From positions 4,032,001 through 4,096,000 of the forward strand of contig OY764216.1 in NCBI GenBank assembly GCA_963668315.1: a DNA stretch of 64,000 bases, written 5' to 3'. Numbering within the stretch: position 1 is the first letter of the stretch; each line of letters begins with the position of its first letter. The notes under the pieces are model-generated. The model was not told the origin of the DNA. It searched no databases and saw only the letters and a list, made by a program, of their open reading frames with translations. This stretch comes from Spirochaetia bacterium (lineage in GTDB: Bacteria; Spirochaetota; Spirochaetia; DSM-2461). Positions 1-64,000 of the stretch are shown here, piece after piece. The position numbers and the translations under genes were made by a program.

Positions 1-1350
1 GAAGATGTCAAAGAGAGAATACTGGAGTATCTGGCCGTCAGAAAACTCAAAAAGGACAGCAAAGGCTCTATTGTTCTTCTGGTCGGCCCTCCCGGAGTGG
101 GAAAGACATCCATAGGAAAGTCCATCGCCGATACGCTGAACCGGCCTTTTTTCCGGTTTTCCGTAGGGGGCATGCGGGATGAGGCTGAAATAAAGGGGCA
201 CAGGAGGACCTACATAGGGTCCATGCCCGGAAAGATTATCCAGGGGCTGAAGATCGTTAAATCCAAGGCTCCTGTCTTTATGATTGATGAAATCGACAAA
301 CTGGGTGCCAGCTACCAGGGAGACCCCTCGTCCGCCCTGCTGGAGGCCCTCGATCCCGAACAGAATGTGGAATTCCGTGACCACTACTTGGATATTCCCT
401 TTGATCTCAGCCATATACTTTTCATCTGTACAGCCAACAGCATGGATACCATTCCCCGGCCCCTTCTGGACAGAATGGAAGTTATCCGCCTCTCGGGCTA
501 TATAACCGATGAGAAAGTGGAGATAGCCAAACGCTATATCATCCCCAAATCTCTCAAAACCCACGGACTGGACAAGGACTCCATACGCTACCGGAAAACC
601 GCCCTCATTGCCATTGCCGACGGTTATGCCCGGGAAGCGGGAATGAGAAATTTCGAGAAATGCATCAACAGAATCAACAGAAAAGTGGCGAGAAAAGTGG
701 TGAGCGGACAGGAGGATCTTCCCCTGGTCATAACCAAGGAGAATATAGAGGAGTACCTCCAAAAACCCTTCTTTAGAGAGGGGGAAATTAAGAAGGCAGA
801 CAGAGCGGGAACCAGTCTTGGACTTGCCTGGACAAGCATGGGGGGAGATACCCTCATTATTGAATCTGTGGCCCTGCCGGGTAAGGGAGGTCTGAAAATG
901 ACCGGACAGATGGGCGATGTCATGAAGGAATCGGCCAGTATTGCCTATACCTACGCCAGAAAAATAGCCGATGACATGGGCGTGGATAAGGATTTCTTCG
1001 ATAATAACACGATCCATCTTCATATTCCCGAAGGAGCAACCCCCAAGGATGGTCCTTCGGCCGGCATAACCATGACCAGCGCTTTTCTCTCCCTGGCTCT
1101 CAACACCCGGATAAAACCGGCCACGGCCATGACGGGAGAATTAAGCCTGACCGGGCAGGTGCATCCCATAGGCGGCCTCAAGGAGAAAACGATTGCGGCC
1201 CGGAGAAATAAAGTCAAGGATATCATAATCCCCGAAGCGAATGAGCGTGATCTGGATGAAATCCCCGATCATATCAAGAAGGGGATAACCTTCCATCCCG
1301 TCTCCCGCTATGAAGAAGTAGTAAAAATACTGTTTTCCGGTATCGAATGA
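1..1350 (+). CDS. lon: ATP-dependent Lon protease (5' end outside window)
   Basis: Frame open from base 1 (EDVKERILEYLAVR...); Walker A GPPGVGKT, Walker B MIDEIDK, catalytic Ser in KDGPSAG, Lys in IGGLKEK. Confidence 0.97.
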   Translation, partial: EDVKERILEYLAVRKLKKDSKGSIVLLVGPPGVGKTSIGKSIADTLNRPFFRFSVGGMRDEAEIKGHRRTYIGSMPGKIIQGLKIVKSKAPVFMIDEIDKLGASYQGDPSSALLEALDPEQNVEFRDHYLDIPFDLSHILFICTANSMDTIPRPLLDRMEVIRLSGYITDEKVEIAKRYIIPKSLKTHGLDKDSIRYRKTALIAIADGYAREAGMRNFEKCINRINRKVARKVVSGQEDLPLVITKENIEEYLQKPFFREGEIKKADRAGTSLGLAWTSMGGDTLIIESVALPGKGGLKMTGQMGDVMKESASIAYTYARKIADDMGVDKDFFDNNTIHLHIPEGATPKDGPSAGITMTSAFLSLALNTRIKPATAMTGELSLTGQVHPIGGLKEKTIAARRNKVKDIIIPEANERDLDEIPDHIKKGITFHPVSRYEEVVKILFSGIE

Positions 1351-1967
1351 TTCTCTTCATACTGGACCTGGCAGGAACATTTATCTTCGCTCTGACCGGT
1401 GCTCTCAAAGCAGTGAGGCACCGGTTGGACTGGCTGGGGATTATGGTTCTGGCCTCAATTACAGGCGTGGGCGGCGGTGTTATGCGCGATGTGATTTTAG
1501 GCAGCACCCCGCCTGCCGCTTTTCATAATGAATGGTATCTCGTCTGTTCACTGGCGGCGGGATTTCTTACCATCATCTTCATACCCCTGATGCCTCTTCC
1601 CCGAACCCTGAAAGTAAAGCATATCATACCCATAGGGGATGCTCTGGGTCTGGGTGTGTTCACCTTCATAGGAGCGGCAAAGGGTATGAATGAGGGCTTG
1701 GGACCGGTGGGAATCTTATTCACGGGAGTCGTGACTTCCTGCGGCGGAGGAATAATACGGGATGTGCTGGTAAAAGAGATACCCGCCGTACTCAGAAGAG
1801 ATTTTTATGCCACGGCCAGTCTTCTTGGCAGCCTTCTCTTCTTCCTCCTCAAAACGCTGGATATACAAACCTGGTTTGTGCCGGTAGTTGTCATTTTCTT
1901 TACCACGGCCCTGCGTTTGCTGGCCATGAAGACACACATGTCCCTGCCCGTACCTCAGCGTAAATAA
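1347..1967 (+). CDS. Trimeric intracellular cation channel / UPF0126 (YadS-like) membrane protein
   Basis: Two repeats with GGG-x-x-RD motifs (GVGGGVMRD, CGGGIIRD); hydrophobic; ATGA overlap with lon. Confidence 0.9.
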   Translation: MILFILDLAGTFIFALTGALKAVRHRLDWLGIMVLASITGVGGGVMRDVILGSTPPAAFHNEWYLVCSLAAGFLTIIFIPLMPLPRTLKVKHIIPIGDALGLGVFTFIGAAKGMNEGLGPVGILFTGVVTSCGGGIIRDVLVKEIPAVLRRDFYATASLLGSLLFFLLKTLDIQTWFVPVVVIFFTTALRLLAMKTHMSLPVPQRK

Positions 1968-2024
1968 TTCTTTTCCAGCTCTTATTTAAGACTTATAATA
2001 CCCTTTCCCGCTTACAAAAAAATA

Positions 2025-2054
2025 ATTGACCATAGACGCGGTCAATGATAAAAT
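2025..2054 (+). promoter_or_regulatory. sigma70 promoter (TTGACC-17-TAAAAT, extended -10) overlapped by inverted repeat ATTGACC-N8-GGTCAAT
   Basis: TTGACC 2026-2031, TAAAAT 2049-2054, TG 2046-2047; inverted-repeat arms 2025-2031 and 2040-2046. Confidence 0.55.
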
Positions 2055-2105
2055 CACTAACGGATAGTTTATTCCGGTAATTCTATCCTAAAGGAGAGAC
2101 TCATC

Positions 2106-2447
2106 TTGGAACTTAAGATAAGAAAAAATGAAAATATCTACATAGTGGATGTCAATGGTGAGATGGATCTATATAATTCGTATAAATTAAAAGAGTTGAT
2201 TATGAAAATGCTTGAGAAAAAAGTCACCCGCTTCATAATCAATTTGGATAACGTTGAATACATCGATTCCAGCGGTATCGGTGCATTGATTTATATTTGT
2301 TCCACAATTAAAAAAATGAATCTATTCCTTATGATTACGAATGTAAAAGGTTCAGTTAAAAAAGTTATAGAGTTAACGAAACTTATGGGTTATTTTCCCA
2401 TCAAGCCCTCTTTAAATGAAGCCATTAAAGAAATGAGAACACTATAA
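2106..2447 (+). CDS. STAS-domain anti-sigma factor antagonist
   Basis: YIDSSGIG phosphoacceptor motif; 113 aa; AAGGAG RBS before TTG start. Confidence 0.92.
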   Translation: MELKIRKNENIYIVDVNGEMDLYNSYKLKELIMKMLEKKVTRFIINLDNVEYIDSSGIGALIYICSTIKKMNLFLMITNVKGSVKKVIELTKLMGYFPIKPSLNEAIKEMRTL

Positions 2448-2459
2448 GGAGATATCATT

Positions 2460-3005
2460 TTGTCCGATTACACTGAAATTATAGTATCCGATGAACATCC
2501 TCTTCTGAACAGGGATAATATGTTTTATAAAGAATTTCCCAGCGATTACAGGCAGATACGATATTTTACCCTGCTCATCGTTCAGAAAGCACCGGCGGAA
2601 ATCAAGGAAATCAATCTGCTGGAACAGCAGATAAGTGAAATCATTAAAAACGCCGTAAAGCATGGTAATAAATGCGACATCAATAAGAAGATAAAGGTCT
2701 GGTTCTCCTTTTCCACGGAAGAGGCGCGTATTATCGTCGAAGATGAAGGAGATGGTTTTACGAAAATAAAGGAATGGAACGAATTTCATCGGAACAGACA
2801 GGACTGCCTCAGGGATGATGATTTTGAAAGACTGGCCGACTATGTTGCCTATACCACCGAAGAGAGTGATGATACGGATGGGGGAAACGCTCTTTTTGCC
2901 GCCGTGGAATACTGGAATGAAGGTGTCGTCTATACGGAAAAGGCCAATTGTATCGGAGTCGGCAGAATAGCCCGCAATAAAACTCAGGGACTGGAAATCT
3001 CCTGA
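2460..3005 (+). CDS. Anti-sigma factor / HATPase (RsbW-like) ATP-binding protein
   Basis: N-box EIIKNAVKHGN, G1 VEDEGDGF; directly follows STAS gene; AAGGAG RBS. Confidence 0.8.
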   Translation: MSDYTEIIVSDEHPLLNRDNMFYKEFPSDYRQIRYFTLLIVQKAPAEIKEINLLEQQISEIIKNAVKHGNKCDINKKIKVWFSFSTEEARIIVEDEGDGFTKIKEWNEFHRNRQDCLRDDDFERLADYVAYTTEESDDTDGGNALFAAVEYWNEGVVYTEKANCIGVGRIARNKTQGLEIS

Positions 3006-3449
3006 TCAGTCGTCCAGCTCAATATCAAAGAGGAGCCATTTTCCTTCGCTGAAGCTTAGGTAGATGGTTCCTTTTATTTTTTCCTCCCCATCGATTAACC
3101 TAAAATTGCTGACGATTTCTTTTTCCCCTTCCTTTTGAAGATGCAGACGTATTTTTAGATTTTCATGATAAGAATAGGTTTGGAAGTAATCATACTTGTG
3201 TTCGAGAACTTTCATTGATGTTCCTACACAGTAATCTTCACTGACACCGTTGTGAATATAATTGGAAATGATACCCTCCACGACCTTATTTTCATCCACG
3301 AAACCAATGGCGTCGTCTCTGGGGATGATAACATTATCGGCCAGTGAGAAAGCAAAATCTTCCATAGGCGAAAGATCATTACTCTGGCAAAAGAGCATGG
3401 ACGAAAAGAGGAGGGAGAAAATACAAGAAGCTAACCTATTCCAGCGCAT
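3006..3449 (-). CDS. Hypothetical exported protein
   Basis: 147 aa ORF with signal-peptide-like N-terminus; abuts the convergent gene. Confidence 0.65.
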   Translation of the reverse strand: MRWNRLASCIFSLLFSSMLFCQSNDLSPMEDFAFSLADNVIIPRDDAIGFVDENKVVEGIISNYIHNGVSEDYCVGTSMKVLEHKYDYFQTYSYHENLKIRLHLQKEGEKEIVSNFRLIDGEEKIKGTIYLSFSEGKWLLFDIELDD

Positions 3450-3571
3450 AGGCCATACTTTAACCCATTAAAGCATTTGGGACAAGCGAAACTGTAGGAT
3501 GCTGCCGTTTTATTTTTATAAGCTTTTCGGTTGCGTTAACCCGGACAGAAAATCCGTTATAACAAAAAAAA

Positions 3572-3684
3572 GCCTGGCGACGACCTACTCTCCCACGGGA
3601 ACCGCAGTACCATCGGCGCAATTGAGCTTGACTTCTGTGTTCGGTATGGGAACAGGTATAACCTCAACGCTATAATCACCAGAC
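3572..3684 (-). rRNA. rrf: 5S rRNA
   Basis: Reverse complement has 5S motifs (..CCCATACCGAACACAGAAGTCAAG..GATGGTACTG..GGGAGAGTAGGTCGTCGCCAGG); ends approximate. Confidence 0.95.
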
Positions 3685-3844
3685 AAATTAACATTGTTAT
3701 GGCGTACGAACGACCTAAGCCGATCCGTACTATTTCTGATAGAGCTTCCCAGACAAACATCATCTGAAAAAACTTAACTCTAATTTCTCATTTGAGCAGA
3801 ACTCAAAAGGGAAGTTACAGCTTCCATCAGGGATAAAGAATAAT

Positions 3845-6760
<2,916 letters not shown>

Positions 6761-6889
6761 ATTATCCTTTATCCCTTCTCTATCATCGCGATACCTACAA
6801 GTATTGAAACTGTACGCTTACCGGTATAACCCACACGGATTAGTAACCGAAAAACTTGGTATCTATCATCCTGCATATATCAGAATGTT

Positions 6890-6902
6890 TATTTAAAGAT
6901 CA
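6890..6902 (-). promoter_or_regulatory. boxA-like antitermination site in the rrn spacer (second copy in the leader at ~8908-8921)
   Basis: Minus strand TGATCTTTAAATA; leader copy TGTTCTTAGAAAAA. Confidence 0.55.
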
Positions 6903-6940
6903 AAAAATGAAACTGCCTTTTACAAAACAGTTTCCAAGCA

Positions 6941-7014
<74 letters not shown>

Positions 7015-7137
7015 TTATAGCGCTTCTTTTAAGATTAAGAGAAGCTTGAACAACGGGAACTTGTGCTGTTTCTGTCATGCCCAGTGTGTACAAATCACTG
7101 GGACTTTCGAATCAATTAAGATTCTGTACCTTTCTCG

Positions 7138-8680
<1,543 letters not shown>

Positions 8681-8991
8681 ATAATTAACTGTCCGAAGAC
8701 AGTTACTAATCAATAGTTAAGTAGATCCACAACTAGGAATAGTTGCTTCTCAAAACAAAACATCAAAACAATTTCTCGTCTTGCTGACTTTGTTCGCCAT
8801 TATATTAATAAATGGTCTTGGAATTGACAGAAACTATTTAAAAAACATTGCTATTCAAATTAAACAATACTCAAGTTCCCGTTATTCAAACTTCCCTTCT
8901 CTAAATCTTTTTCTAAGAACAAGTTGCCTTACCTCGCAAAGTACCGTGCCGCACCGCAGTGCTTCTGGACTTCCTCAGTGGCGCGAGCAGT

Positions 8992-9020
8992 AATTTACTA
9001 CAACCCGCTTTTTTTGTCAA
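8992..9020 (-). promoter_or_regulatory. rrn proximal promoter (P2)
   Basis: TTGACA (9020-9015), 17 bp, TAAATT (8997-8992); A/T-tract UP-like sequence upstream. Confidence 0.8.
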
Positions 9021-9142
9021 CCGGCTTTCAAAACTTTTTGAAAAAGTTTTTCAGGCCGATCGGCTCAGGGTTCCAGGCTTTTCGGCCTTTATCCTCGGCT
9101 CTGTGCGGTGAGTTTCGTTCACCCCGTCAGAGCGTGAGGAGG

Positions 9143-9171
9143 AATATACAGGTTCAGCAGAAAACTGTCAA
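9143..9171 (-). promoter_or_regulatory. rrn distal promoter (P1)
   Basis: TTGACA (9171-9166), 17 bp, TATATT (9148-9143); A/T-tract upstream at 9180-9206. Confidence 0.8.
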
Positions 9172-9416
9172 CAGCAATTCTGAAAAAACTTTGAAAAGTT
9201 GAAAAATGACCAGTTCAGGGGCGTTATGACCAGAGAGAAGGGGTATTTAAGAGCAAAAGGGGAATGATGGGGGCGGAACCCGGAGAAGAGGTTGACCGCG
9301 AAAGTCATGAAAAGCGCTGAGGAAATGAAGAAGTCGGGGATGAGCTCCCGGTCTTTCTCTTGTCAGCGGGATCTGCGGGGCCAGGTCGTCTTTCTGCTGA
9401 GATACGCTTTATGTGG

Positions 9417-9585
9417 TTAGGTTGTTTTCAATATAACGGCTTCTTTGGCGTTATTAGATTGTTTTCAATATAACGCCCTCCTTGTCGCTATTAGATCGTT
9501 TTCAATATAACGGCCTCTTTGGCGTTATTAGATCGTTTTCAATATAACGCCCTCCTCGCCGTTATTAGATCGTTTTCAATACAAC
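9417..9585. repeat. 37-bp tandem repeat, about 4.6 copies, alternating A/B variants
   Basis: Units start at 9417, 9454, 9491, 9528, 9565; consensus TTAGATCGTTTTCAATATAACG-(10 variable)-CGTTA. Confidence 0.93.
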
Positions 9586-9619
9586 CCGGCCAGTCACCCT
9601 AAACGCCGCTCCATGTCCG

Positions 9620-9740
9620 CCTTACGCGGGAGGGATGGGAGGGGAGCCGAAGGCTGACGGCGAAGCCGGCCGGAGCGGAAGCGGAGCCCCGGACAGCCCG
9701 ACCGGAGCGACGGAGGAGCGGAGGGGCCGCCCCGACAAGA
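9620..9740. repeat. GC-rich low-complexity REP/MITE-like intergenic element
   Basis: Dense CGGAGCG/GCGGAG/GCCG motifs, no convincing ORF; only one copy in this window. Confidence 0.4.
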
Positions 9741-9803
9741 TGCATGTGTAAAAGGATTTGACATATTCCTCTTTTCTGTCGATAAATATTAGGGGAAACG
9801 AAT

Positions 9804-10397
9804 GTGAAAGAAGATGACGCAAGGAAACTCGCCAATCTGGGCAGGATGCAGGATAAACTCAACCGTATAATAAAGGGGATCGAGGATCTCAGAGCCGGGT
9901 CTGTTCCGGCGGATTTATCGGACAGACTGCGGCAGATCGAGATGGACGCCATTGCCGCGAAGAAGTTTTCTTCGGCCCTCGGCCCCCTGAAGGACGGGGT
10001 AAATTCGTCCCTACCTGCCGCCGATTCGGAAAAGCAAACGATTATGGTGGTGGACGATGAGGAGATGGTTCTGCAGGTGACCTGTATTATCATTTCCAAA
10101 ATGGGCCTGCGCCCCCTGGCGTTTAAAAGCAGCAGCAAGGCTCTGGATTACTACAGGGATCATCATAGGACGGTCAGCCTGGTCCTCCTGGATATGATAA
10201 TGCCCGAAATGAACGGGAAGGAGCTGTTTCTTTCCATGAAGGAAATCAATCCTTCGGTCAAGGCCATTCTCCTCTCCGGCTGGATAGACAAGGATGAAAA
10301 CGAGAATATCAATGATATCGGTCTAGTCGATTTTCTGCATAAGCCGATTGAGAAGGCCGTGCTGGAAAGCAATATTCTTCAAGCCCTGAGAAACTGA
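9804..10397 (+). CDS. Response regulator (C-terminal receiver domain, helical N-terminal extension)
   Basis: VVDDEE, LLDMIMPEMNG, LLSG, FLHKP receiver motifs. Confidence 0.85.
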   Translation: MKEDDARKLANLGRMQDKLNRIIKGIEDLRAGSVPADLSDRLRQIEMDAIAAKKFSSALGPLKDGVNSSLPAADSEKQTIMVVDDEEMVLQVTCIIISKMGLRPLAFKSSSKALDYYRDHHRTVSLVLLDMIMPEMNGKELFLSMKEINPSVKAILLSGWIDKDENENINDIGLVDFLHKPIEKAVLESNILQALRN

Positions 10398-10405
10398 ACG
10401 CCCCT

Positions 10406-11521
10406 TCAGGCCAGGGCTTCCCACTGCTCTTCCGTATCCAGATGTTGTCGGGCAATGACGCGGATTTCCTCTTTTACACTGTTGAAACACTCGATGACCA
10501 TCGGATCGAACTGGCTGCCCGCCCCTTCGTTGATGATGTCCACCGATTTGGCATGGGAAAAGGCTTTTTTATAACACCGGGTGCTGATAAGGGCATCGTA
10601 GACATCGGCCACTGCCATAATCCGGGCGGAAAGGGGGATTTCATCCCGTTTCAGTCCCTGGGGATAACCGTTGCCGTCCCATCTTTCGTGATGGAAGAAG
10701 GCGATCTCCCGGGCATGCTTCAGAAAGGAGTTGGAACCCAGTTTTTTTTCGGCGCTCATTAATGCATCTCCCCCGTATATGGTATGAAGCTTCATCTGCT
10801 CGAATTCCCCTTCTGTCAGTTTTCCCGGCTTTAGGAGGATACTGTCGGGGATTCCGATTTTTCCCACATCGTGAAGGGGGGCCGATTTGCCCAGGATTTC
10901 GATGATTTCATCGCTGAGGGAATCCCGGTAGAGGGGATTCCGCGAGAGTTCCTTGGCGATGAGTACGACATGGTTTCTGGTACGCAGGATGTGGTTCCCC
11001 GTTTCATTGTCCCTCGTTTCCGCCAGGGAGGCTATGCACTGAATGGTGATGTCCTGAGTCTGGTTCAGCTCTTCTGAACGTTCCTGCACCAGCCGCTCAA
11101 GATGGTTCCTGTCGTCCTTGAGGAGGGAACGGGCTTCCTGCAGTTTGATCTGGTGCTCGATTCTGATGCGGCAGATCTCGGGGTTGACCGGTTTTCTTAT
11201 ATAGTCGCTGGCCCCCAGCTCCAGGCCGTACTGCTCATCGGAAACTTCGTTCATGCTGGTAATGAAGATAATGGGGATGTCCCGGGTCTCGGGACTTTTC
11301 TTAAGCTGACGGCAGACATCGTATCCGTCCATGCCGGACATGATGACATCCAGAAGAATGACGTGGGGTTTATACCGGGAATAGCACAGTTCCAGGGCTT
11401 TTTCCCCGCTCATGGCCATCATGACAATGTAATTATCCTTGAGGAATTCATTCAGGGCGAGAATATTGCTTCTGACATCGTCAACAACGAGTACCCGTTT
11501 TTTTTCTTCCAGTCTGTTCAT
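10406..11521 (-). CDS. Receiver + HD-GYP c-di-GMP phosphodiesterase (RpfG family)
   Basis: N-terminal REC domain; LHDVGK, HHERWDGNGYP, ADVYDAL. Confidence 0.93.
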   Translation of the reverse strand: MNRLEEKKRVLVVDDVRSNILALNEFLKDNYIVMMAMSGEKALELCYSRYKPHVILLDVIMSGMDGYDVCRQLKKSPETRDIPIIFITSMNEVSDEQYGLELGASDYIRKPVNPEICRIRIEHQIKLQEARSLLKDDRNHLERLVQERSEELNQTQDITIQCIASLAETRDNETGNHILRTRNHVVLIAKELSRNPLYRDSLSDEIIEILGKSAPLHDVGKIGIPDSILLKPGKLTEGEFEQMKLHTIYGGDALMSAEKKLGSNSFLKHAREIAFFHHERWDGNGYPQGLKRDEIPLSARIMAVADVYDALISTRCYKKAFSHAKSVDIINEGAGSQFDPMVIECFNSVKEEIRVIARQHLDTEEQWEALA

Positions 11522-11577
11522 AAATTACTAATTACAGATTAACGGATAACACTGATACTTGCAAACAAAAAAAAAGA

Positions 11578-14500
11578 TTAGTCCGTTTCTCCCGCCTTGA
11601 TGTCCCAATCGTCGTCGCTGTCCTTGACCACATCGATATTCAGGGTGGGAACCGGGTCCCATGTCAGGTAGAAGGAGAATTCCGATTCCCATTCATAGCG
11701 CTTCTCCACAAGGGTGGGAGAACCGGTATAATCGAGGACAAAATTCCAGTTTCCCAGGTAGTGGGTGAGATTCACCTTGAAGGAACTGAGATTGAAAAAG
11801 GAGTCGTATCTGTCCTGGGTGTTGAAGAAGTTGAACGATTTGCCCAGATCCTCGAAGAAATTGTATCGATCTTCTATCCCCAGGTCTTTCCTGTACCGGG
11901 GAAGATAGAGGTACATGTTCTCGTTGGAGGAGACCATGGCAAAGGAGAGATCCATGAACTCATGGACGGACAGGGTTGAGCCCAGGGAGAAATCCAGGAC
12001 GGAGTCATTTATTTTGATAAGATTCTGCGACCATCCCGTCTTGAGATTCAGTTCGGCGTCGACCCGGGATTTCCAGAATTTCGGCACATCCCAGTCCAGG
12101 GAGTAGGCGGCGCTGGCCGAGGAGAGCTGAAAGGACTGCTCCTCACTGACCCACTGATAGTTTACCCGGTCCCAGTCATATCCGTAGGTATAGTCCGCAT
12201 CGAGTATGAAGGTAAAACCGTACCCCTTGAGGGTGGCGGTATTGGCGGAGAAACGGGACTCCTCTATATCATAGGTCAGCGAATCGGAGAAGGTCAGATC
12301 GAGGGGGTCAAAATCCAGGGAGCCCTTGTACTGGAGTGGATCCGATTCCCAGTCCTCGTCGCCGCTCTTCTCGAGTCCATGGCTCAGGCTGTTGGAAAGG
12401 GGGCCCAGGGTCAGGCTGAGCGAACTGTCGAGGGAGGACGTTACATCCCGTCCATCGGTGTAGAGTGCCGTTTTATAGCGGCTGGAACCGGAAAAGTAGC
12501 TGACCGGCTTGAAGCTCAGATACCCCTCCAGGTCGCTCTGGCTTATTCCGTCCCCGTTGTCGGCCAGCCATAACTCATTGAAAACGGGAGAGCTTCCGTC
12601 CATGGTCTGATATGTCTTTTCAAAAAGGTCCAGTCCCAGGGTGTATTTAACATAGCTACCCTTCAGGGAGTAGTAGGAGAAGGGAGACCCCTTGAGGGTG
12701 GAGCTGTTGTTCCACTTGACCGACTCATAGGAGTACTGGTCTTTTCTTTCGCTGTCTGTCAGATCCACATTCTCTCCGGTCAGGGAAAGATATTTTCTCG
12801 CGCTGATGCTGAAGTTGTGGGCGTTGGAGAGGGAGAGACGCTCATCGAAGAAATCCAGGTCGAGGGAGAGGGAGTCCTTGTTGGTCAGGGAGAACTTCCC
12901 CTTGTCCAGGAAAAAGGAGATATCCGAGGGAGTGGCGGCATCCTGGGAGGTGTCATCCAGGAAATTGTCAAAATCATTCAGCATGATGGCCGTAGTGGTG
13001 CTGCTCCATTTGAAGTTGCCCGAAAAACTGTTCTCTTCACTGAGGGATCGGGAGCCGAGGATTTCGGGGCTGAGATAGGCGGCACTGTTTCCGCCCTCCC
13101 CCTCATAGCTTCCTGCACCGTCCTCCCCTTCGGGAAAAAGCCATCTGGCCGTATCGGCCGCCTTCAGATTTACCTCCCCGTCGGACCCGCTTTTCCAGAT
13201 TGTTCCGGAGAGAGAGAGGGCCGTATCGGGCAGGGTGATGCTCTCGGGATAGAAGAATTTGATGGTGGGAGAATCTTCATCGTCATTCTCCACATCCTTG
13301 ATACTGGCCCATTCGAGGGAACTTTTGAAACGGGTGATATTGAAGCCTTCGAACCAGGGGTCGAGGGCTTCGGTGGCGATATTTTTCCGCCAGTTCAGGC
13401 TCCAGGTAAAGGAGCTGATGGTGGAACTGCTCGTGTCGGTATTATCTTCGCCGAGGTCGGACAGAACAAAATTCAGCGGATCAAAGTTCTCTACCCGGTT
13501 ATCGGTGAACTCCCCCATGAAATAGGGATCGGAATAGTACATGAGGCTCAGGCTGAAACTGCCGGCGGAATAACTGACCTCCGATCCCCAACGGAAGGGA
13601 AGCTCCAGGCCGCCGATGTAACTGCTGTTCCAGCGGGACTGGTAATTGTCCTCGCTGTAGAAGACGCTGTAGTTATTGCCGTCGTCTATACTCCTGGAAA
13701 CGGCGATTCCCGTAAAAAGGTCGACCGGCCGGGTCGATTTTCCCGGTGAGACCTCCCCCTCCAGGCCGATAAAACCTCCCAGACGGGAGTAATAGTCGGC
13801 CATAAATTTGAGATAGCCATCCTCTTCCTCCTCCTCCTTGTCGCCTTTGAAAAGGAAAAACCCCCGCCTTTCGAGCTCATAGATGGCGTCGCTGTTCAGA
13901 CCGGCCGAGAAGAAGGAGGTGTTCTCCGGATCTTTCTGACCGATAAGGTAGGTCGTGGTCTGTATCGTCGTTCCCTCCCGGTTCCGGAAACCGAGGGAAG
14001 GGTTGCAGAAGATCTCATTACCCGGTTTGTAGTAAAAGGGGAGATAGAGCAGAGGGATGCGTCCCAGGTAAAGGACGCCGTTAACCAGGCCCCACTCTTC
14101 CGGTCCGTTCAGCCAGATTTTTCCGGCCCTTATGCTGTACTCCGGGTCTTTCCACTTACCGCTGGTGATGGTGCCCTTCTCCATGACGGCCAGATCAAAT
14201 CCGGAAGAGCTGATCTCCTCTCCGGTGAAGTAGAATTCGATATCCTTGCCACCCACGCTGTCCGTCCGGCTGGATACGCCGTCGTAAATAACGCCCTGCC
14301 AGCCTTCGATGTGGAAGGTCATGCTCTCTCCGAGAAACCGTTCGGCCTCCCCTCCTCCCTCGGCACGGCTGTACTCCACATTCCCCAGGGCGGTCAGGGA
14401 GTCGTCGAGACGGGAAAAAACGATCTGGTCGGCGGTAATGGTATAGTCCCGGTCCTCCCCGTTGTCCTTTACGGTAATCTTGACTTTTCCCGTAAGGTGG

Positions 14501-14862
14501 ATCTCATCTCCCTTGTCATCGATCTGATAATACTCCGTACTGTCCGCCGATTCGATGTGGATTTCCAGCTTGGAGTCCCGGCCTGCGCTTTTTGATTCGG
14601 TTCCGGCGGCGGATTTTTCGTAGGCGTAGTAAGCCCTGAGCCTCTCCTTGAGCTGATTTTCATTTCCCCCGTCATCGAGAGAAAGGGATCGGCACCAGAT
14701 TCTCAGCTCGTCGAGGCCGGACTGCTCCAGATCCCTTTCGAAATACTGTTCCTCCAGGGAGATGCCTTCCGCCGCCTCCTGTGCCGCCAGCTCCGTCACG
14801 GCCGCCGGCAGGCCCGATACGAGAAAAACAACGATGAGCAGGGAAAGGCGGGACCGGATCAT
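11578..14862 (-). CDS. lptD: Large outer-membrane LPS-assembly protein, LptD-like (spirochaete type)
   Basis: Signal peptide; OstA-like N-terminal region; LYLGRIPLLYLPFYY..P..GF..REG motif; beta-rich C-terminal part; downstream of uvrA. Confidence 0.7.
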   Translation of the reverse strand: MIRSRLSLLIVVFLVSGLPAAVTELAAQEAAEGISLEEQYFERDLEQSGLDELRIWCRSLSLDDGGNENQLKERLRAYYAYEKSAAGTESKSAGRDSKLEIHIESADSTEYYQIDDKGDEIHLTGKVKITVKDNGEDRDYTITADQIVFSRLDDSLTALGNVEYSRAEGGGEAERFLGESMTFHIEGWQGVIYDGVSSRTDSVGGKDIEFYFTGEEISSSGFDLAVMEKGTITSGKWKDPEYSIRAGKIWLNGPEEWGLVNGVLYLGRIPLLYLPFYYKPGNEIFCNPSLGFRNREGTTIQTTTYLIGQKDPENTSFFSAGLNSDAIYELERRGFFLFKGDKEEEEEDGYLKFMADYYSRLGGFIGLEGEVSPGKSTRPVDLFTGIAVSRSIDDGNNYSVFYSEDNYQSRWNSSYIGGLELPFRWGSEVSYSAGSFSLSLMYYSDPYFMGEFTDNRVENFDPLNFVLSDLGEDNTDTSSSTISSFTWSLNWRKNIATEALDPWFEGFNITRFKSSLEWASIKDVENDDEDSPTIKFFYPESITLPDTALSLSGTIWKSGSDGEVNLKAADTARWLFPEGEDGAGSYEGEGGNSAAYLSPEILGSRSLSEENSFSGNFKWSSTTTAIMLNDFDNFLDDTSQDAATPSDISFFLDKGKFSLTNKDSLSLDLDFFDERLSLSNAHNFSISARKYLSLTGENVDLTDSERKDQYSYESVKWNNSSTLKGSPFSYYSLKGSYVKYTLGLDLFEKTYQTMDGSSPVFNELWLADNGDGISQSDLEGYLSFKPVSYFSGSSRYKTALYTDGRDVTSSLDSSLSLTLGPLSNSLSHGLEKSGDEDWESDPLQYKGSLDFDPLDLTFSDSLTYDIEESRFSANTATLKGYGFTFILDADYTYGYDWDRVNYQWVSEEQSFQLSSASAAYSLDWDVPKFWKSRVDAELNLKTGWSQNLIKINDSVLDFSLGSTLSVHEFMDLSFAMVSSNENMYLYLPRYRKDLGIEDRYNFFEDLGKSFNFFNTQDRYDSFFNLSSFKVNLTHYLGNWNFVLDYTGSPTLVEKRYEWESEFSFYLTWDPVPTLNIDVVKDSDDDWDIKAGETD

Positions 14863-14866
14863 TCTC

Positions 14867-17680
14867 TTAATCGAGGAGCTCCTTCAGAAAAAAGCCCGTA
14901 TAGGACTCTTCGCACCGGGCCACGGCCTCAGGGGTTCCCTCCACGACGATGGTACCGCCCCGGTCTCCCCCTTCGGGCCCCAGATCGATGATATGGTCCG
15001 CCTGCTTGATCACATCCAGATTATGCTCGATCATGCAGATGGTATTGCCCTTGTCCACCAGTTCCTGCAGAACTTCAAGGAGCTGCTTCACATCGGCGAA
15101 ATGGAGGCCTGTGGTAGGTTCATCAATAACATAGAAGGTATTACCCGTTCCCCTTTTGGAGAGTTCCAGGGCCAGCTTTACACGCTGGGCTTCCCCTCCC
15201 GAAAGAGTCAGGGCCGACTGCCCCAGGGTCACGTATCCCAGACCGACGGCCTGGAGGGTTTCCATCTTTCCCTTGATTTTCGGCTGGGCGGCAAAGAACT
15301 CTGTCGCTTCTTCCACGGGCATTTCCAGTACTTCGTGAATGTTCTTTCCCTTATACCGCACGTCCAGGGTCTCCCGGTTGAACCGCTTGCCCTTGCAGAC
15401 ATCGCAGGTCACATAGACATCGGGAAGGAAGTGCATCTCGATTTTCTGGGTTCCCGCCCCCTGGCAGGCCTCACAGCGCCCCCCTTTCACATTGAAGGAG
15501 AAACGGCCGGATTTATATCCCCGGGCCTTCGATTCGGGCAGGGAGGCAAAAAGTTCACGGATAGGCGTGAAAACCCCCACATAGGTGGCGGGGTTGGACC
15601 GGGGCGTACGGCCGATGGGACTCTGATCGATGGCGATGATTTTATCGATATGCTCATCCCCTTCCAGGGAGTCGTAGGCTCCGGTTTCCTTTTTCGTCTT
15701 ATTGACCGCATTGGCGAGAGCCGGAAACAGGATAGACGTCAGGAGGGTGGATTTACCCGAACCGGAGACGCCGGTTATTACGTTCATCAGGCCGAGAGGG
15801 ATGGACACGGTAAGATTCTTCAGATTGTTCTGACGGGCGCCTCTGAGCACAAGGCTTTTCCCGTTACCCTTTCTTCGCTCCTTCGGAACGATAATGGCAT
15901 CTTTTCCCGAGAGAAAACGGCCCGTAGGACTTTCGGGATGATCCAGAATATAATCCAGATCCCCCGCCGCCACGACCTGCCCGCCGTGAACTCCGGCTCC
16001 GGGCCCCATATCCACAATATAGTCGGCCGTGCGGATGGTCTGCTCGTCATGCTCCACCACGATGAGGGTGTTTCCGATATCCCGCAGATGCTTGAGGGTC
16101 TCTATAAGCCGGTCGTTGTCCCTCTGGTGAAGGCCGATGGTCGGCTCGTCCAGTATATAGAGCACCCCGACCAGGGAGGAACCGATCTGGGTTGCCAGCC
16201 TGATGCGCTGCGCTTCTCCTCCCGAAATCGTTCCCGCCTCCCGGTGAAGGGTCAGATATTCCAGTCCCACGCTCTCCATGAAGGTCAGGCGGTCCCGGAT
16301 CTCCTTGAGTATCTGCTCGGAGATATGGGCTTCGTTCTCATTCAGCTCTATCTGGTTGAAGAAGGGAAGAAGTTCCTTAACGGGCCTGGCTGTCAGATCC
16401 CAGATATTGATTCCCTTGACGGTCACGGCCAGAGCCTCGGGTTTGAGTCTTTTCCCCCCGCAGTCGGAACAGGGATTGCGGACCATCAGATTTTCCAGCC
16501 AGTCCTTGATACCCGTGGAACCGGTTTCGCTGTGCCGCCTTTTCAGATCCTGAATAAGTCCCGGATAGGGCCTGTCAAAATCGAATGTCCCCGTTTTGCT
16601 TCTGTTTTCGTAGTGGAAGGCGATTTTCTCCTTCGTTCCGTAAAGCAGGGCTTTTTTCGCCTTCTCGCTCAGGTCCTTCAGGGGAGTATCCAGGGTAAAA
16701 CCGTAATGGGATGCCAGACTTTCCATCTGGCTCCGCCCCCAGGCCGCATCGGGATTAATGCTGGAGATTCCCCCCTCGTTGATCGATTTCGACCAGTCGG
16801 GAATAATCTTATCCGGATCAAATTCCAGAGTCATGCCCAGTCCGCTGCAGGTGGGACAGGCGCCGAAAGGATTGTTAAAGGAGAAGAGCCGGGGCTGCAG
16901 TTCGGGCATGCTGAATCCGCAGTGGGGGCAGGAGTTTTTCTCGGAGAAGAAATCCTCCCGGTCCTCCGAGAGATTGCAGGCGATAACCTGTCCTTCGGAG
17001 ACTTCCAGGGCGGTTTCGATGGAATCGGCCAGACGTTTCCTTGTCTCGGCGGAAACCTTCAGGCGGTCCACCACGACCTCTATGGTGTGCTTCTTGTTCT
17101 TCTCCAGCTGGATTTCGTCTTCCAGAAGGAGGACTTCCCCGTCCACCCTGACCCGGAGGAAACCGGCATTGCGGGCGTCGCTGAATATTTTCTGATGCTC
17201 TCCCTTGCGGCCTCTGATCAGGGGGGCGAGAATCATCATACGGCTCCCCTCGGGAGCTTCAAGAATGGCTTCCACGATCTGATCGACCGACTGCTCCTTG
17301 ATCTCCTCCCCGCAATCGGGACAGTGGGGGATGCCGATCCGGGCGTATAGAAGCCGGAGGTAATCGTAAATTTCCGTGACAGTGCCCACGGTGGACCGGG
17401 GGTTCTTATGGGTGGTTTTCTGCTCTATGGAGATGGCGGGAGAGAGTCCCTCCAGATAATCCACATCGGGCTTATCCATGCGGCCCAGGAACTGACGGGC
17501 ATAGGCAGACAGGGATTCCACATAGCGTCTCTGCCCCTCGGCGAAGACCGTATCGAAAGCCAGGGAGGATTTGCCGCTTCCGGAAAGTCCGGATATAACG
17601 ATCATTTTATCCCTGGGAAGTTCTAAATCTATATTTTTCAAATTGTGCTCGCGGGCACCTTTTATAACTATTTTGTCCAT
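14867..17680 (-). CDS. uvrA: Excinuclease ABC subunit A
   Basis: GAREHNLKN, two Walker A motifs ([18 protein letters not shown]), zinc fingers, SGGEAQR. Confidence 0.99.
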
Positions 17681-17702
17681 GTTTTCCTCTTATTGGATGA
17701 AT

Positions 17703-18836
17703 TTAGAACAGGACAGGATTTTTGTCTATATGGGGGGAAGCCAACTGGGACTCGGCCCTACGCGACCAGCCTTTTCCCTGGGGATCTTTCCTCAGGTCGC
17801 TCCAGATTTCCCTGGCCCTCTCTTCAAAACCCTCTCCGTACAGGGAGCAGGCCAGATAATACAGAGACTGATAAATATTGTTCTCTTCCATAAACGGCAG
17901 CAGGGCACGGCTCTTTTTAAAAAGATTCAGGGCATAGCCGATACCGCTGTAGTGATAGGGGACATTCTCCTCTTCCAGCCGTCTCAGGGCATCGCGGACC
18001 TGGGCGCTCTCATTAACAAGCCGCCGGCTCCCCTCCTCCCGGATAAAACTGAAGCTTTCGTCAACCCGTCGCAGTTCGTTCTCTATATCATCGTAATAGC
18101 TCAGGGGATCGTACTCCAGAAGCTTCTCCCTGTTCCGGGGGAACTGGAACTCCGGATCTTCCCGGATAAGCTGCTCGATTCCCAGGGAGTAGAAAGTCAT
18201 GACCGCATAGAGGTTATAGAGGACTCCGCTCCGGTATTCCCCTTTTTTATAATAATAGGCTCCCAGCTCCCGGAAGGCCCTGAGGGACTGATTGTAATCC
18301 AGACGGTAAAGATAGAGTAGCTCGTCGAGGCCCTTCTCCTTGAGGGTGGAGACATAGAGATGCTCCCTTTCCACAACGGTTCTGCTCCGCCGGACCTCTT
18401 CATCGATCAGCTGCTGCAGGCGGTATTCATACTTCCCGGGCTGTTCCGACTTGATGTAGGCTTCGGCCAGGCGGTAGACGATCTCGGTTTTATCACCGGC
18501 CACGTAGAGATAACGGGCCTGTTCCAGGGCTTTTTCATACTGCAGGATAGCCAGGGGCAGTTCCCCCTCTTCCTCATAGACCCGGCCGATCCAGTACTCC
18601 CCCTCGGGAAGGACGGCCCCCTTGTTCCGCGAATAGGTGAAATAGGTCAGGGCGGAAGCGAAATCCCCCTGGCGGTAGGAAGCCTTGCCCTTCTCCATGA
18701 GAACCCAAACGGGCATATCCATCTCCTCGACGGTCAGTTCTTCCGCGGAAAGGGCAGGAACTGCGGGGAGGAGAAAAAGGAGTAAGGTCAGAGCAGTTTT
18801 TGCAGCTCTTCCAAGAATGCTTCTTTTGCCTGGCAA
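17703..18836 (-). CDS. TPR-containing exported protein
   Basis: Signal peptide; TPR-like helices (EYWIGRVYEEEG..AILQYEKAL); overlaps ispG 3' end. Confidence 0.75.
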   Translation of the reverse strand: MPGKRSILGRAAKTALTLLLFLLPAVPALSAEELTVEEMDMPVWVLMEKGKASYRQGDFASALTYFTYSRNKGAVLPEGEYWIGRVYEEEGELPLAILQYEKALEQARYLYVAGDKTEIVYRLAEAYIKSEQPGKYEYRLQQLIDEEVRRSRTVVEREHLYVSTLKEKGLDELLYLYRLDYNQSLRAFRELGAYYYKKGEYRSGVLYNLYAVMTFYSLGIEQLIREDPEFQFPRNREKLLEYDPLSYYDDIENELRRVDESFSFIREEGSRRLVNESAQVRDALRRLEEENVPYHYSGIGYALNLFKKSRALLPFMEENNIYQSLYYLACSLYGEGFEERAREIWSDLRKDPQGKGWSRRAESQLASPHIDKNPVLF

Positions 18837-19837
18837 AGCGGTGCCCTCCCTATGATCTCTCCCTTTCTGAACAGGGCGATCTGGTCACCCATCCCCGTAA
18901 TGCCCAGATCGGCATGCTGTGCCTCCCCGGGACCGTTGACAACGCAGCCCATGACGGCTATGGTCAGATTCTTCTCTATGCTGTAGAGGGAAGCCTCTAT
19001 CTCTTCGGTGAATTTATGGGTATCGAAAGTGGTCCGCCCGCATTTGGGACAGGACACGAGATTCACATGGGGGACATTGCCCATTCCCAGGTTGGCCAGA
19101 AGTTCCCGGGCGGCCATGATCTCCTTGAAGGGAGAATCGGAAATGGAGATGCGGATGGTATCGCCTACTCCTTCCCGCAGAAGGTCTCCCAGGGCCAGAG
19201 TGCTTTTCACGAGGGAGGGGATGAGCGGACCCGCCTCGGTGACTCCCAGATGGAGGGGATAATCGTATTTTTCGGCGAAGAGCCTGTTGGCCCGGCGGCA
19301 GATGTCCACATCGGATGACTTGAGGGAAACCACAGCCCGGCTGAAATTCAGCTTTTCCAGAATATCCAGCTGCTCTTCGGCGGCCTGAACCATGGCGGCC
19401 GCCCGGTTTTCGGCTCCCCTGAGTTCCTTGGGCAGGGAGCCTTCATTGGCACCCACCCGGAGGGCCACACCCGTATCGGCGGCTTTCCTGATGACCTCTT
19501 CGGTTTTCCAGGAGGCGCCTATATTACCCGGATTGATGCGGATTTTAGCCAGGGGAAAATCCATGCACCGAAGGGCGATTCTGTAATCGAAATGGATGTC
19601 GGCGACCAGGGGGACGGGACTTTCCCTGGCCAGCAGGCCGAGCTGCTCCGCCGCCGCCTGGTTGGGTGCGGCGAACCTTACAAGACGGCAGCCCATGGAC
19701 GCCATACGCGTCAAAGCCTCTTTTTCATCCTGGAGGTCATTACTGAGGGGTTTATCCCACATTGTCTGTATTATTACGGGATTGTCCCCTCCCATTACAA
19801 GGGGGCCAATCGGAACGGGTCGGCTCTTTCGTCTCAT
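18788..19837 (-). CDS. ispG: HMBPP synthase IspG
   Basis: LVADIHFD, RINPGNIG, HLGVTEAG, CPKCGR, MGCVVNGPGE. Confidence 0.97.
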   Translation of the reverse strand: MRRKSRPVPIGPLVMGGDNPVIIQTMWDKPLSNDLQDEKEALTRMASMGCRLVRFAAPNQAAAEQLGLLARESPVPLVADIHFDYRIALRCMDFPLAKIRINPGNIGASWKTEEVIRKAADTGVALRVGANEGSLPKELRGAENRAAAMVQAAEEQLDILEKLNFSRAVVSLKSSDVDICRRANRLFAEKYDYPLHLGVTEAGPLIPSLVKSTLALGDLLREGVGDTIRISISDSPFKEIMAARELLANLGMGNVPHVNLVSCPKCGRTTFDTHKFTEEIEASLYSIEKNLTIAVMGCVVNGPGEAQHADLGITGMGDQIALFRKGEIIGRAPLCQAKEAFLEELQKLL

Positions 19838-19957
19838 ATTGGGGGATTATATCACTTTAGCGGGGAATAAACAAGAATTGTTCTTTCCGGCGGTTGCATT
19901 CGCAATGATATGATTTATAATTATTTATAGGAAGGTTTCCTTGAAAAGGAGGTTTTT

Positions 19958-20326
19958 ATGAATAACCCTGCCGCCGCTTTTATTACCATATTGGAAATAG
20001 AGTTAAGAGACCTCGAAGACGACATACAGCTCATCATGGCCCAGAGCGAGATGAGAAGGCACCATGAGGAGATCAGCAATTACGTGTACATGGAAAATCT
20101 GGCCCTTATGAAAAAAGAACTTTTTGATGTGGACGGGCTCATTCATAAGCTGGGGGAACTGGATCCGGCCGATTACGCTTCGGACAGGGAAGTGAAAGAC
20201 CTCCTTCTGAAAGATCTGCGAATCAAGGTTCAGCACCAGATCATCCCCCCGGTTATCCTGAAAATGGTGGAACGGAAATTCGACAAGGTCAGCCGCTATG
20301 TCTGCCAGCGGGAAAACTGTGATTGA
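19958..20326 (+). CDS. Hypothetical protein
   Basis: AGGAGG RBS; 122 aa helical ORF divergent from ispG. Confidence 0.75.
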   Translation: MNNPAAAFITILEIELRDLEDDIQLIMAQSEMRRHHEEISNYVYMENLALMKKELFDVDGLIHKLGELDPADYASDREVKDLLLKDLRIKVQHQIIPPVILKMVERKFDKVSRYVCQRENCD

Positions 20327-20357
20327 TCAAGCTCTCCCCTTTCCGTAAAATAGCCCC

Positions 20358-21080
20358 ATGAACCTGCTGCTTTTTGACAAAGAAGAAATGACTGGACCTC
20401 TGAAGAGAGGCGATAACCGTTACGAACATATCACGACCATCCTTAAAGCCCGCGAAGGGGACGTCCTGGAAGGGGGCATTCTCGACGGCCCCCGGGGTGA
20501 TGTTCTTCTGACCCATGTGGGCAAGGACCGTATTGAATACACCTTTACCCCCCGTCCGGGAGAAGAGCCTCCCCTCCTTCCCCTCACCATGATAATAGGC
20601 TGTCCCCGCCCGCCCACGGCCAGGCGCCTTGTGAAGGATCTGGTATCCCTGGGAGCGGGACGGCTGATATTCACCGGAACCGATCTTAACGAGAAGTCCT
20701 ATCTGCAGGCGAAGTTCTGGCGGGAGGAGCTTTACCTCCAAGCCGCCCGGGAGGGAGCCATGCAGGGGAAAAGCACCCTCCTCCCTCCCATCGAGAAGTG
20801 CTTCTCCCTCAAGAAGGCTCTGGAATCCCTCCCCGGAGGAGAAGTGAGATTTGTTCCCGATTTTACGGGAGGGGGGAAACTCATAGACCTGCTCCCCCGC
20901 CCCTGGCCGGTATCCCGGGGGGGCTGCGCCGCCATCGGGCCGGAAAGGGGCTGGACCGACAGGGAACGGGGGATGCTGGCAGAAGCGGGCTTTGTCCCGG
21001 TAAGCCTTGGCTCCCGGGTGATGCGCACCGAGTCGGCTTCGATCATGGCCGCCGGCGTCCTGCTTCTGGGGATGGAGTAA
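20358..21080 (+). CDS. rsmE: 16S rRNA m3U1498 methyltransferase RsmE family
   Basis: HITTILK, IGPERGW, LGSRVMRTESA SPOUT motifs. Confidence 0.9.
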   Translation: MNLLLFDKEEMTGPLKRGDNRYEHITTILKAREGDVLEGGILDGPRGDVLLTHVGKDRIEYTFTPRPGEEPPLLPLTMIIGCPRPPTARRLVKDLVSLGAGRLIFTGTDLNEKSYLQAKFWREELYLQAAREGAMQGKSTLLPPIEKCFSLKKALESLPGGEVRFVPDFTGGGKLIDLLPRPWPVSRGGCAAIGPERGWTDRERGMLAEAGFVPVSLGSRVMRTESASIMAAGVLLLGME

Positions 21081-21860
21081 CTACTTCCAGGGGCGGATCA
21101 TATCGCCCAGGGTACGGGTTCCCACCGTTTCACGCTCGTCCCTGAGAATCACGTCCCAGGGAATTTTCCGGCGGTTGATTTCGGGGTTTTCCTCAAGGAA
21201 GTCGTACTTGAGCATGAGGAATTTCATCAGGTTTTCCCAGAGGATGGCAATGGCCGAAAATCCGGGAAGAAGCAGGGCCGTCATGACGGAGATCACAAAA
21301 AGTATCAGGCAGAGAAAGGAGGCCACGATAGAGGGGCCGGGATTGTCGAAAAAGAGGATGAAACACTTTTTGACATTCTTCCTGAAGGGGTCATCCATAA
21401 TGTTGGAAAGGGGGAAGTAATAGCCCACGGAAAAGAACAGCAGCAGGGAGATCCAGAAGATGAAAAAGAAAGCCGCCAGATAAACGAGGCTTCCCGCAGT
21501 GGATCCGTAAAAACGCAGAGCCGTGTAGACGACGAAGCTTATAGCCAGAACGACCAGATAGAAAAACATCGTTTTCTTCGCCTTTTCCTTCATGTAGGTG
21601 AACCAGTTCTTCAGATAAATACTGCGGAAATAGGCCACTTCATTGCACATGCGGCTGTTCGCTCCCAGGATAAGAAAGAAGAGCGCCCCGAAAAGGATCA
21701 GGCTGATCAGCGACGGGACAACCAGATTCGCCTGCACAAGCATCATGGGAATGTAAACACATAAAGCAACCGAGGCCAGAAGCATTAGATTCAGAAGAAT
21801 CATCAACCCCATTTTGTCCCAGTAATCCCAAAAGGATTTTTTAATTAAAAACCAGATCAT
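21081..21860 (-). CDS. Hypothetical integral membrane protein
   Basis: About six hydrophobic segments; 3 bp from the upstream gene. Confidence 0.8.
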   Translation of the reverse strand: MIWFLIKKSFWDYWDKMGLMILLNLMLLASVALCVYIPMMLVQANLVVPSLISLILFGALFFLILGANSRMCNEVAYFRSIYLKNWFTYMKEKAKKTMFFYLVVLAISFVVYTALRFYGSTAGSLVYLAAFFFIFWISLLLFFSVGYYFPLSNIMDDPFRKNVKKCFILFFDNPGPSIVASFLCLILFVISVMTALLLPGFSAIAILWENLMKFLMLKYDFLEENPEINRRKIPWDVILRDERETVGTRTLGDMIRPWK

Positions 21861-21863
21861 CCT

Positions 21864-22553
21864 CTACTCCTTCACTTTTGATTGGCGGTACCAGCTGCTG
21901 GCGATGTAAACGAGAGGCGTATCGGCCAGAGCGGTGATTAATTTAAAAAGATAGGTGGTCATCAGAACCTCGGCGAAAAGACGCCCGGTCAGACTGCCCC
22001 AGAATGCGATAAAGGTGAATACAACCGAATCGATGAGCTGGCTGACGATTGTACTCATGTTGTTGCGCAGCCAGATATACTTCACTTCCGGCTTCTTCCT
22101 CTTCCAGAAATGGTAGGCCCATACATCGTGGGTCTGGCTGATGAGATAGGCGGCGAAGCTGGCCAGGGCGATGCGGGGCATGAGGGAAAAAATATCCGAC
22201 AGGCTTCCCTGGGCGAAATCATCGGCGGAAGGCTCGAAAAGCAGGGCGATATTCATCAGGACCGTCATGGCGAGGAGAGCGATGAAACCGATATACACGG
22301 CTCTCCGGGCGGTTTCCTTTCCGTAGTTTTCCGAGAGAATATCGGTAACGAGAAAACTGCCCCCGTAGATGATATTTCCCAGAGTGGCGGTTATACCGAA
22401 TATATCCACCAGCTTGAGGACCTGAATATTCGCGAGAATGCAGGCGATGGGAATCCAGCAGAACAGCCCGGTTTTACCGAAAAACCGGTAGATGATCAGG
22501 ACGGCGGAGAAGTTGAGTATGAGCATGAGAATCCAGAGGAGTTCATTACCCAC
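21864..22553 (-). CDS. yhhQ: Queuosine precursor transporter (YhhQ/Vut_1 family)
   Basis: ANIQVLK, TDILSENYG, SQTHDV, LRNNMSTIVSQLIDS, DTP motifs. Confidence 0.9.
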   Translation of the reverse strand: MGNELLWILMLILNFSAVLIIYRFFGKTGLFCWIPIACILANIQVLKLVDIFGITATLGNIIYGGSFLVTDILSENYGKETARRAVYIGFIALLAMTVLMNIALLFEPSADDFAQGSLSDIFSLMPRIALASFAAYLISQTHDVWAYHFWKRKKPEVKYIWLRNNMSTIVSQLIDSVVFTFIAFWGSLTGRLFAEVLMTTYLFKLITALADTPLVYIASSWYRQSKVKE

Positions 22554-24708
22554 AGGAAGCCTCTGTTCCGTCCAGCCCCTTCAGGGAGAGGCCGATTCTC
22601 TTGCGGACGGTGTCCACCTGTATGACCCTCACATTAACCTGCTGGTTCACGCGCACCACTTCGGCAGGATCTTTCACGAAACGGTCGGCCATTTCACTGA
22701 TATGGATAAGACCGTCCTGATGCACACCGATGTCCACAAAGGCCCCGAAGGCGGTCACATTCGTCACGATGCCGGGAAGAATCATTCCCTCCGCCAAATC
22801 CTCCAGGCTGTGAACCGATTCGTCGAAGGAGAATATTTCGTAGGGGTCCCGGGGATCAAGGCCGGGCTTTTTCAGTTCCCTGAGAATATCGTTGACCGTG
22901 GGCAGCCCCCTTTCCCGGTCGGTATAATCCGCCGGCTTGAGAGATTTGAGCAGCTTCTCATTGCCGATAAGCTCGGTCACCTGAACGCCCAGGCTGCGGG
23001 CCATTTTTTCCACGATATCATAGCTTTCGGGATGGACGCCCCCCTGATCAAGGGGTTCGGAACCGTCGGTAATACGCAAAAAACCGGCGCTCTGTTCAAA
23101 GGCTTTCTTTCCCATTCCCTTGACTTTGAGAAGCTCCCTGCGGCAGCCGAAGCGTCCGCCCCTCTGATGCCTTTCGGCCACTATCCGGGCGGCGAGGGCC
23201 TTGTTCAATCCCGAGATATGGGTCAGCAGGGCTTCACCGGCGGTATTCAGATTCACTCCTACCCGGTTGACGCACTCTTCGACAACATCATCCAGGGAAG
23301 ATTTGAGGGCTTTCTGATCCACATCGTGCTGATACTGTCCGACTCCGATGGAACGGGGGTCGATCTTTATCAGTTCCGACAGGGGATCCATGAGACGGCG
23401 GCCGATGGAAACGGCGCCCCGCACGGTGACGTCCTTGTCGGGAAATTCCCGCCGTCCTTCCTCGCTGGCGGAATACACGGAAGCCCCGCTTTCGTTCACG
23501 GAGATGATCGGAATATCCTTGAGAAAAGAGAGTTCCCTGAGAAACGCCTCCGTCTCCCGCCCTGCCGTGCCGTTTCCCACGGCCGCGGCTTCAAAGCGGT
23601 ATTTCTTGAAAAGGCCCTCGATCCTGGCGGCGGCCTGTTCCGTCTTGTTATGGGGAGCGGTGGGATAGATGACGTCGTCGTAGAGAAGCGCCCCGTCCCT
23701 GTCCAGAACAACCAGTTTGCAGCCCGTTCGGAACCCCGGGTCCAGGGCGAGTATCCTTTTTTCCCCCAGGGGGGAGGCCATTAGCATTTCGGAAAGGTTT
23801 CTTGAAAAGATTTCTATGGAGCAGCGGTCGCTCTCTTCCTTGAGGGCATTGCGGTACTCCTTTTCCAGGGATGGCTCGAGGAGCCTCTTATAGCTGTCGC
23901 TCAGGGCCTCTTCCACAGGGGTGCTGTTATTTTTCGTCCGGCTCAGGTAGTAATAACTGATTTTGCTGATTCCCTCGTCCCGGTCGGGATGGATTTTTAC
24001 CGACAGGATTCCTTCCTTCTCTCCCCTGAAAAGAGCCAGGAGCGTATGGGAAGCCACATGGGCCGCACGGCCGGTCCAGTCATAATAATCGGCATATTTG
24101 CCCTGCTCGTCCTTCTCCCTACTGCGGACTTTGGAAACAATTACGGAGCGCTGGAAAAAGAGATCCCGCAGCTTCTGCCGGGTAGTGCTGTTTTCACTGA
24201 TTTCCTGGGCCAGTATATCCTGGGCCCCTTTGAGGGCTTCCTCACGGGAAATTCCGGCTTTACGGGCATATACCCCCGCCAGAGACTCGATACGGGGATT
24301 ATCCCTGTCGAATAACTCTATTTTCAGACCTTCCAGCCCGAGTTCCCTGGCGACATCGGCTCTGGTCTTTCTTTTGGATTTATAGGGAAGATAGAGGTCT
24401 TCCAGCTCCGCCGGAGTCTCCGCGCCCAGGATATCCCGGCGCAGGGAGTCGGTCATTTTGCCCTGTTCCTCGATGGATTCAAGTATGAACTGGCGCCGTT
24501 TCTCCCGTTCTTCCAGCTTTGCCGATAAATCCCGGAGAGCCAGAATCGTCTCATCGGTCATTCCGCCGGTCTTTTCCTTCCGGTAACGGGCAATGAAGGG
24601 AACGGTGGCTCCCTCTTCCAGAAGATTAATGGCGGCTAAAACATTTGCTTCCTTAAGCTTCAACTTACCGGCAATCTCGGTTATCAGCAAATCAGTCATG
24701 CTAACCAA
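22546..24708 (-). CDS. tex: Tex RNA-binding transcriptional accessory protein
   Basis: GATVPFIARYRKE, LDPGFRTGCK, GVGQYQHD, C-terminal S1 domain. Confidence 0.97.
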   Translation of the reverse strand: MVSMTDLLITEIAGKLKLKEANVLAAINLLEEGATVPFIARYRKEKTGGMTDETILALRDLSAKLEEREKRRQFILESIEEQGKMTDSLRRDILGAETPAELEDLYLPYKSKRKTRADVARELGLEGLKIELFDRDNPRIESLAGVYARKAGISREEALKGAQDILAQEISENSTTRQKLRDLFFQRSVIVSKVRSREKDEQGKYADYYDWTGRAAHVASHTLLALFRGEKEGILSVKIHPDRDEGISKISYYYLSRTKNNSTPVEEALSDSYKRLLEPSLEKEYRNALKEESDRCSIEIFSRNLSEMLMASPLGEKRILALDPGFRTGCKLVVLDRDGALLYDDVIYPTAPHNKTEQAAARIEGLFKKYRFEAAAVGNGTAGRETEAFLRELSFLKDIPIISVNESGASVYSASEEGRREFPDKDVTVRGAVSIGRRLMDPLSELIKIDPRSIGVGQYQHDVDQKALKSSLDDVVEECVNRVGVNLNTAGEALLTHISGLNKALAARIVAERHQRGGRFGCRRELLKVKGMGKKAFEQSAGFLRITDGSEPLDQGGVHPESYDIVEKMARSLGVQVTELIGNEKLLKSLKPADYTDRERGLPTVNDILRELKKPGLDPRDPYEIFSFDESVHSLEDLAEGMILPGIVTNVTAFGAFVDIGVHQDGLIHISEMADRFVKDPAEVVRVNQQVNVRVIQVDTVRKRIGLSLKGLDGTEASCG

Positions 24709-24808
24709 TGTAACATGTTTACCGGGGAAAAAGAATAACGAAAAGGTAAATTCTTGGGGGTTTTTTCCCTTTTCCCCTGCCCCTCCTGATAAAAGAAAGG
24801 ATTAAACC

Positions 24809-28417
<3,609 letters not shown>

Positions 28418-28457
28418 ATGTCTCGCAATCGGGAACACCAACCGGTTAACATAACAA

Positions 28458-28529
<72 letters not shown>

Positions 28530-28650
28530 CTTTAAATAATTCATTCTAATATAATAATTTAGAATGAATGCCAAATGAACAACTACCGTAACAACGGCGT
28601 TTTATCATTCCACTGTAGCCAAGAGTGTAGCCACTCTTAAGGAACATGAT

Positions 28651-29522
28651 ATGCGCCGTTTTGATCTTTATAAGCGTGACAAAATCTATTATGCCCGTCT
28701 TTATAACCCGGAAACCAAACAAAGAACCCATGGAAGGTCGACGGGAAAGACAGATAGGGATGAAGCTGCCTACATTGCCATGAAGATGCTTTATGAAGGT
28801 ATACCATCTGGTAAGGATAAGAATCCTCGTGATCCGGTAGAATTCTTTTCCATTGATAATCTAATCTATCAACTTAACCATGCCCCTCTTACCCAAGATG
28901 ATCTACCTCGTATTCTAAACGCGTTGAAGAATCGAGGATTCATAGACTCAGCCAAGGTATCAAACCGAAACAATGAGACTCTCGTCTCTTTTCTACTAAG
29001 GTTCTGGGATTATGAGAAATCACCCTATATACAGGAACGCCTGGCTCATAAAAACCGAATAACAAAGAATCATGCCCAGAATAAAACAAACAACATTGAG
29101 AAGTACTGGAAGAAGTTTTTCAAGAAGACTCCCCTTCTCGATCTTACCAGACAGCAAATCAAAGATTTCCATATCTGGCTTGATAAACAATATAAGACAG
29201 ATTCAAATGGTAAGAGATTGGAAGGGAAATTGGCACCAGCCACCATGAATAATATTCTAAAGGCAGGAACCATAGCACTACGATGGGCCTTTCTGGAAAA
29301 GATCATTCCTGAAAATCCATGTGAAGGGATTTCGCTTTTCTCAGGCAAATCAGAAAAGAGAGGAATACTCTCCAATGAAGAAGTCAAGAAACTTTTCAGC
29401 AAAGGAAAATGGGTTGGAAATCCTGGAAACCGATTAGGAAATCTGGTTGCCATGCAGACCGGCTTAAGACAGGGAGAGATCGTTGCCCTCAAAGTCAAAG
29501 ATATTCGTCCAGATCGTCTTCT
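28651..29522 (+). pseudogene. Tyrosine integrase truncated by IS3
   Basis: Directly after tRNA-Gly; has TGLRQGEIVAL (catalytic Arg) but no HxxR or Tyr; frame runs into the IS terminal repeat and stops at 29544. Confidence 0.88.
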
Positions 29523-29549
29523 TGGCATTCCCCCAATAATGTAGACACT

Positions 29550-30443
29550 TTATTCCTTTAAATACTTTGTCTCATATTCCATGGGGCTTAGCTTTCCTAA
29601 ATGACCATGCCTTCTCTTCGGATTATAAAACAACTCGATATAATTGAAAATATCTTTTCTGGCATCCTCCCTGGTTTTATAGATTTTATTCTTAATTCTT
29701 TCCCTTTTCAGATTTGAAAAGAAAGATTCAATTACAGAATTATCCCAACAGTTACCCCTTCGGCTCATACTGGGGTCCAATTTGTGAAACTCACAAAAGT
29801 CTTCCCAATCCTTACTGGTAAATTGACAGCCCTGATCAGAGTGAATGAGAACAGGCTTCTTAGGATTTCTCCTTTTTACAGCCATAAATAAAGCGTCCAT
29901 GACTAAAGAAGCCTTCTGATGACAATTCATAGACCAACCGACAACCCCTCGATTGAACAGATCCAGAACAACGGCCAAGTACAACCATCCTTCATGAGTA
30001 CGGATATACGTGATATCAGTACACCACGCTTTATTGGGTTCTTCTACGGTGAACTCCCTATTCAGAATATTCTCCTGATAAACGTCTCCAGGAACCCAAG
30101 GTACATGATGCTTCTTTCTACGATAAGCACCTTTAATTCCTGCTTCTTTCATCAATTTGGCTATTCTGTTTACGCTATAGCTATATCCAGCATCTTTAAA
30201 ATCTTCATGGATATTTGGACTTCCATAGACTTGTCCACTCTCCTCCCAGTAAAAGCGAATCAATTCTGTGATCTTCTTATTCTCTGTGGTACGGGGAGAT
30301 TCTGGTTCTTTTATCCATCTGTAAAATCCAGAGGGCTGAACATTTAATACTCTACACATTGGTCTGACGGGAAAATTACATCTATGTTCTTTGATGAAGG
30401 CGTACTTTACTGGGCATCGCTCGCAAAGTACGCTGCCTTTTTT
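29550..30443 (-). CDS. IS3 transposase OrfB (DDE), reached by -1 frameshift from orfA
   Basis: WCTDITY, HSDQGCQF, DNSVIESFF..LKRE; -1 frame open back to the AAAAAAG site. Confidence 0.93.
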   Translation of the reverse strand, partial: KKGSVLCERCPVKYAFIKEHRCNFPVRPMCRVLNVQPSGFYRWIKEPESPRTTENKKITELIRFYWEESGQVYGSPNIHEDFKDAGYSYSVNRIAKLMKEAGIKGAYRRKKHHVPWVPGDVYQENILNREFTVEEPNKAWCTDITYIRTHEGWLYLAVVLDLFNRGVVGWSMNCHQKASLVMDALFMAVKRRNPKKPVLIHSDQGCQFTSKDWEDFCEFHKLDPSMSRRGNCWDNSVIESFFSNLKRERIKNKIYKTREDARKDIFNYIELFYNPKRRHGHLGKLSPMEYETKYLKE

Positions 30444-30691
30444 AGGATGTCACGCTCCATCTTCAATTTTCGGATTTCCGCCTTGAGCTTTTTGTTCTCT
30501 TCCTCTGTTTCTGAGAGCTTCTTTTTATCTTTTGATTCACCTGACTTCCAGCCTGCTTTTTTCAGCCAGGCATAAAGGGTGACATCACTGATCCCAATGG
30601 CTTTTGATACCTCAAGAACACTGTGTCCTTCTTCCATAACTAGCTTGATTGCTTCTGCTTTGAATTCCTCTGTATAAGGACTCGTTGACAT
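30407..30691 (-). CDS. IS3 transposase OrfA (HTH)
   Basis: YTEEFKAEAIKL..TLYAW..ERDILKKAA. Confidence 0.93.
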   Translation of the reverse strand: MSTSPYTEEFKAEAIKLVMEEGHSVLEVSKAIGISDVTLYAWLKKAGWKSGESKDKKKLSETEEENKKLKAEIRKLKMERDILKKAAYFASDAQ

Positions 30692-30795
30692 CTAAATACT
30701 CCTTAGTTTCTAAGTATATCAGGTGTCTACAATTTCGGGGGAATGCCAGAAGAAGAATACTTCCCCTCGCAGAGGATATCCTCACGTCATCTATG

Positions 30796-30853
30796 TTGAC
30801 ATATTTACAAATAATCAGTAGTATATCGCACGTAGTATTACTTTGTAATACTA
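30796..30853 (+). promoter_or_regulatory. Promoter with 9-3-9 palindromic operator (candidate metalloregulator site)
   Basis: TTGACA 30796-30801, 17 bp, TAGTAT 30819-30824; TAGTATTAC-TTT-GTAATACTA 30833-30853. Confidence 0.7.
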
Positions 30854-30873
30854 AAGTATTGTGAGGTCTCTAA

Positions 30874-31809
30874 GTGATTACATCATTCATTGAAGAATTT
30901 TCCCTATATTTCATTTCCCTTATACTGGAAGCCTCCGGATTCGTTTAGATTGGAAGCATAATAGGAAGCATTATTGACGAGTTTCTCCCGGAAGACACTA
31001 TCCCCCGACTAATGGGGGACAGGACTTTCGGATCGATTTTCATCGCCGGATTGATAGGTTTGATTCTTCCCATCTGTGAATGCGCCATCGTACCCATCGC
31101 AAAAAAGCTTATGCAAAAAGGGACTCCCCCCGCCGTGGCCATCACCTTTATGCTCGCCGTCCCCATCGTGAATTCCATAGTGAGCCTATCGACGTTCGTG
31201 GCTTTTTCTTCGAACTTCCCAATAGTTCTTATCCGCCTCTTTTCCGGTTATATTCTCTCCATCCTCATAGGAATGATTTTCCTTTCCCCCCTGAAGAAAA
31301 ACAGGGACCGTTTCATTCTCTCCGCAGACAATCGCCACAGCGGATGCTGCTGTTCCCATCACCATCAAGGTGCAATATCCCTGAAAGAGAAATTAGGACA
31401 TATGGCCATCCATACGTGGATAGAGTTTTCCGGAGCCGCCGGCTATCTGTTCATCGGAGCGGGCATAGCGGCCTTTTTCCATTGTTCCGTCCCCATGGGG
31501 CTACTCGACGTATTCAACCGCTTTCCCGGAGGGGATAAGCTTTTCATGATGGCATCCGCATTAATTCTAAACCTCTGCAGCGAAGCGGATGCTTTTGTCG
31601 CCAGAAGCTACTCCGTTCATTTTTCTCCTTCCGCCCTGATGGCGTTTATGGTACTGGGTCCTATGCTGGATATAAAACTACTGGCCATGTATAGAACCAT
31701 CTTCAAACCGCGGATGATCATTATCCTTGCCATAACGATCTTTCTATCAGTCTTCCTATGGATTTCCCTACTCGATGCAGCCGGTATTTTCCGGGGGGTA
31801 TCTCAATGA
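30874..31809 (+). pseudogene. DUF318/ArsP-like permease (YcgR-like) with in-frame TAG at codon 25
   Basis: GAGG RBS + GTG 30874; MITSFIEEFSLYFISLILEASGFV*IGSIIG continues in frame into ORF 31012; motifs PICEC, CSEADAF, GPMLDIK. Confidence 0.75.
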
Positions 31810-32543
31810 AAAAAAACTATTTTCCTATCCATCTGCTGATGGCCAGCATCGGCGGACTCTTCTGGGGAACCCTCTGCCGAAGAGACTCCGGACGCTGCCT
31901 GGCTGAAAAGTTTATCCATCCCCGATTCCTCTGGATTCCCTATCTTACCTTGTTCATCTTTCTGGCCATTACTTTGTATTTTTTACACCTCGCCTTTTCG
32001 GGTAGAACAGTAGAAATATTAACTCCGCCTCCCTGGTTTCTCTTAATTCCCCTGCTGCTTCTTCACCCGGCCCTGAAAGCCCAGCCGGGTTCCGACGCGG
32101 TAAAAAGGCGGGGCGACGAAACCGTTCTGACCGAGACAAACGGAGAAACGACTATTCAAAATCCGACTTTCAAATCACAATTTCCCCTGGCCCCCAAAGT
32201 CTATTCCGACGGATTGAACCATATTTCCCATATTGTCATGAACGATCAGACCTATCAGGGCGAGGAAGTGGAAATCATCGGACAGGCGGCTTTTTCAGAT
32301 CGGTTGCCCGAAGGGGCCTTCTATCTATTCCGCTTTATTATCATTTGTTGCGCCGCCGACGCCGTTCCCACCGGTTTGATCGTGACAGGTTATGATGGGG
32401 AGGACATTAAAGAGGACGGGTGGTATAGGGTAAAGGGAAAAGTCGGATATCTTGATGTGGAAGGAAAGGAGTACGTCTCCCTGGATGTCAAAGAAATCAT
32501 ACCTGCGGATACTCCGGATTTTCCCTACGAGAATTTGAATTAA
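31806..32543 (+). CDS. TIGR03943/DUF1980 (YcgQ-like) permease partner
   Basis: FIHPR and RFIIICCAADA motifs; ATGA overlap with the permease stop. Confidence 0.85.
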   Translation: MKKNYFPIHLLMASIGGLFWGTLCRRDSGRCLAEKFIHPRFLWIPYLTLFIFLAITLYFLHLAFSGRTVEILTPPPWFLLIPLLLLHPALKAQPGSDAVKRRGDETVLTETNGETTIQNPTFKSQFPLAPKVYSDGLNHISHIVMNDQTYQGEEVEIIGQAAFSDRLPEGAFYLFRFIIICCAADAVPTGLIVTGYDGEDIKEDGWYRVKGKVGYLDVEGKEYVSLDVKEIIPADTPDFPYENLN

Positions 32544-32714
32544 TACCTCGTATAACGAGGTAAATGCTATAAAGTATGGGTTATATTTATGAGATATAGT
32601 GCTGTTGATTTTAGATTTCTATAAGCATTTAATCTATTCAAGCGGAAAGTTATTCACTACTTTTTCAGTAGTATATATAGCCACGGACGGGATTTCGGTG
32701 ATAAACTACAACCT

Positions 32715-33059
32715 ATGGGCTATTTCCGCTTATTAACAACCTGCCTGCTTCTCTTCTCACTTGAAGGAATATATTCATCGGGTAATCCCATGCCCTGCGG
32801 GATGTCCTCTTCCGGGTTAATGGAAAACATTCTCTCCGATGACATGTGCATCCATTGTTTCTCAGAGGCCCGGGTGAACAGCCCCACTTCAGAAATATAC
32901 CCTTCGAGTCAATTCCAGACGAAATCTCCCTGTCATTTCTATTACCCTAAATCAATATTTCCCCAGGGGGGATATCCTCAGGCCGCCAAAGAGATCACCA
33001 CAGATTCCTTCCATTTTACCATTCCCATCATCATTAGAAACTGTACCTGGAGAATTTGA
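32715..33059 (+). CDS. Small Cys-containing exported protein, candidate leader peptide
   Basis: Signal-like N-terminus, CIHC, C-terminus IIIRNCTWRI; 47 bp upstream of a metal-binding gene. Confidence 0.55.
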   Translation: MGYFRLLTTCLLLFSLEGIYSSGNPMPCGMSSSGLMENILSDDMCIHCFSEARVNSPTSEIYPSSQFQTKSPCHFYYPKSIFPQGGYPQAAKEITTDSFHFTIPIIIRNCTWRI

Positions 33060-33106
33060 GCCTCCCCTTTTCCCTCGAAAAATAAAAAATATCACGGAGC
33101 TCATTT

Positions 33107-34873
33107 ATGATAGATCAAAGCAAATCAAGAAAATTCTTCAGAATTTCCGGGATGACCTGCCGGAAATGTGAAACAAGGATTGAAAGCGGTATTAAGCCCA
33201 TTCCCTCCGTCACGCACTGTCAGGCGGATTACGTCAAGGGAATTCTCCAAATCGATTACGAAGGAGAATCATTAAGGGCGAAAGAGATTCTTGCCGCCCT
33301 GTCCGATGCCGGATATGAAGGGGTGGAAATAGGCCGGCTGAGAAAAATATGCCGGGAGATAGTGCCGCTCATTATCACAGGCATTGTCATTTTCATTTTA
33401 TATAGGGCAGGCAAAATGACAGGATGGCTCAATAAAATTCCGGAAATCAGGGAAGATATGAGCTACCCCTTTCTTTTTATCATCGGTCTTCTGACATCCC
33501 TGCACTGCCTGGGTATGTGCGGAGGAATAAATCTGACCCAGTCCGGATTGAAATCCCGAGAAACGGACAGACGTGGCCCAGTCAGAAGAAGCCTGAATTA
33601 TAATACGGGGAGGATTGTATCCTATACGCTGCTGGGGGGAATCGTGGGCGGCCTGGGTTCCGTCCTCTATCTCTCCTTGACGATGCAGACCGTAATAAGC
33701 ATCGCCGCGGGTGCTTTGATGATCATCATGGGCCTTAACATGCTGGGTCTGCTCTCGGCCCTGAAGATTCTCATCCCCGTACTTCCCGCATCCCTTTCGA
33801 TAAAAATCAGCCGACAACGGGGAAAGGCAAGTCCCTTTCTCGTGGGGGTGCTGAACGGTTTCATGCCCTGCGGTCCCCTGCAGTCCATGCAGATCTACGC
33901 CCTGTCCACGGGAAGTATTCTGAAGGGGGCCCTATCCATGTTCCTTTTCAGTGCGGGGACGGTACCCCTCATGTTCGCCTTCGGTTCTTTCAGCCTTTTT
34001 TTCAACCGCCGCCGGCAGAAGAACGTCATGAGAGTAAGCGCCCTGCTGATTGTTATCCTCGGATGGGGTATGATTAGCCGAGGATTGAACCTTAACGGGG
34101 TTTCCTTGATTCCCCGTTCTTCTGAAGAAGTCGTAGAAGGAGCCGCTGTCGCCCGGATAGAGGGAGATGTTCAGATTGTCAATTCAAAGGTGTCCCCTTC
34201 TTCCTATGAACCGATTATTGTACAGGCAGGCATACCGGTGAGATGGAATATTGAGGCCGGTCCGGGAGATATCACGGGATGCAACAACGCCATTGTCTCC
34301 AGGGATTTCGGGATCAGACAGAAACTTTCCGAGGGCTCCACTCTCATAGAATTCACACCGGAGGAAGGGGGAAACTTCGGGTTTACATGCTGGATGGGCA
34401 TGATCAGCTCCCGTATTCTGGTAGTCGAGGATCTCACAGCTTTCGATCCGGAACTGCTCAATTCACCTCCCGACTCAGAGCCGGCCCGGGTAAATATAAA
34501 GATACCGGATTACGAAGCGGAAAACATCGGCTATTCGGAAGTATCCGGCGAGGAACAGTCGGCTGTCATAAATATAGACGAAAGTGGATTCAGCCCTTCC
34601 ATAATCGTCATGGAGCGGAACAGAAAGATGACCTGGGTCTTCAATACGGGAGAAACGGATGAGATAAATCGCAGACTGATCTTCCCTTCCTATAATGCAC
34701 AAATCGATTTGACCGGTAACGACAGCCAAACCATAGAGCTTTTCCCAGAAGGGGATTTTTACTTTTACTCCTGGAAAGGGGATTTTCTGGGATTCGTCAT
34801 CACCGTGGAGGATCTGGACAGCGTATCCGATGAGGAAATACTCAAAAGAATCGCTTCCTACCTCAGCGAATAA
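33107..34873 (+). CDS. HMA + DsbD_2/TauE-like membrane + cupredoxin-like multidomain protein
   Basis: GMTCRKC (HMA), TSLHCLGMCGG, FMPCGPLQ, GCNN...FTCWMGM. Confidence 0.88.
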   Translation: MIDQSKSRKFFRISGMTCRKCETRIESGIKPIPSVTHCQADYVKGILQIDYEGESLRAKEILAALSDAGYEGVEIGRLRKICREIVPLIITGIVIFILYRAGKMTGWLNKIPEIREDMSYPFLFIIGLLTSLHCLGMCGGINLTQSGLKSRETDRRGPVRRSLNYNTGRIVSYTLLGGIVGGLGSVLYLSLTMQTVISIAAGALMIIMGLNMLGLLSALKILIPVLPASLSIKISRQRGKASPFLVGVLNGFMPCGPLQSMQIYALSTGSILKGALSMFLFSAGTVPLMFAFGSFSLFFNRRRQKNVMRVSALLIVILGWGMISRGLNLNGVSLIPRSSEEVVEGAAVARIEGDVQIVNSKVSPSSYEPIIVQAGIPVRWNIEAGPGDITGCNNAIVSRDFGIRQKLSEGSTLIEFTPEEGGNFGFTCWMGMISSRILVVEDLTAFDPELLNSPPDSEPARVNIKIPDYEAENIGYSEVSGEEQSAVINIDESGFSPSIIVMERNRKMTWVFNTGETDEINRRLIFPSYNAQIDLTGNDSQTIELFPEGDFYFYSWKGDFLGFVITVEDLDSVSDEEILKRIASYLSE

Positions 34874-34936
34874 TCGGCTGGTTCTTTCTTTCCCTTTTTA
34901 CTCCATTACTATAGTATACTGCTCATAGATGAGGAG

Positions 34937-35440
34937 ATGTATATGGAAAGGACCTATTGCGCCATCGATTTTGAAACCGCCTGCAACCACCGGGCCAGCG
35001 CCTGCGCCATCGGCGCGGCCCGCATCCGAAACGGCACAGTCGGGGAATCCTTCTATTCCCTGATAAAACCGCCGAAAGGAATGGAAATCCTTCCCTTTTT
35101 CACGTCAATCCACGGAATCAGCATGGACCAGGTGGATAGGGCTCCCACCTTCGCCGAACTCTGGCCTGCCCTGAAAGCTTTTCTGGGGAATGATATCCTG
35201 ATTGCCCACAATGCGGCCTTCGACTCCGGAGTGTTTCAGGCTGTTCTCATGCATTATGAGATTCCCGACAGACTTCCCCTCTTCGAATGCACCTTGAATA
35301 TGGCCCGCCGCCGGTGGCCGGAGCTTGCCAATCATCGCCTCGATACTCTCTGCGAATATCTCGGGATAGAGCTCGACCATCACGAAGCTTTGAGCGATGC
35401 CATAGGGTGTGCGAAAATATTCCTGGCCTCTTCCCTCTGA
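34937..35440 (+). CDS. DEDDh 3'-5' exonuclease (DnaQ-like)
   Basis: AIDFETA, AHNAAFD, HHEALSDA. Confidence 0.92.
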   Translation: MYMERTYCAIDFETACNHRASACAIGAARIRNGTVGESFYSLIKPPKGMEILPFFTSIHGISMDQVDRAPTFAELWPALKAFLGNDILIAHNAAFDSGVFQAVLMHYEIPDRLPLFECTLNMARRRWPELANHRLDTLCEYLGIELDHHEALSDAIGCAKIFLASSL

Positions 35441-35446
35441 ACCGTA

Positions 35447-36583
35447 TCAGTCCGGCCTGTAAATCCGGGGGACCCTTGACGTTATGGTGGAGACAATTTC
35501 GTAGTTTATGGTCCCCGTCAATTCGGCCAGTTCATCAACGGAAAGGGCTGCGTCTCCCTGTTCTCCGAAAAGAATGACCTCATCCCCCACTTCTACGTCC
35601 CCGATATGTCCCACGTCAATCATGGTCAGGTCCATACAGACTCTGCCGACTACCGGAGCCTTTTCGCCTCTAACGAGCATAACGCCCTTTGAGGAGAGAA
35701 GCCGGCTGTATCCATCGGCATACCCGACAGATACGGTGGCGATCTTCGTCGGCCTTTCCGTCACATAGGTACTGCCGTAGCTGATCTTAAAATCACCGGG
35801 TACATCTTTTAAGTGGATGATCTTCCCTTTCAGAGTCATCACCGGCTTAAGGGGTACGATCGACATATCGACTTCGGGAGAAGGGGCCAGACCGTAAAGG
35901 ATGATCCCCGGCCTGACCATATCCAGATGGGTCTCGGCCATTTCCAGTGTCGCGGCGCTGTTGGCGGCATGGCGGATGGGAATTCTCAATCCCCTCTCCT
36001 CCAGCCGGTCCAGCACTTTCTTGAAGAAGGCGAACTGCTCCCGGGCATGGGTCTTATCAAAGGAGTCGGCATTGGCAAAATGGGTGTAGATCCCTTCCAG
36101 ATTTAATCCGGGCAGTTCGTGTATTCTGAGGACATCGGAGACGATATCATCTACCGAATCCCCCTGCAGACCTACGCGGCCCATTCCCGAATCGATTTTG
36201 ACATGCACCGTGATTCTCTTCCGGAGGGATGCGGCCGCTTCGGAAAGCCTTTGCGCCTCCTCCAGGGAGTTGACCGCGGGAGTCAGGTCATGCTCGGCCA
36301 TCACCACAGCCTGGGAAGGCGGGGTATGGCCGAACATCAAAATAGGGGCTGTGATACCGGCCTTACGCAGACCGACCGCCTCGGAGAGTCGGGCAACGGT
36401 CAGAAAATCCGCTCCGTTCTCCAGGGCTGTCCGGGCGATGCGGACGGCCCCGTGACCGTAGGCATCGGCCTTCACGACGGCGGCCAGCTTCACTCCGGGC
36501 CCGACATGGGCCTTGAGATTCTGCACATTGTTTTTTAAAGCGGACAAATCAATATCCGCCTGAATAACATGTTCTGCTTCCAT
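35447..36583 (-). CDS. alr: Alanine racemase
   Basis: VVKADAYGHG (PLP Lys), KIDSGMGRVG, SYG, GYADG, GRVCMD, TINYE. Confidence 0.96.
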   Translation of the reverse strand: MEAEHVIQADIDLSALKNNVQNLKAHVGPGVKLAAVVKADAYGHGAVRIARTALENGADFLTVARLSEAVGLRKAGITAPILMFGHTPPSQAVVMAEHDLTPAVNSLEEAQRLSEAAASLRKRITVHVKIDSGMGRVGLQGDSVDDIVSDVLRIHELPGLNLEGIYTHFANADSFDKTHAREQFAFFKKVLDRLEERGLRIPIRHAANSAATLEMAETHLDMVRPGIILYGLAPSPEVDMSIVPLKPVMTLKGKIIHLKDVPGDFKISYGSTYVTERPTKIATVSVGYADGYSRLLSSKGVMLVRGEKAPVVGRVCMDLTMIDVGHIGDVEVGDEVILFGEQGDAALSVDELAELTGTINYEIVSTITSRVPRIYRPD

Positions 36584-36589
36584 GGAGAA

Positions 36590-37450
36590 TTAAACCGCAG
36601 CGGCTTCTTTTACGGCATTCCCATAGGCCGTGGTTAATTCATTGAAAGATTCGATGATTCCCCTGGTCTTGGCGCCGGGTTTTCCGCTGCCAATGACAAG
36701 ATCGTCAATTTTGACGACAGGAACGACCTCTTTGTTGGAAGCGGTAATAAAGATCTCTTCGAAATCCTTCAGTTCCTCTTTTTTGATATCCCGGATCTCC
36801 ACTTCATAGGAATCCTTTACCATATCGAGAAGAACATTTCTGGTTACACCGCCCAGGATGTCCTTGCCGGGAGTCACGATTTTATTGCCGATAATGCCGA
36901 AGATATTGGTGGTGGTTCCTTCCAGGACACGATTGTTCCTGTCGACATAGACCGCTTCAACGCAGTCGGCGTTCTGGGCTTTCTGACCGGCCATGACGGC
37001 ATTCAGGTAGTTGATGCTCTTCGCTTCGGGCAGGTACCGTTCGACACCGATGGTCATGATGGAGACTCCGTCGGTATACCACCACGCGGGGCAGGCATGC
37101 TTATGGGTGACCATAACAATCAGTTTTCCCTTTCCTTCGGGAAGTACGCCGCTGGAGCTTTCTCCACCGGTGACTACGATACGGATATTGGCTTCTTCGA
37201 GATCGGGATTTTTATCCATGGTATCGTTCACAGCCTGGGCGATCTCTTCATCGCTCCACTTGAGATCAAGACCGATTATATTGCAGGAATTCCTCAGTCT
37301 TTTGATATGATCTTCCAGATGAAAGGGACGTCTGTTATAGGTTCTCATAAAATCGAATGCACCGTAACCGCGCAGAACGGCAATGTCTTTTGCCGAAACC
37401 ATAGCTTCATTTTCAGGAACGAATTTTCCGTCAACATAGTAAATATCCAT
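36590..37450 (-). CDS. Fold-type IV aminotransferase, likely D-amino-acid transaminase
   Basis: LRGYGAFDFMR (R27), NIRIVVTGG (R90), EAKSINY (PLP Lys), ILGGVTR; lacks the BCAT YGxxxFEG pattern. Confidence 0.8.
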   Translation of the reverse strand: MDIYYVDGKFVPENEAMVSAKDIAVLRGYGAFDFMRTYNRRPFHLEDHIKRLRNSCNIIGLDLKWSDEEIAQAVNDTMDKNPDLEEANIRIVVTGGESSSGVLPEGKGKLIVMVTHKHACPAWWYTDGVSIMTIGVERYLPEAKSINYLNAVMAGQKAQNADCVEAVYVDRNNRVLEGTTTNIFGIIGNKIVTPGKDILGGVTRNVLLDMVKDSYEVEIRDIKKEELKDFEEIFITASNKEVVPVVKIDDLVIGSGKPGAKTRGIIESFNELTTAYGNAVKEAAAV

Positions 37451-37452
37451 CT

Positions 37453-38307
37453 TTATACCTCCGAGCTGGATCTGTTTCTTAATCTTTCAATATCATCTTT
37501 CTGCTGGCGCAGAATATTAACCGCTTCTTCCCGTGTGATTTTCTTAAAATGCAGTTTCTGTCCGGGCATATACTGGCCCAGAAGATCCGTATCGGCAGAA
37601 ATCACATTAAATATCCGGGGGTACCCCCCCACCGTCTGCCTGTGCTTCAGCAGAATGATAGGCCCCTTCGGCGTTAACTGAACCGTTCCGGTGGCCACCG
37701 CTTCGGAGACCATGTTCCCCAGGGAGACGCTCAGCCGGACATCGGGATTTTCCAGACGCATTCCCATATCGCTTGTATCGCCCGATATGGTCCAGGACGT
37801 ATTCAGAAAGAGCTCCTTATCGGCCAGGAAGGAGTATTCCGGTCCTTCCACGACGCGGATATATCCTTCCGGATCGGGCCAGGTCGCCAGATCACCGAAG
37901 GCTCCCCTTTCCCGGCCTGCCGGGGACTCCGAAAAAGCCTTGCCGGCGGCCCGGTAACAGAGATAGGTTCTGAATCCGTAATGCCTCTCGCCAAAGGAGA
38001 GGACCGATCCCTTCCCGGCCGCATAAACTGTTCCGTGGTCTATTTTTATTGTTCCTCCGGGACCTTTCAGGGTAACGCCGCAGTAGGCCGAACCGGTCAG
38101 GACAAAGCAGCCATCCTCTTCAAACTCCAGAGAAGGGGGAAAGAGGATTTCCAGAGCCGGAGCATCGGGAGGATTCCCCAGAAGGATGTTTCCCGTCTGC
38201 AACGCAAACAGGTCCATGGCACCTCCCGGTGTTATTCCCACATCCTGATTGCCGAAGGAAGGGAGAGAAACCCTTTTACATAATCCCTGCTGGACCGTCT
38301 TGAACAT
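37453..38307 (-). CDS. pxpC: 5-oxoprolinase subunit C (AHS2/KipA family)
   Basis: GITPGGAMD..GNILLGN..LEI, SDMGMRL, GTVQL..QTVGGYPRI; start reassigned to MFKTV at 38307. Confidence 0.88.
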   Translation of the reverse strand: MFKTVQQGLCKRVSLPSFGNQDVGITPGGAMDLFALQTGNILLGNPPDAPALEILFPPSLEFEEDGCFVLTGSAYCGVTLKGPGGTIKIDHGTVYAAGKGSVLSFGERHYGFRTYLCYRAAGKAFSESPAGRERGAFGDLATWPDPEGYIRVVEGPEYSFLADKELFLNTSWTISGDTSDMGMRLENPDVRLSVSLGNMVSEAVATGTVQLTPKGPIILLKHRQTVGGYPRIFNVISADTDLLGQYMPGQKLHFKKITREEAVNILRQQKDDIERLRNRSSSEV

Positions 38308-38308
38308 A

Positions 38309-39037
38309 TCAGGCAATATCCGTCCCGGAAAGTTTCGCTGCCAGCTCGAGGGAGATGGGTGAATCGGAATGGATGCAGATCGTATCGGCTTTGATATCAA
38401 CTTCTTCTGTCGTTACCGTTCCGTCGGCCCGGGTTATATGGCCGTCGATTTTCCCGTTTTTAACGATATTCATGGCGTGGGCCACCGCTTCATCCAGATC
38501 ATGGATAGAGGCGTAATCCAGCTTACGGCTGACCAGGGTCAACTGACCGGTCCGGGGATCATAGGCGTAACGCCTTTCGGCAAAGGCCTCATAGAAGACA
38601 TCCATTCCCAGAGTCAGGCTTTCGGCAGCCAGACAGGACTGGTAAGGGGTTACCACCGTCTTTATCCCCTGCTCCTTCAGCCATCCGGCCAGAATCCGGG
38701 AAAGGTCCGGCCTGACCCAGCAGTCGTTGTAAAGGGCTCCGTGAAACTTGACTTTGTCCACGCCGCCTATGAGTTCATACTGGGCATCGAGGCTTTTCAG
38801 AAGATCAGCCGGAGCGATATCCATGGAGAAACGGCCGAAGTTCTCCCTGTCGGGATAGGACAGGTGGGCTGTAACGGCGACCTGATTCTCTTCGGCCAGT
38901 TTTTTGAAGGCGTCTATGCTCTCCCCATCTCCCGCATGGCCGCCGCAGGCGATATTCGCCATGCTGATATGCTTCATCAATTCAATATCAACGGGATGGT
39001 CGGCACCTCTTTCGCCGATGTCGCAATTTATATGCAT
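38309..39037 (-). CDS. pxpA: 5-oxoprolinase subunit A (LamB/YcsF family)
   Basis: INCDIGE, ANIACGGHAG, HLSYPDRENFGR, KFHGALYN, TICIHSD. Confidence 0.93.
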   Translation of the reverse strand: MHINCDIGERGADHPVDIELMKHISMANIACGGHAGDGESIDAFKKLAEENQVAVTAHLSYPDRENFGRFSMDIAPADLLKSLDAQYELIGGVDKVKFHGALYNDCWVRPDLSRILAGWLKEQGIKTVVTPYQSCLAAESLTLGMDVFYEAFAERRYAYDPRTGQLTLVSRKLDYASIHDLDEAVAHAMNIVKNGKIDGHITRADGTVTTEEVDIKADTICIHSDSPISLELAAKLSGTDIA

Positions 39038-39657
39038 CAGTTAATCTCCTTCATAATAACAGTGTCGCCCGGCTCTATCAGCAGCAGATGCTTCGGATCG
39101 GTAGAGCCGATAAGATTCCACCCCCCCGGGGATTCCTGCGGATAGATTCCGGTCTGTGCTCCGCCGATAGCCACGGCCCCGGCAGGCACTTTCACCCGGG
39201 GGCTGTCGAGCCGCGGGGTTTCCAGGCGGGGGTCCAGACCGATCAGATAGGGGAAGTTCGGAAGAAAGCCGACCATAGCAACGGTAAAAGTACTGCCCCT
39301 GTGCAGGTCGATAACCTCACGGACCGTAAGTTTATGCAGATCAGCCACGCGCTCAAGATCCTCCCCGTCATACCGGACAGGTATTTCCACTCTCTTGCCC
39401 GCCTGCTCTCCCCCGGAATCATCCCGGCTGAAGCAGGAAGAGACATACTCTTCCAGCTCGGATCTGTCCGTCGTCAGGGGATCGAAATGAACAGCCAGGG
39501 CATTGTATGAGGGAACAAGGTCCAGGATACCCCGTGAAGCCGGTCCCTCTTCTTTTAAGCGGCGGTAAACCGACAGGATCCGGGAGGAAACCTCCGCATC
39601 TATCGTGCGAGACAGGGACCAGCAGAGGCAGGAATCGCCCAGAGGATACCGCTCCAT
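39037..39657 (-). CDS. pxpB: 5-oxoprolinase subunit B (AHS1/KipI family)
   Basis: VPSY, IPVRYDGEDL, GFLPNFPYL, PRVKVPAGAVAIGG..YPQESPGGWNLIG. Confidence 0.93.
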   Translation of the reverse strand: MERYPLGDSCLCWSLSRTIDAEVSSRILSVYRRLKEEGPASRGILDLVPSYNALAVHFDPLTTDRSELEEYVSSCFSRDDSGGEQAGKRVEIPVRYDGEDLERVADLHKLTVREVIDLHRGSTFTVAMVGFLPNFPYLIGLDPRLETPRLDSPRVKVPAGAVAIGGAQTGIYPQESPGGWNLIGSTDPKHLLLIEPGDTVIMKEIN

Positions 39658-40566
39658 TTACATCTCCCGGTCTGCGCCTGAGGCCAGTTCAAAAAGCTGT
39701 CCGTAAAGATCATGTTCCCAGGAAGCATCGAGCCCGTCAACCGTGGCCTTATGCTCGCCGCTGACCCCGTCCACGGCTCCGGCTTCCACCACGGCATTCA
39801 GAATGCCGGCGAATTCACCGGGAGAGGGAAGAAGGTTTCTTCCGGCCATAAGGGACAGGAGGGCGGCTTTTCCGTAACCGGCCCAGTTGCTCACGCCGGC
39901 GCAGACACAATGGTGGGCATTGGTTTTACAGCTGAAGGCCCTTCCGGGCGCCACATGAACATCCACCATATTCGAAACAAGGCCCATGCCCAGTTCGTTT
40001 CCGCCGTCTCCTATACCGATAGTTCTGATCCCCTGTGCGGCGCAGTATTTGAAAAGCGTATCCACCGGTGCCACGGCAAAGGATATATCGTCCCCCCGGA
40101 AGTTGTAATATTTACCGTCCACGGCCATTCCGGGACGTTCAATGGCCACGAAATGGGTGGTATCGGGGCGTACGGAATTCACGGCGATGAGATCGTCCTC
40201 CCTGTCATAACCGACGATGTCCATCTCCCTTCCGATAGAAGCGAATCCGGCTTTCATAATATCCACCGAATGGGAATCGACGATAATGGTAACCTCTTTT
40301 CCCAGCCGGACCAGAGCTTCTGCCAGCACGACGGCACCCGGAGGGCCGTCCGTCTCGATCACACCGGCGCTCTTTATGAAAAAACCGGTGGTAAGGAGGA
40401 TATGCTTCCCCTCCAGAAGGGATTCGGTGGCGGGAAGAATATGATCCTGTACGGCCCAGTCGGCCAGGCCTCTTTTTCCCGGATCCTGCTGAATAAGCGT
40501 CTCAATGAACCGGGCATTCTGAGCCCAGGTCTGTTTCTCACTATCAGATTTTAAAATCACGGTCAT
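39658..40566 (-). CDS. DUF4392 / D-glutamate cyclase-like domain protein
   Basis: TTGF..ETDGPPGA, IERPG..G.YYN.RG, IGIGDGGNELGMG, VSNWAGYG, GAVDGV. Confidence 0.88.
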   Translation of the reverse strand: MTVILKSDSEKQTWAQNARFIETLIQQDPGKRGLADWAVQDHILPATESLLEGKHILLTTGFFIKSAGVIETDGPPGAVVLAEALVRLGKEVTIIVDSHSVDIMKAGFASIGREMDIVGYDREDDLIAVNSVRPDTTHFVAIERPGMAVDGKYYNFRGDDISFAVAPVDTLFKYCAAQGIRTIGIGDGGNELGMGLVSNMVDVHVAPGRAFSCKTNAHHCVCAGVSNWAGYGKAALLSLMAGRNLLPSPGEFAGILNAVVEAGAVDGVSGEHKATVDGLDASWEHDLYGQLFELASGADREM

Positions 40567-41323
40567 AAAGGTCTCCTATAAACATATGTCCCGGGGCGTG
40601 GGTTATCATGATGGGGGGCTTTGCCACCACGGCGGCAGACTGGGGCGTCACGCCGCAGGCCCAGAAAACGGGAATTTCATTTTCCCGGACAGTCACGGCA
40701 TCGCCGTAATCGGGTTTATTTAAATCTTTTATGCCGATCATCCCGGGATGGGCCAGATGAACGGGACTTCCATGCACGGCAGGATAATCCCGGGTAATTT
40801 CGATGGAACGGATGGCATCCTTGGGTTCGAAGGGGCGCATACTGACGACCATGGGGACATCGGTAAAACGGCCCGCATCACGGCACATCAGGTTGGTCCT
40901 GTACATGGGCACATTGACATTTTCCGTAATATGACGGACATCCAGCCCTCCGGCCAGCAGAGCCTGTTCAAAGGAAAAGCTGCAGCCGATAAGAAAAAAA
41001 ACAAAATCATCACGCCACAGATCGGAAATATCGGTGCACTCCCTGGTCAGCTCACCCTTCTCATAGACACGGTATTTGGGAAGATCGGTGCAGATATCGG
41101 CATGATCGGCCAGAATATCGGTAAAACGGGACCCCTTCTCCCCCACTTCCAGAATAGGACAGGGTTTGGGATTCCGCTGGGCAAAGAGAAGAAAATCCTG
41201 GGCCCAGTCTGCCGGCAGAATGGCCAGATTTGCCTGTACATGCCCGCTGGCAAGACCGGCCGTAGGTCCTGTTAACACTTGAGACCGGCAATCCTGCCGG
41301 ACTTCTTCTGCTGTCTGACTCAT
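40544..41323 (-). CDS. DUF1445 / YcsI putative hydro-lyase
   Basis: QANLAILP..F..RNPKPCP, GCSFSFE, NVPMYRTN, VVSMRP, HGSPVH, FWACGVTPQ, THAPGHM. Confidence 0.92.
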   Translation of the reverse strand: MSQTAEEVRQDCRSQVLTGPTAGLASGHVQANLAILPADWAQDFLLFAQRNPKPCPILEVGEKGSRFTDILADHADICTDLPKYRVYEKGELTRECTDISDLWRDDFVFFLIGCSFSFEQALLAGGLDVRHITENVNVPMYRTNLMCRDAGRFTDVPMVVSMRPFEPKDAIRSIEITRDYPAVHGSPVHLAHPGMIGIKDLNKPDYGDAVTVRENEIPVFWACGVTPQSAAVVAKPPIMITHAPGHMFIGDLYDRDFKI

Positions 41324-41674
41324 ATCATCCTCACCAGGTAATAATCATCCGAACCGGAACCTTTTAAGGTCCGGCCAGGAGTGCATTATTAAATATATAT
41401 TCAAAATCTATAGGGACATTATTCAATTTGGTTGTTTTAATCAATACCCGAAATACCGTTTTTCGTATTTTTAATCATCCTATTCTACGTTTTCACATAG
41501 ACACAAAGGGTATATCTACGCTTTACAATGTACTACATAAATGTATATTTATTCATAATATCTTTTATTTCTCTATACTGCATAAAATTAAATGGCTTAC
41601 ATAATTGTATGAAGCTCTTTTCCTTAACCTGTAACCTCAGAAAAGCGCTGGCCCGGAATAGCCCTTAGGGGAAG

Positions 41675-41706
41675 AAAAAAAAGCCGTCCTGACAGCAGAA
41701 CGGCTT
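41675..41706 (-). terminator. Intrinsic terminator after murD
   Basis: Minus strand GCCGTTCTGCTGTCAGGACGGC followed by T8. Confidence 0.8.
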
Positions 41707-41750
41707 CATTATGATAATGAGAAAAATAATCCTTCTTCGGAAAGGCTCCT

Positions 41751-43127
41751 TCAGGAGAGGGAATCCACCAGGGCTTTGAACTGATTCCCCCTGTCGAATT
41801 CATTCAGAAACATTCCGAAGGAAGTTGCCCCGGGAGAAAGAATGACCCTGTCACCCGGTTCCGCCAGGCCGACGGCCTGGTCAAAAGCCTCTTTTAAAGA
41901 ACCATAGGGTCCCTGGTAAACGATCTTTTCCCGATCCATAATATCCATCATGCTGTCGGTGGCGCTGCCCTTGAGCAGAATGACGGCCTTGGCTTTCTGC
42001 ATTTTTCCCTCGAATACGGAGAAGTCCAGATTCTTGTCGGTTCCCCCGCAGATAAGCACGGGTTTATCCTTAAAGCTCTCAACGGCGGCAACCAGGGCGT
42101 CGGGTATGGTCGCGGCCGTGTCATTGTAAAACTCAACTCCCCTCTTCGTCCCGCACAATTCCATTCTGTGAGGGACGCCGGGAAAGCTCTTCACAGCTTT
42201 GACGACCTCTTCCCGGGCGATGCCGAAAAGGCGGGCCATGGAAGCGGCGATCAGCAGATTGCCTCTCAGGTGCCTTCCGGGAAGGGCGATATCGTCGGGA
42301 ACCAGAAGCTCCTCCCCCCCGCCGGAATTACGGAACCACCCCTGCCCGCCCTGAAGGCCGAAGCTGACCTGATCGGAAAAGGAATCATCCTCAGTGGAAA
42401 AAAGAAGAACATCGGCCTTCGTCTGATTCGGCCAGTCACGATGATTCTCCTTAATCGGCATCAAGGCCTTCTGACCGGGTTTCTGTTCGCTGTAGATAAC
42501 CAGTTTATCGTCTATGTAATCCTGAATACTTTCGTAACGGTTCTGGTGGTCGTGCATAATATTGGTAATAACGGCGATTTCCGGATGAAGGAGATCTTTC
42601 CCCCTCAGATCCGCCAGCTGCCAGGAGGAGAGCTCCAGCACGACCGGATCCTCCGGGTTCAGCTGATCCAGAAAGCTCAGGGGAGATATGGTGATATTCC
42701 CCCCCAGGCGGCTGCCGGGGAAGCTCTGTTTGAGGATATGGTGGAGGGCTGAAACGGTGGTGGATTTTCCCTTGCTCCCCGTAACAGCCAGAATGGGATT
42801 AGGGCAGAACATCAGAAAAAGAGACAAGTCGGTCTCTATCCGCCGGGCCATTTTCAGGTAGGGAGAATCCAGGGTAACGGCCGGATTCTTTATGACCATG
42901 GCGGCATTGCGGAAGTCCTCCTCCTCATGGCGTCCCAGTACGTAACGTATGGGCAGGCCTTCCAGCTCCTTAATGGTGGGAGCCAGGATATCGCGGTCCC
43001 TGAGATCGGTCACGGTGACCAAGGCTCCTTCTCTGGCGAGAAATCGGGCAGAGGCCAACCCGCCCCCGTTCAGTCCCAGTCCCATTACCGTTACCGGCAT
43101 ATCTTTAAGTTCTTCTCGGTTCATCAT
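41751..43127 (-). CDS. murD: UDP-MurNAc-L-Ala:D-glutamate ligase
   Basis: GLGLNGGG, TGSKGKSTT, LELSSWQL, PHRME, NDTAAT, LSPGATSFGMF. Confidence 0.95.
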   Translation of the reverse strand: MMNREELKDMPVTVMGLGLNGGGLASARFLAREGALVTVTDLRDRDILAPTIKELEGLPIRYVLGRHEEEDFRNAAMVIKNPAVTLDSPYLKMARRIETDLSLFLMFCPNPILAVTGSKGKSTTVSALHHILKQSFPGSRLGGNITISPLSFLDQLNPEDPVVLELSSWQLADLRGKDLLHPEIAVITNIMHDHQNRYESIQDYIDDKLVIYSEQKPGQKALMPIKENHRDWPNQTKADVLLFSTEDDSFSDQVSFGLQGGQGWFRNSGGGEELLVPDDIALPGRHLRGNLLIAASMARLFGIAREEVVKAVKSFPGVPHRMELCGTKRGVEFYNDTAATIPDALVAAVESFKDKPVLICGGTDKNLDFSVFEGKMQKAKAVILLKGSATDSMMDIMDREKIVYQGPYGSLKEAFDQAVGLAEPGDRVILSPGATSFGMFLNEFDRGNQFKALVDSLS

Positions 43128-43312
43128 GGCACTACATTAGTACAATCCCTCCTTCTTTGCAATCATATTTCCCAAGAAAGAGAGTACGGAGAATCGGGAG
43201 GCTCCCCATTATTCCCCTTTTCACGGACCAGCCGATTTTACGGCATATCAGCACTGTTTATGAGAGAGGAAATTGAATATAATAAACCAAACTTTGACCA
43301 AGAGGCATTCCA

Positions 43313-45532
43313 TTGTACAGAGCAGTTCTATTACCTTTCCTATTTTTACTAACCATCATAAATACTCCGCCGCTCCTTTCCCAGGAGATGTCATCGGATG
43401 ACCCGGTAGTCGCCCTTGTTCTTGCCGGAGGGGGAGCCCTGGGATTCGCCCATGTGGGAGCCCTCAAAGTGCTGGAAGAGGAAGGCATTCATCCCGATCT
43501 GGTCATTGGGGCCAGTATGGGGAGCATCGTGGGCGGTCTTTACTGTACGGGCTACTCAGCGGAGGAGATTGAAAATCTGGTAATTGGAACGGATTGGAAG
43601 GAAACCATGCTGGACAATTACGACAGAAGGAAACTCAGCTATGAGAAGAGGAGAAACCAGCCTTCCTACAACATATCCCTGGGGACGGAAAAGGAGAACA
43701 GGGTTAGCGATGCGGGCTTGTCCCAGGCCCAGCATGTCATGGAACTTCTGGACGCTTACCTGGCGCCCTATACGACGGAAATGGATTTCGATGACCTCCC
43801 CGTCCCTTTTCGCGCCGTGGGAGCCGATTTGCTCACCGGAGAGAAGGTCGTAATGGGAAAGGGGGATTTAAAGAGGGCAATCCGGGCCTCCATGGCCGTG
43901 CCCGGCATATTCACTCCCGTGGAATACGGGGACCGGTTCCTCATTGACGGCGGGTGGGCGGAAAATCTTCCCACGACCGTGGCCCGTGAAATGGGAGCGG
44001 ACATTGTCATAGCCGTTTCCCTCTTCTCCTTGGAGGGAGACATGGACAAGCTGAATACGGTGGGGGCCGTCACCGCCCAGGCCGATCAGATCCGCACTCT
44101 GGAACGGTACAGAATGAGCCGGGAAGCGGCTGACCTGATCATATCTCCCGAACTTTCCGGGTATACCATGGCCGATTTCGAAAGGAGCGCCCGCCTCTCC
44201 GAGCTTGGATACCAGGCGGCGGACCGGATGCGGGGCGAGATCCGGGCTCTGGCCGATTCTCTGAAAAAGGACAGGCTCGCATCACAGGCCCGAACCTGTG
44301 ATGACAGGGTAATTCCCCTTTCGGCCATAAATGTCTCGATAGACGGGAATAGGGTCAGGGAGGAGAAACTGGAAAAGGAAATCACCGAGGCCCTGGGTGA
44401 CGCACCCCGGTTAAGTGAAATCCGCCAAAAACTGTATTCCCTTTACGACAGGGGCGATTATACCCATGTCTGGTACCGCCTTGTGCCGGCGGACGGGGAA
44501 AAGTTCACGATGGAAGTCGACGCGCCGGGCGGTATCATTCCGGAAAACAGTTTCAGCCTGGCCCTTGATTTTTCCAGCCAGGCCATCGAGGGACGCATAA
44601 CGGAATTCTCCCTGAAAACCTCCTACCAGCGCTGGCTGGACAACAGCAGGCGCAACCGGCTGGAACTGGAGCTCCGGCTGTCCGATTTTCCCTCCCTTGC
44701 CACGGAATTCGATCATAAATTCCCCGACAGGGATATGTCCCTCGGCGGGGAAGCCCACTTCAGAAGTGATACCCGGTACTTCTTCGAGGACAGCACCGTT
44801 TCGTCACTCTACGGCAGGCAGATTCTGGGAGCGGAGACCTATCTGGAACACTCCTTTTTTGACCGTTTCGATATTAAGGGAGTTCTGTATTATGACTTTT
44901 TCTGGATGGATCATCAGCTGGGCGTTGACTTCCTGGAAGATGAGACATGGCAGAGACTGGGGGCAAGAGGCATCATTTCCATTGATACCCTGGACAGGCG
45001 GGTCGTACCCAGGAAAGGGGTGAATGCGGTCTACCTGGTTGAGGGAGGCGTTGACAGAGAGGGAAACCGGATCGGATTCTATAAAACCGCCGGACTGGTT
45101 TACCTCTCCCTGACGGACTTCCTCGTGGCCGTTCCCCGCTGGGAAGCCCAGGGGCTTCTGGCAGGGACTCTCTCCCCCCTGGAAGCTCCCACTCTAGGAA
45201 ATTACATCAGCCTCTACGGATACTATCCCCAGGAACTGAGGGATGAGAACGCGGTCATGGGAGGAATGGAAATCCGGATAAAGCTGGCCAGCCTGCCCCT
45301 GGGAATCGGCAATGATGTCTATCTCGCCGCCGGGGGAAATTATGCCGCCCTGTGGGAGGACGACATACAGAAGCAGTATGACAACTACAGGGATTTCTAC
45401 GGTTTCGGGACCGGCCTTATCCTGAATACCATTCTGGGGGAAGTAAGCTTTACCATAAGCGGCAACAGGGACGGGAGGTTATCCTCTTTCTTCGGAATCA
45501 GCACTTCACTGCCCCTGGCGGAAAAGCTCTGA
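43313..45532 (+). CDS. Patatin-like phospholipase with C-terminal Omp85-like beta-barrel (PlpD / type Vd-like)
   Basis: Signal peptide, GGGALG, GASMG, IDGG; beta-rich C-terminal half with DTLDRRVVPRKG and LYGY. Confidence 0.82.
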   Translation: MYRAVLLPFLFLLTIINTPPLLSQEMSSDDPVVALVLAGGGALGFAHVGALKVLEEEGIHPDLVIGASMGSIVGGLYCTGYSAEEIENLVIGTDWKETMLDNYDRRKLSYEKRRNQPSYNISLGTEKENRVSDAGLSQAQHVMELLDAYLAPYTTEMDFDDLPVPFRAVGADLLTGEKVVMGKGDLKRAIRASMAVPGIFTPVEYGDRFLIDGGWAENLPTTVAREMGADIVIAVSLFSLEGDMDKLNTVGAVTAQADQIRTLERYRMSREAADLIISPELSGYTMADFERSARLSELGYQAADRMRGEIRALADSLKKDRLASQARTCDDRVIPLSAINVSIDGNRVREEKLEKEITEALGDAPRLSEIRQKLYSLYDRGDYTHVWYRLVPADGEKFTMEVDAPGGIIPENSFSLALDFSSQAIEGRITEFSLKTSYQRWLDNSRRNRLELELRLSDFPSLATEFDHKFPDRDMSLGGEAHFRSDTRYFFEDSTVSSLYGRQILGAETYLEHSFFDRFDIKGVLYYDFFWMDHQLGVDFLEDETWQRLGARGIISIDTLDRRVVPRKGVNAVYLVEGGVDREGNRIGFYKTAGLVYLSLTDFLVAVPRWEAQGLLAGTLSPLEAPTLGNYISLYGYYPQELRDENAVMGGMEIRIKLASLPLGIGNDVYLAAGGNYAALWEDDIQKQYDNYRDFYGFGTGLILNTILGEVSFTISGNRDGRLSSFFGISTSLPLAEKL

Positions 45533-45619
45533 GGAAGCGGAGAGAGCTCCCTTTCTCAGCTAGATGACTCATTTGTAATCGTCTTGTAATTGTGGTGCAA
45601 TCCATTGAGTGTATATTAC

Positions 45620-45741
45620 ATACAAGAGCAACGGGAACGAAGTTTCCCCTTATGATGATTATTGACTTGATAATGATACTTTTTTCATAAAACTCTCTCC
45701 ATTAGTTTTTTAAAGACCGGTCAACAGCCGGTCTTTTTTTT
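45620..45741 (+). ncRNA. Candidate ~115-nt sRNA with anti-RBS seed
   Basis: Upstream TTGTAAT direct repeat and TATATT -10; 5' hairpin; TTTTTTCATAAAACTCTCTCC segment; intrinsic terminator. Confidence 0.45.
45712..45741 (+). terminator. Intrinsic terminator
   Basis: AAAGACCGG-TCAACAG-CCGGTCTTT followed by a T run. Confidence 0.85.
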
Positions 45742-45794
45742 CCCCTCCCCCTCGGTATTATCGATGCCGCGGGGGGAGGCCCGGACCTCGCTTG

Positions 45795-46325
45795 TCATTT
45801 AAGCGGATTATTCAGAATCGTCCCGATATCCTCCCTGAGGACGGGGAGAATTGCGGTAAAATCAAAAGTGAAATCCCTTTCTGTTCCCTTGATCCTATAT
45901 CTGAGGATTCCCCTGCCGCTTATGGCTTCTGCTTCCCCATGGAATTTAAAGGGATTATTTATCCACAAAACCCTGCCGAACAGGAGGGGGGAAACGTCAA
46001 AGACCTGAGGTTTGGAGTCCCCGAATCTGATAATACAGCTTTCGGGGGGATTGTCCTGGGTTTCAAAATACTCAAAGGTGATTGTCAATAAATAGGTGGG
46101 CGATTCGGTCAGCTGCCTTAAGTTCATGTATACGGTCATGGCTTTACCATCCCTCTGTTCAAAGGATGTACTGTACTTGAAGTGCCTGGTGCTGTAGATG
46201 GGATCGGTTCTCTCCCAGATCTGCCAGCCTCGGTATGAACGAACCGTATCCCAGGAATCTTCGCAGAAAAGAGAGAGGGGAAGAAGCAGAAAAAAGAAAG
46301 TTACTGCGAATTGAATCGGTTTCAT
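45795..46325 (-). CDS. Hypothetical exported protein
   Basis: Signal peptide MKPIQFAVTFFFLLLPLSLFC; 176 aa. Confidence 0.7.
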   Translation of the reverse strand: MKPIQFAVTFFFLLLPLSLFCEDSWDTVRSYRGWQIWERTDPIYSTRHFKYSTSFEQRDGKAMTVYMNLRQLTESPTYLLTITFEYFETQDNPPESCIIRFGDSKPQVFDVSPLLFGRVLWINNPFKFHGEAEAISGRGILRYRIKGTERDFTFDFTAILPVLREDIGTILNNPLK

Positions 46326-46401
46326 AACATACCCTTTGTCTTAATTATAGGCTTTTTCCCTGCGGATTGTTCCGATTGCTCTCATTTTTCAGAAATCTCT
46401 C

Positions 46402-46938
46402 CTACCATCCATTCCTGTGGATAAGGCTATTCATATTTTTTCTGGGCCTCTGCTTCGGAGATTCATCGGCATAGCCGAGGGTAATGACTCCCACCACATA
46501 CTTATCCCCGGGAATATTCAGAACTTCACGCAGGTCATTCTGCTTATACCAGCCTACCCAGCAGGTGCCCAGGCCCAGCGCTTCCGCCTCCAGTATCATA
46601 TGATCAACAGCAAAAGCCGTATCCCGGATAATCTGCTTAAGCTCGGGAAAGGGGGCATCCTCGTCAAGGACCAGACCATCGGTCTCGGGGATTCTCGACT
46701 GAATGTCCGCGGCGCAGACAATCAGCACGGGAGCGGAGAGCATCCATTTCTGGTTATGGGATACTTCGACAATTTTCTTCTTCAGATCCACCTCATCGAT
46801 AATGATGAAGTGCCAGGGCTGCGTATTGCTTTCGGAGGGAGCCAGAGATGCGTTTTTAATCATTTTTTCTATGAGTTCATCATCTACCGGGGTATCCTTA
46901 TACTTTCTGATACTTCTTCTCTTTTCTATGATTTCCAT
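46402..46938 (-). CDS. Nitroreductase family protein
   Basis: RRSIRKY, APSESNTQPW, GLGTCWVG, LGY..PRK. Confidence 0.93.
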   Translation of the reverse strand: MEIIEKRRSIRKYKDTPVDDELIEKMIKNASLAPSESNTQPWHFIIIDEVDLKKKIVEVSHNQKWMLSAPVLIVCAADIQSRIPETDGLVLDEDAPFPELKQIIRDTAFAVDHMILEAEALGLGTCWVGWYKQNDLREVLNIPGDKYVVGVITLGYADESPKQRPRKNMNSLIHRNGW

Positions 46939-46980
46939 ATCTTATCCTCTTTCCTTGCCGGTAATCCCTTATCCCGGGAA

Positions 46981-48555
46981 TCACCCCTTATCCGAAAGGG
47001 TGACGGTGTTTCTGCCCCCGTTCTTCGATTTATACAAAGCCATATCGGCCCATTGGTAATACTTGTCAAAACCAAGACTCTCCTCTCCTTTGACAAGAAC
47101 GGCCCCTAGGGAGATTGTCAGTATGCCCGATGTGTTCGCCCCATTGGCGATATTCAGGTTTTCCACCGTTCTGCGAAGAATCTCCGCTTCCTGCATCAGC
47201 TGCTCCTCATTCTCGGCGGCTGTCAGAACGGCGAATTCCTCTCCGCCTACGCGAAAGAGGTAATCGGTTTTCCTCTTCAGTCCCTCATTCGCCGACCGGG
47301 AAACCATTTTGAGGATCCGGTCCCCCTCCTGGTGACCGTAGGTATCGTTGAAGTGCTTGAAGTGATCAATATCAAAAAGAATCAATCCCATGGTTCCCTT
47401 TTTTCTGCGCAGCCGGGAGTACTCCATCTCGGAGATCTGATCAAACATTCTCCTGTTCCAGATGGAAGTGAGCCCATCCCTGGTGGATAACTCCCCGACC
47501 AGTTCCAAGGCATTGTGCAGTTTGATACTCAGGATGAGAGAGATCACCAGAAACAGTCCCACAAGGACAATGGGCGCCAGGGAAAAAATGACATCCCCTA
47601 TGACAAGGGATCTTTCCGTTTCGAGGAGAAGCGACCATGATCCGGCGGACAGGGAATACCGGGTAACCAGCTTTTTTCCTGATCTGATGCTTTTTCCCTC
47701 CGGAAAAGCGTCGAGATCAAGAGAAGCCAGATGACCGTGCTTGGGATTTTCCCAGAAAAGATCTCCCAGAACGATATGCCTCTCTGTGAAAGGGATGTCC
47801 TGCCATGAGAGGATCTCGTCGATCCCTTCCTTGTTGATATCGATTCCTATGATGCCGATTATTCTGCCATCCATCCTGACGGGAATGCTGACGGTTACAA
47901 TCATTTCACCCCCCATGGGACTTACATACACATCTGTCCAGACGGGATTGCCCGCCGGGTTGGAGTCGGACAGGGCGTTCTTGAAAGAATCGGTTTCATA
48001 AAGGGTTTCGGAAAAAAAGTATGTCCCCCTGTCGACAGGGGGATAGAGATAGAGAAAATGATCCAGAGAAAGATAATAAATATAAGGGGTATCGGTAAAC
48101 CGTTCGCGGAGGGCTCTAAAGAGGGGGGTCAGATTGACGGCCATGGCCATCTCGGCGGCTTTCGGGCTGTTTTCCAGCGGTATGGGTCCCGATCCCGTTA
48201 TCGTTCCCCAGTCCGCTGAGGAAGGGTCGTCGGAGAACTGCAGGACATAACCCTGATTATTCGGCAGGGAGGCAAATCTTTGATGCAGGGAAAAAGGAAG
48301 GCTCCCGTCTCGGTCGAGAAATTCTCTGTTCAAATCCTTCAGTTTCTCTTCCGCCATATTTCTCATGGAAAAGATTGAGTACGTCCTCACTTCAATACCG
48401 TTCTCTATGAGTCCTTTCAAACGAAGGCCGGCATTTTCAATATTCCCTATCTGACTGCTGTAATAATGCTCAAACAGTCTTATATAGAGAAACAAGGAAA
48501 TAAAAAGAAAAAGTATAATAAAGACAAGCGTATATTTCCTACCCAGTTTCTGCAT
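46981..48555 (-). CDS. Membrane diguanylate cyclase with periplasmic Cache domain
   Basis: Two TM segments, WTDVY Cache motif, DGLT, DIDHFK..NDTYGH, RVGGEEF; start probably 48555 (ORF extends to 48633). Confidence 0.9.
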   Translation of the reverse strand: MQKLGRKYTLVFIILFLFISLFLYIRLFEHYYSSQIGNIENAGLRLKGLIENGIEVRTYSIFSMRNMAEEKLKDLNREFLDRDGSLPFSLHQRFASLPNNQGYVLQFSDDPSSADWGTITGSGPIPLENSPKAAEMAMAVNLTPLFRALRERFTDTPYIYYLSLDHFLYLYPPVDRGTYFFSETLYETDSFKNALSDSNPAGNPVWTDVYVSPMGGEMIVTVSIPVRMDGRIIGIIGIDINKEGIDEILSWQDIPFTERHIVLGDLFWENPKHGHLASLDLDAFPEGKSIRSGKKLVTRYSLSAGSWSLLLETERSLVIGDVIFSLAPIVLVGLFLVISLILSIKLHNALELVGELSTRDGLTSIWNRRMFDQISEMEYSRLRRKKGTMGLILFDIDHFKHFNDTYGHQEGDRILKMVSRSANEGLKRKTDYLFRVGGEEFAVLTAAENEEQLMQEAEILRRTVENLNIANGANTSGILTISLGAVLVKGEESLGFDKYYQWADMALYKSKNGGRNTVTLSDKG

Positions 48556-48766
48556 ATGCGATTCCACCGCCTTTTTTTGAAATATTCCATGGGATTCTGT
48601 ATACATTTTAGGATATTCTATGTACAGATTCAAAAGGATTGGAAAAAAAGTTCCTCCCCGATCATCCAGTGTCCCCCCGATAGTGGCTGCTAGGGCATTA
48701 TATCCATCAGAACGTCTTATCCGCCATGGCGGGAAAAGGGTCAGGGGCTATTGATACTGCCGCCCT

Positions 48767-49255
48767 CTAAACGGTGAAATCGAGCCTCATATCGAACCAT
48801 TTCTCCCCGCCGTGGCAGGATTTGGATACTCCTTGGTTTTTGAATCCGAACTTCCGGTAGTAGGAGATGAAATGCTCCTTGCAGGTAAGGATGATACCTT
48901 TTCTCCCCTGAGCCCGGCAGTCGGCGATAACCCGTTCCATAATCAGGGCGGCATAGTTATTTTTCCTCTGCCCCGGCAGTATGGTAACCCCGAACAGAGC
49001 CTGCCAATCGCCCTGCTCATTATGCATTGTACTTTGATCAAACATTTCATCAATGATGGTTTTTCTGTCTGTAACCATACCGTTAATGAATCCGATGATT
49101 TCGTTCTCCTTCTCGAGGAGCCAGAAATGCTCGGGATAAACGGCAAGGCGTGTCCTGAAAGACTCTTCCGGACATGCCTCTGCCGGGGGGAAACACGCAT
49201 TTTCTATATTCACGATGGCTTGTAAGTCGTCCATATGGGCTAATCGTATATTCAT
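48767..49255 (-). CDS. GNAT acetyltransferase
   Basis: IENACFP..A, QRKNNYA, LTCK..YYRKFGF. Confidence 0.88.
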   Translation of the reverse strand: MNIRLAHMDDLQAIVNIENACFPPAEACPEESFRTRLAVYPEHFWLLEKENEIIGFINGMVTDRKTIIDEMFDQSTMHNEQGDWQALFGVTILPGQRKNNYAALIMERVIADCRAQGRKGIILTCKEHFISYYRKFGFKNQGVSKSCHGGEKWFDMRLDFTV

Positions 49256-49331
49256 AAACTATCCTTTTTAAATTTTCTTATAGAATCTTCTTAAATATAT
49301 GACGGTCAGAACATCGTACCGTCCTGCCGGG

Positions 49332-50342
49332 CTATACCGAATCCCGTATGACAAGCTCGGGGGGAATGACCACTTTGCGCGCTTCCCTTCTCCCGGAGAG
49401 AAGATCGATGAGAAGCTCGCAGGTCTGTACGGAAATCGCCTTGGAGGGCTGGGCGACTGAAGTCAGATTCGGCTCAACAAAAGAACAGAGACCGATATTG
49501 TCGTACCCTACGACGGCGATGTCTCCCGGAACCGCTATGCCGCGCTTTTCCAGAGCCTTGATAAGGACAATACCCATAATATCGGTATGGGCGAACACGG
49601 CGTCGATCCGGTTCAGATAGGGTGAAAGGGTCTCCCACATCTCATCGATTTTCTCCAGATCATTTATGCCCTGTATGATCAGAGACTCATCGACCCCTAT
49701 GCCGTACTCCTCCAGCGCCTTCCTGTAGCCTAAGGTTCTCAGTGAGAACTCCCTCCGGTCCTCCGGACGGCAGAGACAGAGGATTTTCCTCCGACCCTTA
49801 TCCAGTAGACAGCGGGTAGCCATGTATCCCCCGGTTTCATGGTCACAGTAGACGGCATTGACACTGCCCGCTTCCAACGGGGGAATCTGATGGGAAAAAA
49901 CAAAGGGAATATTCCCCTTTTTCAGAAACTCCAGCGTCTTTTTCTCTATGGAGGAACTGAGGATAATGAATCCGTCCACCTTGCGGCGGTTGACCAGTCG
50001 TATGATATTATCCTTATTGGAGATGACATTTTTCTTAAAGGTGGTGAGGATATCCAGATCCCCCTCCTCAAGCTGATGCCTTATATGCTTGAGGAAGGTA
50101 TTGGTATAGAAATGGGGCTGGTCGTCATCGGCATCATCGTTGAGAATGATGCCGATGGTGCCCGTCTTGCTGGTATTGAGGCTTCGGGCGTTCGCATTGT
50201 ACTCGAATCCCAGATCGCGGGCGATTTTCTTGATTTCCTCGCGTTTTGCCGGGGAAACGCCGGGCTTCTCGTTCAGACAGCGTGAAACGGTAGAATGAGT
50301 GACTCCGGCTATACGGGCGATATCCTTTATGGTAACAGCCAT
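49332..50342 (-). CDS. LacI-family regulator (1)
   Basis: TIKDIARIAGVTHSTVSR HTH, NANARSL hinge, VVGYDN. Confidence 0.95.
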   Translation of the reverse strand: MAVTIKDIARIAGVTHSTVSRCLNEKPGVSPAKREEIKKIARDLGFEYNANARSLNTSKTGTIGIILNDDADDDQPHFYTNTFLKHIRHQLEEGDLDILTTFKKNVISNKDNIIRLVNRRKVDGFIILSSSIEKKTLEFLKKGNIPFVFSHQIPPLEAGSVNAVYCDHETGGYMATRCLLDKGRRKILCLCRPEDRREFSLRTLGYRKALEEYGIGVDESLIIQGINDLEKIDEMWETLSPYLNRIDAVFAHTDIMGIVLIKALEKRGIAVPGDIAVVGYDNIGLCSFVEPNLTSVAQPSKAISVQTCELLIDLLSGRREARKVVIPPELVIRDSV

Positions 50343-50426
50343 CTTTCCTTATTACGACCTCGGATTTCTATGATCCATAGTATTTTAATGGAAATGGCAA
50401 GGCCTTGTCCATATGAATAAAAGACA

Positions 50427-51308
50427 TTACCTTCTGGCAAATCCCATTCTTTCCATTCTCTGATAGACATCATCGGCACGGCCCGTAAAAGGCCCGGGCG
50501 ATTCCATTTTTATCGAGCAGAGCGCCGCCGCATAGAAAACAGATTCATAGGGATCGGCGGTGATTCGCTTGGACAGATAGGCGGCGAAAGTGGTATCTCC
50601 CCGTCCGGTCCTGCCCGACAGGTTTTCCGGATTGAAAGGCGCTCGGTATAGCTCTCCCCCGGTACAGACCAGCACCTCTTCGTTATGGGTGACCATTACT
50701 TCCCTGGCGCCCCACTGGGACAGGAGAACGGCCGCTTTCTCCCGGTCCTTTTCTCCGGTCAGGATCTCGGCCTCCGCCGCATCGGTCTTCAGATAGCTTA
50801 CGGAAGGCAAGAGATCCCTGGCCTGTTCCCACTGCCGGAACACCAGGCTCCCCTCCTCGCTGCATCTCAGCACCCCCTGAACATCCAGGGCGACCTCTCC
50901 CTTCCGTCCCAGGAAGGAGATGAAATCATCGGGTATTTCCCCCTTGAAGAGCCCCGCCAGATGATAGATTCTGCCCGAAACGGGAGGGAAATTATCCACC
51001 TCGAAGGCTCCGGCCTGGGAATCGAGGGTGATTTTTCTCCTTTCCCTGTCGGGAGAATCATATTCAAGGGTGATGCAGGTTGTCTCCGGGTCATTCAGCC
51101 TTAAGACGTCTACTCCCCTTTCCCGCATCACATCCAGGAGGGTATCGTCCTTTTCCGAAGCTTTCGTAACGACAAGGACCTGGGCGGCGGACCGGGCGGC
51201 GGCTATGGACGAATAGTAGACGGCTCCTCCGAGACTCTCCGAGCGGATTCCGAGGTCCAGCAGTGTGTCCTTACAGACATGGCCGAGCATAATGATATCG
51301 TATTTCAT
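50427..51308 (-). CDS. PfkB/ribokinase-family kinase with PPi-dependent signature (1)
   Basis: YLKTD, PFNPENLSGRTGRGDT, SIKM. Confidence 0.88.
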   Translation of the reverse strand: MKYDIIMLGHVCKDTLLDLGIRSESLGGAVYYSSIAAARSAAQVLVVTKASEKDDTLLDVMRERGVDVLRLNDPETTCITLEYDSPDRERRKITLDSQAGAFEVDNFPPVSGRIYHLAGLFKGEIPDDFISFLGRKGEVALDVQGVLRCSEEGSLVFRQWEQARDLLPSVSYLKTDAAEAEILTGEKDREKAAVLLSQWGAREVMVTHNEEVLVCTGGELYRAPFNPENLSGRTGRGDTTFAAYLSKRITADPYESVFYAAALCSIKMESPGPFTGRADDVYQRMERMGFARR

Positions 51309-51333
51309 GATTTTTCCTAAATTGATAAGCTAA

Positions 51334-51355
51334 CCGGGAGGAGAATTCCTCCCGG
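51334..51355. other. Intergenic stem-loop after the binding-protein gene
   Basis: CCGGGAGGA-GAAT-TCCTCCCGG. Confidence 0.6.
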
Positions 51356-51364
51356 AGATATTTT

Positions 51365-52543
51365 TTACTGAAGTGCCAGCCAGAAATTTCTCAGATCATC
51401 GGCGGCCAGGTAGTTGTATTCCAGGTCCACGGGCCAGACGTTCAGAGAATCGAGAGCCTGCGTTTCCACGGTGGGAACATCCGTGCGTGAAGGCCAGGAT
51501 CCGCGTACGTGGAAGGGCTTGAATCCGGGACCGGAACCGTCGGCTTCTCCGCCCACCCAGCGGATAAGCAGTTTGGCCGCATTCACATGCTCCGCCTGGT
51601 CGGCGACATAGAGATAGGCGGGATCGAGGATTCCCTGACGGGGGGAGAGCTCTTCGGCTACGTTGACCAGAAGGTCGGGTCCGGCTTTGCGCATCTTGCT
51701 TGAGGTGGCGATGCCGAAGGGGGGATCCACCTGTCCCGGGGCGCCCACGGCCTCAACAATATCACCGTCGGAAGTCATGACAATCAGATCGTTGGCGGAG
51801 AGGCGTTTGAGGAACTCATAGCCGGCGTTCTCCGTTCCGTCCAGGACAATATCCTTACCGAACTCTTTCTTGTAAGCGGCAGCCATATCGTCGCTGTTTT
51901 TCACCATGGTAATGAAAAGTCCCATGATTTCGGAATTTTCGATCGGGCTTCTCAGGATAACCTTCCCCTTGTATTCCGGACGGGTAAGATCCCACCAGCT
52001 GTCAATGGGACAGGAATCGTAGACTTCGGTATTGTAGAAGACCTGCTTCATTTCAAAATAGGGGGCGTAACCGCCTTTCTGATATTCGGCAGGGGCGGTT
52101 TTCATCATATCTGCGGGGATGAATCCCTTCACAAGGCCCATTTTGACAAACTCGCTGTACACGGCGCCGTCCGAATCCTTGATAAAGAGCAGATCGGCGT
52201 TTCTGATCCCCGCTTCATGCTCCCTCTGAAACTTCTCCAGAATTTCGGAATTCCGCATATCGTAGGCAACGAGTTCAATGCCGGGATACCGGGCTTCAAA
52301 GGTCTCCTTGACATCGTTGAAGCGGCTGGACATGGAATAGACCGTGACCTTTCCCTCTTCCTTGGCTTTGGCATACAGCTCATCGGCGCTCAGATTCTCC
52401 CCGAGCCCCACAGTCTCTTCCCAGCTGACCTCAGCTTCCCCTGAAGAGGCGGCATAGGCTTTCTTGGTGCATCCGGACATCAATAGCCCCAGAGCGGCCG
52501 TGACAAAACAAAGAACGATGGCTGTTTTTTTTGCTTTTAACAT
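51365..52543 (-). CDS. ABC substrate-binding lipoprotein (FbpA/AfuA-like)
   Basis: Lipobox LMSGC; AKEEGKVTVYS; YNTE..SWWDLT.PEYKG. Confidence 0.85.
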   Translation of the reverse strand: MLKAKKTAIVLCFVTAALGLLMSGCTKKAYAASSGEAEVSWEETVGLGENLSADELYAKAKEEGKVTVYSMSSRFNDVKETFEARYPGIELVAYDMRNSEILEKFQREHEAGIRNADLLFIKDSDGAVYSEFVKMGLVKGFIPADMMKTAPAEYQKGGYAPYFEMKQVFYNTEVYDSCPIDSWWDLTRPEYKGKVILRSPIENSEIMGLFITMVKNSDDMAAAYKKEFGKDIVLDGTENAGYEFLKRLSANDLIVMTSDGDIVEAVGAPGQVDPPFGIATSSKMRKAGPDLLVNVAEELSPRQGILDPAYLYVADQAEHVNAAKLLIRWVGGEADGSGPGFKPFHVRGSWPSRTDVPTVETQALDSLNVWPVDLEYNYLAADDLRNFWLALQ

Positions 52544-52618
52544 AAAATAACTCCTCTAATAATTTTATAGACATCGGCGGCGCTTCCTAGGTCACCACCG
52601 AGATATCCCGCCGTACAA

Positions 52619-53752
52619 TTAATCCGTAGCTCTTACGATCAGTGTTCCCTCCTTGTTCTCGAACAGGTTCATTCGATTCTCCTTAAGGCCGATCCAGACG
52701 GTCTGTCCCATCTCATAACGGAGCTGGCCTATCTCCTTGGCCATGACAAGGTGCCCTCCCAGATCCAGCTCGAGAAGAGTCTCCGATCCGGCGGGCAGAA
52801 TGGACGTCACATCGCAGGGAAAAAGCCCCTCCTCCTTCTCGCGGCTGATATGGATATCCTCGGGGCGAATGGCTACCGTCACGTCTTCTATCCCGCCGGC
52901 CTGAAGGCCGCATCCGCATGTCCTGTTTGCCATTCCCAGAAACTCCAGGTCGCCGAAATCGCAGTTGACGGTCAGGGATTCCCCGCTCTTTCCTCCGATG
53001 GTTCCCTTGAGAAAATTGATCTTGGGGTTTCCTATGAATTCCGCCACTTTCAGGGTGGAGGGATTATTGTAGATTTCACTGGGTGTATTGCACTGGGTCA
53101 GAACGCCTTCGAAATAGACGGCTATCTTGGAGGAGAGTGTCAGCGCCTCCACCTGATCGTGAGTCACGTAGATGATTGTCGTATTCAGATCCTTGTGAAG
53201 GCGCTTGAGTTCCGCCCTCATGTCGACCCTGAGCTTGGCATCCAGGTTGGAGAGGGGCTCGTCCAGAAGAAGAATCTTCGGCTGGGAAACAATGGCCCGG
53301 GCGATGGCCACCCTCTGCTGCTGCCCTCCGGAGAGTTCGGAGGGATAACGCTCGGAGTAGTCATGGATCTGCATCTTCTCCAGAGCCCCCATAACCTTGT
53401 CCTTGATCTCGTTTTTCGGCATTTTCTTCACGGTAAGGCCGAAGGCCACGTTCTCGAAGACGGTCATATGGGGCCACAGGGCATAGCTCTGAAAAACCAG
53501 ATTCAGATTTCTCTTCGAAGGGGGGGCGAATTTTCCCTTTTCCGGATCGGCCACGGCCACCCCGTCTATCGTGACGAGGCCGCTCTGGGGATTTTCCAGA
53601 CCTGAAATGACCCGGAGGGTTGTTGTCTTGCCGCAGCCCGAAGGCCCCAGAAGGGTCATGAAGTCTCCCTGGTCTATGGTTAAATTCACATCCTTGAGTA
53701 TGTGTTCCCTATCATAATATTTATTGACTTTTTTCAGTTCTATCCGGCTCAT
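52619..53752 (-). CDS. ABC transporter ATPase
   Basis: GPSGCGKTT, LSGGQQQR, LLLDEP, VTHDQ. Confidence 0.96.
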   Translation of the reverse strand: MSRIELKKVNKYYDREHILKDVNLTIDQGDFMTLLGPSGCGKTTTLRVISGLENPQSGLVTIDGVAVADPEKGKFAPPSKRNLNLVFQSYALWPHMTVFENVAFGLTVKKMPKNEIKDKVMGALEKMQIHDYSERYPSELSGGQQQRVAIARAIVSQPKILLLDEPLSNLDAKLRVDMRAELKRLHKDLNTTIIYVTHDQVEALTLSSKIAVYFEGVLTQCNTPSEIYNNPSTLKVAEFIGNPKINFLKGTIGGKSGESLTVNCDFGDLEFLGMANRTCGCGLQAGGIEDVTVAIRPEDIHISREKEEGLFPCDVTSILPAGSETLLELDLGGHLVMAKEIGQLRYEMGQTVWIGLKENRMNLFENKEGTLIVRATD

Positions 53753-53753
53753 A

Positions 53754-55592
53754 TCAACCTCCTATTCCTTTGGAAATATCCGCTTTGCTAACTTTTCGGG
53801 CGATGAAATTCACAGTGATGATAATGAATATAATCAGTGTGGTGATGGCATTGGAAAACTGCTCGAACCCGGACTCCGTATAGGAGTATGTGAGTGTCGT
53901 CAGTGTTGCCGTTTCCGGCGTTACAAGGAGCATGATCAGGGCCAGTTCTTTCATCCCGCTGATAAAAATCAGGAGAAAGGCGCTGAAGACTCCGCCCTTG
54001 GCGAGGGGGAGGATGAGCCGGGAGAAGATCCTGACCCAGGGGGTTCCCTCGATTTTCGCCGCTTCCTCCAGTTCCGTATTGATCTGCATCATGCTGCTGG
54101 TCCCCGAACGGACGGCGAAGGGCAGATATTTCACAATGCTGATGAGGACCAGAAGGGCGAACGTTCCATAGAGGACGGGCAGGAAGAGCTGGGGCTTGGA
54201 GAACATGGAGAGGTAGATCGTGCTCAGAGCGATGGAGGGGATGAGCATGGGGGTAAAGGAGATCTGCTCGATGAAGCGCCCGCTCAGCTTCTTTCTTCCC
54301 CGGGAGATGATATATCCCAGCAGGAGTCCCGCCACCGTGGCGATTAGCGAGACGAGGAAGACAAGACGGAGCGTATTGAACAGGGCTTTCCATATTCTCG
54401 GATTATGGAAAATACCCGCTTCTCCGTCGGCGATGGCCGGGTTTCCCTCTCCTATCCAGAAGTGCAGGGTCAGATTATCCAGGCTGTAAATCCCCTCCCT
54501 GAGCATGACGCTCTGAAGGACCAGGACCAATAGGGGCATGATGACACCCAGGATGACGAAAAGGAGGACTAAACCGGTGATGAAGGGCTTCAGCTTCTTC
54601 AGCTTGATGTAGTTCTTTCTGGTGCTCTTGCCGCCGATCGTCGTGAAGCTCTTCCGTTTGCCGATGGCTTTCTGGTTCAGATAAACCGTAAAGCTGGCCA
54701 CAGCCATAAGGACGATTCCCAGAGTAAAGGCCTGGGTGGTCAGCCTGTTTCTGATATTGGCGTAAATCATGGTGGAAAGGGTGTAGTAATTCACCTTAAG
54801 CCCCAGAAAGGCCGGTGCTCCGAAGGATCCTATGGCCTTGGAAAAGGTAAGGATGAAGGAGGAGAGGATAGCCGGCAGGACCAGGGGAAAGGTGATTTTA
54901 CGCAGGATAAGGCTTCTTTTCGCTCCGGTGATCTCGGCCATCTCCTCCAGGTCGCCCCCGATTGAGGAGAGGGCCGAGGAAATGAGCAGAAAGGAGAAGA
55001 CAAAGTAATGGAGCGACAGGGTCACCACGATGGGGACGAAGCCGTAGGAGAACCAGTCGGGAAGGCTGATTCCGGTGATGGCCTGAAACATACCGGGATA
55101 GCCGCCGATCCGGTCGTTCTTGAAAAGGACCTGCCAGGCCAGAGCCTTGCACCAGGAAGGGACCATGTAGGCCACTACCAGGATGAATGAGAAGAACTTC
55201 TTCATGGGTATGTCGGTTCTCGTGATGAGCCATGCGAGGATTCCCCCGATGGTGATGCCGATGCAGGAAACGCTCAGCGAGATCATCAGGGAGTTGATAA
55301 GCGGCTTGTAGAACATGGCCCGGCTGATCTGACTGGCAAAGGTGGTCGCCCAGTATCTCATGGTGAACGACCCTTCGGGCAGTCCCGTTTTCGCCGCGTC
55401 CCTGAACTGAAGCTCAAAGGTGGACGTGAAGATCTCCCACAGGGGCAGCGCCACAAGATAGAGCAGCAGAATAATGGACACAACCGTAATCAGATTCTGA
55501 GGATTCCTGATATAATTCAGCGCCCTGTTTCCGTAGAGGCGCAATTTTTTACTCTGGACACTCCTATCGGTCAATTCTGCGATAGTTCCCAT
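53754..55592 (-). CDS. ABC permease, FbpB/AfuB-type with two domains
   Basis: Two EAA loops (LEEMAEITGA, LEEAAKIEG). Confidence 0.92.
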   Translation of the reverse strand: MGTIAELTDRSVQSKKLRLYGNRALNYIRNPQNLITVVSIILLLYLVALPLWEIFTSTFELQFRDAAKTGLPEGSFTMRYWATTFASQISRAMFYKPLINSLMISLSVSCIGITIGGILAWLITRTDIPMKKFFSFILVVAYMVPSWCKALAWQVLFKNDRIGGYPGMFQAITGISLPDWFSYGFVPIVVTLSLHYFVFSFLLISSALSSIGGDLEEMAEITGAKRSLILRKITFPLVLPAILSSFILTFSKAIGSFGAPAFLGLKVNYYTLSTMIYANIRNRLTTQAFTLGIVLMAVASFTVYLNQKAIGKRKSFTTIGGKSTRKNYIKLKKLKPFITGLVLLFVILGVIMPLLVLVLQSVMLREGIYSLDNLTLHFWIGEGNPAIADGEAGIFHNPRIWKALFNTLRLVFLVSLIATVAGLLLGYIISRGRKKLSGRFIEQISFTPMLIPSIALSTIYLSMFSKPQLFLPVLYGTFALLVLISIVKYLPFAVRSGTSSMMQINTELEEAAKIEGTPWVRIFSRLILPLAKGGVFSAFLLIFISGMKELALIMLLVTPETATLTTLTYSYTESGFEQFSNAITTLIIFIIITVNFIARKVSKADISKGIGG

Positions 55593-55625
55593 AGTTTCCT
55601 CCTTTTTTTTTCATAATTTCCTTCC

Positions 55626-56387
55626 TTAATTTATGTGATTAATATCGTCTACAATCCTCGGGATATCGGACAGGCTGTAAATTCGGTAAGTCGGTTCATA
55701 CTCTCCCCCGCCCTCGCCGTCGCTCAGCTTTGTGAACTCCGAGCAGATCTGGATGGATCCGTAGAGTCCGGCATTTCGGGCACCCGCCACATCCCGTGAG
55801 AGGGTATCCCCGACATAAAGTGTCTTTTCGGCGGAACTTTGCATCCTGCCGAGCATGTCGCGGAACAGAAAGCCGTGGGGTTTTCTGATCCCGTAATCGG
55901 AGGAGAGGCCGATTTTCTCGAAGTAGTGGCTCATGCCGTACTTTTCCAGAGATCTGTGGACCTGGGTAAAGCTTCCCGTATTGCTGATGATTCCCATCCT
56001 GATTCCCCGGGATTTCAGCTCTTCCAGCATCTCCGGCGCCTCCTTGCGGCACTCCCTCACGATAACTTCCGTTTCCCAGAAATAGGCCAGTTTCTCGTGA
56101 TTATCGAAGATAAGCTCCGCGGGAATGGAGAGGTCTTTGAAAATCCAGTCGTTCCAGACCATGGCGGGATGTACCTCGATGCAGGTTTTTTCCCGGAAAG
56201 AACGGTACTCGCCGTATCTTTTCTGCAGGTAGGAGTAAAACTCCCCTCCCCCCAACGGGAAGATTTTCCCGTAGGACATCCCCAGTATTTCTTCCATTTT
56301 TCCTTCGATGATTTCCGGGACGCGGTCGGAATAGTGGATATCCTCCAGCGTGCCCCCCATATCAAAAAGGACGGTATCTATCTGCAT
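55626..56387 (-). CDS. HAD-superfamily hydrolase (class IA-like)
   Basis: FDMGGTL, ISNT, RKP, YVGDTLSRD; AAGGAG RBS before ATG 56387. Confidence 0.88.
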   Translation of the reverse strand: MQIDTVLFDMGGTLEDIHYSDRVPEIIEGKMEEILGMSYGKIFPLGGGEFYSYLQKRYGEYRSFREKTCIEVHPAMVWNDWIFKDLSIPAELIFDNHEKLAYFWETEVIVRECRKEAPEMLEELKSRGIRMGIISNTGSFTQVHRSLEKYGMSHYFEKIGLSSDYGIRKPHGFLFRDMLGRMQSSAEKTLYVGDTLSRDVAGARNAGLYGSIQICSEFTKLSDGEGGGEYEPTYRIYSLSDIPRIVDDINHIN

Positions 56388-57070
56388 ATACGCTCCTTTA
56401 CGATTAAAGAATCCCAATCCAGTTTTTTCACCTGTTCGACGAACTCCCCGATGGTTCGGACCCGGCGGCGCAGGGATATGCCTCCCGTGGCCAGATCACC
56501 CGGTCTGTGGAAATCGGAACCGGATATAATCAGAAGCTCATTCTCCCGGGCGATCTGCACGGCCCGGTGGTCCCGGGAATCGTGGCGCGGATTGCCGTTG
56601 TGCACCTCAAGGCCGTGGACGACCAGGGGGCTCACGAGGGAACATCCGTCCCTGAAGGGGTGGGCCTGGAATACCAGAAGGTCTTCCCGGTCCCCTACGA
56701 GCTCCATGAAATCCGCTATGGTCGATCTATGGATGAATTCCAGACTCTTCAAAGCGGACACATCCAGACCGTAGACAAGATAATCGTTTTTGTTCTCGGT
56801 GAACCGCAGTTCCAGCCCCCAGAGAATATCCATATCCAGCTTTTCGCCCTCTTCGGCGGCGGCTTGATAGCCTTCCAGGTATCTGTCGATCATTCCGTTC
56901 CAGCTCGTTTCCTCAAGCCTTTCGAAATACTCCTCATTGAAGTGATCCGTAAAGACGATCCCCTGGTAACCGGCATCCTTATACATTCTGACCGCCTGGA
57001 CTGCCGGAACATGACCGCAGCTGCTAACCTCGGCCGTATGGGCATGTATTTCGTATTTATATTTTTCCAT
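56378..57070 (-). CDS. PHP-domain phosphoesterase
   Basis: EIHAHT, TDH, AHPFR, GSDFH. Confidence 0.9.
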   Translation of the reverse strand: MEKYKYEIHAHTAEVSSCGHVPAVQAVRMYKDAGYQGIVFTDHFNEEYFERLEETSWNGMIDRYLEGYQAAAEEGEKLDMDILWGLELRFTENKNDYLVYGLDVSALKSLEFIHRSTIADFMELVGDREDLLVFQAHPFRDGCSLVSPLVVHGLEVHNGNPRHDSRDHRAVQIARENELLIISGSDFHRPGDLATGGISLRRRVRTIGEFVEQVKKLDWDSLIVKERICR

Positions 57071-57089
57071 TCCAACTCCTTCAAATTAA

Positions 57090-57103
57090 CTTAAACGTTT
57101 TAG
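57090..57103. promoter_or_regulatory. LacI-type operator CTTAAACGTTTTAG
   Basis: CG-centred near-palindrome upstream of the PHP gene; matches the site at 58143-58156. Confidence 0.7.
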
Positions 57104-57119
57104 TATCGAGCGAAAAAAA

Positions 57120-58127
57120 TTATATACGTCCCGTTGAAGTCCGGACTTTCAGTTCCGAGTGGAGCATGACTTTCCTCTCTTCACCCTGCTGATCACCGCA
57201 TATTCTGTGATGCAGCTGCTCCATGGCCATCTCTCCAATCCGGAATTTAGGCTGACGGATGGTACTGAGACCGATCATGGGCAGCGAAGCAAAGGGGATA
57301 TCGTCATAGCCGATCACCGACACATCGTCGGGGACCCTAAGGCCCGCCTCATTCAGGGCTTCCATCACCCCAATGGCCATAAGATCGTTCAGAGCGAACA
57401 CCGCCGTGGGAATTTCTGTACGGCCGGAGAGAATACGCGCCATGGCGTCACGGCCGCAGTCCCTCCCCTTAAGCCCCTCATCATCGATAAAGACATCGGA
57501 ATTCAGCCCGTTCTCCTCCATGACACGGCAATATCCCTTGACTCTGTCCGACCGGGTCTTCGTATTCAGATCATCGCAGATCATCGTGATTCTCCGGTGT
57601 CCCAGCTCCACAAGATGGGCAGCCGCCAGCATGGCGCCCTGGTAATTATCGCTTCCCACATAGTCATCCATGGTATCGTTGACCTTGCCCCCGAAATAGA
57701 TAATGGGAATCTGATTCTTCACGGCCTCCTTGATGTGGGAGATATCATTGCCGACGGGCCCCACCAGCAATCCGGCCACACGGTTCTCCATCATGATGGA
57801 GATGTACTTTCTCTCGCTTTCCAGATCCCTTTTCGTATCCCCCAGCAGCAGGGTATAGCCGTATTCCATGGCCTTCTCATTTATTCCCTTATAGATAACG
57901 GGATATATCGGCGTGGAAATATCGGGAATCAGTACACCCACCGTTTTATTGCCCTGCTTCACAAGATTCCGGGCGATCATGTTGGGCGTATATCCCAGCT
58001 CCCGGCTTATCCTAAGGATTTTGTCCCGGGTGGCTTCTCCGATATCGGGCTGACCATTCAGTGCCTTTGACACGGCGGCTGCCGAAACACCCGCTTTCCT
58101 GGCAATGTCCTTTATGGTAACCCTCAT
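57120..58127 (-). CDS. LacI-family regulator (2)
   Basis: TIKDIARKAGVSAAAVSK HTH, PNMIARNL, VIGYDD. Confidence 0.95.
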   Translation of the reverse strand: MRVTIKDIARKAGVSAAAVSKALNGQPDIGEATRDKILRISRELGYTPNMIARNLVKQGNKTVGVLIPDISTPIYPVIYKGINEKAMEYGYTLLLGDTKRDLESERKYISIMMENRVAGLLVGPVGNDISHIKEAVKNQIPIIYFGGKVNDTMDDYVGSDNYQGAMLAAAHLVELGHRRITMICDDLNTKTRSDRVKGYCRVMEENGLNSDVFIDDEGLKGRDCGRDAMARILSGRTEIPTAVFALNDLMAIGVMEALNEAGLRVPDDVSVIGYDDIPFASLPMIGLSTIRQPKFRIGEMAMEQLHHRICGDQQGEERKVMLHSELKVRTSTGRI

Positions 58128-58142
58128 TTCCGCCGACTCCTT

Positions 58143-58187
58143 CTTAATCGTTTAAGTAATTCTACACCCACTTCCTCCGCAGGTCAA
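58143..58187 (-). promoter_or_regulatory. Promoter of LacI regulator 2 with operator CTTAATCGTTTAAG
   Basis: TTGACC (58187-58182), 17 bp, TAGAAT (58164-58159); operator 58143-58156. Confidence 0.72.
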
Positions 58188-58268
58188 TGATTTTATGCAC
58201 CCGAACCGGGAATATTTCAGGGCGGTACATCTGAAAAATCCGGCATATTTCACTGACCTGCCCCCTGT

Positions 58269-59144
58269 TCAGCCTTTATACCCGATTTCGGCCATTCTCT
58301 CGTACACCTCTTCCTCGGTACCGCTGAAGGGACCGGGCGCTTCCATTTTAATGGAGCAGAGCGCCGCAGCGTAATAAACCGATTCTTCCGGACCGGCGGT
58401 CAGCCTTTTCGCCATATAGGCCGCGAAAGTCGTATCGCCCCTTCCCGTCCGGCCCGAAAGGTTTTTCGGATTGTAGGGGGCCCTGTAGAGACTCTCGTCC
58501 ATCACAAGGAGTACTTCGTTATTATGGGTCAGGATGACTTCCCGGGCGCCCTTTTCCGCCAGATAACGGGCGGCGATCTCCCTGTCCTTGACACCCGTCA
58601 GGATTTCCGCTTCCGCCGCATCCGCCTTGAAGTAGGTGATATAGGGCATGTAACGGTCGATATTGTCCCAGTTTCTGAAAAGGAGTTCCCCCTCTTCGCT
58701 GCAGCGCAGAAGCCCCTGGGCATCAATTCCCACCTGACCCTTATCGGCCAGAAAGGGGATGAATTCGTCGGGGATCTCCCCCCGGAAAAGTCCCGCCAGA
58801 TGATAAATCCGGCTGTCCGATTCGGGAAAACGGTCTACCCGGAAAGGATCGGCCTGGGACAGCAGGGTCACCTCGCGCCTTTCCCTGTCCTCGGAAAGAT
58901 AGCGGTTTTCAATACTCGTGGTATCCCGGGAATCCACCCGTGTCACCCGGACGTTCTGCTTCCTCATAATATCCAGGGAGGAATCGTCCTCTTCCCGGCA
59001 GGCCGTGATGACATGGACATCGACCCCGGTCAGGGCGGCGGCTATGGACGAATAGATTACCGGACCACCGGTGAACTTCTGCACTTCCTCTCCATAGATC
59101 ATAATATCCTTCGAGATATGACCGATCATAGTAATATCAAACAT
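58269..59144 (-). CDS. PfkB/ribokinase-family kinase with PPi-dependent signature (2)
   Basis: YFKAD, PYNPKNLSGRTGRGDT, SIKM; paralogue of 50427-51308. Confidence 0.88.
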   Translation of the reverse strand: MFDITMIGHISKDIMIYGEEVQKFTGGPVIYSSIAAALTGVDVHVITACREEDDSSLDIMRKQNVRVTRVDSRDTTSIENRYLSEDRERREVTLLSQADPFRVDRFPESDSRIYHLAGLFRGEIPDEFIPFLADKGQVGIDAQGLLRCSEEGELLFRNWDNIDRYMPYITYFKADAAEAEILTGVKDREIAARYLAEKGAREVILTHNNEVLLVMDESLYRAPYNPKNLSGRTGRGDTTFAAYMAKRLTAGPEESVYYAAALCSIKMEAPGPFSGTEEEVYERMAEIGYKG

Positions 59145-59949
59145 CTTTTTCCTCCATCAGGGAGTTGAGGACGATCCCCACTCCGTCTTTATTATTCTCG
59201 GGGGCGACCAGATCGGCGGCTTCGCGGACTTCCTTCCTGCCGTTGGACATGGCCACTCCCATTCCTGCCATTTGTATCATCTCCAGATCGTTGAGATTGT
59301 CGCCGAAACAGATAACCTCATCCAGAGAGAGTCCCAGATGGGAAGCCAGATCCTTCAAGGCCTTTCCCTTATTTGTCCCCTCGGGCAGTATTTCCAGGTA
59401 GGTATTTTCCGACTGCACCAGATTGGCGCGACAGTCGGTCCCTTCCCTGAAAAGCTTCCGGAACTTATCAAAATACCGGTTATCCCCGATCATGAGGATT
59501 TTGGTAATCTGCTTGTCAATGATTCGCTGCAGATCCGGCACCACGGCGCAGGTGAAACCGTCTCCCTTCTCGTAGGCTTTCACCGCATCGGTTCGGCGGA
59601 GTATATAGGCCTCGCCGCGGGAGTAGAAAATAAAATCAAAGGGAAAGCCGGGAATAAGGGAAGCCGCCCGGCGCACCTCCGCGGGGGTGAGGCAGAGGTC
59701 CTTTATGACCTCCCCCGTATGGGGGTTGTAGATTCGGGCGCCGTTATAGAGAATGACCGGGACCCTGATAGCAAGATCACGGCAATAGGAGGCTACCGAT
59801 TTTTCTATCCGGCCGGTGGCGAGGGAGAGTTCTCCCCCCTCCCTTCTGAAGCGCTCAATGGCTTCCCTGTTCACCGGAGAAACGACTTTGCTGTCGTTGA
59901 CGAGAGTTCCGTCGATATCGCAGACCACGAGCTTGTAGGGAGTTTTCAC
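59137..59949 (-). CDS. Cof-type HAD phosphatase (class IIB)
   Basis: DIDGTL, LATGR, YNGA, NKG, FGDNLNDLEM. Confidence 0.93.
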   Translation of the reverse strand: MKTPYKLVVCDIDGTLVNDSKVVSPVNREAIERFRREGGELSLATGRIEKSVASYCRDLAIRVPVILYNGARIYNPHTGEVIKDLCLTPAEVRRAASLIPGFPFDFIFYSRGEAYILRRTDAVKAYEKGDGFTCAVVPDLQRIIDKQITKILMIGDNRYFDKFRKLFREGTDCRANLVQSENTYLEILPEGTNKGKALKDLASHLGLSLDEVICFGDNLNDLEMIQMAGMGVAMSNGRKEVREAADLVAPENNKDGVGIVLNSLMEEKDV

Positions 59950-61082
59950 TTACCCTCCTCGCCGTTCTCTTCCAGAAGACGGATGCTTTCCAGATTCAGA
60001 AGGAGACTGACTTCATCGTCCACCCGGTAAATTTTCGATTCCTGGGGACAGTAGGATTCCACACGCACGCTCCTTCCCCTGACCTCGACTTCGTACTCGA
60101 CGAAATTCCCGAAGAATACCGCTTTTCGCACTTTCCCTTCCAGTTTTTCCGCCCCGCGGTCCGCCAGGCGTACGGCTTCGGGGCGTATCACAGCCGTGCC
60201 CCTGCCCGTCCGTTTCCCGAAAGCCTTCCCGGGACGGCTCAGGCCGTATTTTTCCCCCAGGATTTCCACCGTCGCCTCATCCCCCGTAAAGGAAAGGACC
60301 TCCGCGGGGAGAAAATTGGACTTGCCGATAAAATCGGCCACGAAGAGAGAGTTCGGCTCATTGTAGAGCTCCGCCGGGCTTCCGACCTGCCGGATTTTCC
60401 CGTCCTTCATCAGGACGACCTTATCGGATATCGCCATGGCCTCCGACTGATCGTGGGTTACATAAAGACTGGTAATACCCAGCCTCTTCTGGAGGGCCCG
60501 CAGTTCGTCTCTCATATACTCCCTCAGTTTCGCGTCCAGATTGGAGAGGGGCTCATCAAAAAGCAGCACCTTCGGCTCAATAACCACCGCCCGGGCCAGG
60601 GCAACCCGCTGCTGCTGGCCCCCGGAGATCTTTGAGGGAAGCCGGTTCTCCAGCCCCCGGATCTGCATCAGGTCGATGATCTGATTGGCCCGTCTCTCCA
60701 CCTCCTCCGCGGGAAGCTTCTGGAGCTTCAGGCCGTAGCAGATATTCTTGTACACCGTCATATGGGGAAAGAGGGCATAGCTCTGAAACATCATGGCCAT
60801 ATCCCTTTTGTTCGGGGGAACCGATTCAATGGAACTGTCCCCCAGAAAGAGCGAACCGGATGTGATGCTCTCAAAGCCGGCCACCATTCGGAGCGTGGTG
60901 GTTTTGCCGCATCCCGACGGCCCCAGAAGAGTGGTCAGCTCCCCCGCATTGATATCCAGATTAATCCCGTCCACGGCGGTGAACTCCCCCTTGCCGTCGA
61001 GGCTGGGGAATTTCTTGGTCAGATCGACCAGCTTCAGACCGCGGCTTTTCGCTTTGATTTCTTCTTCTATTTTATTTTTCAT
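59946..61082 (-). CDS. ABC transporter ATPase
   Basis: GPSGCGKTT, ISGGQQQR, LFDEP, VTHDQ. Confidence 0.96.
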   Translation of the reverse strand: MKNKIEEEIKAKSRGLKLVDLTKKFPSLDGKGEFTAVDGINLDINAGELTTLLGPSGCGKTTTLRMVAGFESITSGSLFLGDSSIESVPPNKRDMAMMFQSYALFPHMTVYKNICYGLKLQKLPAEEVERRANQIIDLMQIRGLENRLPSKISGGQQQRVALARAVVIEPKVLLFDEPLSNLDAKLREYMRDELRALQKRLGITSLYVTHDQSEAMAISDKVVLMKDGKIRQVGSPAELYNEPNSLFVADFIGKSNFLPAEVLSFTGDEATVEILGEKYGLSRPGKAFGKRTGRGTAVIRPEAVRLADRGAEKLEGKVRKAVFFGNFVEYEVEVRGRSVRVESYCPQESKIYRVDDEVSLLLNLESIRLLEENGEEGK

Positions 61083-62772
61083 GAGACTTTCTTCCTTTCC
61101 TTTCCGGCTTTTCCGGATTAATTCTTTCCACCAGAATATTGAGCATGTAAATGGCTGTGATGATGACGGCGATCATAATGACGATATAGGCGGCCGCGTC
61201 GCTGTACTGACTGACTTCAAAGAGGGAGAAGATTCTCGTGGTGACCACATTCCACCTTGCCGAGACCAGGAAAATGATGGCGCTTACCGCCGTCATGGCC
61301 CGGACAAAGGAGTAGACCAGACCGGAGAAGAAAGCTCCTTTAATGAGCGGCAGGGTCACATGGAAAAAGGTTTGGAAGCTGTTGGCCCCCATATTGACAG
61401 AGGCTTCCTCTATGGAGGGGTCAATCTGCATCAGAGCCGATGAGGCGCCTTCGATACCAACCGGCAGATTTCTGAAAACGAAAACACAGATCAGTATCAG
61501 CGCCGTTCCGGTCAGGAGGAAAGGCCTGTCGTTAAAGGCCAGAATAAAACTGATTCCCACGACCGTACCGGGCAGGGCAAATGTCAGGAGGGAGGCGAGG
61601 CTCATATACTTTTTGCCGATGAAACTCTTCCTCACGGTAAGAAAGGCGATGGCCATGCCCGTCAGGCCCGTGAGGGGCGTGGCGATAACGGCCAGCAGAA
61701 CGGCATTCTTCAGGGGCTTGAACCCGATGGAAAAGACGTATCGGAAATGATCCAGAGTGGGAGCGTAATTTATTCCCCAGACCTTGACGAAGGCTCCTAC
61801 GATGACGGTGCCGTAGAAAAGGACGATTATCCCGCTGAAAAGAAGACAGAAGGTAATGAGGGGAATGACAATATGCCTCTCGCTCAGGCGAACCCTGTGC
61901 TGGGAAGGCTTACCGGTGACGGTGACGAACCCCTTGCCGCTTACCCAGTATTTCTGCAGAAGAAAGGCGATAAGGCTGGGAAGGAGAAGCATAATGGAAA
62001 GTATGGCGCCGGTCCGTAAATCGTACATGCCCGTTATGACCCGGTAGGCTTCCACTCCCAGGGTGGGAAAGCCCCCCCCGATAACGGCGGGATTGCTGAA
62101 ATCCTGCAGGGATTGGATGAATACGAGAAGGAGGGCGCTGAATATTCCCGGCAGGGAGAGGGGAAAAGTCACGGTCCAGAAGATCTTCCAGCGGGAGGCG
62201 CCCAGATTGAGGGCGGCGTCCTCCACGGAAGAGTCGATCGCCTGAAGGATTCCCGAAAGGGTAAGATAGGCCACGGGAAAAAAGGAGAGTGACTGCACAA
62301 GAATCAGACTGTGCATGCCGTAGACGTTGAAATCGGTTATCCCCAGGAGATTGTTGGTAATGATCCCCTTTCTTCCGAAGAGGAAAATGATCGACAGGGA
62401 GAGGACAAAGGGGGGTGAGATAACGGGAAGAGTCGCCATCGTCTTCAGGAATCCCCGGAACGGGGCGGCGGTTCTGGTTATGGTAAAGGCGAATAGATAG
62501 CCGACCACAGTGGCGATCACGGCGGATATAGCGCCCAGTTTTATGCTGTTGAAAAATGTCGTTCGGTAGGATCTGTTCATAAGAACGTCCCCGATCGTTT
62601 CAAAGGTGATACTCCCGTTTTCAGAGGTAATACTGTAGCGGAGTATCATAAAAAGCGGATACATGACGAAAAGAGTCAGCAAAGCTATCAGTATTATAAT
62701 GAATATCAGAAGAACCGGCTCTTTTCTGAGCATTTTCAGTTTCCAAAATAGATCTTTCAGTGAGTTTCTCAT
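61072..62772 (-). CDS. ABC permease, AfuB/FbpB-type
   Basis: VEDAALNLGA and IEEASVNMGA loops; start reassigned to MRNSLK at 62772. Confidence 0.9.
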   Translation of the reverse strand: MRNSLKDLFWKLKMLRKEPVLLIFIIILIALLTLFVMYPLFMILRYSITSENGSITFETIGDVLMNRSYRTTFFNSIKLGAISAVIATVVGYLFAFTITRTAAPFRGFLKTMATLPVISPPFVLSLSIIFLFGRKGIITNNLLGITDFNVYGMHSLILVQSLSFFPVAYLTLSGILQAIDSSVEDAALNLGASRWKIFWTVTFPLSLPGIFSALLLVFIQSLQDFSNPAVIGGGFPTLGVEAYRVITGMYDLRTGAILSIMLLLPSLIAFLLQKYWVSGKGFVTVTGKPSQHRVRLSERHIVIPLITFCLLFSGIIVLFYGTVIVGAFVKVWGINYAPTLDHFRYVFSIGFKPLKNAVLLAVIATPLTGLTGMAIAFLTVRKSFIGKKYMSLASLLTFALPGTVVGISFILAFNDRPFLLTGTALILICVFVFRNLPVGIEGASSALMQIDPSIEEASVNMGANSFQTFFHVTLPLIKGAFFSGLVYSFVRAMTAVSAIIFLVSARWNVVTTRIFSLFEVSQYSDAAAYIVIMIAVIITAIYMLNILVERINPEKPERKGRKSHEK

Positions 62773-62794
62773 ATATGTCTCTGTGTATTGACGA

Positions 62795-62850
62795 ACCTTC
62801 CCTTCCCCCGTTCCGCCAGGGAAACGGAGAGAGAGAAGGAAAAGGGGCAC
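62795..62850 (-). other. Stem-loop between binding-protein and permease genes
   Basis: On the minus strand a pyrimidine run (CCTTCTCTCTCTCCGTTT) can pair with a purine run (GGAACGGGGGAAGGGAAGG) using G-U pairs. Confidence 0.5.
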
Positions 62851-63909
62851 TTATTTCAGATTGTCCGCGCTGGCGACTACCTGGGTAAATTCTTCGATGA
62901 GCCGCTTGCGGTTCTCTCCGGCCCATATGAAATCATAATCAATGATGGGAAGATCCTTGATGTTGACAGCCCCGTCAGGAACGATGGCGTTTACATTGAC
63001 AGGAAGACGGAAGGAGCCGTTCTGTGAATAGATATCCTGTCCTTTCTTGCTCAGAACCCAGTCGATGAAGGCATGGGCGTTCTCCTGCTCCTCGGCGGGT
63101 CCGTCCTTGATAAGGGCGATGGCTCCGATCTCATAGCCCGTTCCCTCTTCGGGGAAGGAGATCTCAACGGGATAGCCCTGCACGGCGGGCTTGAGGCAGT
63201 CATGGGAAAAGGAGAGCCCCACCGCCGCTTCGCCGAGGCCGACGTTCTTCGGGGGAGCCGATCCGGATTTGGTATACTGCCTGATGTTGCTGTTGAGCTT
63301 GCCGAGATACTCCATGGCCTCTTCTTCGCCCAGCATCTGAACAAGGGTCGCCAGGATCGTATAGGCCGTGCCGGAGGAACCGGGATGGGCCATGGAAATC
63401 TGATCCTTATAGACCGGATCGAGCAGATCATTCCAGGAAGAAGGATAGGCCAGTCCCCTGTCGGCGAACCATCCCTTATCCACGGCGAAAGCCAGAGCTC
63501 CCACATACACAGGGGACCACATCCCGGCGGGATCGCGGTAGCTTTCGGGGATATTCTTCAATTCGGGCGAACTGTAGGGTTCCAGAAGACCGTTTCCCGC
63601 AGCGGCGATAAAGGTATCGCAGTTGCCGCCGTACCAGACGCTGGCCTGGGGATTATTCTTCTCGACCTGTACTTTTGACAGAATCTCTCCGGCGGAGAGG
63701 CGGACAAAATCCACGGAAATGCCCGTATCTTCCTTGAAGGCCTCCACATAGGAAGGGATCTCCGTCTCGGGCAGGGCACAATAGATGGTAAGCCGCTTCG
63801 AACCGCTCCCGTCCTGGTCTCCCGAGGCGGCCAGGGTGCAGGGGATACCGGCCAGCATAATGCAAAAAGCGATGAATCCGACATGAAGGGATCTGAATCT
63901 TGTTTTCAT
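62851..63909 (-). CDS. ABC substrate-binding protein (AfuA-like)
   Basis: Signal peptide; RLSAGE, NPQASVWYGG, HPGSSGTAY, FSHD, GTGYEIG; GAGGAG RBS before ATG 63909. Confidence 0.9.
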   Translation of the reverse strand: MKTRFRSLHVGFIAFCIMLAGIPCTLAASGDQDGSGSKRLTIYCALPETEIPSYVEAFKEDTGISVDFVRLSAGEILSKVQVEKNNPQASVWYGGNCDTFIAAAGNGLLEPYSSPELKNIPESYRDPAGMWSPVYVGALAFAVDKGWFADRGLAYPSSWNDLLDPVYKDQISMAHPGSSGTAYTILATLVQMLGEEEAMEYLGKLNSNIRQYTKSGSAPPKNVGLGEAAVGLSFSHDCLKPAVQGYPVEISFPEEGTGYEIGAIALIKDGPAEEQENAHAFIDWVLSKKGQDIYSQNGSFRLPVNVNAIVPDGAVNIKDLPIIDYDFIWAGENRKRLIEEFTQVVASADNLK

Positions 63910-63940
63910 AAAAACTCCTCTAATTTTTTTCACTTCCTGA

Positions 63941-63990
63941 GCACACGTGTGCGTTAAAGTTATAATAAAGCCACAATGTCAGATTGTAAA
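63941..63990 (-). promoter_or_regulatory. Promoter with palindromic LacI-type operator GCACACGTGTGC
   Basis: TTTACA (63990-63985), 17 bp, TATTAT (63967-63962); perfect CG-centred palindrome 63941-63952. Confidence 0.7.
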
Positions 63991-64000
63991 GTTTTTTTTG

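Follow-up and report, generated by a model that had tools for sequence, protein, structure and literature searches.

The window, a 64,000-nucleotide stretch of a contig (OY764216.1) from a Spirochaetia bacterium, carries seven closely packed genes on its minus strand in the order DUF1445-DUF4392-PxpB-PxpA-PxpC-class IV aminotransferase-Alr, with junctions of -23 to +6 nt. An earlier note on this DNA had described overlaps or gaps of 0 to 6 bp, which holds for every junction except that between the DUF1445 and DUF4392 genes, where the overlap is 23 nt. The DUF4392/PxpB gap is 0, PxpB and PxpA overlap by 1 nt, and the gaps that follow are 1 nt (PxpA/PxpC), 2 nt (PxpC/aminotransferase), and 6 nt (aminotransferase/Alr). 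The PxpA/PxpC value applies to a PxpC start at ATG 38307; the mechanical open reading frame begins at TTG 38400, which would give an overlap of 92 nt with PxpA, but ATG 38307 was chosen because the PxpC proteins of relatives are ~283 amino acids long, which matches this start. Profile searches with Pfam and NCBIfam bear out all of the family assignments made in the note. Upstream lies murD (positions 41751 to 43127, minus strand; TIGR01087, 385.5 bits versus a cut-off of 212), the only match above cut-off in the genome, which is a neighbor of the operon and lies outside it. The 427 nt between murD and the DUF1445 gene are AT rich and contain, directly 3' of the murD stop codon, an intrinsic-terminator-like hairpin (41680 to 41707, minus strand) with a 12-bp stem, a 4-nt loop, and a T-run. 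From its sequence, the AT-rich spacer at 41324 to 41679 (minus strand) is presumed to hold the promoter or leader of the predicted operon; a promoter scan of the minus strand of this spacer called no promoter-like site, and no Rfam family scored above its gathering score within 41250 to 41800. The predicted operon includes no transporter or regulator gene that would name its substrate.

The first two genes resemble the two halves of an animal enzyme. Mammalian DGLUCY (C14orf159/9030617O03Rik, EC 4.2.1.48) is, in the mouse, a DUF1445-DUF4392 protein that converts D-glutamate to 5-oxo-D-proline and shows neither racemase nor oxidase activity (Ariyoshi et al. 2017, PMC5339696). The DUF1445 protein of the window (PF07286 "D-Glu_cyclase," UPF0317, YcsI/PxpI-type; 40544 to 41323, minus strand; 259 amino acids) matches PF07286 with an E value of 7e-63, the "putative hydro-lyase" model NF003969 with 394 bits (cut-off, 324), and the PDB entries 2pif (3e-87) and 3db9 (3e-86); its structure model has a pLDDT of 93.6. 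In an alignment of 10 sequences that includes vertebrate DGLUCY and bacterial fusions, 58 residues are invariant, including Cys114 and Cys223, which sit in the motifs GCSFSFE and WACGVT. The DUF4392 protein (PF14336 "GLUCM-like_C"; 39658 to 40566, minus strand; 302 amino acids) matches PF14336 with an E value of 2e-77 and the DUF4392 structure TON_0340 of Thermococcus onnurineus with an E value of 4e-33. TON_0340 was described as a weak Mn2+-dependent phosphatase of unknown physiological substrate (PMC5132392). Its gene lies in a context different from that of the window, but its six acidic metal ligands are all present in the window protein (E71, D73, E143, D187, E191, and D277) and are invariant in 21 homologues. 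Based on these alignments, the counterpart of the DUF1445 gene in animal DGLUCY is the N-terminal half and that of the DUF4392 gene is the C-terminal half; the DUF4392 protein is predicted to have a two-metal (Mn2+) site of the TON_0340 type. The split of the animal enzyme into adjacent genes, as the note had proposed, is real, and the domain order, DUF1445 followed by DUF4392, is that of mouse DGLUCY. The vertebrate proteins are 35 to 40% identical to the DUF4392 protein of the window; fused vertebrate and bacterial forms taken together are 35 to 55% identical to the window proteins and have the same invariant residues, and the DUF4392 protein of the window retains all six metal ligands of its fold. 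In contrast to the single polypeptide of DGLUCY, which in animals stands alone and whose lactam is excreted, the window has two overlapping genes of predicted activity, and their predicted operon further encodes an ATP-dependent oxoprolinase as well as a transaminase and Alr.

Each of the three Pxp-type subunits belongs to the expected Pfam family. These are a KipI-like PxpB (39037 to 39657, minus strand; 206 amino acids; PF02682, E value of 9e-63), a LamB/YcsF-type PxpA (38309 to 39037, minus strand; 242 amino acids; PF03746, 2e-50), and a KipA-like PxpC (37453 to 38307, minus strand; 284 amino acids from ATG 38307; PF02626, 1e-49). The prokaryotic 5-oxoprolinase PxpABC was reportedly described by Niehaus et al. 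in 2017, and the window resembles such systems in having the three subunits side by side. Its order, however, is B-A-C rather than the B-C-A of E. coli pxpBCA (L092), and its subunits are only 34% (PxpB), 33% (PxpA), and 29% (PxpC) identical to those of E. coli. PxpB just passes its NCBIfam cut-off (TIGR00370, 146.3 versus 145.55 bits), whereas PxpA (173.7 bits with the best PxpA model; cut-off, 213) and PxpC (NF045499, 129.9 bits; cut-off, 500) fall below theirs. The B. subtilis region, pxpA(ycsF)-ycsG-pxpI(ycsI)-kipI-kipA, also has a DUF1445 gene (pxpI); unlike it, the window has DUF4392, with a transaminase and Alr appended. C. difficile kipOTIA is another Pxp-type system for comparison (preprint 10.1101/2024.05.01.592088). 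Among 41 relatives, all 6 DUF4392-bearing genomes have exactly one PxpA, which lies inside the cluster and scores 169 to 187 bits, while high-scoring PxpA proteins (238 to 324 bits) occur in 4 genomes without DUF4392. By these identities and scores, the Pxp set of the window is a separate subfamily. The PxpABC proteins linked to Clostridial clusters are canonical looking, with 33 to 50% identity to E. coli PxpABC. Since PxpA has one match in the whole genome and Hydantoinase_B has none, the PxpBAC of the operon is the only 5-oxoprolinase candidate in this genome.

The sixth gene (36590 to 37450, minus strand; 286 amino acids; PF01063) encodes a fold-type IV aminotransferase that is below every NCBIfam cut-off. 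Its motifs, RxxxxFDFMR, N-I-R..TGG, and ASNK, are kept in 5 operon-linked orthologues; the corresponding motifs are RxxxxFDYFL, GxR, and STIK in the Haliscomenobacter (Halhy) transaminase, whose best amino donor is D-glutamate (PDB 7P7X, PMC8401098), and YxxxxF[ED]Gx[KR], YxR, and GTAA in branched-chain aminotransferases (BCATs). Like Halhy, the window protein has Arg at the R28* and R90 positions and an FD(F/Y) motif, its O-pocket loop is short and lacks R-x-H, and its beta-turn reads Ser/Ala-x-x-Lys; it matches 7p7x and 7p8o with an E value of 2e-37. Unlike Halhy, it has its best PDB matches among archaeal BCATs (2e-43) and has Thr at the R179 position. Based on the motifs, the enzyme is likely a D-amino-acid transaminase of the noncanonical Halhy type rather than a BCAT, in agreement with the D-type call of the note. 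Two Clostridial clusters (L081 and L086) hold a different, canonical-type D-amino-acid transaminase (DAAT; TIGR01121 top match, 215 bits; F..Y and RxH motifs), and therefore two transaminase lineages have been recruited. The last gene encodes an alanine racemase (Alr; 35447 to 36583, minus strand; 378 amino acids; TIGR00492, 417 bits versus a cut-off of 168). The genome has three alr homologues (417, 342, and 250 bits), of which this one scores best.

The order DUF1445-DUF4392-PxpB-PxpA-PxpC-transaminase is found in all nine further loci of this arrangement (type A) that extend far enough (L012, L014, L015, L016, and L179 to L183, from Spirochaetota, Desulfobacterota-type, and other metagenome-assembled genomes), and Alr comes next in 6 of the 9, so that the proposed linkage of these two genes to the rest recurs. 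The proposed linkage of the cyclase-type pair to a 5-oxoprolinase is likewise found in many lineages: in 25 of 80 DUF4392 loci, an oxoprolinase gene lies no more than 6 kb away and on the same strand, and among the 36 loci whose flanks are each 5 kb or longer, the figure is 12. Fifteen of the 25 are Pxp-type and 10 are fused HyuA/HyuB, two unrelated kinds of ATP-dependent 5-oxoprolinase. Some DUF4392 domains are fused to PxpB, to DUF1445, or to a truncated MurD. The DUF4392-PxpB fusions (L015, of 516 amino acids, P0069, P0070, P0104, P0108, P0121, and P0122) suggest a physical linkage of the cyclase-type and oxoprolinase parts. Among relatives, the cluster is a patchy accessory trait: of 24 genomes belonging to the same family, 5 carry it, and of 16 from other families of the class, none does. 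In 14 control genomes, PF07286 matches occur in B. subtilis and C. glutamicum, and PF14336 has no match in any, B. subtilis included.

Taken together, families, gene order, conservation, fusions, and motifs lead us to infer substrates, direction of flux, and protein complexes as follows. The seven genes would form one conserved string for the salvage of D-glutamate and its lactam, 5-oxo-D-proline, a tentative reading to which we assign a probability of about 0.4. DUF1445 and DUF4392 would be a split bacterial D-glutamate cyclase that turns D-glutamate into 5-oxo-D-proline and back, and 5-oxoproline would be the metabolite that the pair shares with the oxoprolinase. The divergent PxpBAC, which appears always to travel with this pair, would carry out ATP-driven ring opening, either of the D-lactam together with the cyclase pair or of the L-lactam in parallel. 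D-Glutamate would be drained by transamination, as the Halhy-type motifs and the preferred donor of Halhy suggest, with its amino group passed to pyruvate to yield 2-oxoglutarate and D-alanine, which Alr would convert to L-alanine. The D-to-L step would then be made by transaminase and racemase, with no 5-oxoproline racemase. Gene order tracks this proposed reaction order, which favors the reading, and if the prediction is true, the operon recycles cell-wall D-glutamate and its ring form. The note knew of no description of the complete bacterial route, and literature searches likewise found none. Several points count against salvage. A cyclase combined with an ATPase that opens the D-lactam would amount to a futile cycle in the absence of regulation or complex formation. 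The substrate of characterized oxoprolinases of the PxpABC and HyuA/B types is the L-lactam, the Clostridial PxpABC proteins look canonical, and a sole 5-oxoprolinase candidate also fits ordinary L-5-oxoproline disposal. The transaminase, with or without Alr, also occurs as an independent module in metagenome loci (see below). Finally, the in vivo direction of the animal enzyme is from D-glutamate to the lactam, given that the knockout accumulates D-glutamate (PMC5339696).

That direction is the one used in the route proposed in the note, in which the transaminase makes D-glutamate from D-alanine or other D-amino acids, the cyclase pair makes 5-oxo-D-proline, a new 5-oxoproline racemase activity (DUF1445 being the best candidate) inverts it, and an L-specific PxpBAC yields L-glutamate at the cost of ATP, one way from D to L. 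This route would suit the L-specificity of oxoprolinases and the status of PxpBAC as the only candidate in the genome, and it would explain both why two unrelated L-type oxoprolinases lie beside the DUF1445/DUF4392 pair and why DUF1445 accompanies PxpABC without DUF4392 in B. subtilis (pxpI, kip region). The two invariant cysteines of DUF1445 are reminiscent of two-base racemases, but they are equally invariant in vertebrate DGLUCY, whose assayed product is 5-oxo-D-proline and in which no glutamate racemase activity was seen (PMC5339696). A fold search with DUF1445 matched only its own family (Z of 35.8) and the NrpR-like 3nek (Z of 9.5, rmsd of 4.2, 167 residues aligned); known racemase folds all stayed below a Z of 5, and we found no positive evidence that DUF1445 is a 5-oxoproline racemase. 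The route also leaves Alr without a linear role, while transaminase and Alr already provide an ATP-free exit for D-glutamate. We consider it unlikely. Very unlikely, in our view, is an anabolic or homeostatic cell-wall role, in which Alr and the transaminase would make D-alanine and D-glutamate for MurD and the cyclase and oxoprolinase would buffer D-glutamate or form it from the lactam. The only murD of the genome is directly upstream, and elsewhere DUF4392 forms a fusion with the MurD N-terminal and ATP-binding domains in genomes in which murI was not found (6 of 6, G001 to G005 and G060, the last counted by a fused-size frame and its absence from the murI holders), compared with murI above cut-off in 75 of 121 genomes of the class sample. 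DAAT-like genes (230 to 246 bits, below the cut-off of 277) could, however, supply D-glutamate in 4 of 5 fusion-bearing genomes. In the window, the terminator and 427 nt cut murD off from the operon, murD is adjacent to the cluster in 0 of 9 related loci, and the patchy occurrence of the cluster is unlike that of a core biosynthetic trait. A canonical murI (198.6 bits) occurs in this genome, as do two further alr homologues, and murI is also present in 3 of 5 type-A relatives and in 5 of 5 Clostridia with a Pxp-linked cluster. Because murI is present and murD adjacency is not conserved, the racemase-independent supply of D-glutamate to MurD suggested in the note, and the role it gave to murD adjacency, are not supported.

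It is also distinctly unlikely that two modules merely share an operon with no obligatory flux between them, DUF1445/DUF4392/PxpBAC disposing of 5-oxoproline as metabolite repair and transaminase-Alr making or balancing D-alanine and D-glutamate. Against this stand the tight PxpC-transaminase junction, which 9 of 9 type-A loci from several phyla retain, the second, unrelated DAAT lineage in Clostridial clusters, and D-glutamate as the single metabolite that both modules would share. In its favor, Clostridial and Phycisphaerae clusters mostly lack the transaminase, and the transaminase subfamily mostly occurs elsewhere. In a search that started from this subfamily, none of the 58 metagenome loci that extend at least 1 kb upstream has PxpC, and none of the 31 that extend at least 4.5 kb has any cyclase or Pxp gene. 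The transaminase, with or without Alr, is therefore a module in its own right, linked to cyclase and Pxp genes in few lineages only. Alr is directly downstream in 7 of the 80 metagenome loci, and the other neighbors are genes linked to D-amino acids of the cell envelope, of Ddl-like, Asp/Glu-racemase-like, and PGA_cap type, each at 4 loci.

Seven genes of the window lie in one string on the minus strand, each called from its ORF together with Pfam and NCBIfam: a DUF1445/PF07286 gene (40544 to 41323), a DUF4392/PF14336 gene (39658 to 40566), PxpB (39037 to 39657), PxpA (38309 to 39037), PxpC (37453 to 38307), a fold-type IV aminotransferase (36590 to 37450), and alanine racemase (Alr; 35447 to 36583). 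The earlier note described seven co-oriented genes with tiny gaps or overlaps, and this is confirmed by the six junctions of −23, 0, −1, +1, +2, and +6 nt. The value of +1 nt between PxpA and PxpC presumes that PxpC starts at the ATG at 38307, which agrees with the length of its relatives and for which a longer start, the TTG at 38400, was dropped. The family assignments hold as well, since DUF1445, DUF4392, the Pxp subunits (PF02682, PF03746, and PF02626, side by side), the aminotransferase class, and Alr are all matched by Pfam. Alr contains both PF01168 and PF00842 and scores 417 bits against TIGR00492 (cutoff, 168). A DnaQ-type exonuclease gene is convergent with alr, 6 nt downstream.

The order DUF1445-DUF4392-PxpB-PxpA-PxpC-aminotransferase is found by tblastn in MAGs of Oceanispirochaeta (L012), Desulfolunaceae (L014), Spirochaetales (L015), and Syntrophorhabdaceae (L016), and in five genomes from the same family as the window (L179 to L183). 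These loci, which we call type-A, are 9 of the 9 related loci that extend far enough; a locus from a Bacteriovoracaceae MAG (L013) ends after PxpA and is outside the nine. Alr is the next gene in six of them (L012, L015, L016, L179, L180, and L183), and the neighborhood survey proposed in the earlier note thus finds the transaminase linked in 9/9 related loci and Alr in 6/9. The cluster is patchy in its distribution: of 24 sampled family members, 5 have it, as does 1 of the 3 additional genomes from the genus, and all 16 genomes from the other families of the class lack it. Based on spacing and gene order, we predict that the seven genes are a real, conserved operon.

The murD gene (41751 to 43127, minus strand; ORF, Pfam, and NCBIfam) lies upstream. 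Directly 3' of it is a hairpin with a 12-bp stem and a T-run (41707 to 41680, minus strand), and 427 nt of AT-rich spacer separate it from DUF1445. No Rfam family scores over threshold in this spacer, where just two sub-threshold matches fall, both on the terminator hairpin. The terminator, the spacer, and the fact that murD is near the cluster in 0 of 9 type-A loci rule out murD as an operon member. The link to murD that the earlier note considered meaningful is not upheld, and the murD neighborhood is incidental in this genome.

Some type-A clusters have other neighbors. Near the L012 cluster is an enolase-superfamily gene (L012:17386-18447) whose best matches are L-Ala-D/L-Glu epimerase (231 bits, under the cutoff) and the N-acetyl-D-Glu racemase DgcA, and near the L016 cluster (L016:6503-10113) are an Amidohydro_3 gene and a gamma-glutamyltranspeptidase. 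The neighbors in L012 and L016 may be linked to D-Glu or gamma-glutamyl metabolism. An Na+:alanine symporter and a YheO-type regulator lie upstream of the cluster in L014.

The window is part of a single 5.62-Mb contig. This genome has one murD, the window copy; three alr homologues, the highest scoring being that of the operon; one DUF1445; and one PxpA. It has no Hydantoinase_B, so the PxpBAC of the operon is the sole 5-oxoprolinase candidate of the genome. A canonical glutamate racemase (TIGR00067, 198.6 bits) is encoded elsewhere, which makes D-Glu synthesis independent of the operon, and the "racemase-independent" D-Glu supply suggested in the earlier note is therefore not supported.

PMC5339696 describes mouse D-glutamate cyclase (DGLUCY) as an N-terminal DUF1445 followed by a C-terminal DUF4392 (an order also given in PMC5132392) that converts D-Glu to 5-oxo-D-proline; neither racemase nor oxidase activity was seen for the enzyme, and D-Glu builds up in the knockout mouse. 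The window has the same domain order as DGLUCY, but in two ORFs that overlap by 23 nt rather than in one polypeptide. D-Glutamate cyclase has reportedly been studied by Katane et al. and by Meister. Six split homologues of human GLUCM are tabulated in a gut microbiome survey (PMC11580864), so the splitting itself is not new.

The DUF4392 protein (PF14336, E = 2e-77) has its close named homologues in Spirochaetales and Oceanispirochaeta and matches the solved structure of TON_0340 (E = 4e-33). Six acidic ligands, E71, D73, E143, D187, E191, and D277, align with E59, D61, E115, D157, E161, and D246 of TON_0340, and all six acids of this two-Mn2+ site are invariant in 21 homologues. TON_0340 is reported in PMC5132392 only as a weak Mn2+-dependent phosphatase. 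The DUF1445 protein (PF07286, E = 7e-63; 211 bits against a cutoff of 25) matches structures 2PIF and 3DB9, both of which are unannotated, and has an invariant Cys pair in the motifs GCSFSFE and WACGVT, a pair just as strictly conserved in DGLUCY of vertebrates and in the fused bacterial forms. Based on domains and ligands, we predict that the pair is a split D-glutamate cyclase.

A model of the DUF1445 protein (pLDDT, 93.6) has its closest fold within its own family (2pif; Z = 35.8), and its sole fold relative outside that family at a Z of at least 5 is NrpR-like 3nek (Z = 9.5; rmsd, 4.2 over 167 residues). No racemase fold (Asp/Glu racemase, DapF, or proline racemase) is matched at a Z of at least 5 among 48,161 chains searched with VIA-align, with which Foldseek agrees, and an ESM Atlas search with PF07286 left out gives no usable match. 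The chain 3nek, matched by model m2c5280c678f2 (window 40544 to 41323), is the NrpR-like nitrogen-repressor protein MJ0159. NrpR senses 2-oxoglutarate, a molecule that shares its carbon skeleton with glutamate.

The Pxp subunits score low against NCBIfam models: PxpB is barely over its cutoff (146.3 versus 145.55), and PxpA (173.7 versus 213) and PxpC (129.9 versus 500) are under theirs. Identities to the Escherichia coli proteins are 33% (PxpA), 34% (PxpB), and 29% (PxpC). The corresponding Clostridial proteins that are linked to such clusters are 43 to 50%, 33 to 45%, and 36 to 38% identical to those of E. coli and 29 to 34%, 35 to 42%, and 26 to 31% identical to those of the window. By these scores and identities, the window PxpBAC is a predicted separate, divergent subfamily. 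PxpA is present in 12 of 41 relatives and absent from the other 29, which indicates that ordinary disposal of 5-oxo-L-proline via PxpABC is no general need in this lineage. The six DUF4392 holders among the 41 have exactly one PxpA each, within the cluster and at 169 to 187 bits, and the four relatives with a high-scoring PxpA (238 to 324 bits) are all without DUF4392. One genome (G145) has a PxpA at 175 bits and no DUF4392 match to the window protein query, and one further relative has a broken PxpA copy. The divergent Pxp set thus cotravels with the cyclase-type pair. Known oxoprolinases, PxpABC included, are L-specific, and an ATP-independent 5-oxoprolinase occurs in Alcaligenes.

The aminotransferase has archaeal branched-chain aminotransferases (BCATs) as its top PDB matches overall (5mqz, E = 2e-43), followed by 7p7x and 7p8o of Haliscomenobacter (E = 2e-37) and by 8onl and 8ahr, which we take to be noncanonical D-amino-acid transaminases of Aminobacterium. 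It is under every NCBIfam cutoff, BCAT models included, with 151.8 bits against the 277 of TIGR01121. Its motifs are R27xxxxFDFMR (motif 1), N-I-R..TGGESSSG (motif 2), and ASNK (beta-turn), and they are invariant in five operon-linked orthologues. PMC8401098 gives the corresponding motifs as R28xxxxFDYFL, GxR90..GYSPDG, and STIK for the noncanonical D-amino-acid transaminase of Haliscomenobacter hydrossis (Halhy), YxxxxF[ED]Gx[KR], YxR, and GTAA for BCATs, and FxxxxYxV[IVA][KR], [RK]xH, and STTS for Bacillus DAAT. According to the same paper, Halhy is strictly specific for D-amino acids, and D-Glu is the best of its amino donors. In alignment with 7p8o and 7p7x, the window protein has the Halhy-type R27 (equivalent to R28*), R90 (in NIR), short O-pocket loop, and ASNK turn, but it has Thr at the position of Halhy R179. 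Arg for Tyr, Phe for Gly, Asn for Tyr95, and ASNK for GTAA rule out a BCAT, despite the best PDB and NCBIfam matches being BCATs. A canonical Bacillus-type DAAT is likewise ruled out by RxxxxFDFMR, the lack of an R-x-H loop, and the TIGR01121 score. We let the specificity motifs decide and predict a D-amino-acid transaminase of the Halhy type.

Clostridial clusters L081 and L086 have a canonical-type DAAT instead, with TIGR01121 as top match (213 to 215 bits, under 277) and F..Y and R-x-H motifs, so two transaminase lineages have been recruited to cyclase/Pxp clusters. A reverse scan of metagenome contigs, starting from the RGYGxFDF transaminase subfamily and covering 21 of the 64 parts of the collection, kept 80 loci (40 to 55% identity). 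Among these, none of the 58 with an upstream flank of 1 kb or more has PxpC, and none of the 31 with an upstream flank of 4.5 kb or more has any cyclase or Pxp gene, so the transaminase(-Alr) unit is an independent D-amino-acid module, joined to cyclase/Pxp genes in type-A lineages only. Alr immediately follows the transaminase in 6 of the 50 loci whose downstream flank reaches at least 1.3 kb, and in 7 of the 80 overall. A thioredoxin-reductase-like gene also recurs nearby (10 loci), as do Ddl-like, Asp/Glu-racemase-like, and PGA_cap genes (4 loci each). The subfamily (L094 to L172) is widespread alone, with about 1900 stretches estimated; PGA_cap denotes poly-gamma-glutamate capsule. Judged by its gene content, the window operon is a variant of the known 5-oxoprolinase gene cluster to which a predicted D-glutamate cyclase, in split form, and a D-amino-acid module have been added.

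DUF4392 was scanned with one genome per species in 18 of 64 parts of the collection, and neighbors of the best 80 loci were scored by tblastn with the window proteins and the HyuA/HyuB-type protein of locus L027, within 6 kb and on the same strand. The counts are from tblastn because simple ORF calling missed genes on GC-rich loci (e.g., the L016 transaminase). DUF1445 is beside DUF4392 in 38 of the best 80 loci, PxpB in 15, PxpA in 14, PxpC in 12, and a fused HyuA/HyuB-type oxoprolinase-like protein of about 1280 aa, annotated by Pfam, in 10 (11 by clustering, one being an end fragment). Any oxoprolinase is present in 25, a MurD-like stretch in 12, a class IV aminotransferase in 5, and Alr in 4. 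Many of these loci are cut short by the end of their contig; of the 36 that have 5 kb or more on each side, 20 have DUF1445, 12 have an oxoprolinase (7 Pxp-type and 5 HyuA/B-type), 8 have a MurD-like stretch, and 14 have neither DUF1445 nor an oxoprolinase. The DUF4392 family is therefore broader than this pairing; when it does have partners, they are DUF1445 and an ATP-dependent enzyme that opens the lactam and has one of two unrelated architectures. Such a swap of one oxoprolinase for a nonorthologous one is the best reason to take 5-oxoproline as the metabolite that these genes share. In six Clostridial loci (L024, L026, L045, L059, L064, and L066), a small DUF3870 gene (about 107 aa) lies directly upstream of DUF4392 (about 300 nt).

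Fusions add to this pattern. DUF4392-PxpB fusions of 516 to 536 aa (L015:6552-8102, 516 aa, and proteins P0069, P0070, P0104, P0108, P0121, and P0122) are Rosetta-stone evidence that DUF4392 probably works with the PxpBC part of the oxoprolinase. DUF4392 and DUF1445 are fused in bacteria in both orders (P0207 and P0173 versus P0158) and also in vertebrates, and it is the gene fusions that suggest that DUF1445 and DUF4392 may bind each other, or PxpB. The commonest architecture among the 120 longer matches listed is DUF4392 with the N-terminal and central (ATP-binding) domains of MurD and no C-terminal domain (L027:10034-11812, L032:9863-11782, L019:9923-11713, and others among P0123 to P0206). 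An oxoprolinase-like gene of the fused HyuA/HyuB type usually comes before this fusion, and DUF1445 comes after it. Triple fusions of DUF4392, MurD head, and DUF1445 also occur (P0147, 913 aa; P0160, 866 aa), and some fusion proteins have the record names "D-glutamate cyclase" or "glutamate cyclase domain-containing protein." The MurD heads retain the P-loop Lys, the GGN, SSxQL, and N..H..R motifs, and a Lys at the position of window MurD K208, and from these motifs they do not look dead.

None of five genomes with a DUF4392-MurD-head fusion (G001 to G005) has murI over the cutoff; four of the five have a full-length murD, and four have DAAT-like genes at 230 to 246 bits, which is under the cutoff. 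A sample of 121 genomes from the class to which G001 belongs includes 75 with murI over the cutoff and 5 with DUF4392: G001 and G060, with fused-size frames and without murI; G094 and G101, with stand-alone DUF4392 and with murI; and G017, with an 895-aa frame and with murI. Counting G001 to G005 and G060, 6 of 6 fusion holders are without detectable murI, and they are few and probably related. By contrast, the window's own genome (G000) has murI, as do 3 of 5 type-A relatives and 5 of 5 Clostridial genomes whose clusters are linked to Pxp genes.

We propose that D-Glu would be the hub of the operon. The transaminase would convert D-Glu and pyruvate to 2-oxoglutarate and D-Ala, and Alr would convert D-Ala to L-Ala, giving D-Glu an ATP-free exit; because this exit exists, the cyclase and oxoprolinase genes are most sensibly placed upstream of D-Glu, where they would open 5-oxo-D-proline. 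Alternatively, PxpBAC would act on the L-lactam and, in parallel, the cyclase pair would act in reverse on the D-lactam. We hold this salvage of 5-oxo-D-proline tentatively, at a probability of roughly 0.4. It requires no new racemase, assigns each gene one role, and matches the gene order, and it agrees with a Pxp set that is divergent and cotravels with the pair, with the fusions of DUF4392 to PxpB, with a patchy distribution, and with a genome that has murI. Its weak points are that the animal enzyme runs the other way in vivo, that a futile cycle is a risk, and that known oxoprolinases are L-specific. The last point is better accommodated by the route in the earlier note, in which D-Glu is cyclized to 5-oxo-D-proline, a 5-oxoproline racemase (possibly DUF1445) forms the L-lactam, and L-specific PxpBAC yields L-Glu. 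That route better explains the two L-type oxoprolinases and the occurrence of DUF1445 alone with Pxp genes in Bacillus, but no racemase is found among DUF1445 fold matches at a Z of at least 5, and we regard it as a serious rival, though a less likely one.

A broader version, which we consider unlikely, is that DUF1445, DUF4392, and an ATP-dependent oxoprolinase are an ATP-driven machine for stereo-inversion of glutamate via 5-oxoproline, with one DUF as the racemase; it would run from D-Glu to L-Glu here and, fused to MurD heads in murI-less Phycisphaerae and Desulfarculia, in reverse to feed D-Glu into peptidoglycan. If true, this would be a third way to cell wall D-Glu, beside MurI/DAAT and MurD2/MurL, and the MurD head, with its UDP-MurNAc-L-Ala-binding and ATP domains, would pass D-Glu straight on. 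MurD-head fusions that supply D-Glu in murI-less bacteria would, if real, be a new cell wall precursor route. A cell wall supply role for the window operon itself is improbable in our estimation, murI being present in the genome and murD being set apart by a terminator. That two modules are merely colocated, as the independent occurrence of the transaminase unit would allow and the shared order of 9 of 9 type-A loci would not lead one to expect, we judge quite unlikely.

To our knowledge, D-glutamate is found in every peptidoglycan, and we know of no bacterial enzyme for 5-oxo-D-proline. Few bacterial routes for D-Glu disposal are known: MurI in reverse, a D-amino-acid dehydrogenase or transaminase, and DgcN/DgcA. 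The earlier note considered the complete bacterial route undescribed, and we likewise found no description of a bacterial cyclase-oxoprolinase-transaminase route in the literature searched, outside which most subscription journals fall. The comparison across loci, with its two unrelated types of oxoprolinase, its two lineages of transaminase, and its fusions to PxpB, DUF1445, and the MurD head, ties the chemistry more closely to D-Glu and 5-oxoproline than a single operon would, and the operon and its relatives offer a concrete test for two widespread uncharacterized families, DUF1445 and DUF4392.

Elsewhere in the window, a 1094-aa ORF (11578 to 14862, minus strand) adjoins uvrA and has no Pfam match at an E value of 1e-6 or better, and an IS3-type transposase (rve core with HTH_21; 29550 to 30359, minus strand) lies in a low-GC stretch (0.40 at 30000 to 30999). 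In a 588-aa protein (33107 to 34873, plus strand), an HMA metal-binding domain occurs together with a DsbD_2 membrane domain and a stretch that weakly resembles cupredoxin. Divergent from murD, a 739-aa protein (43313 to 45532, plus strand) combines a patatin-like phospholipase with an Omp85-type barrel.
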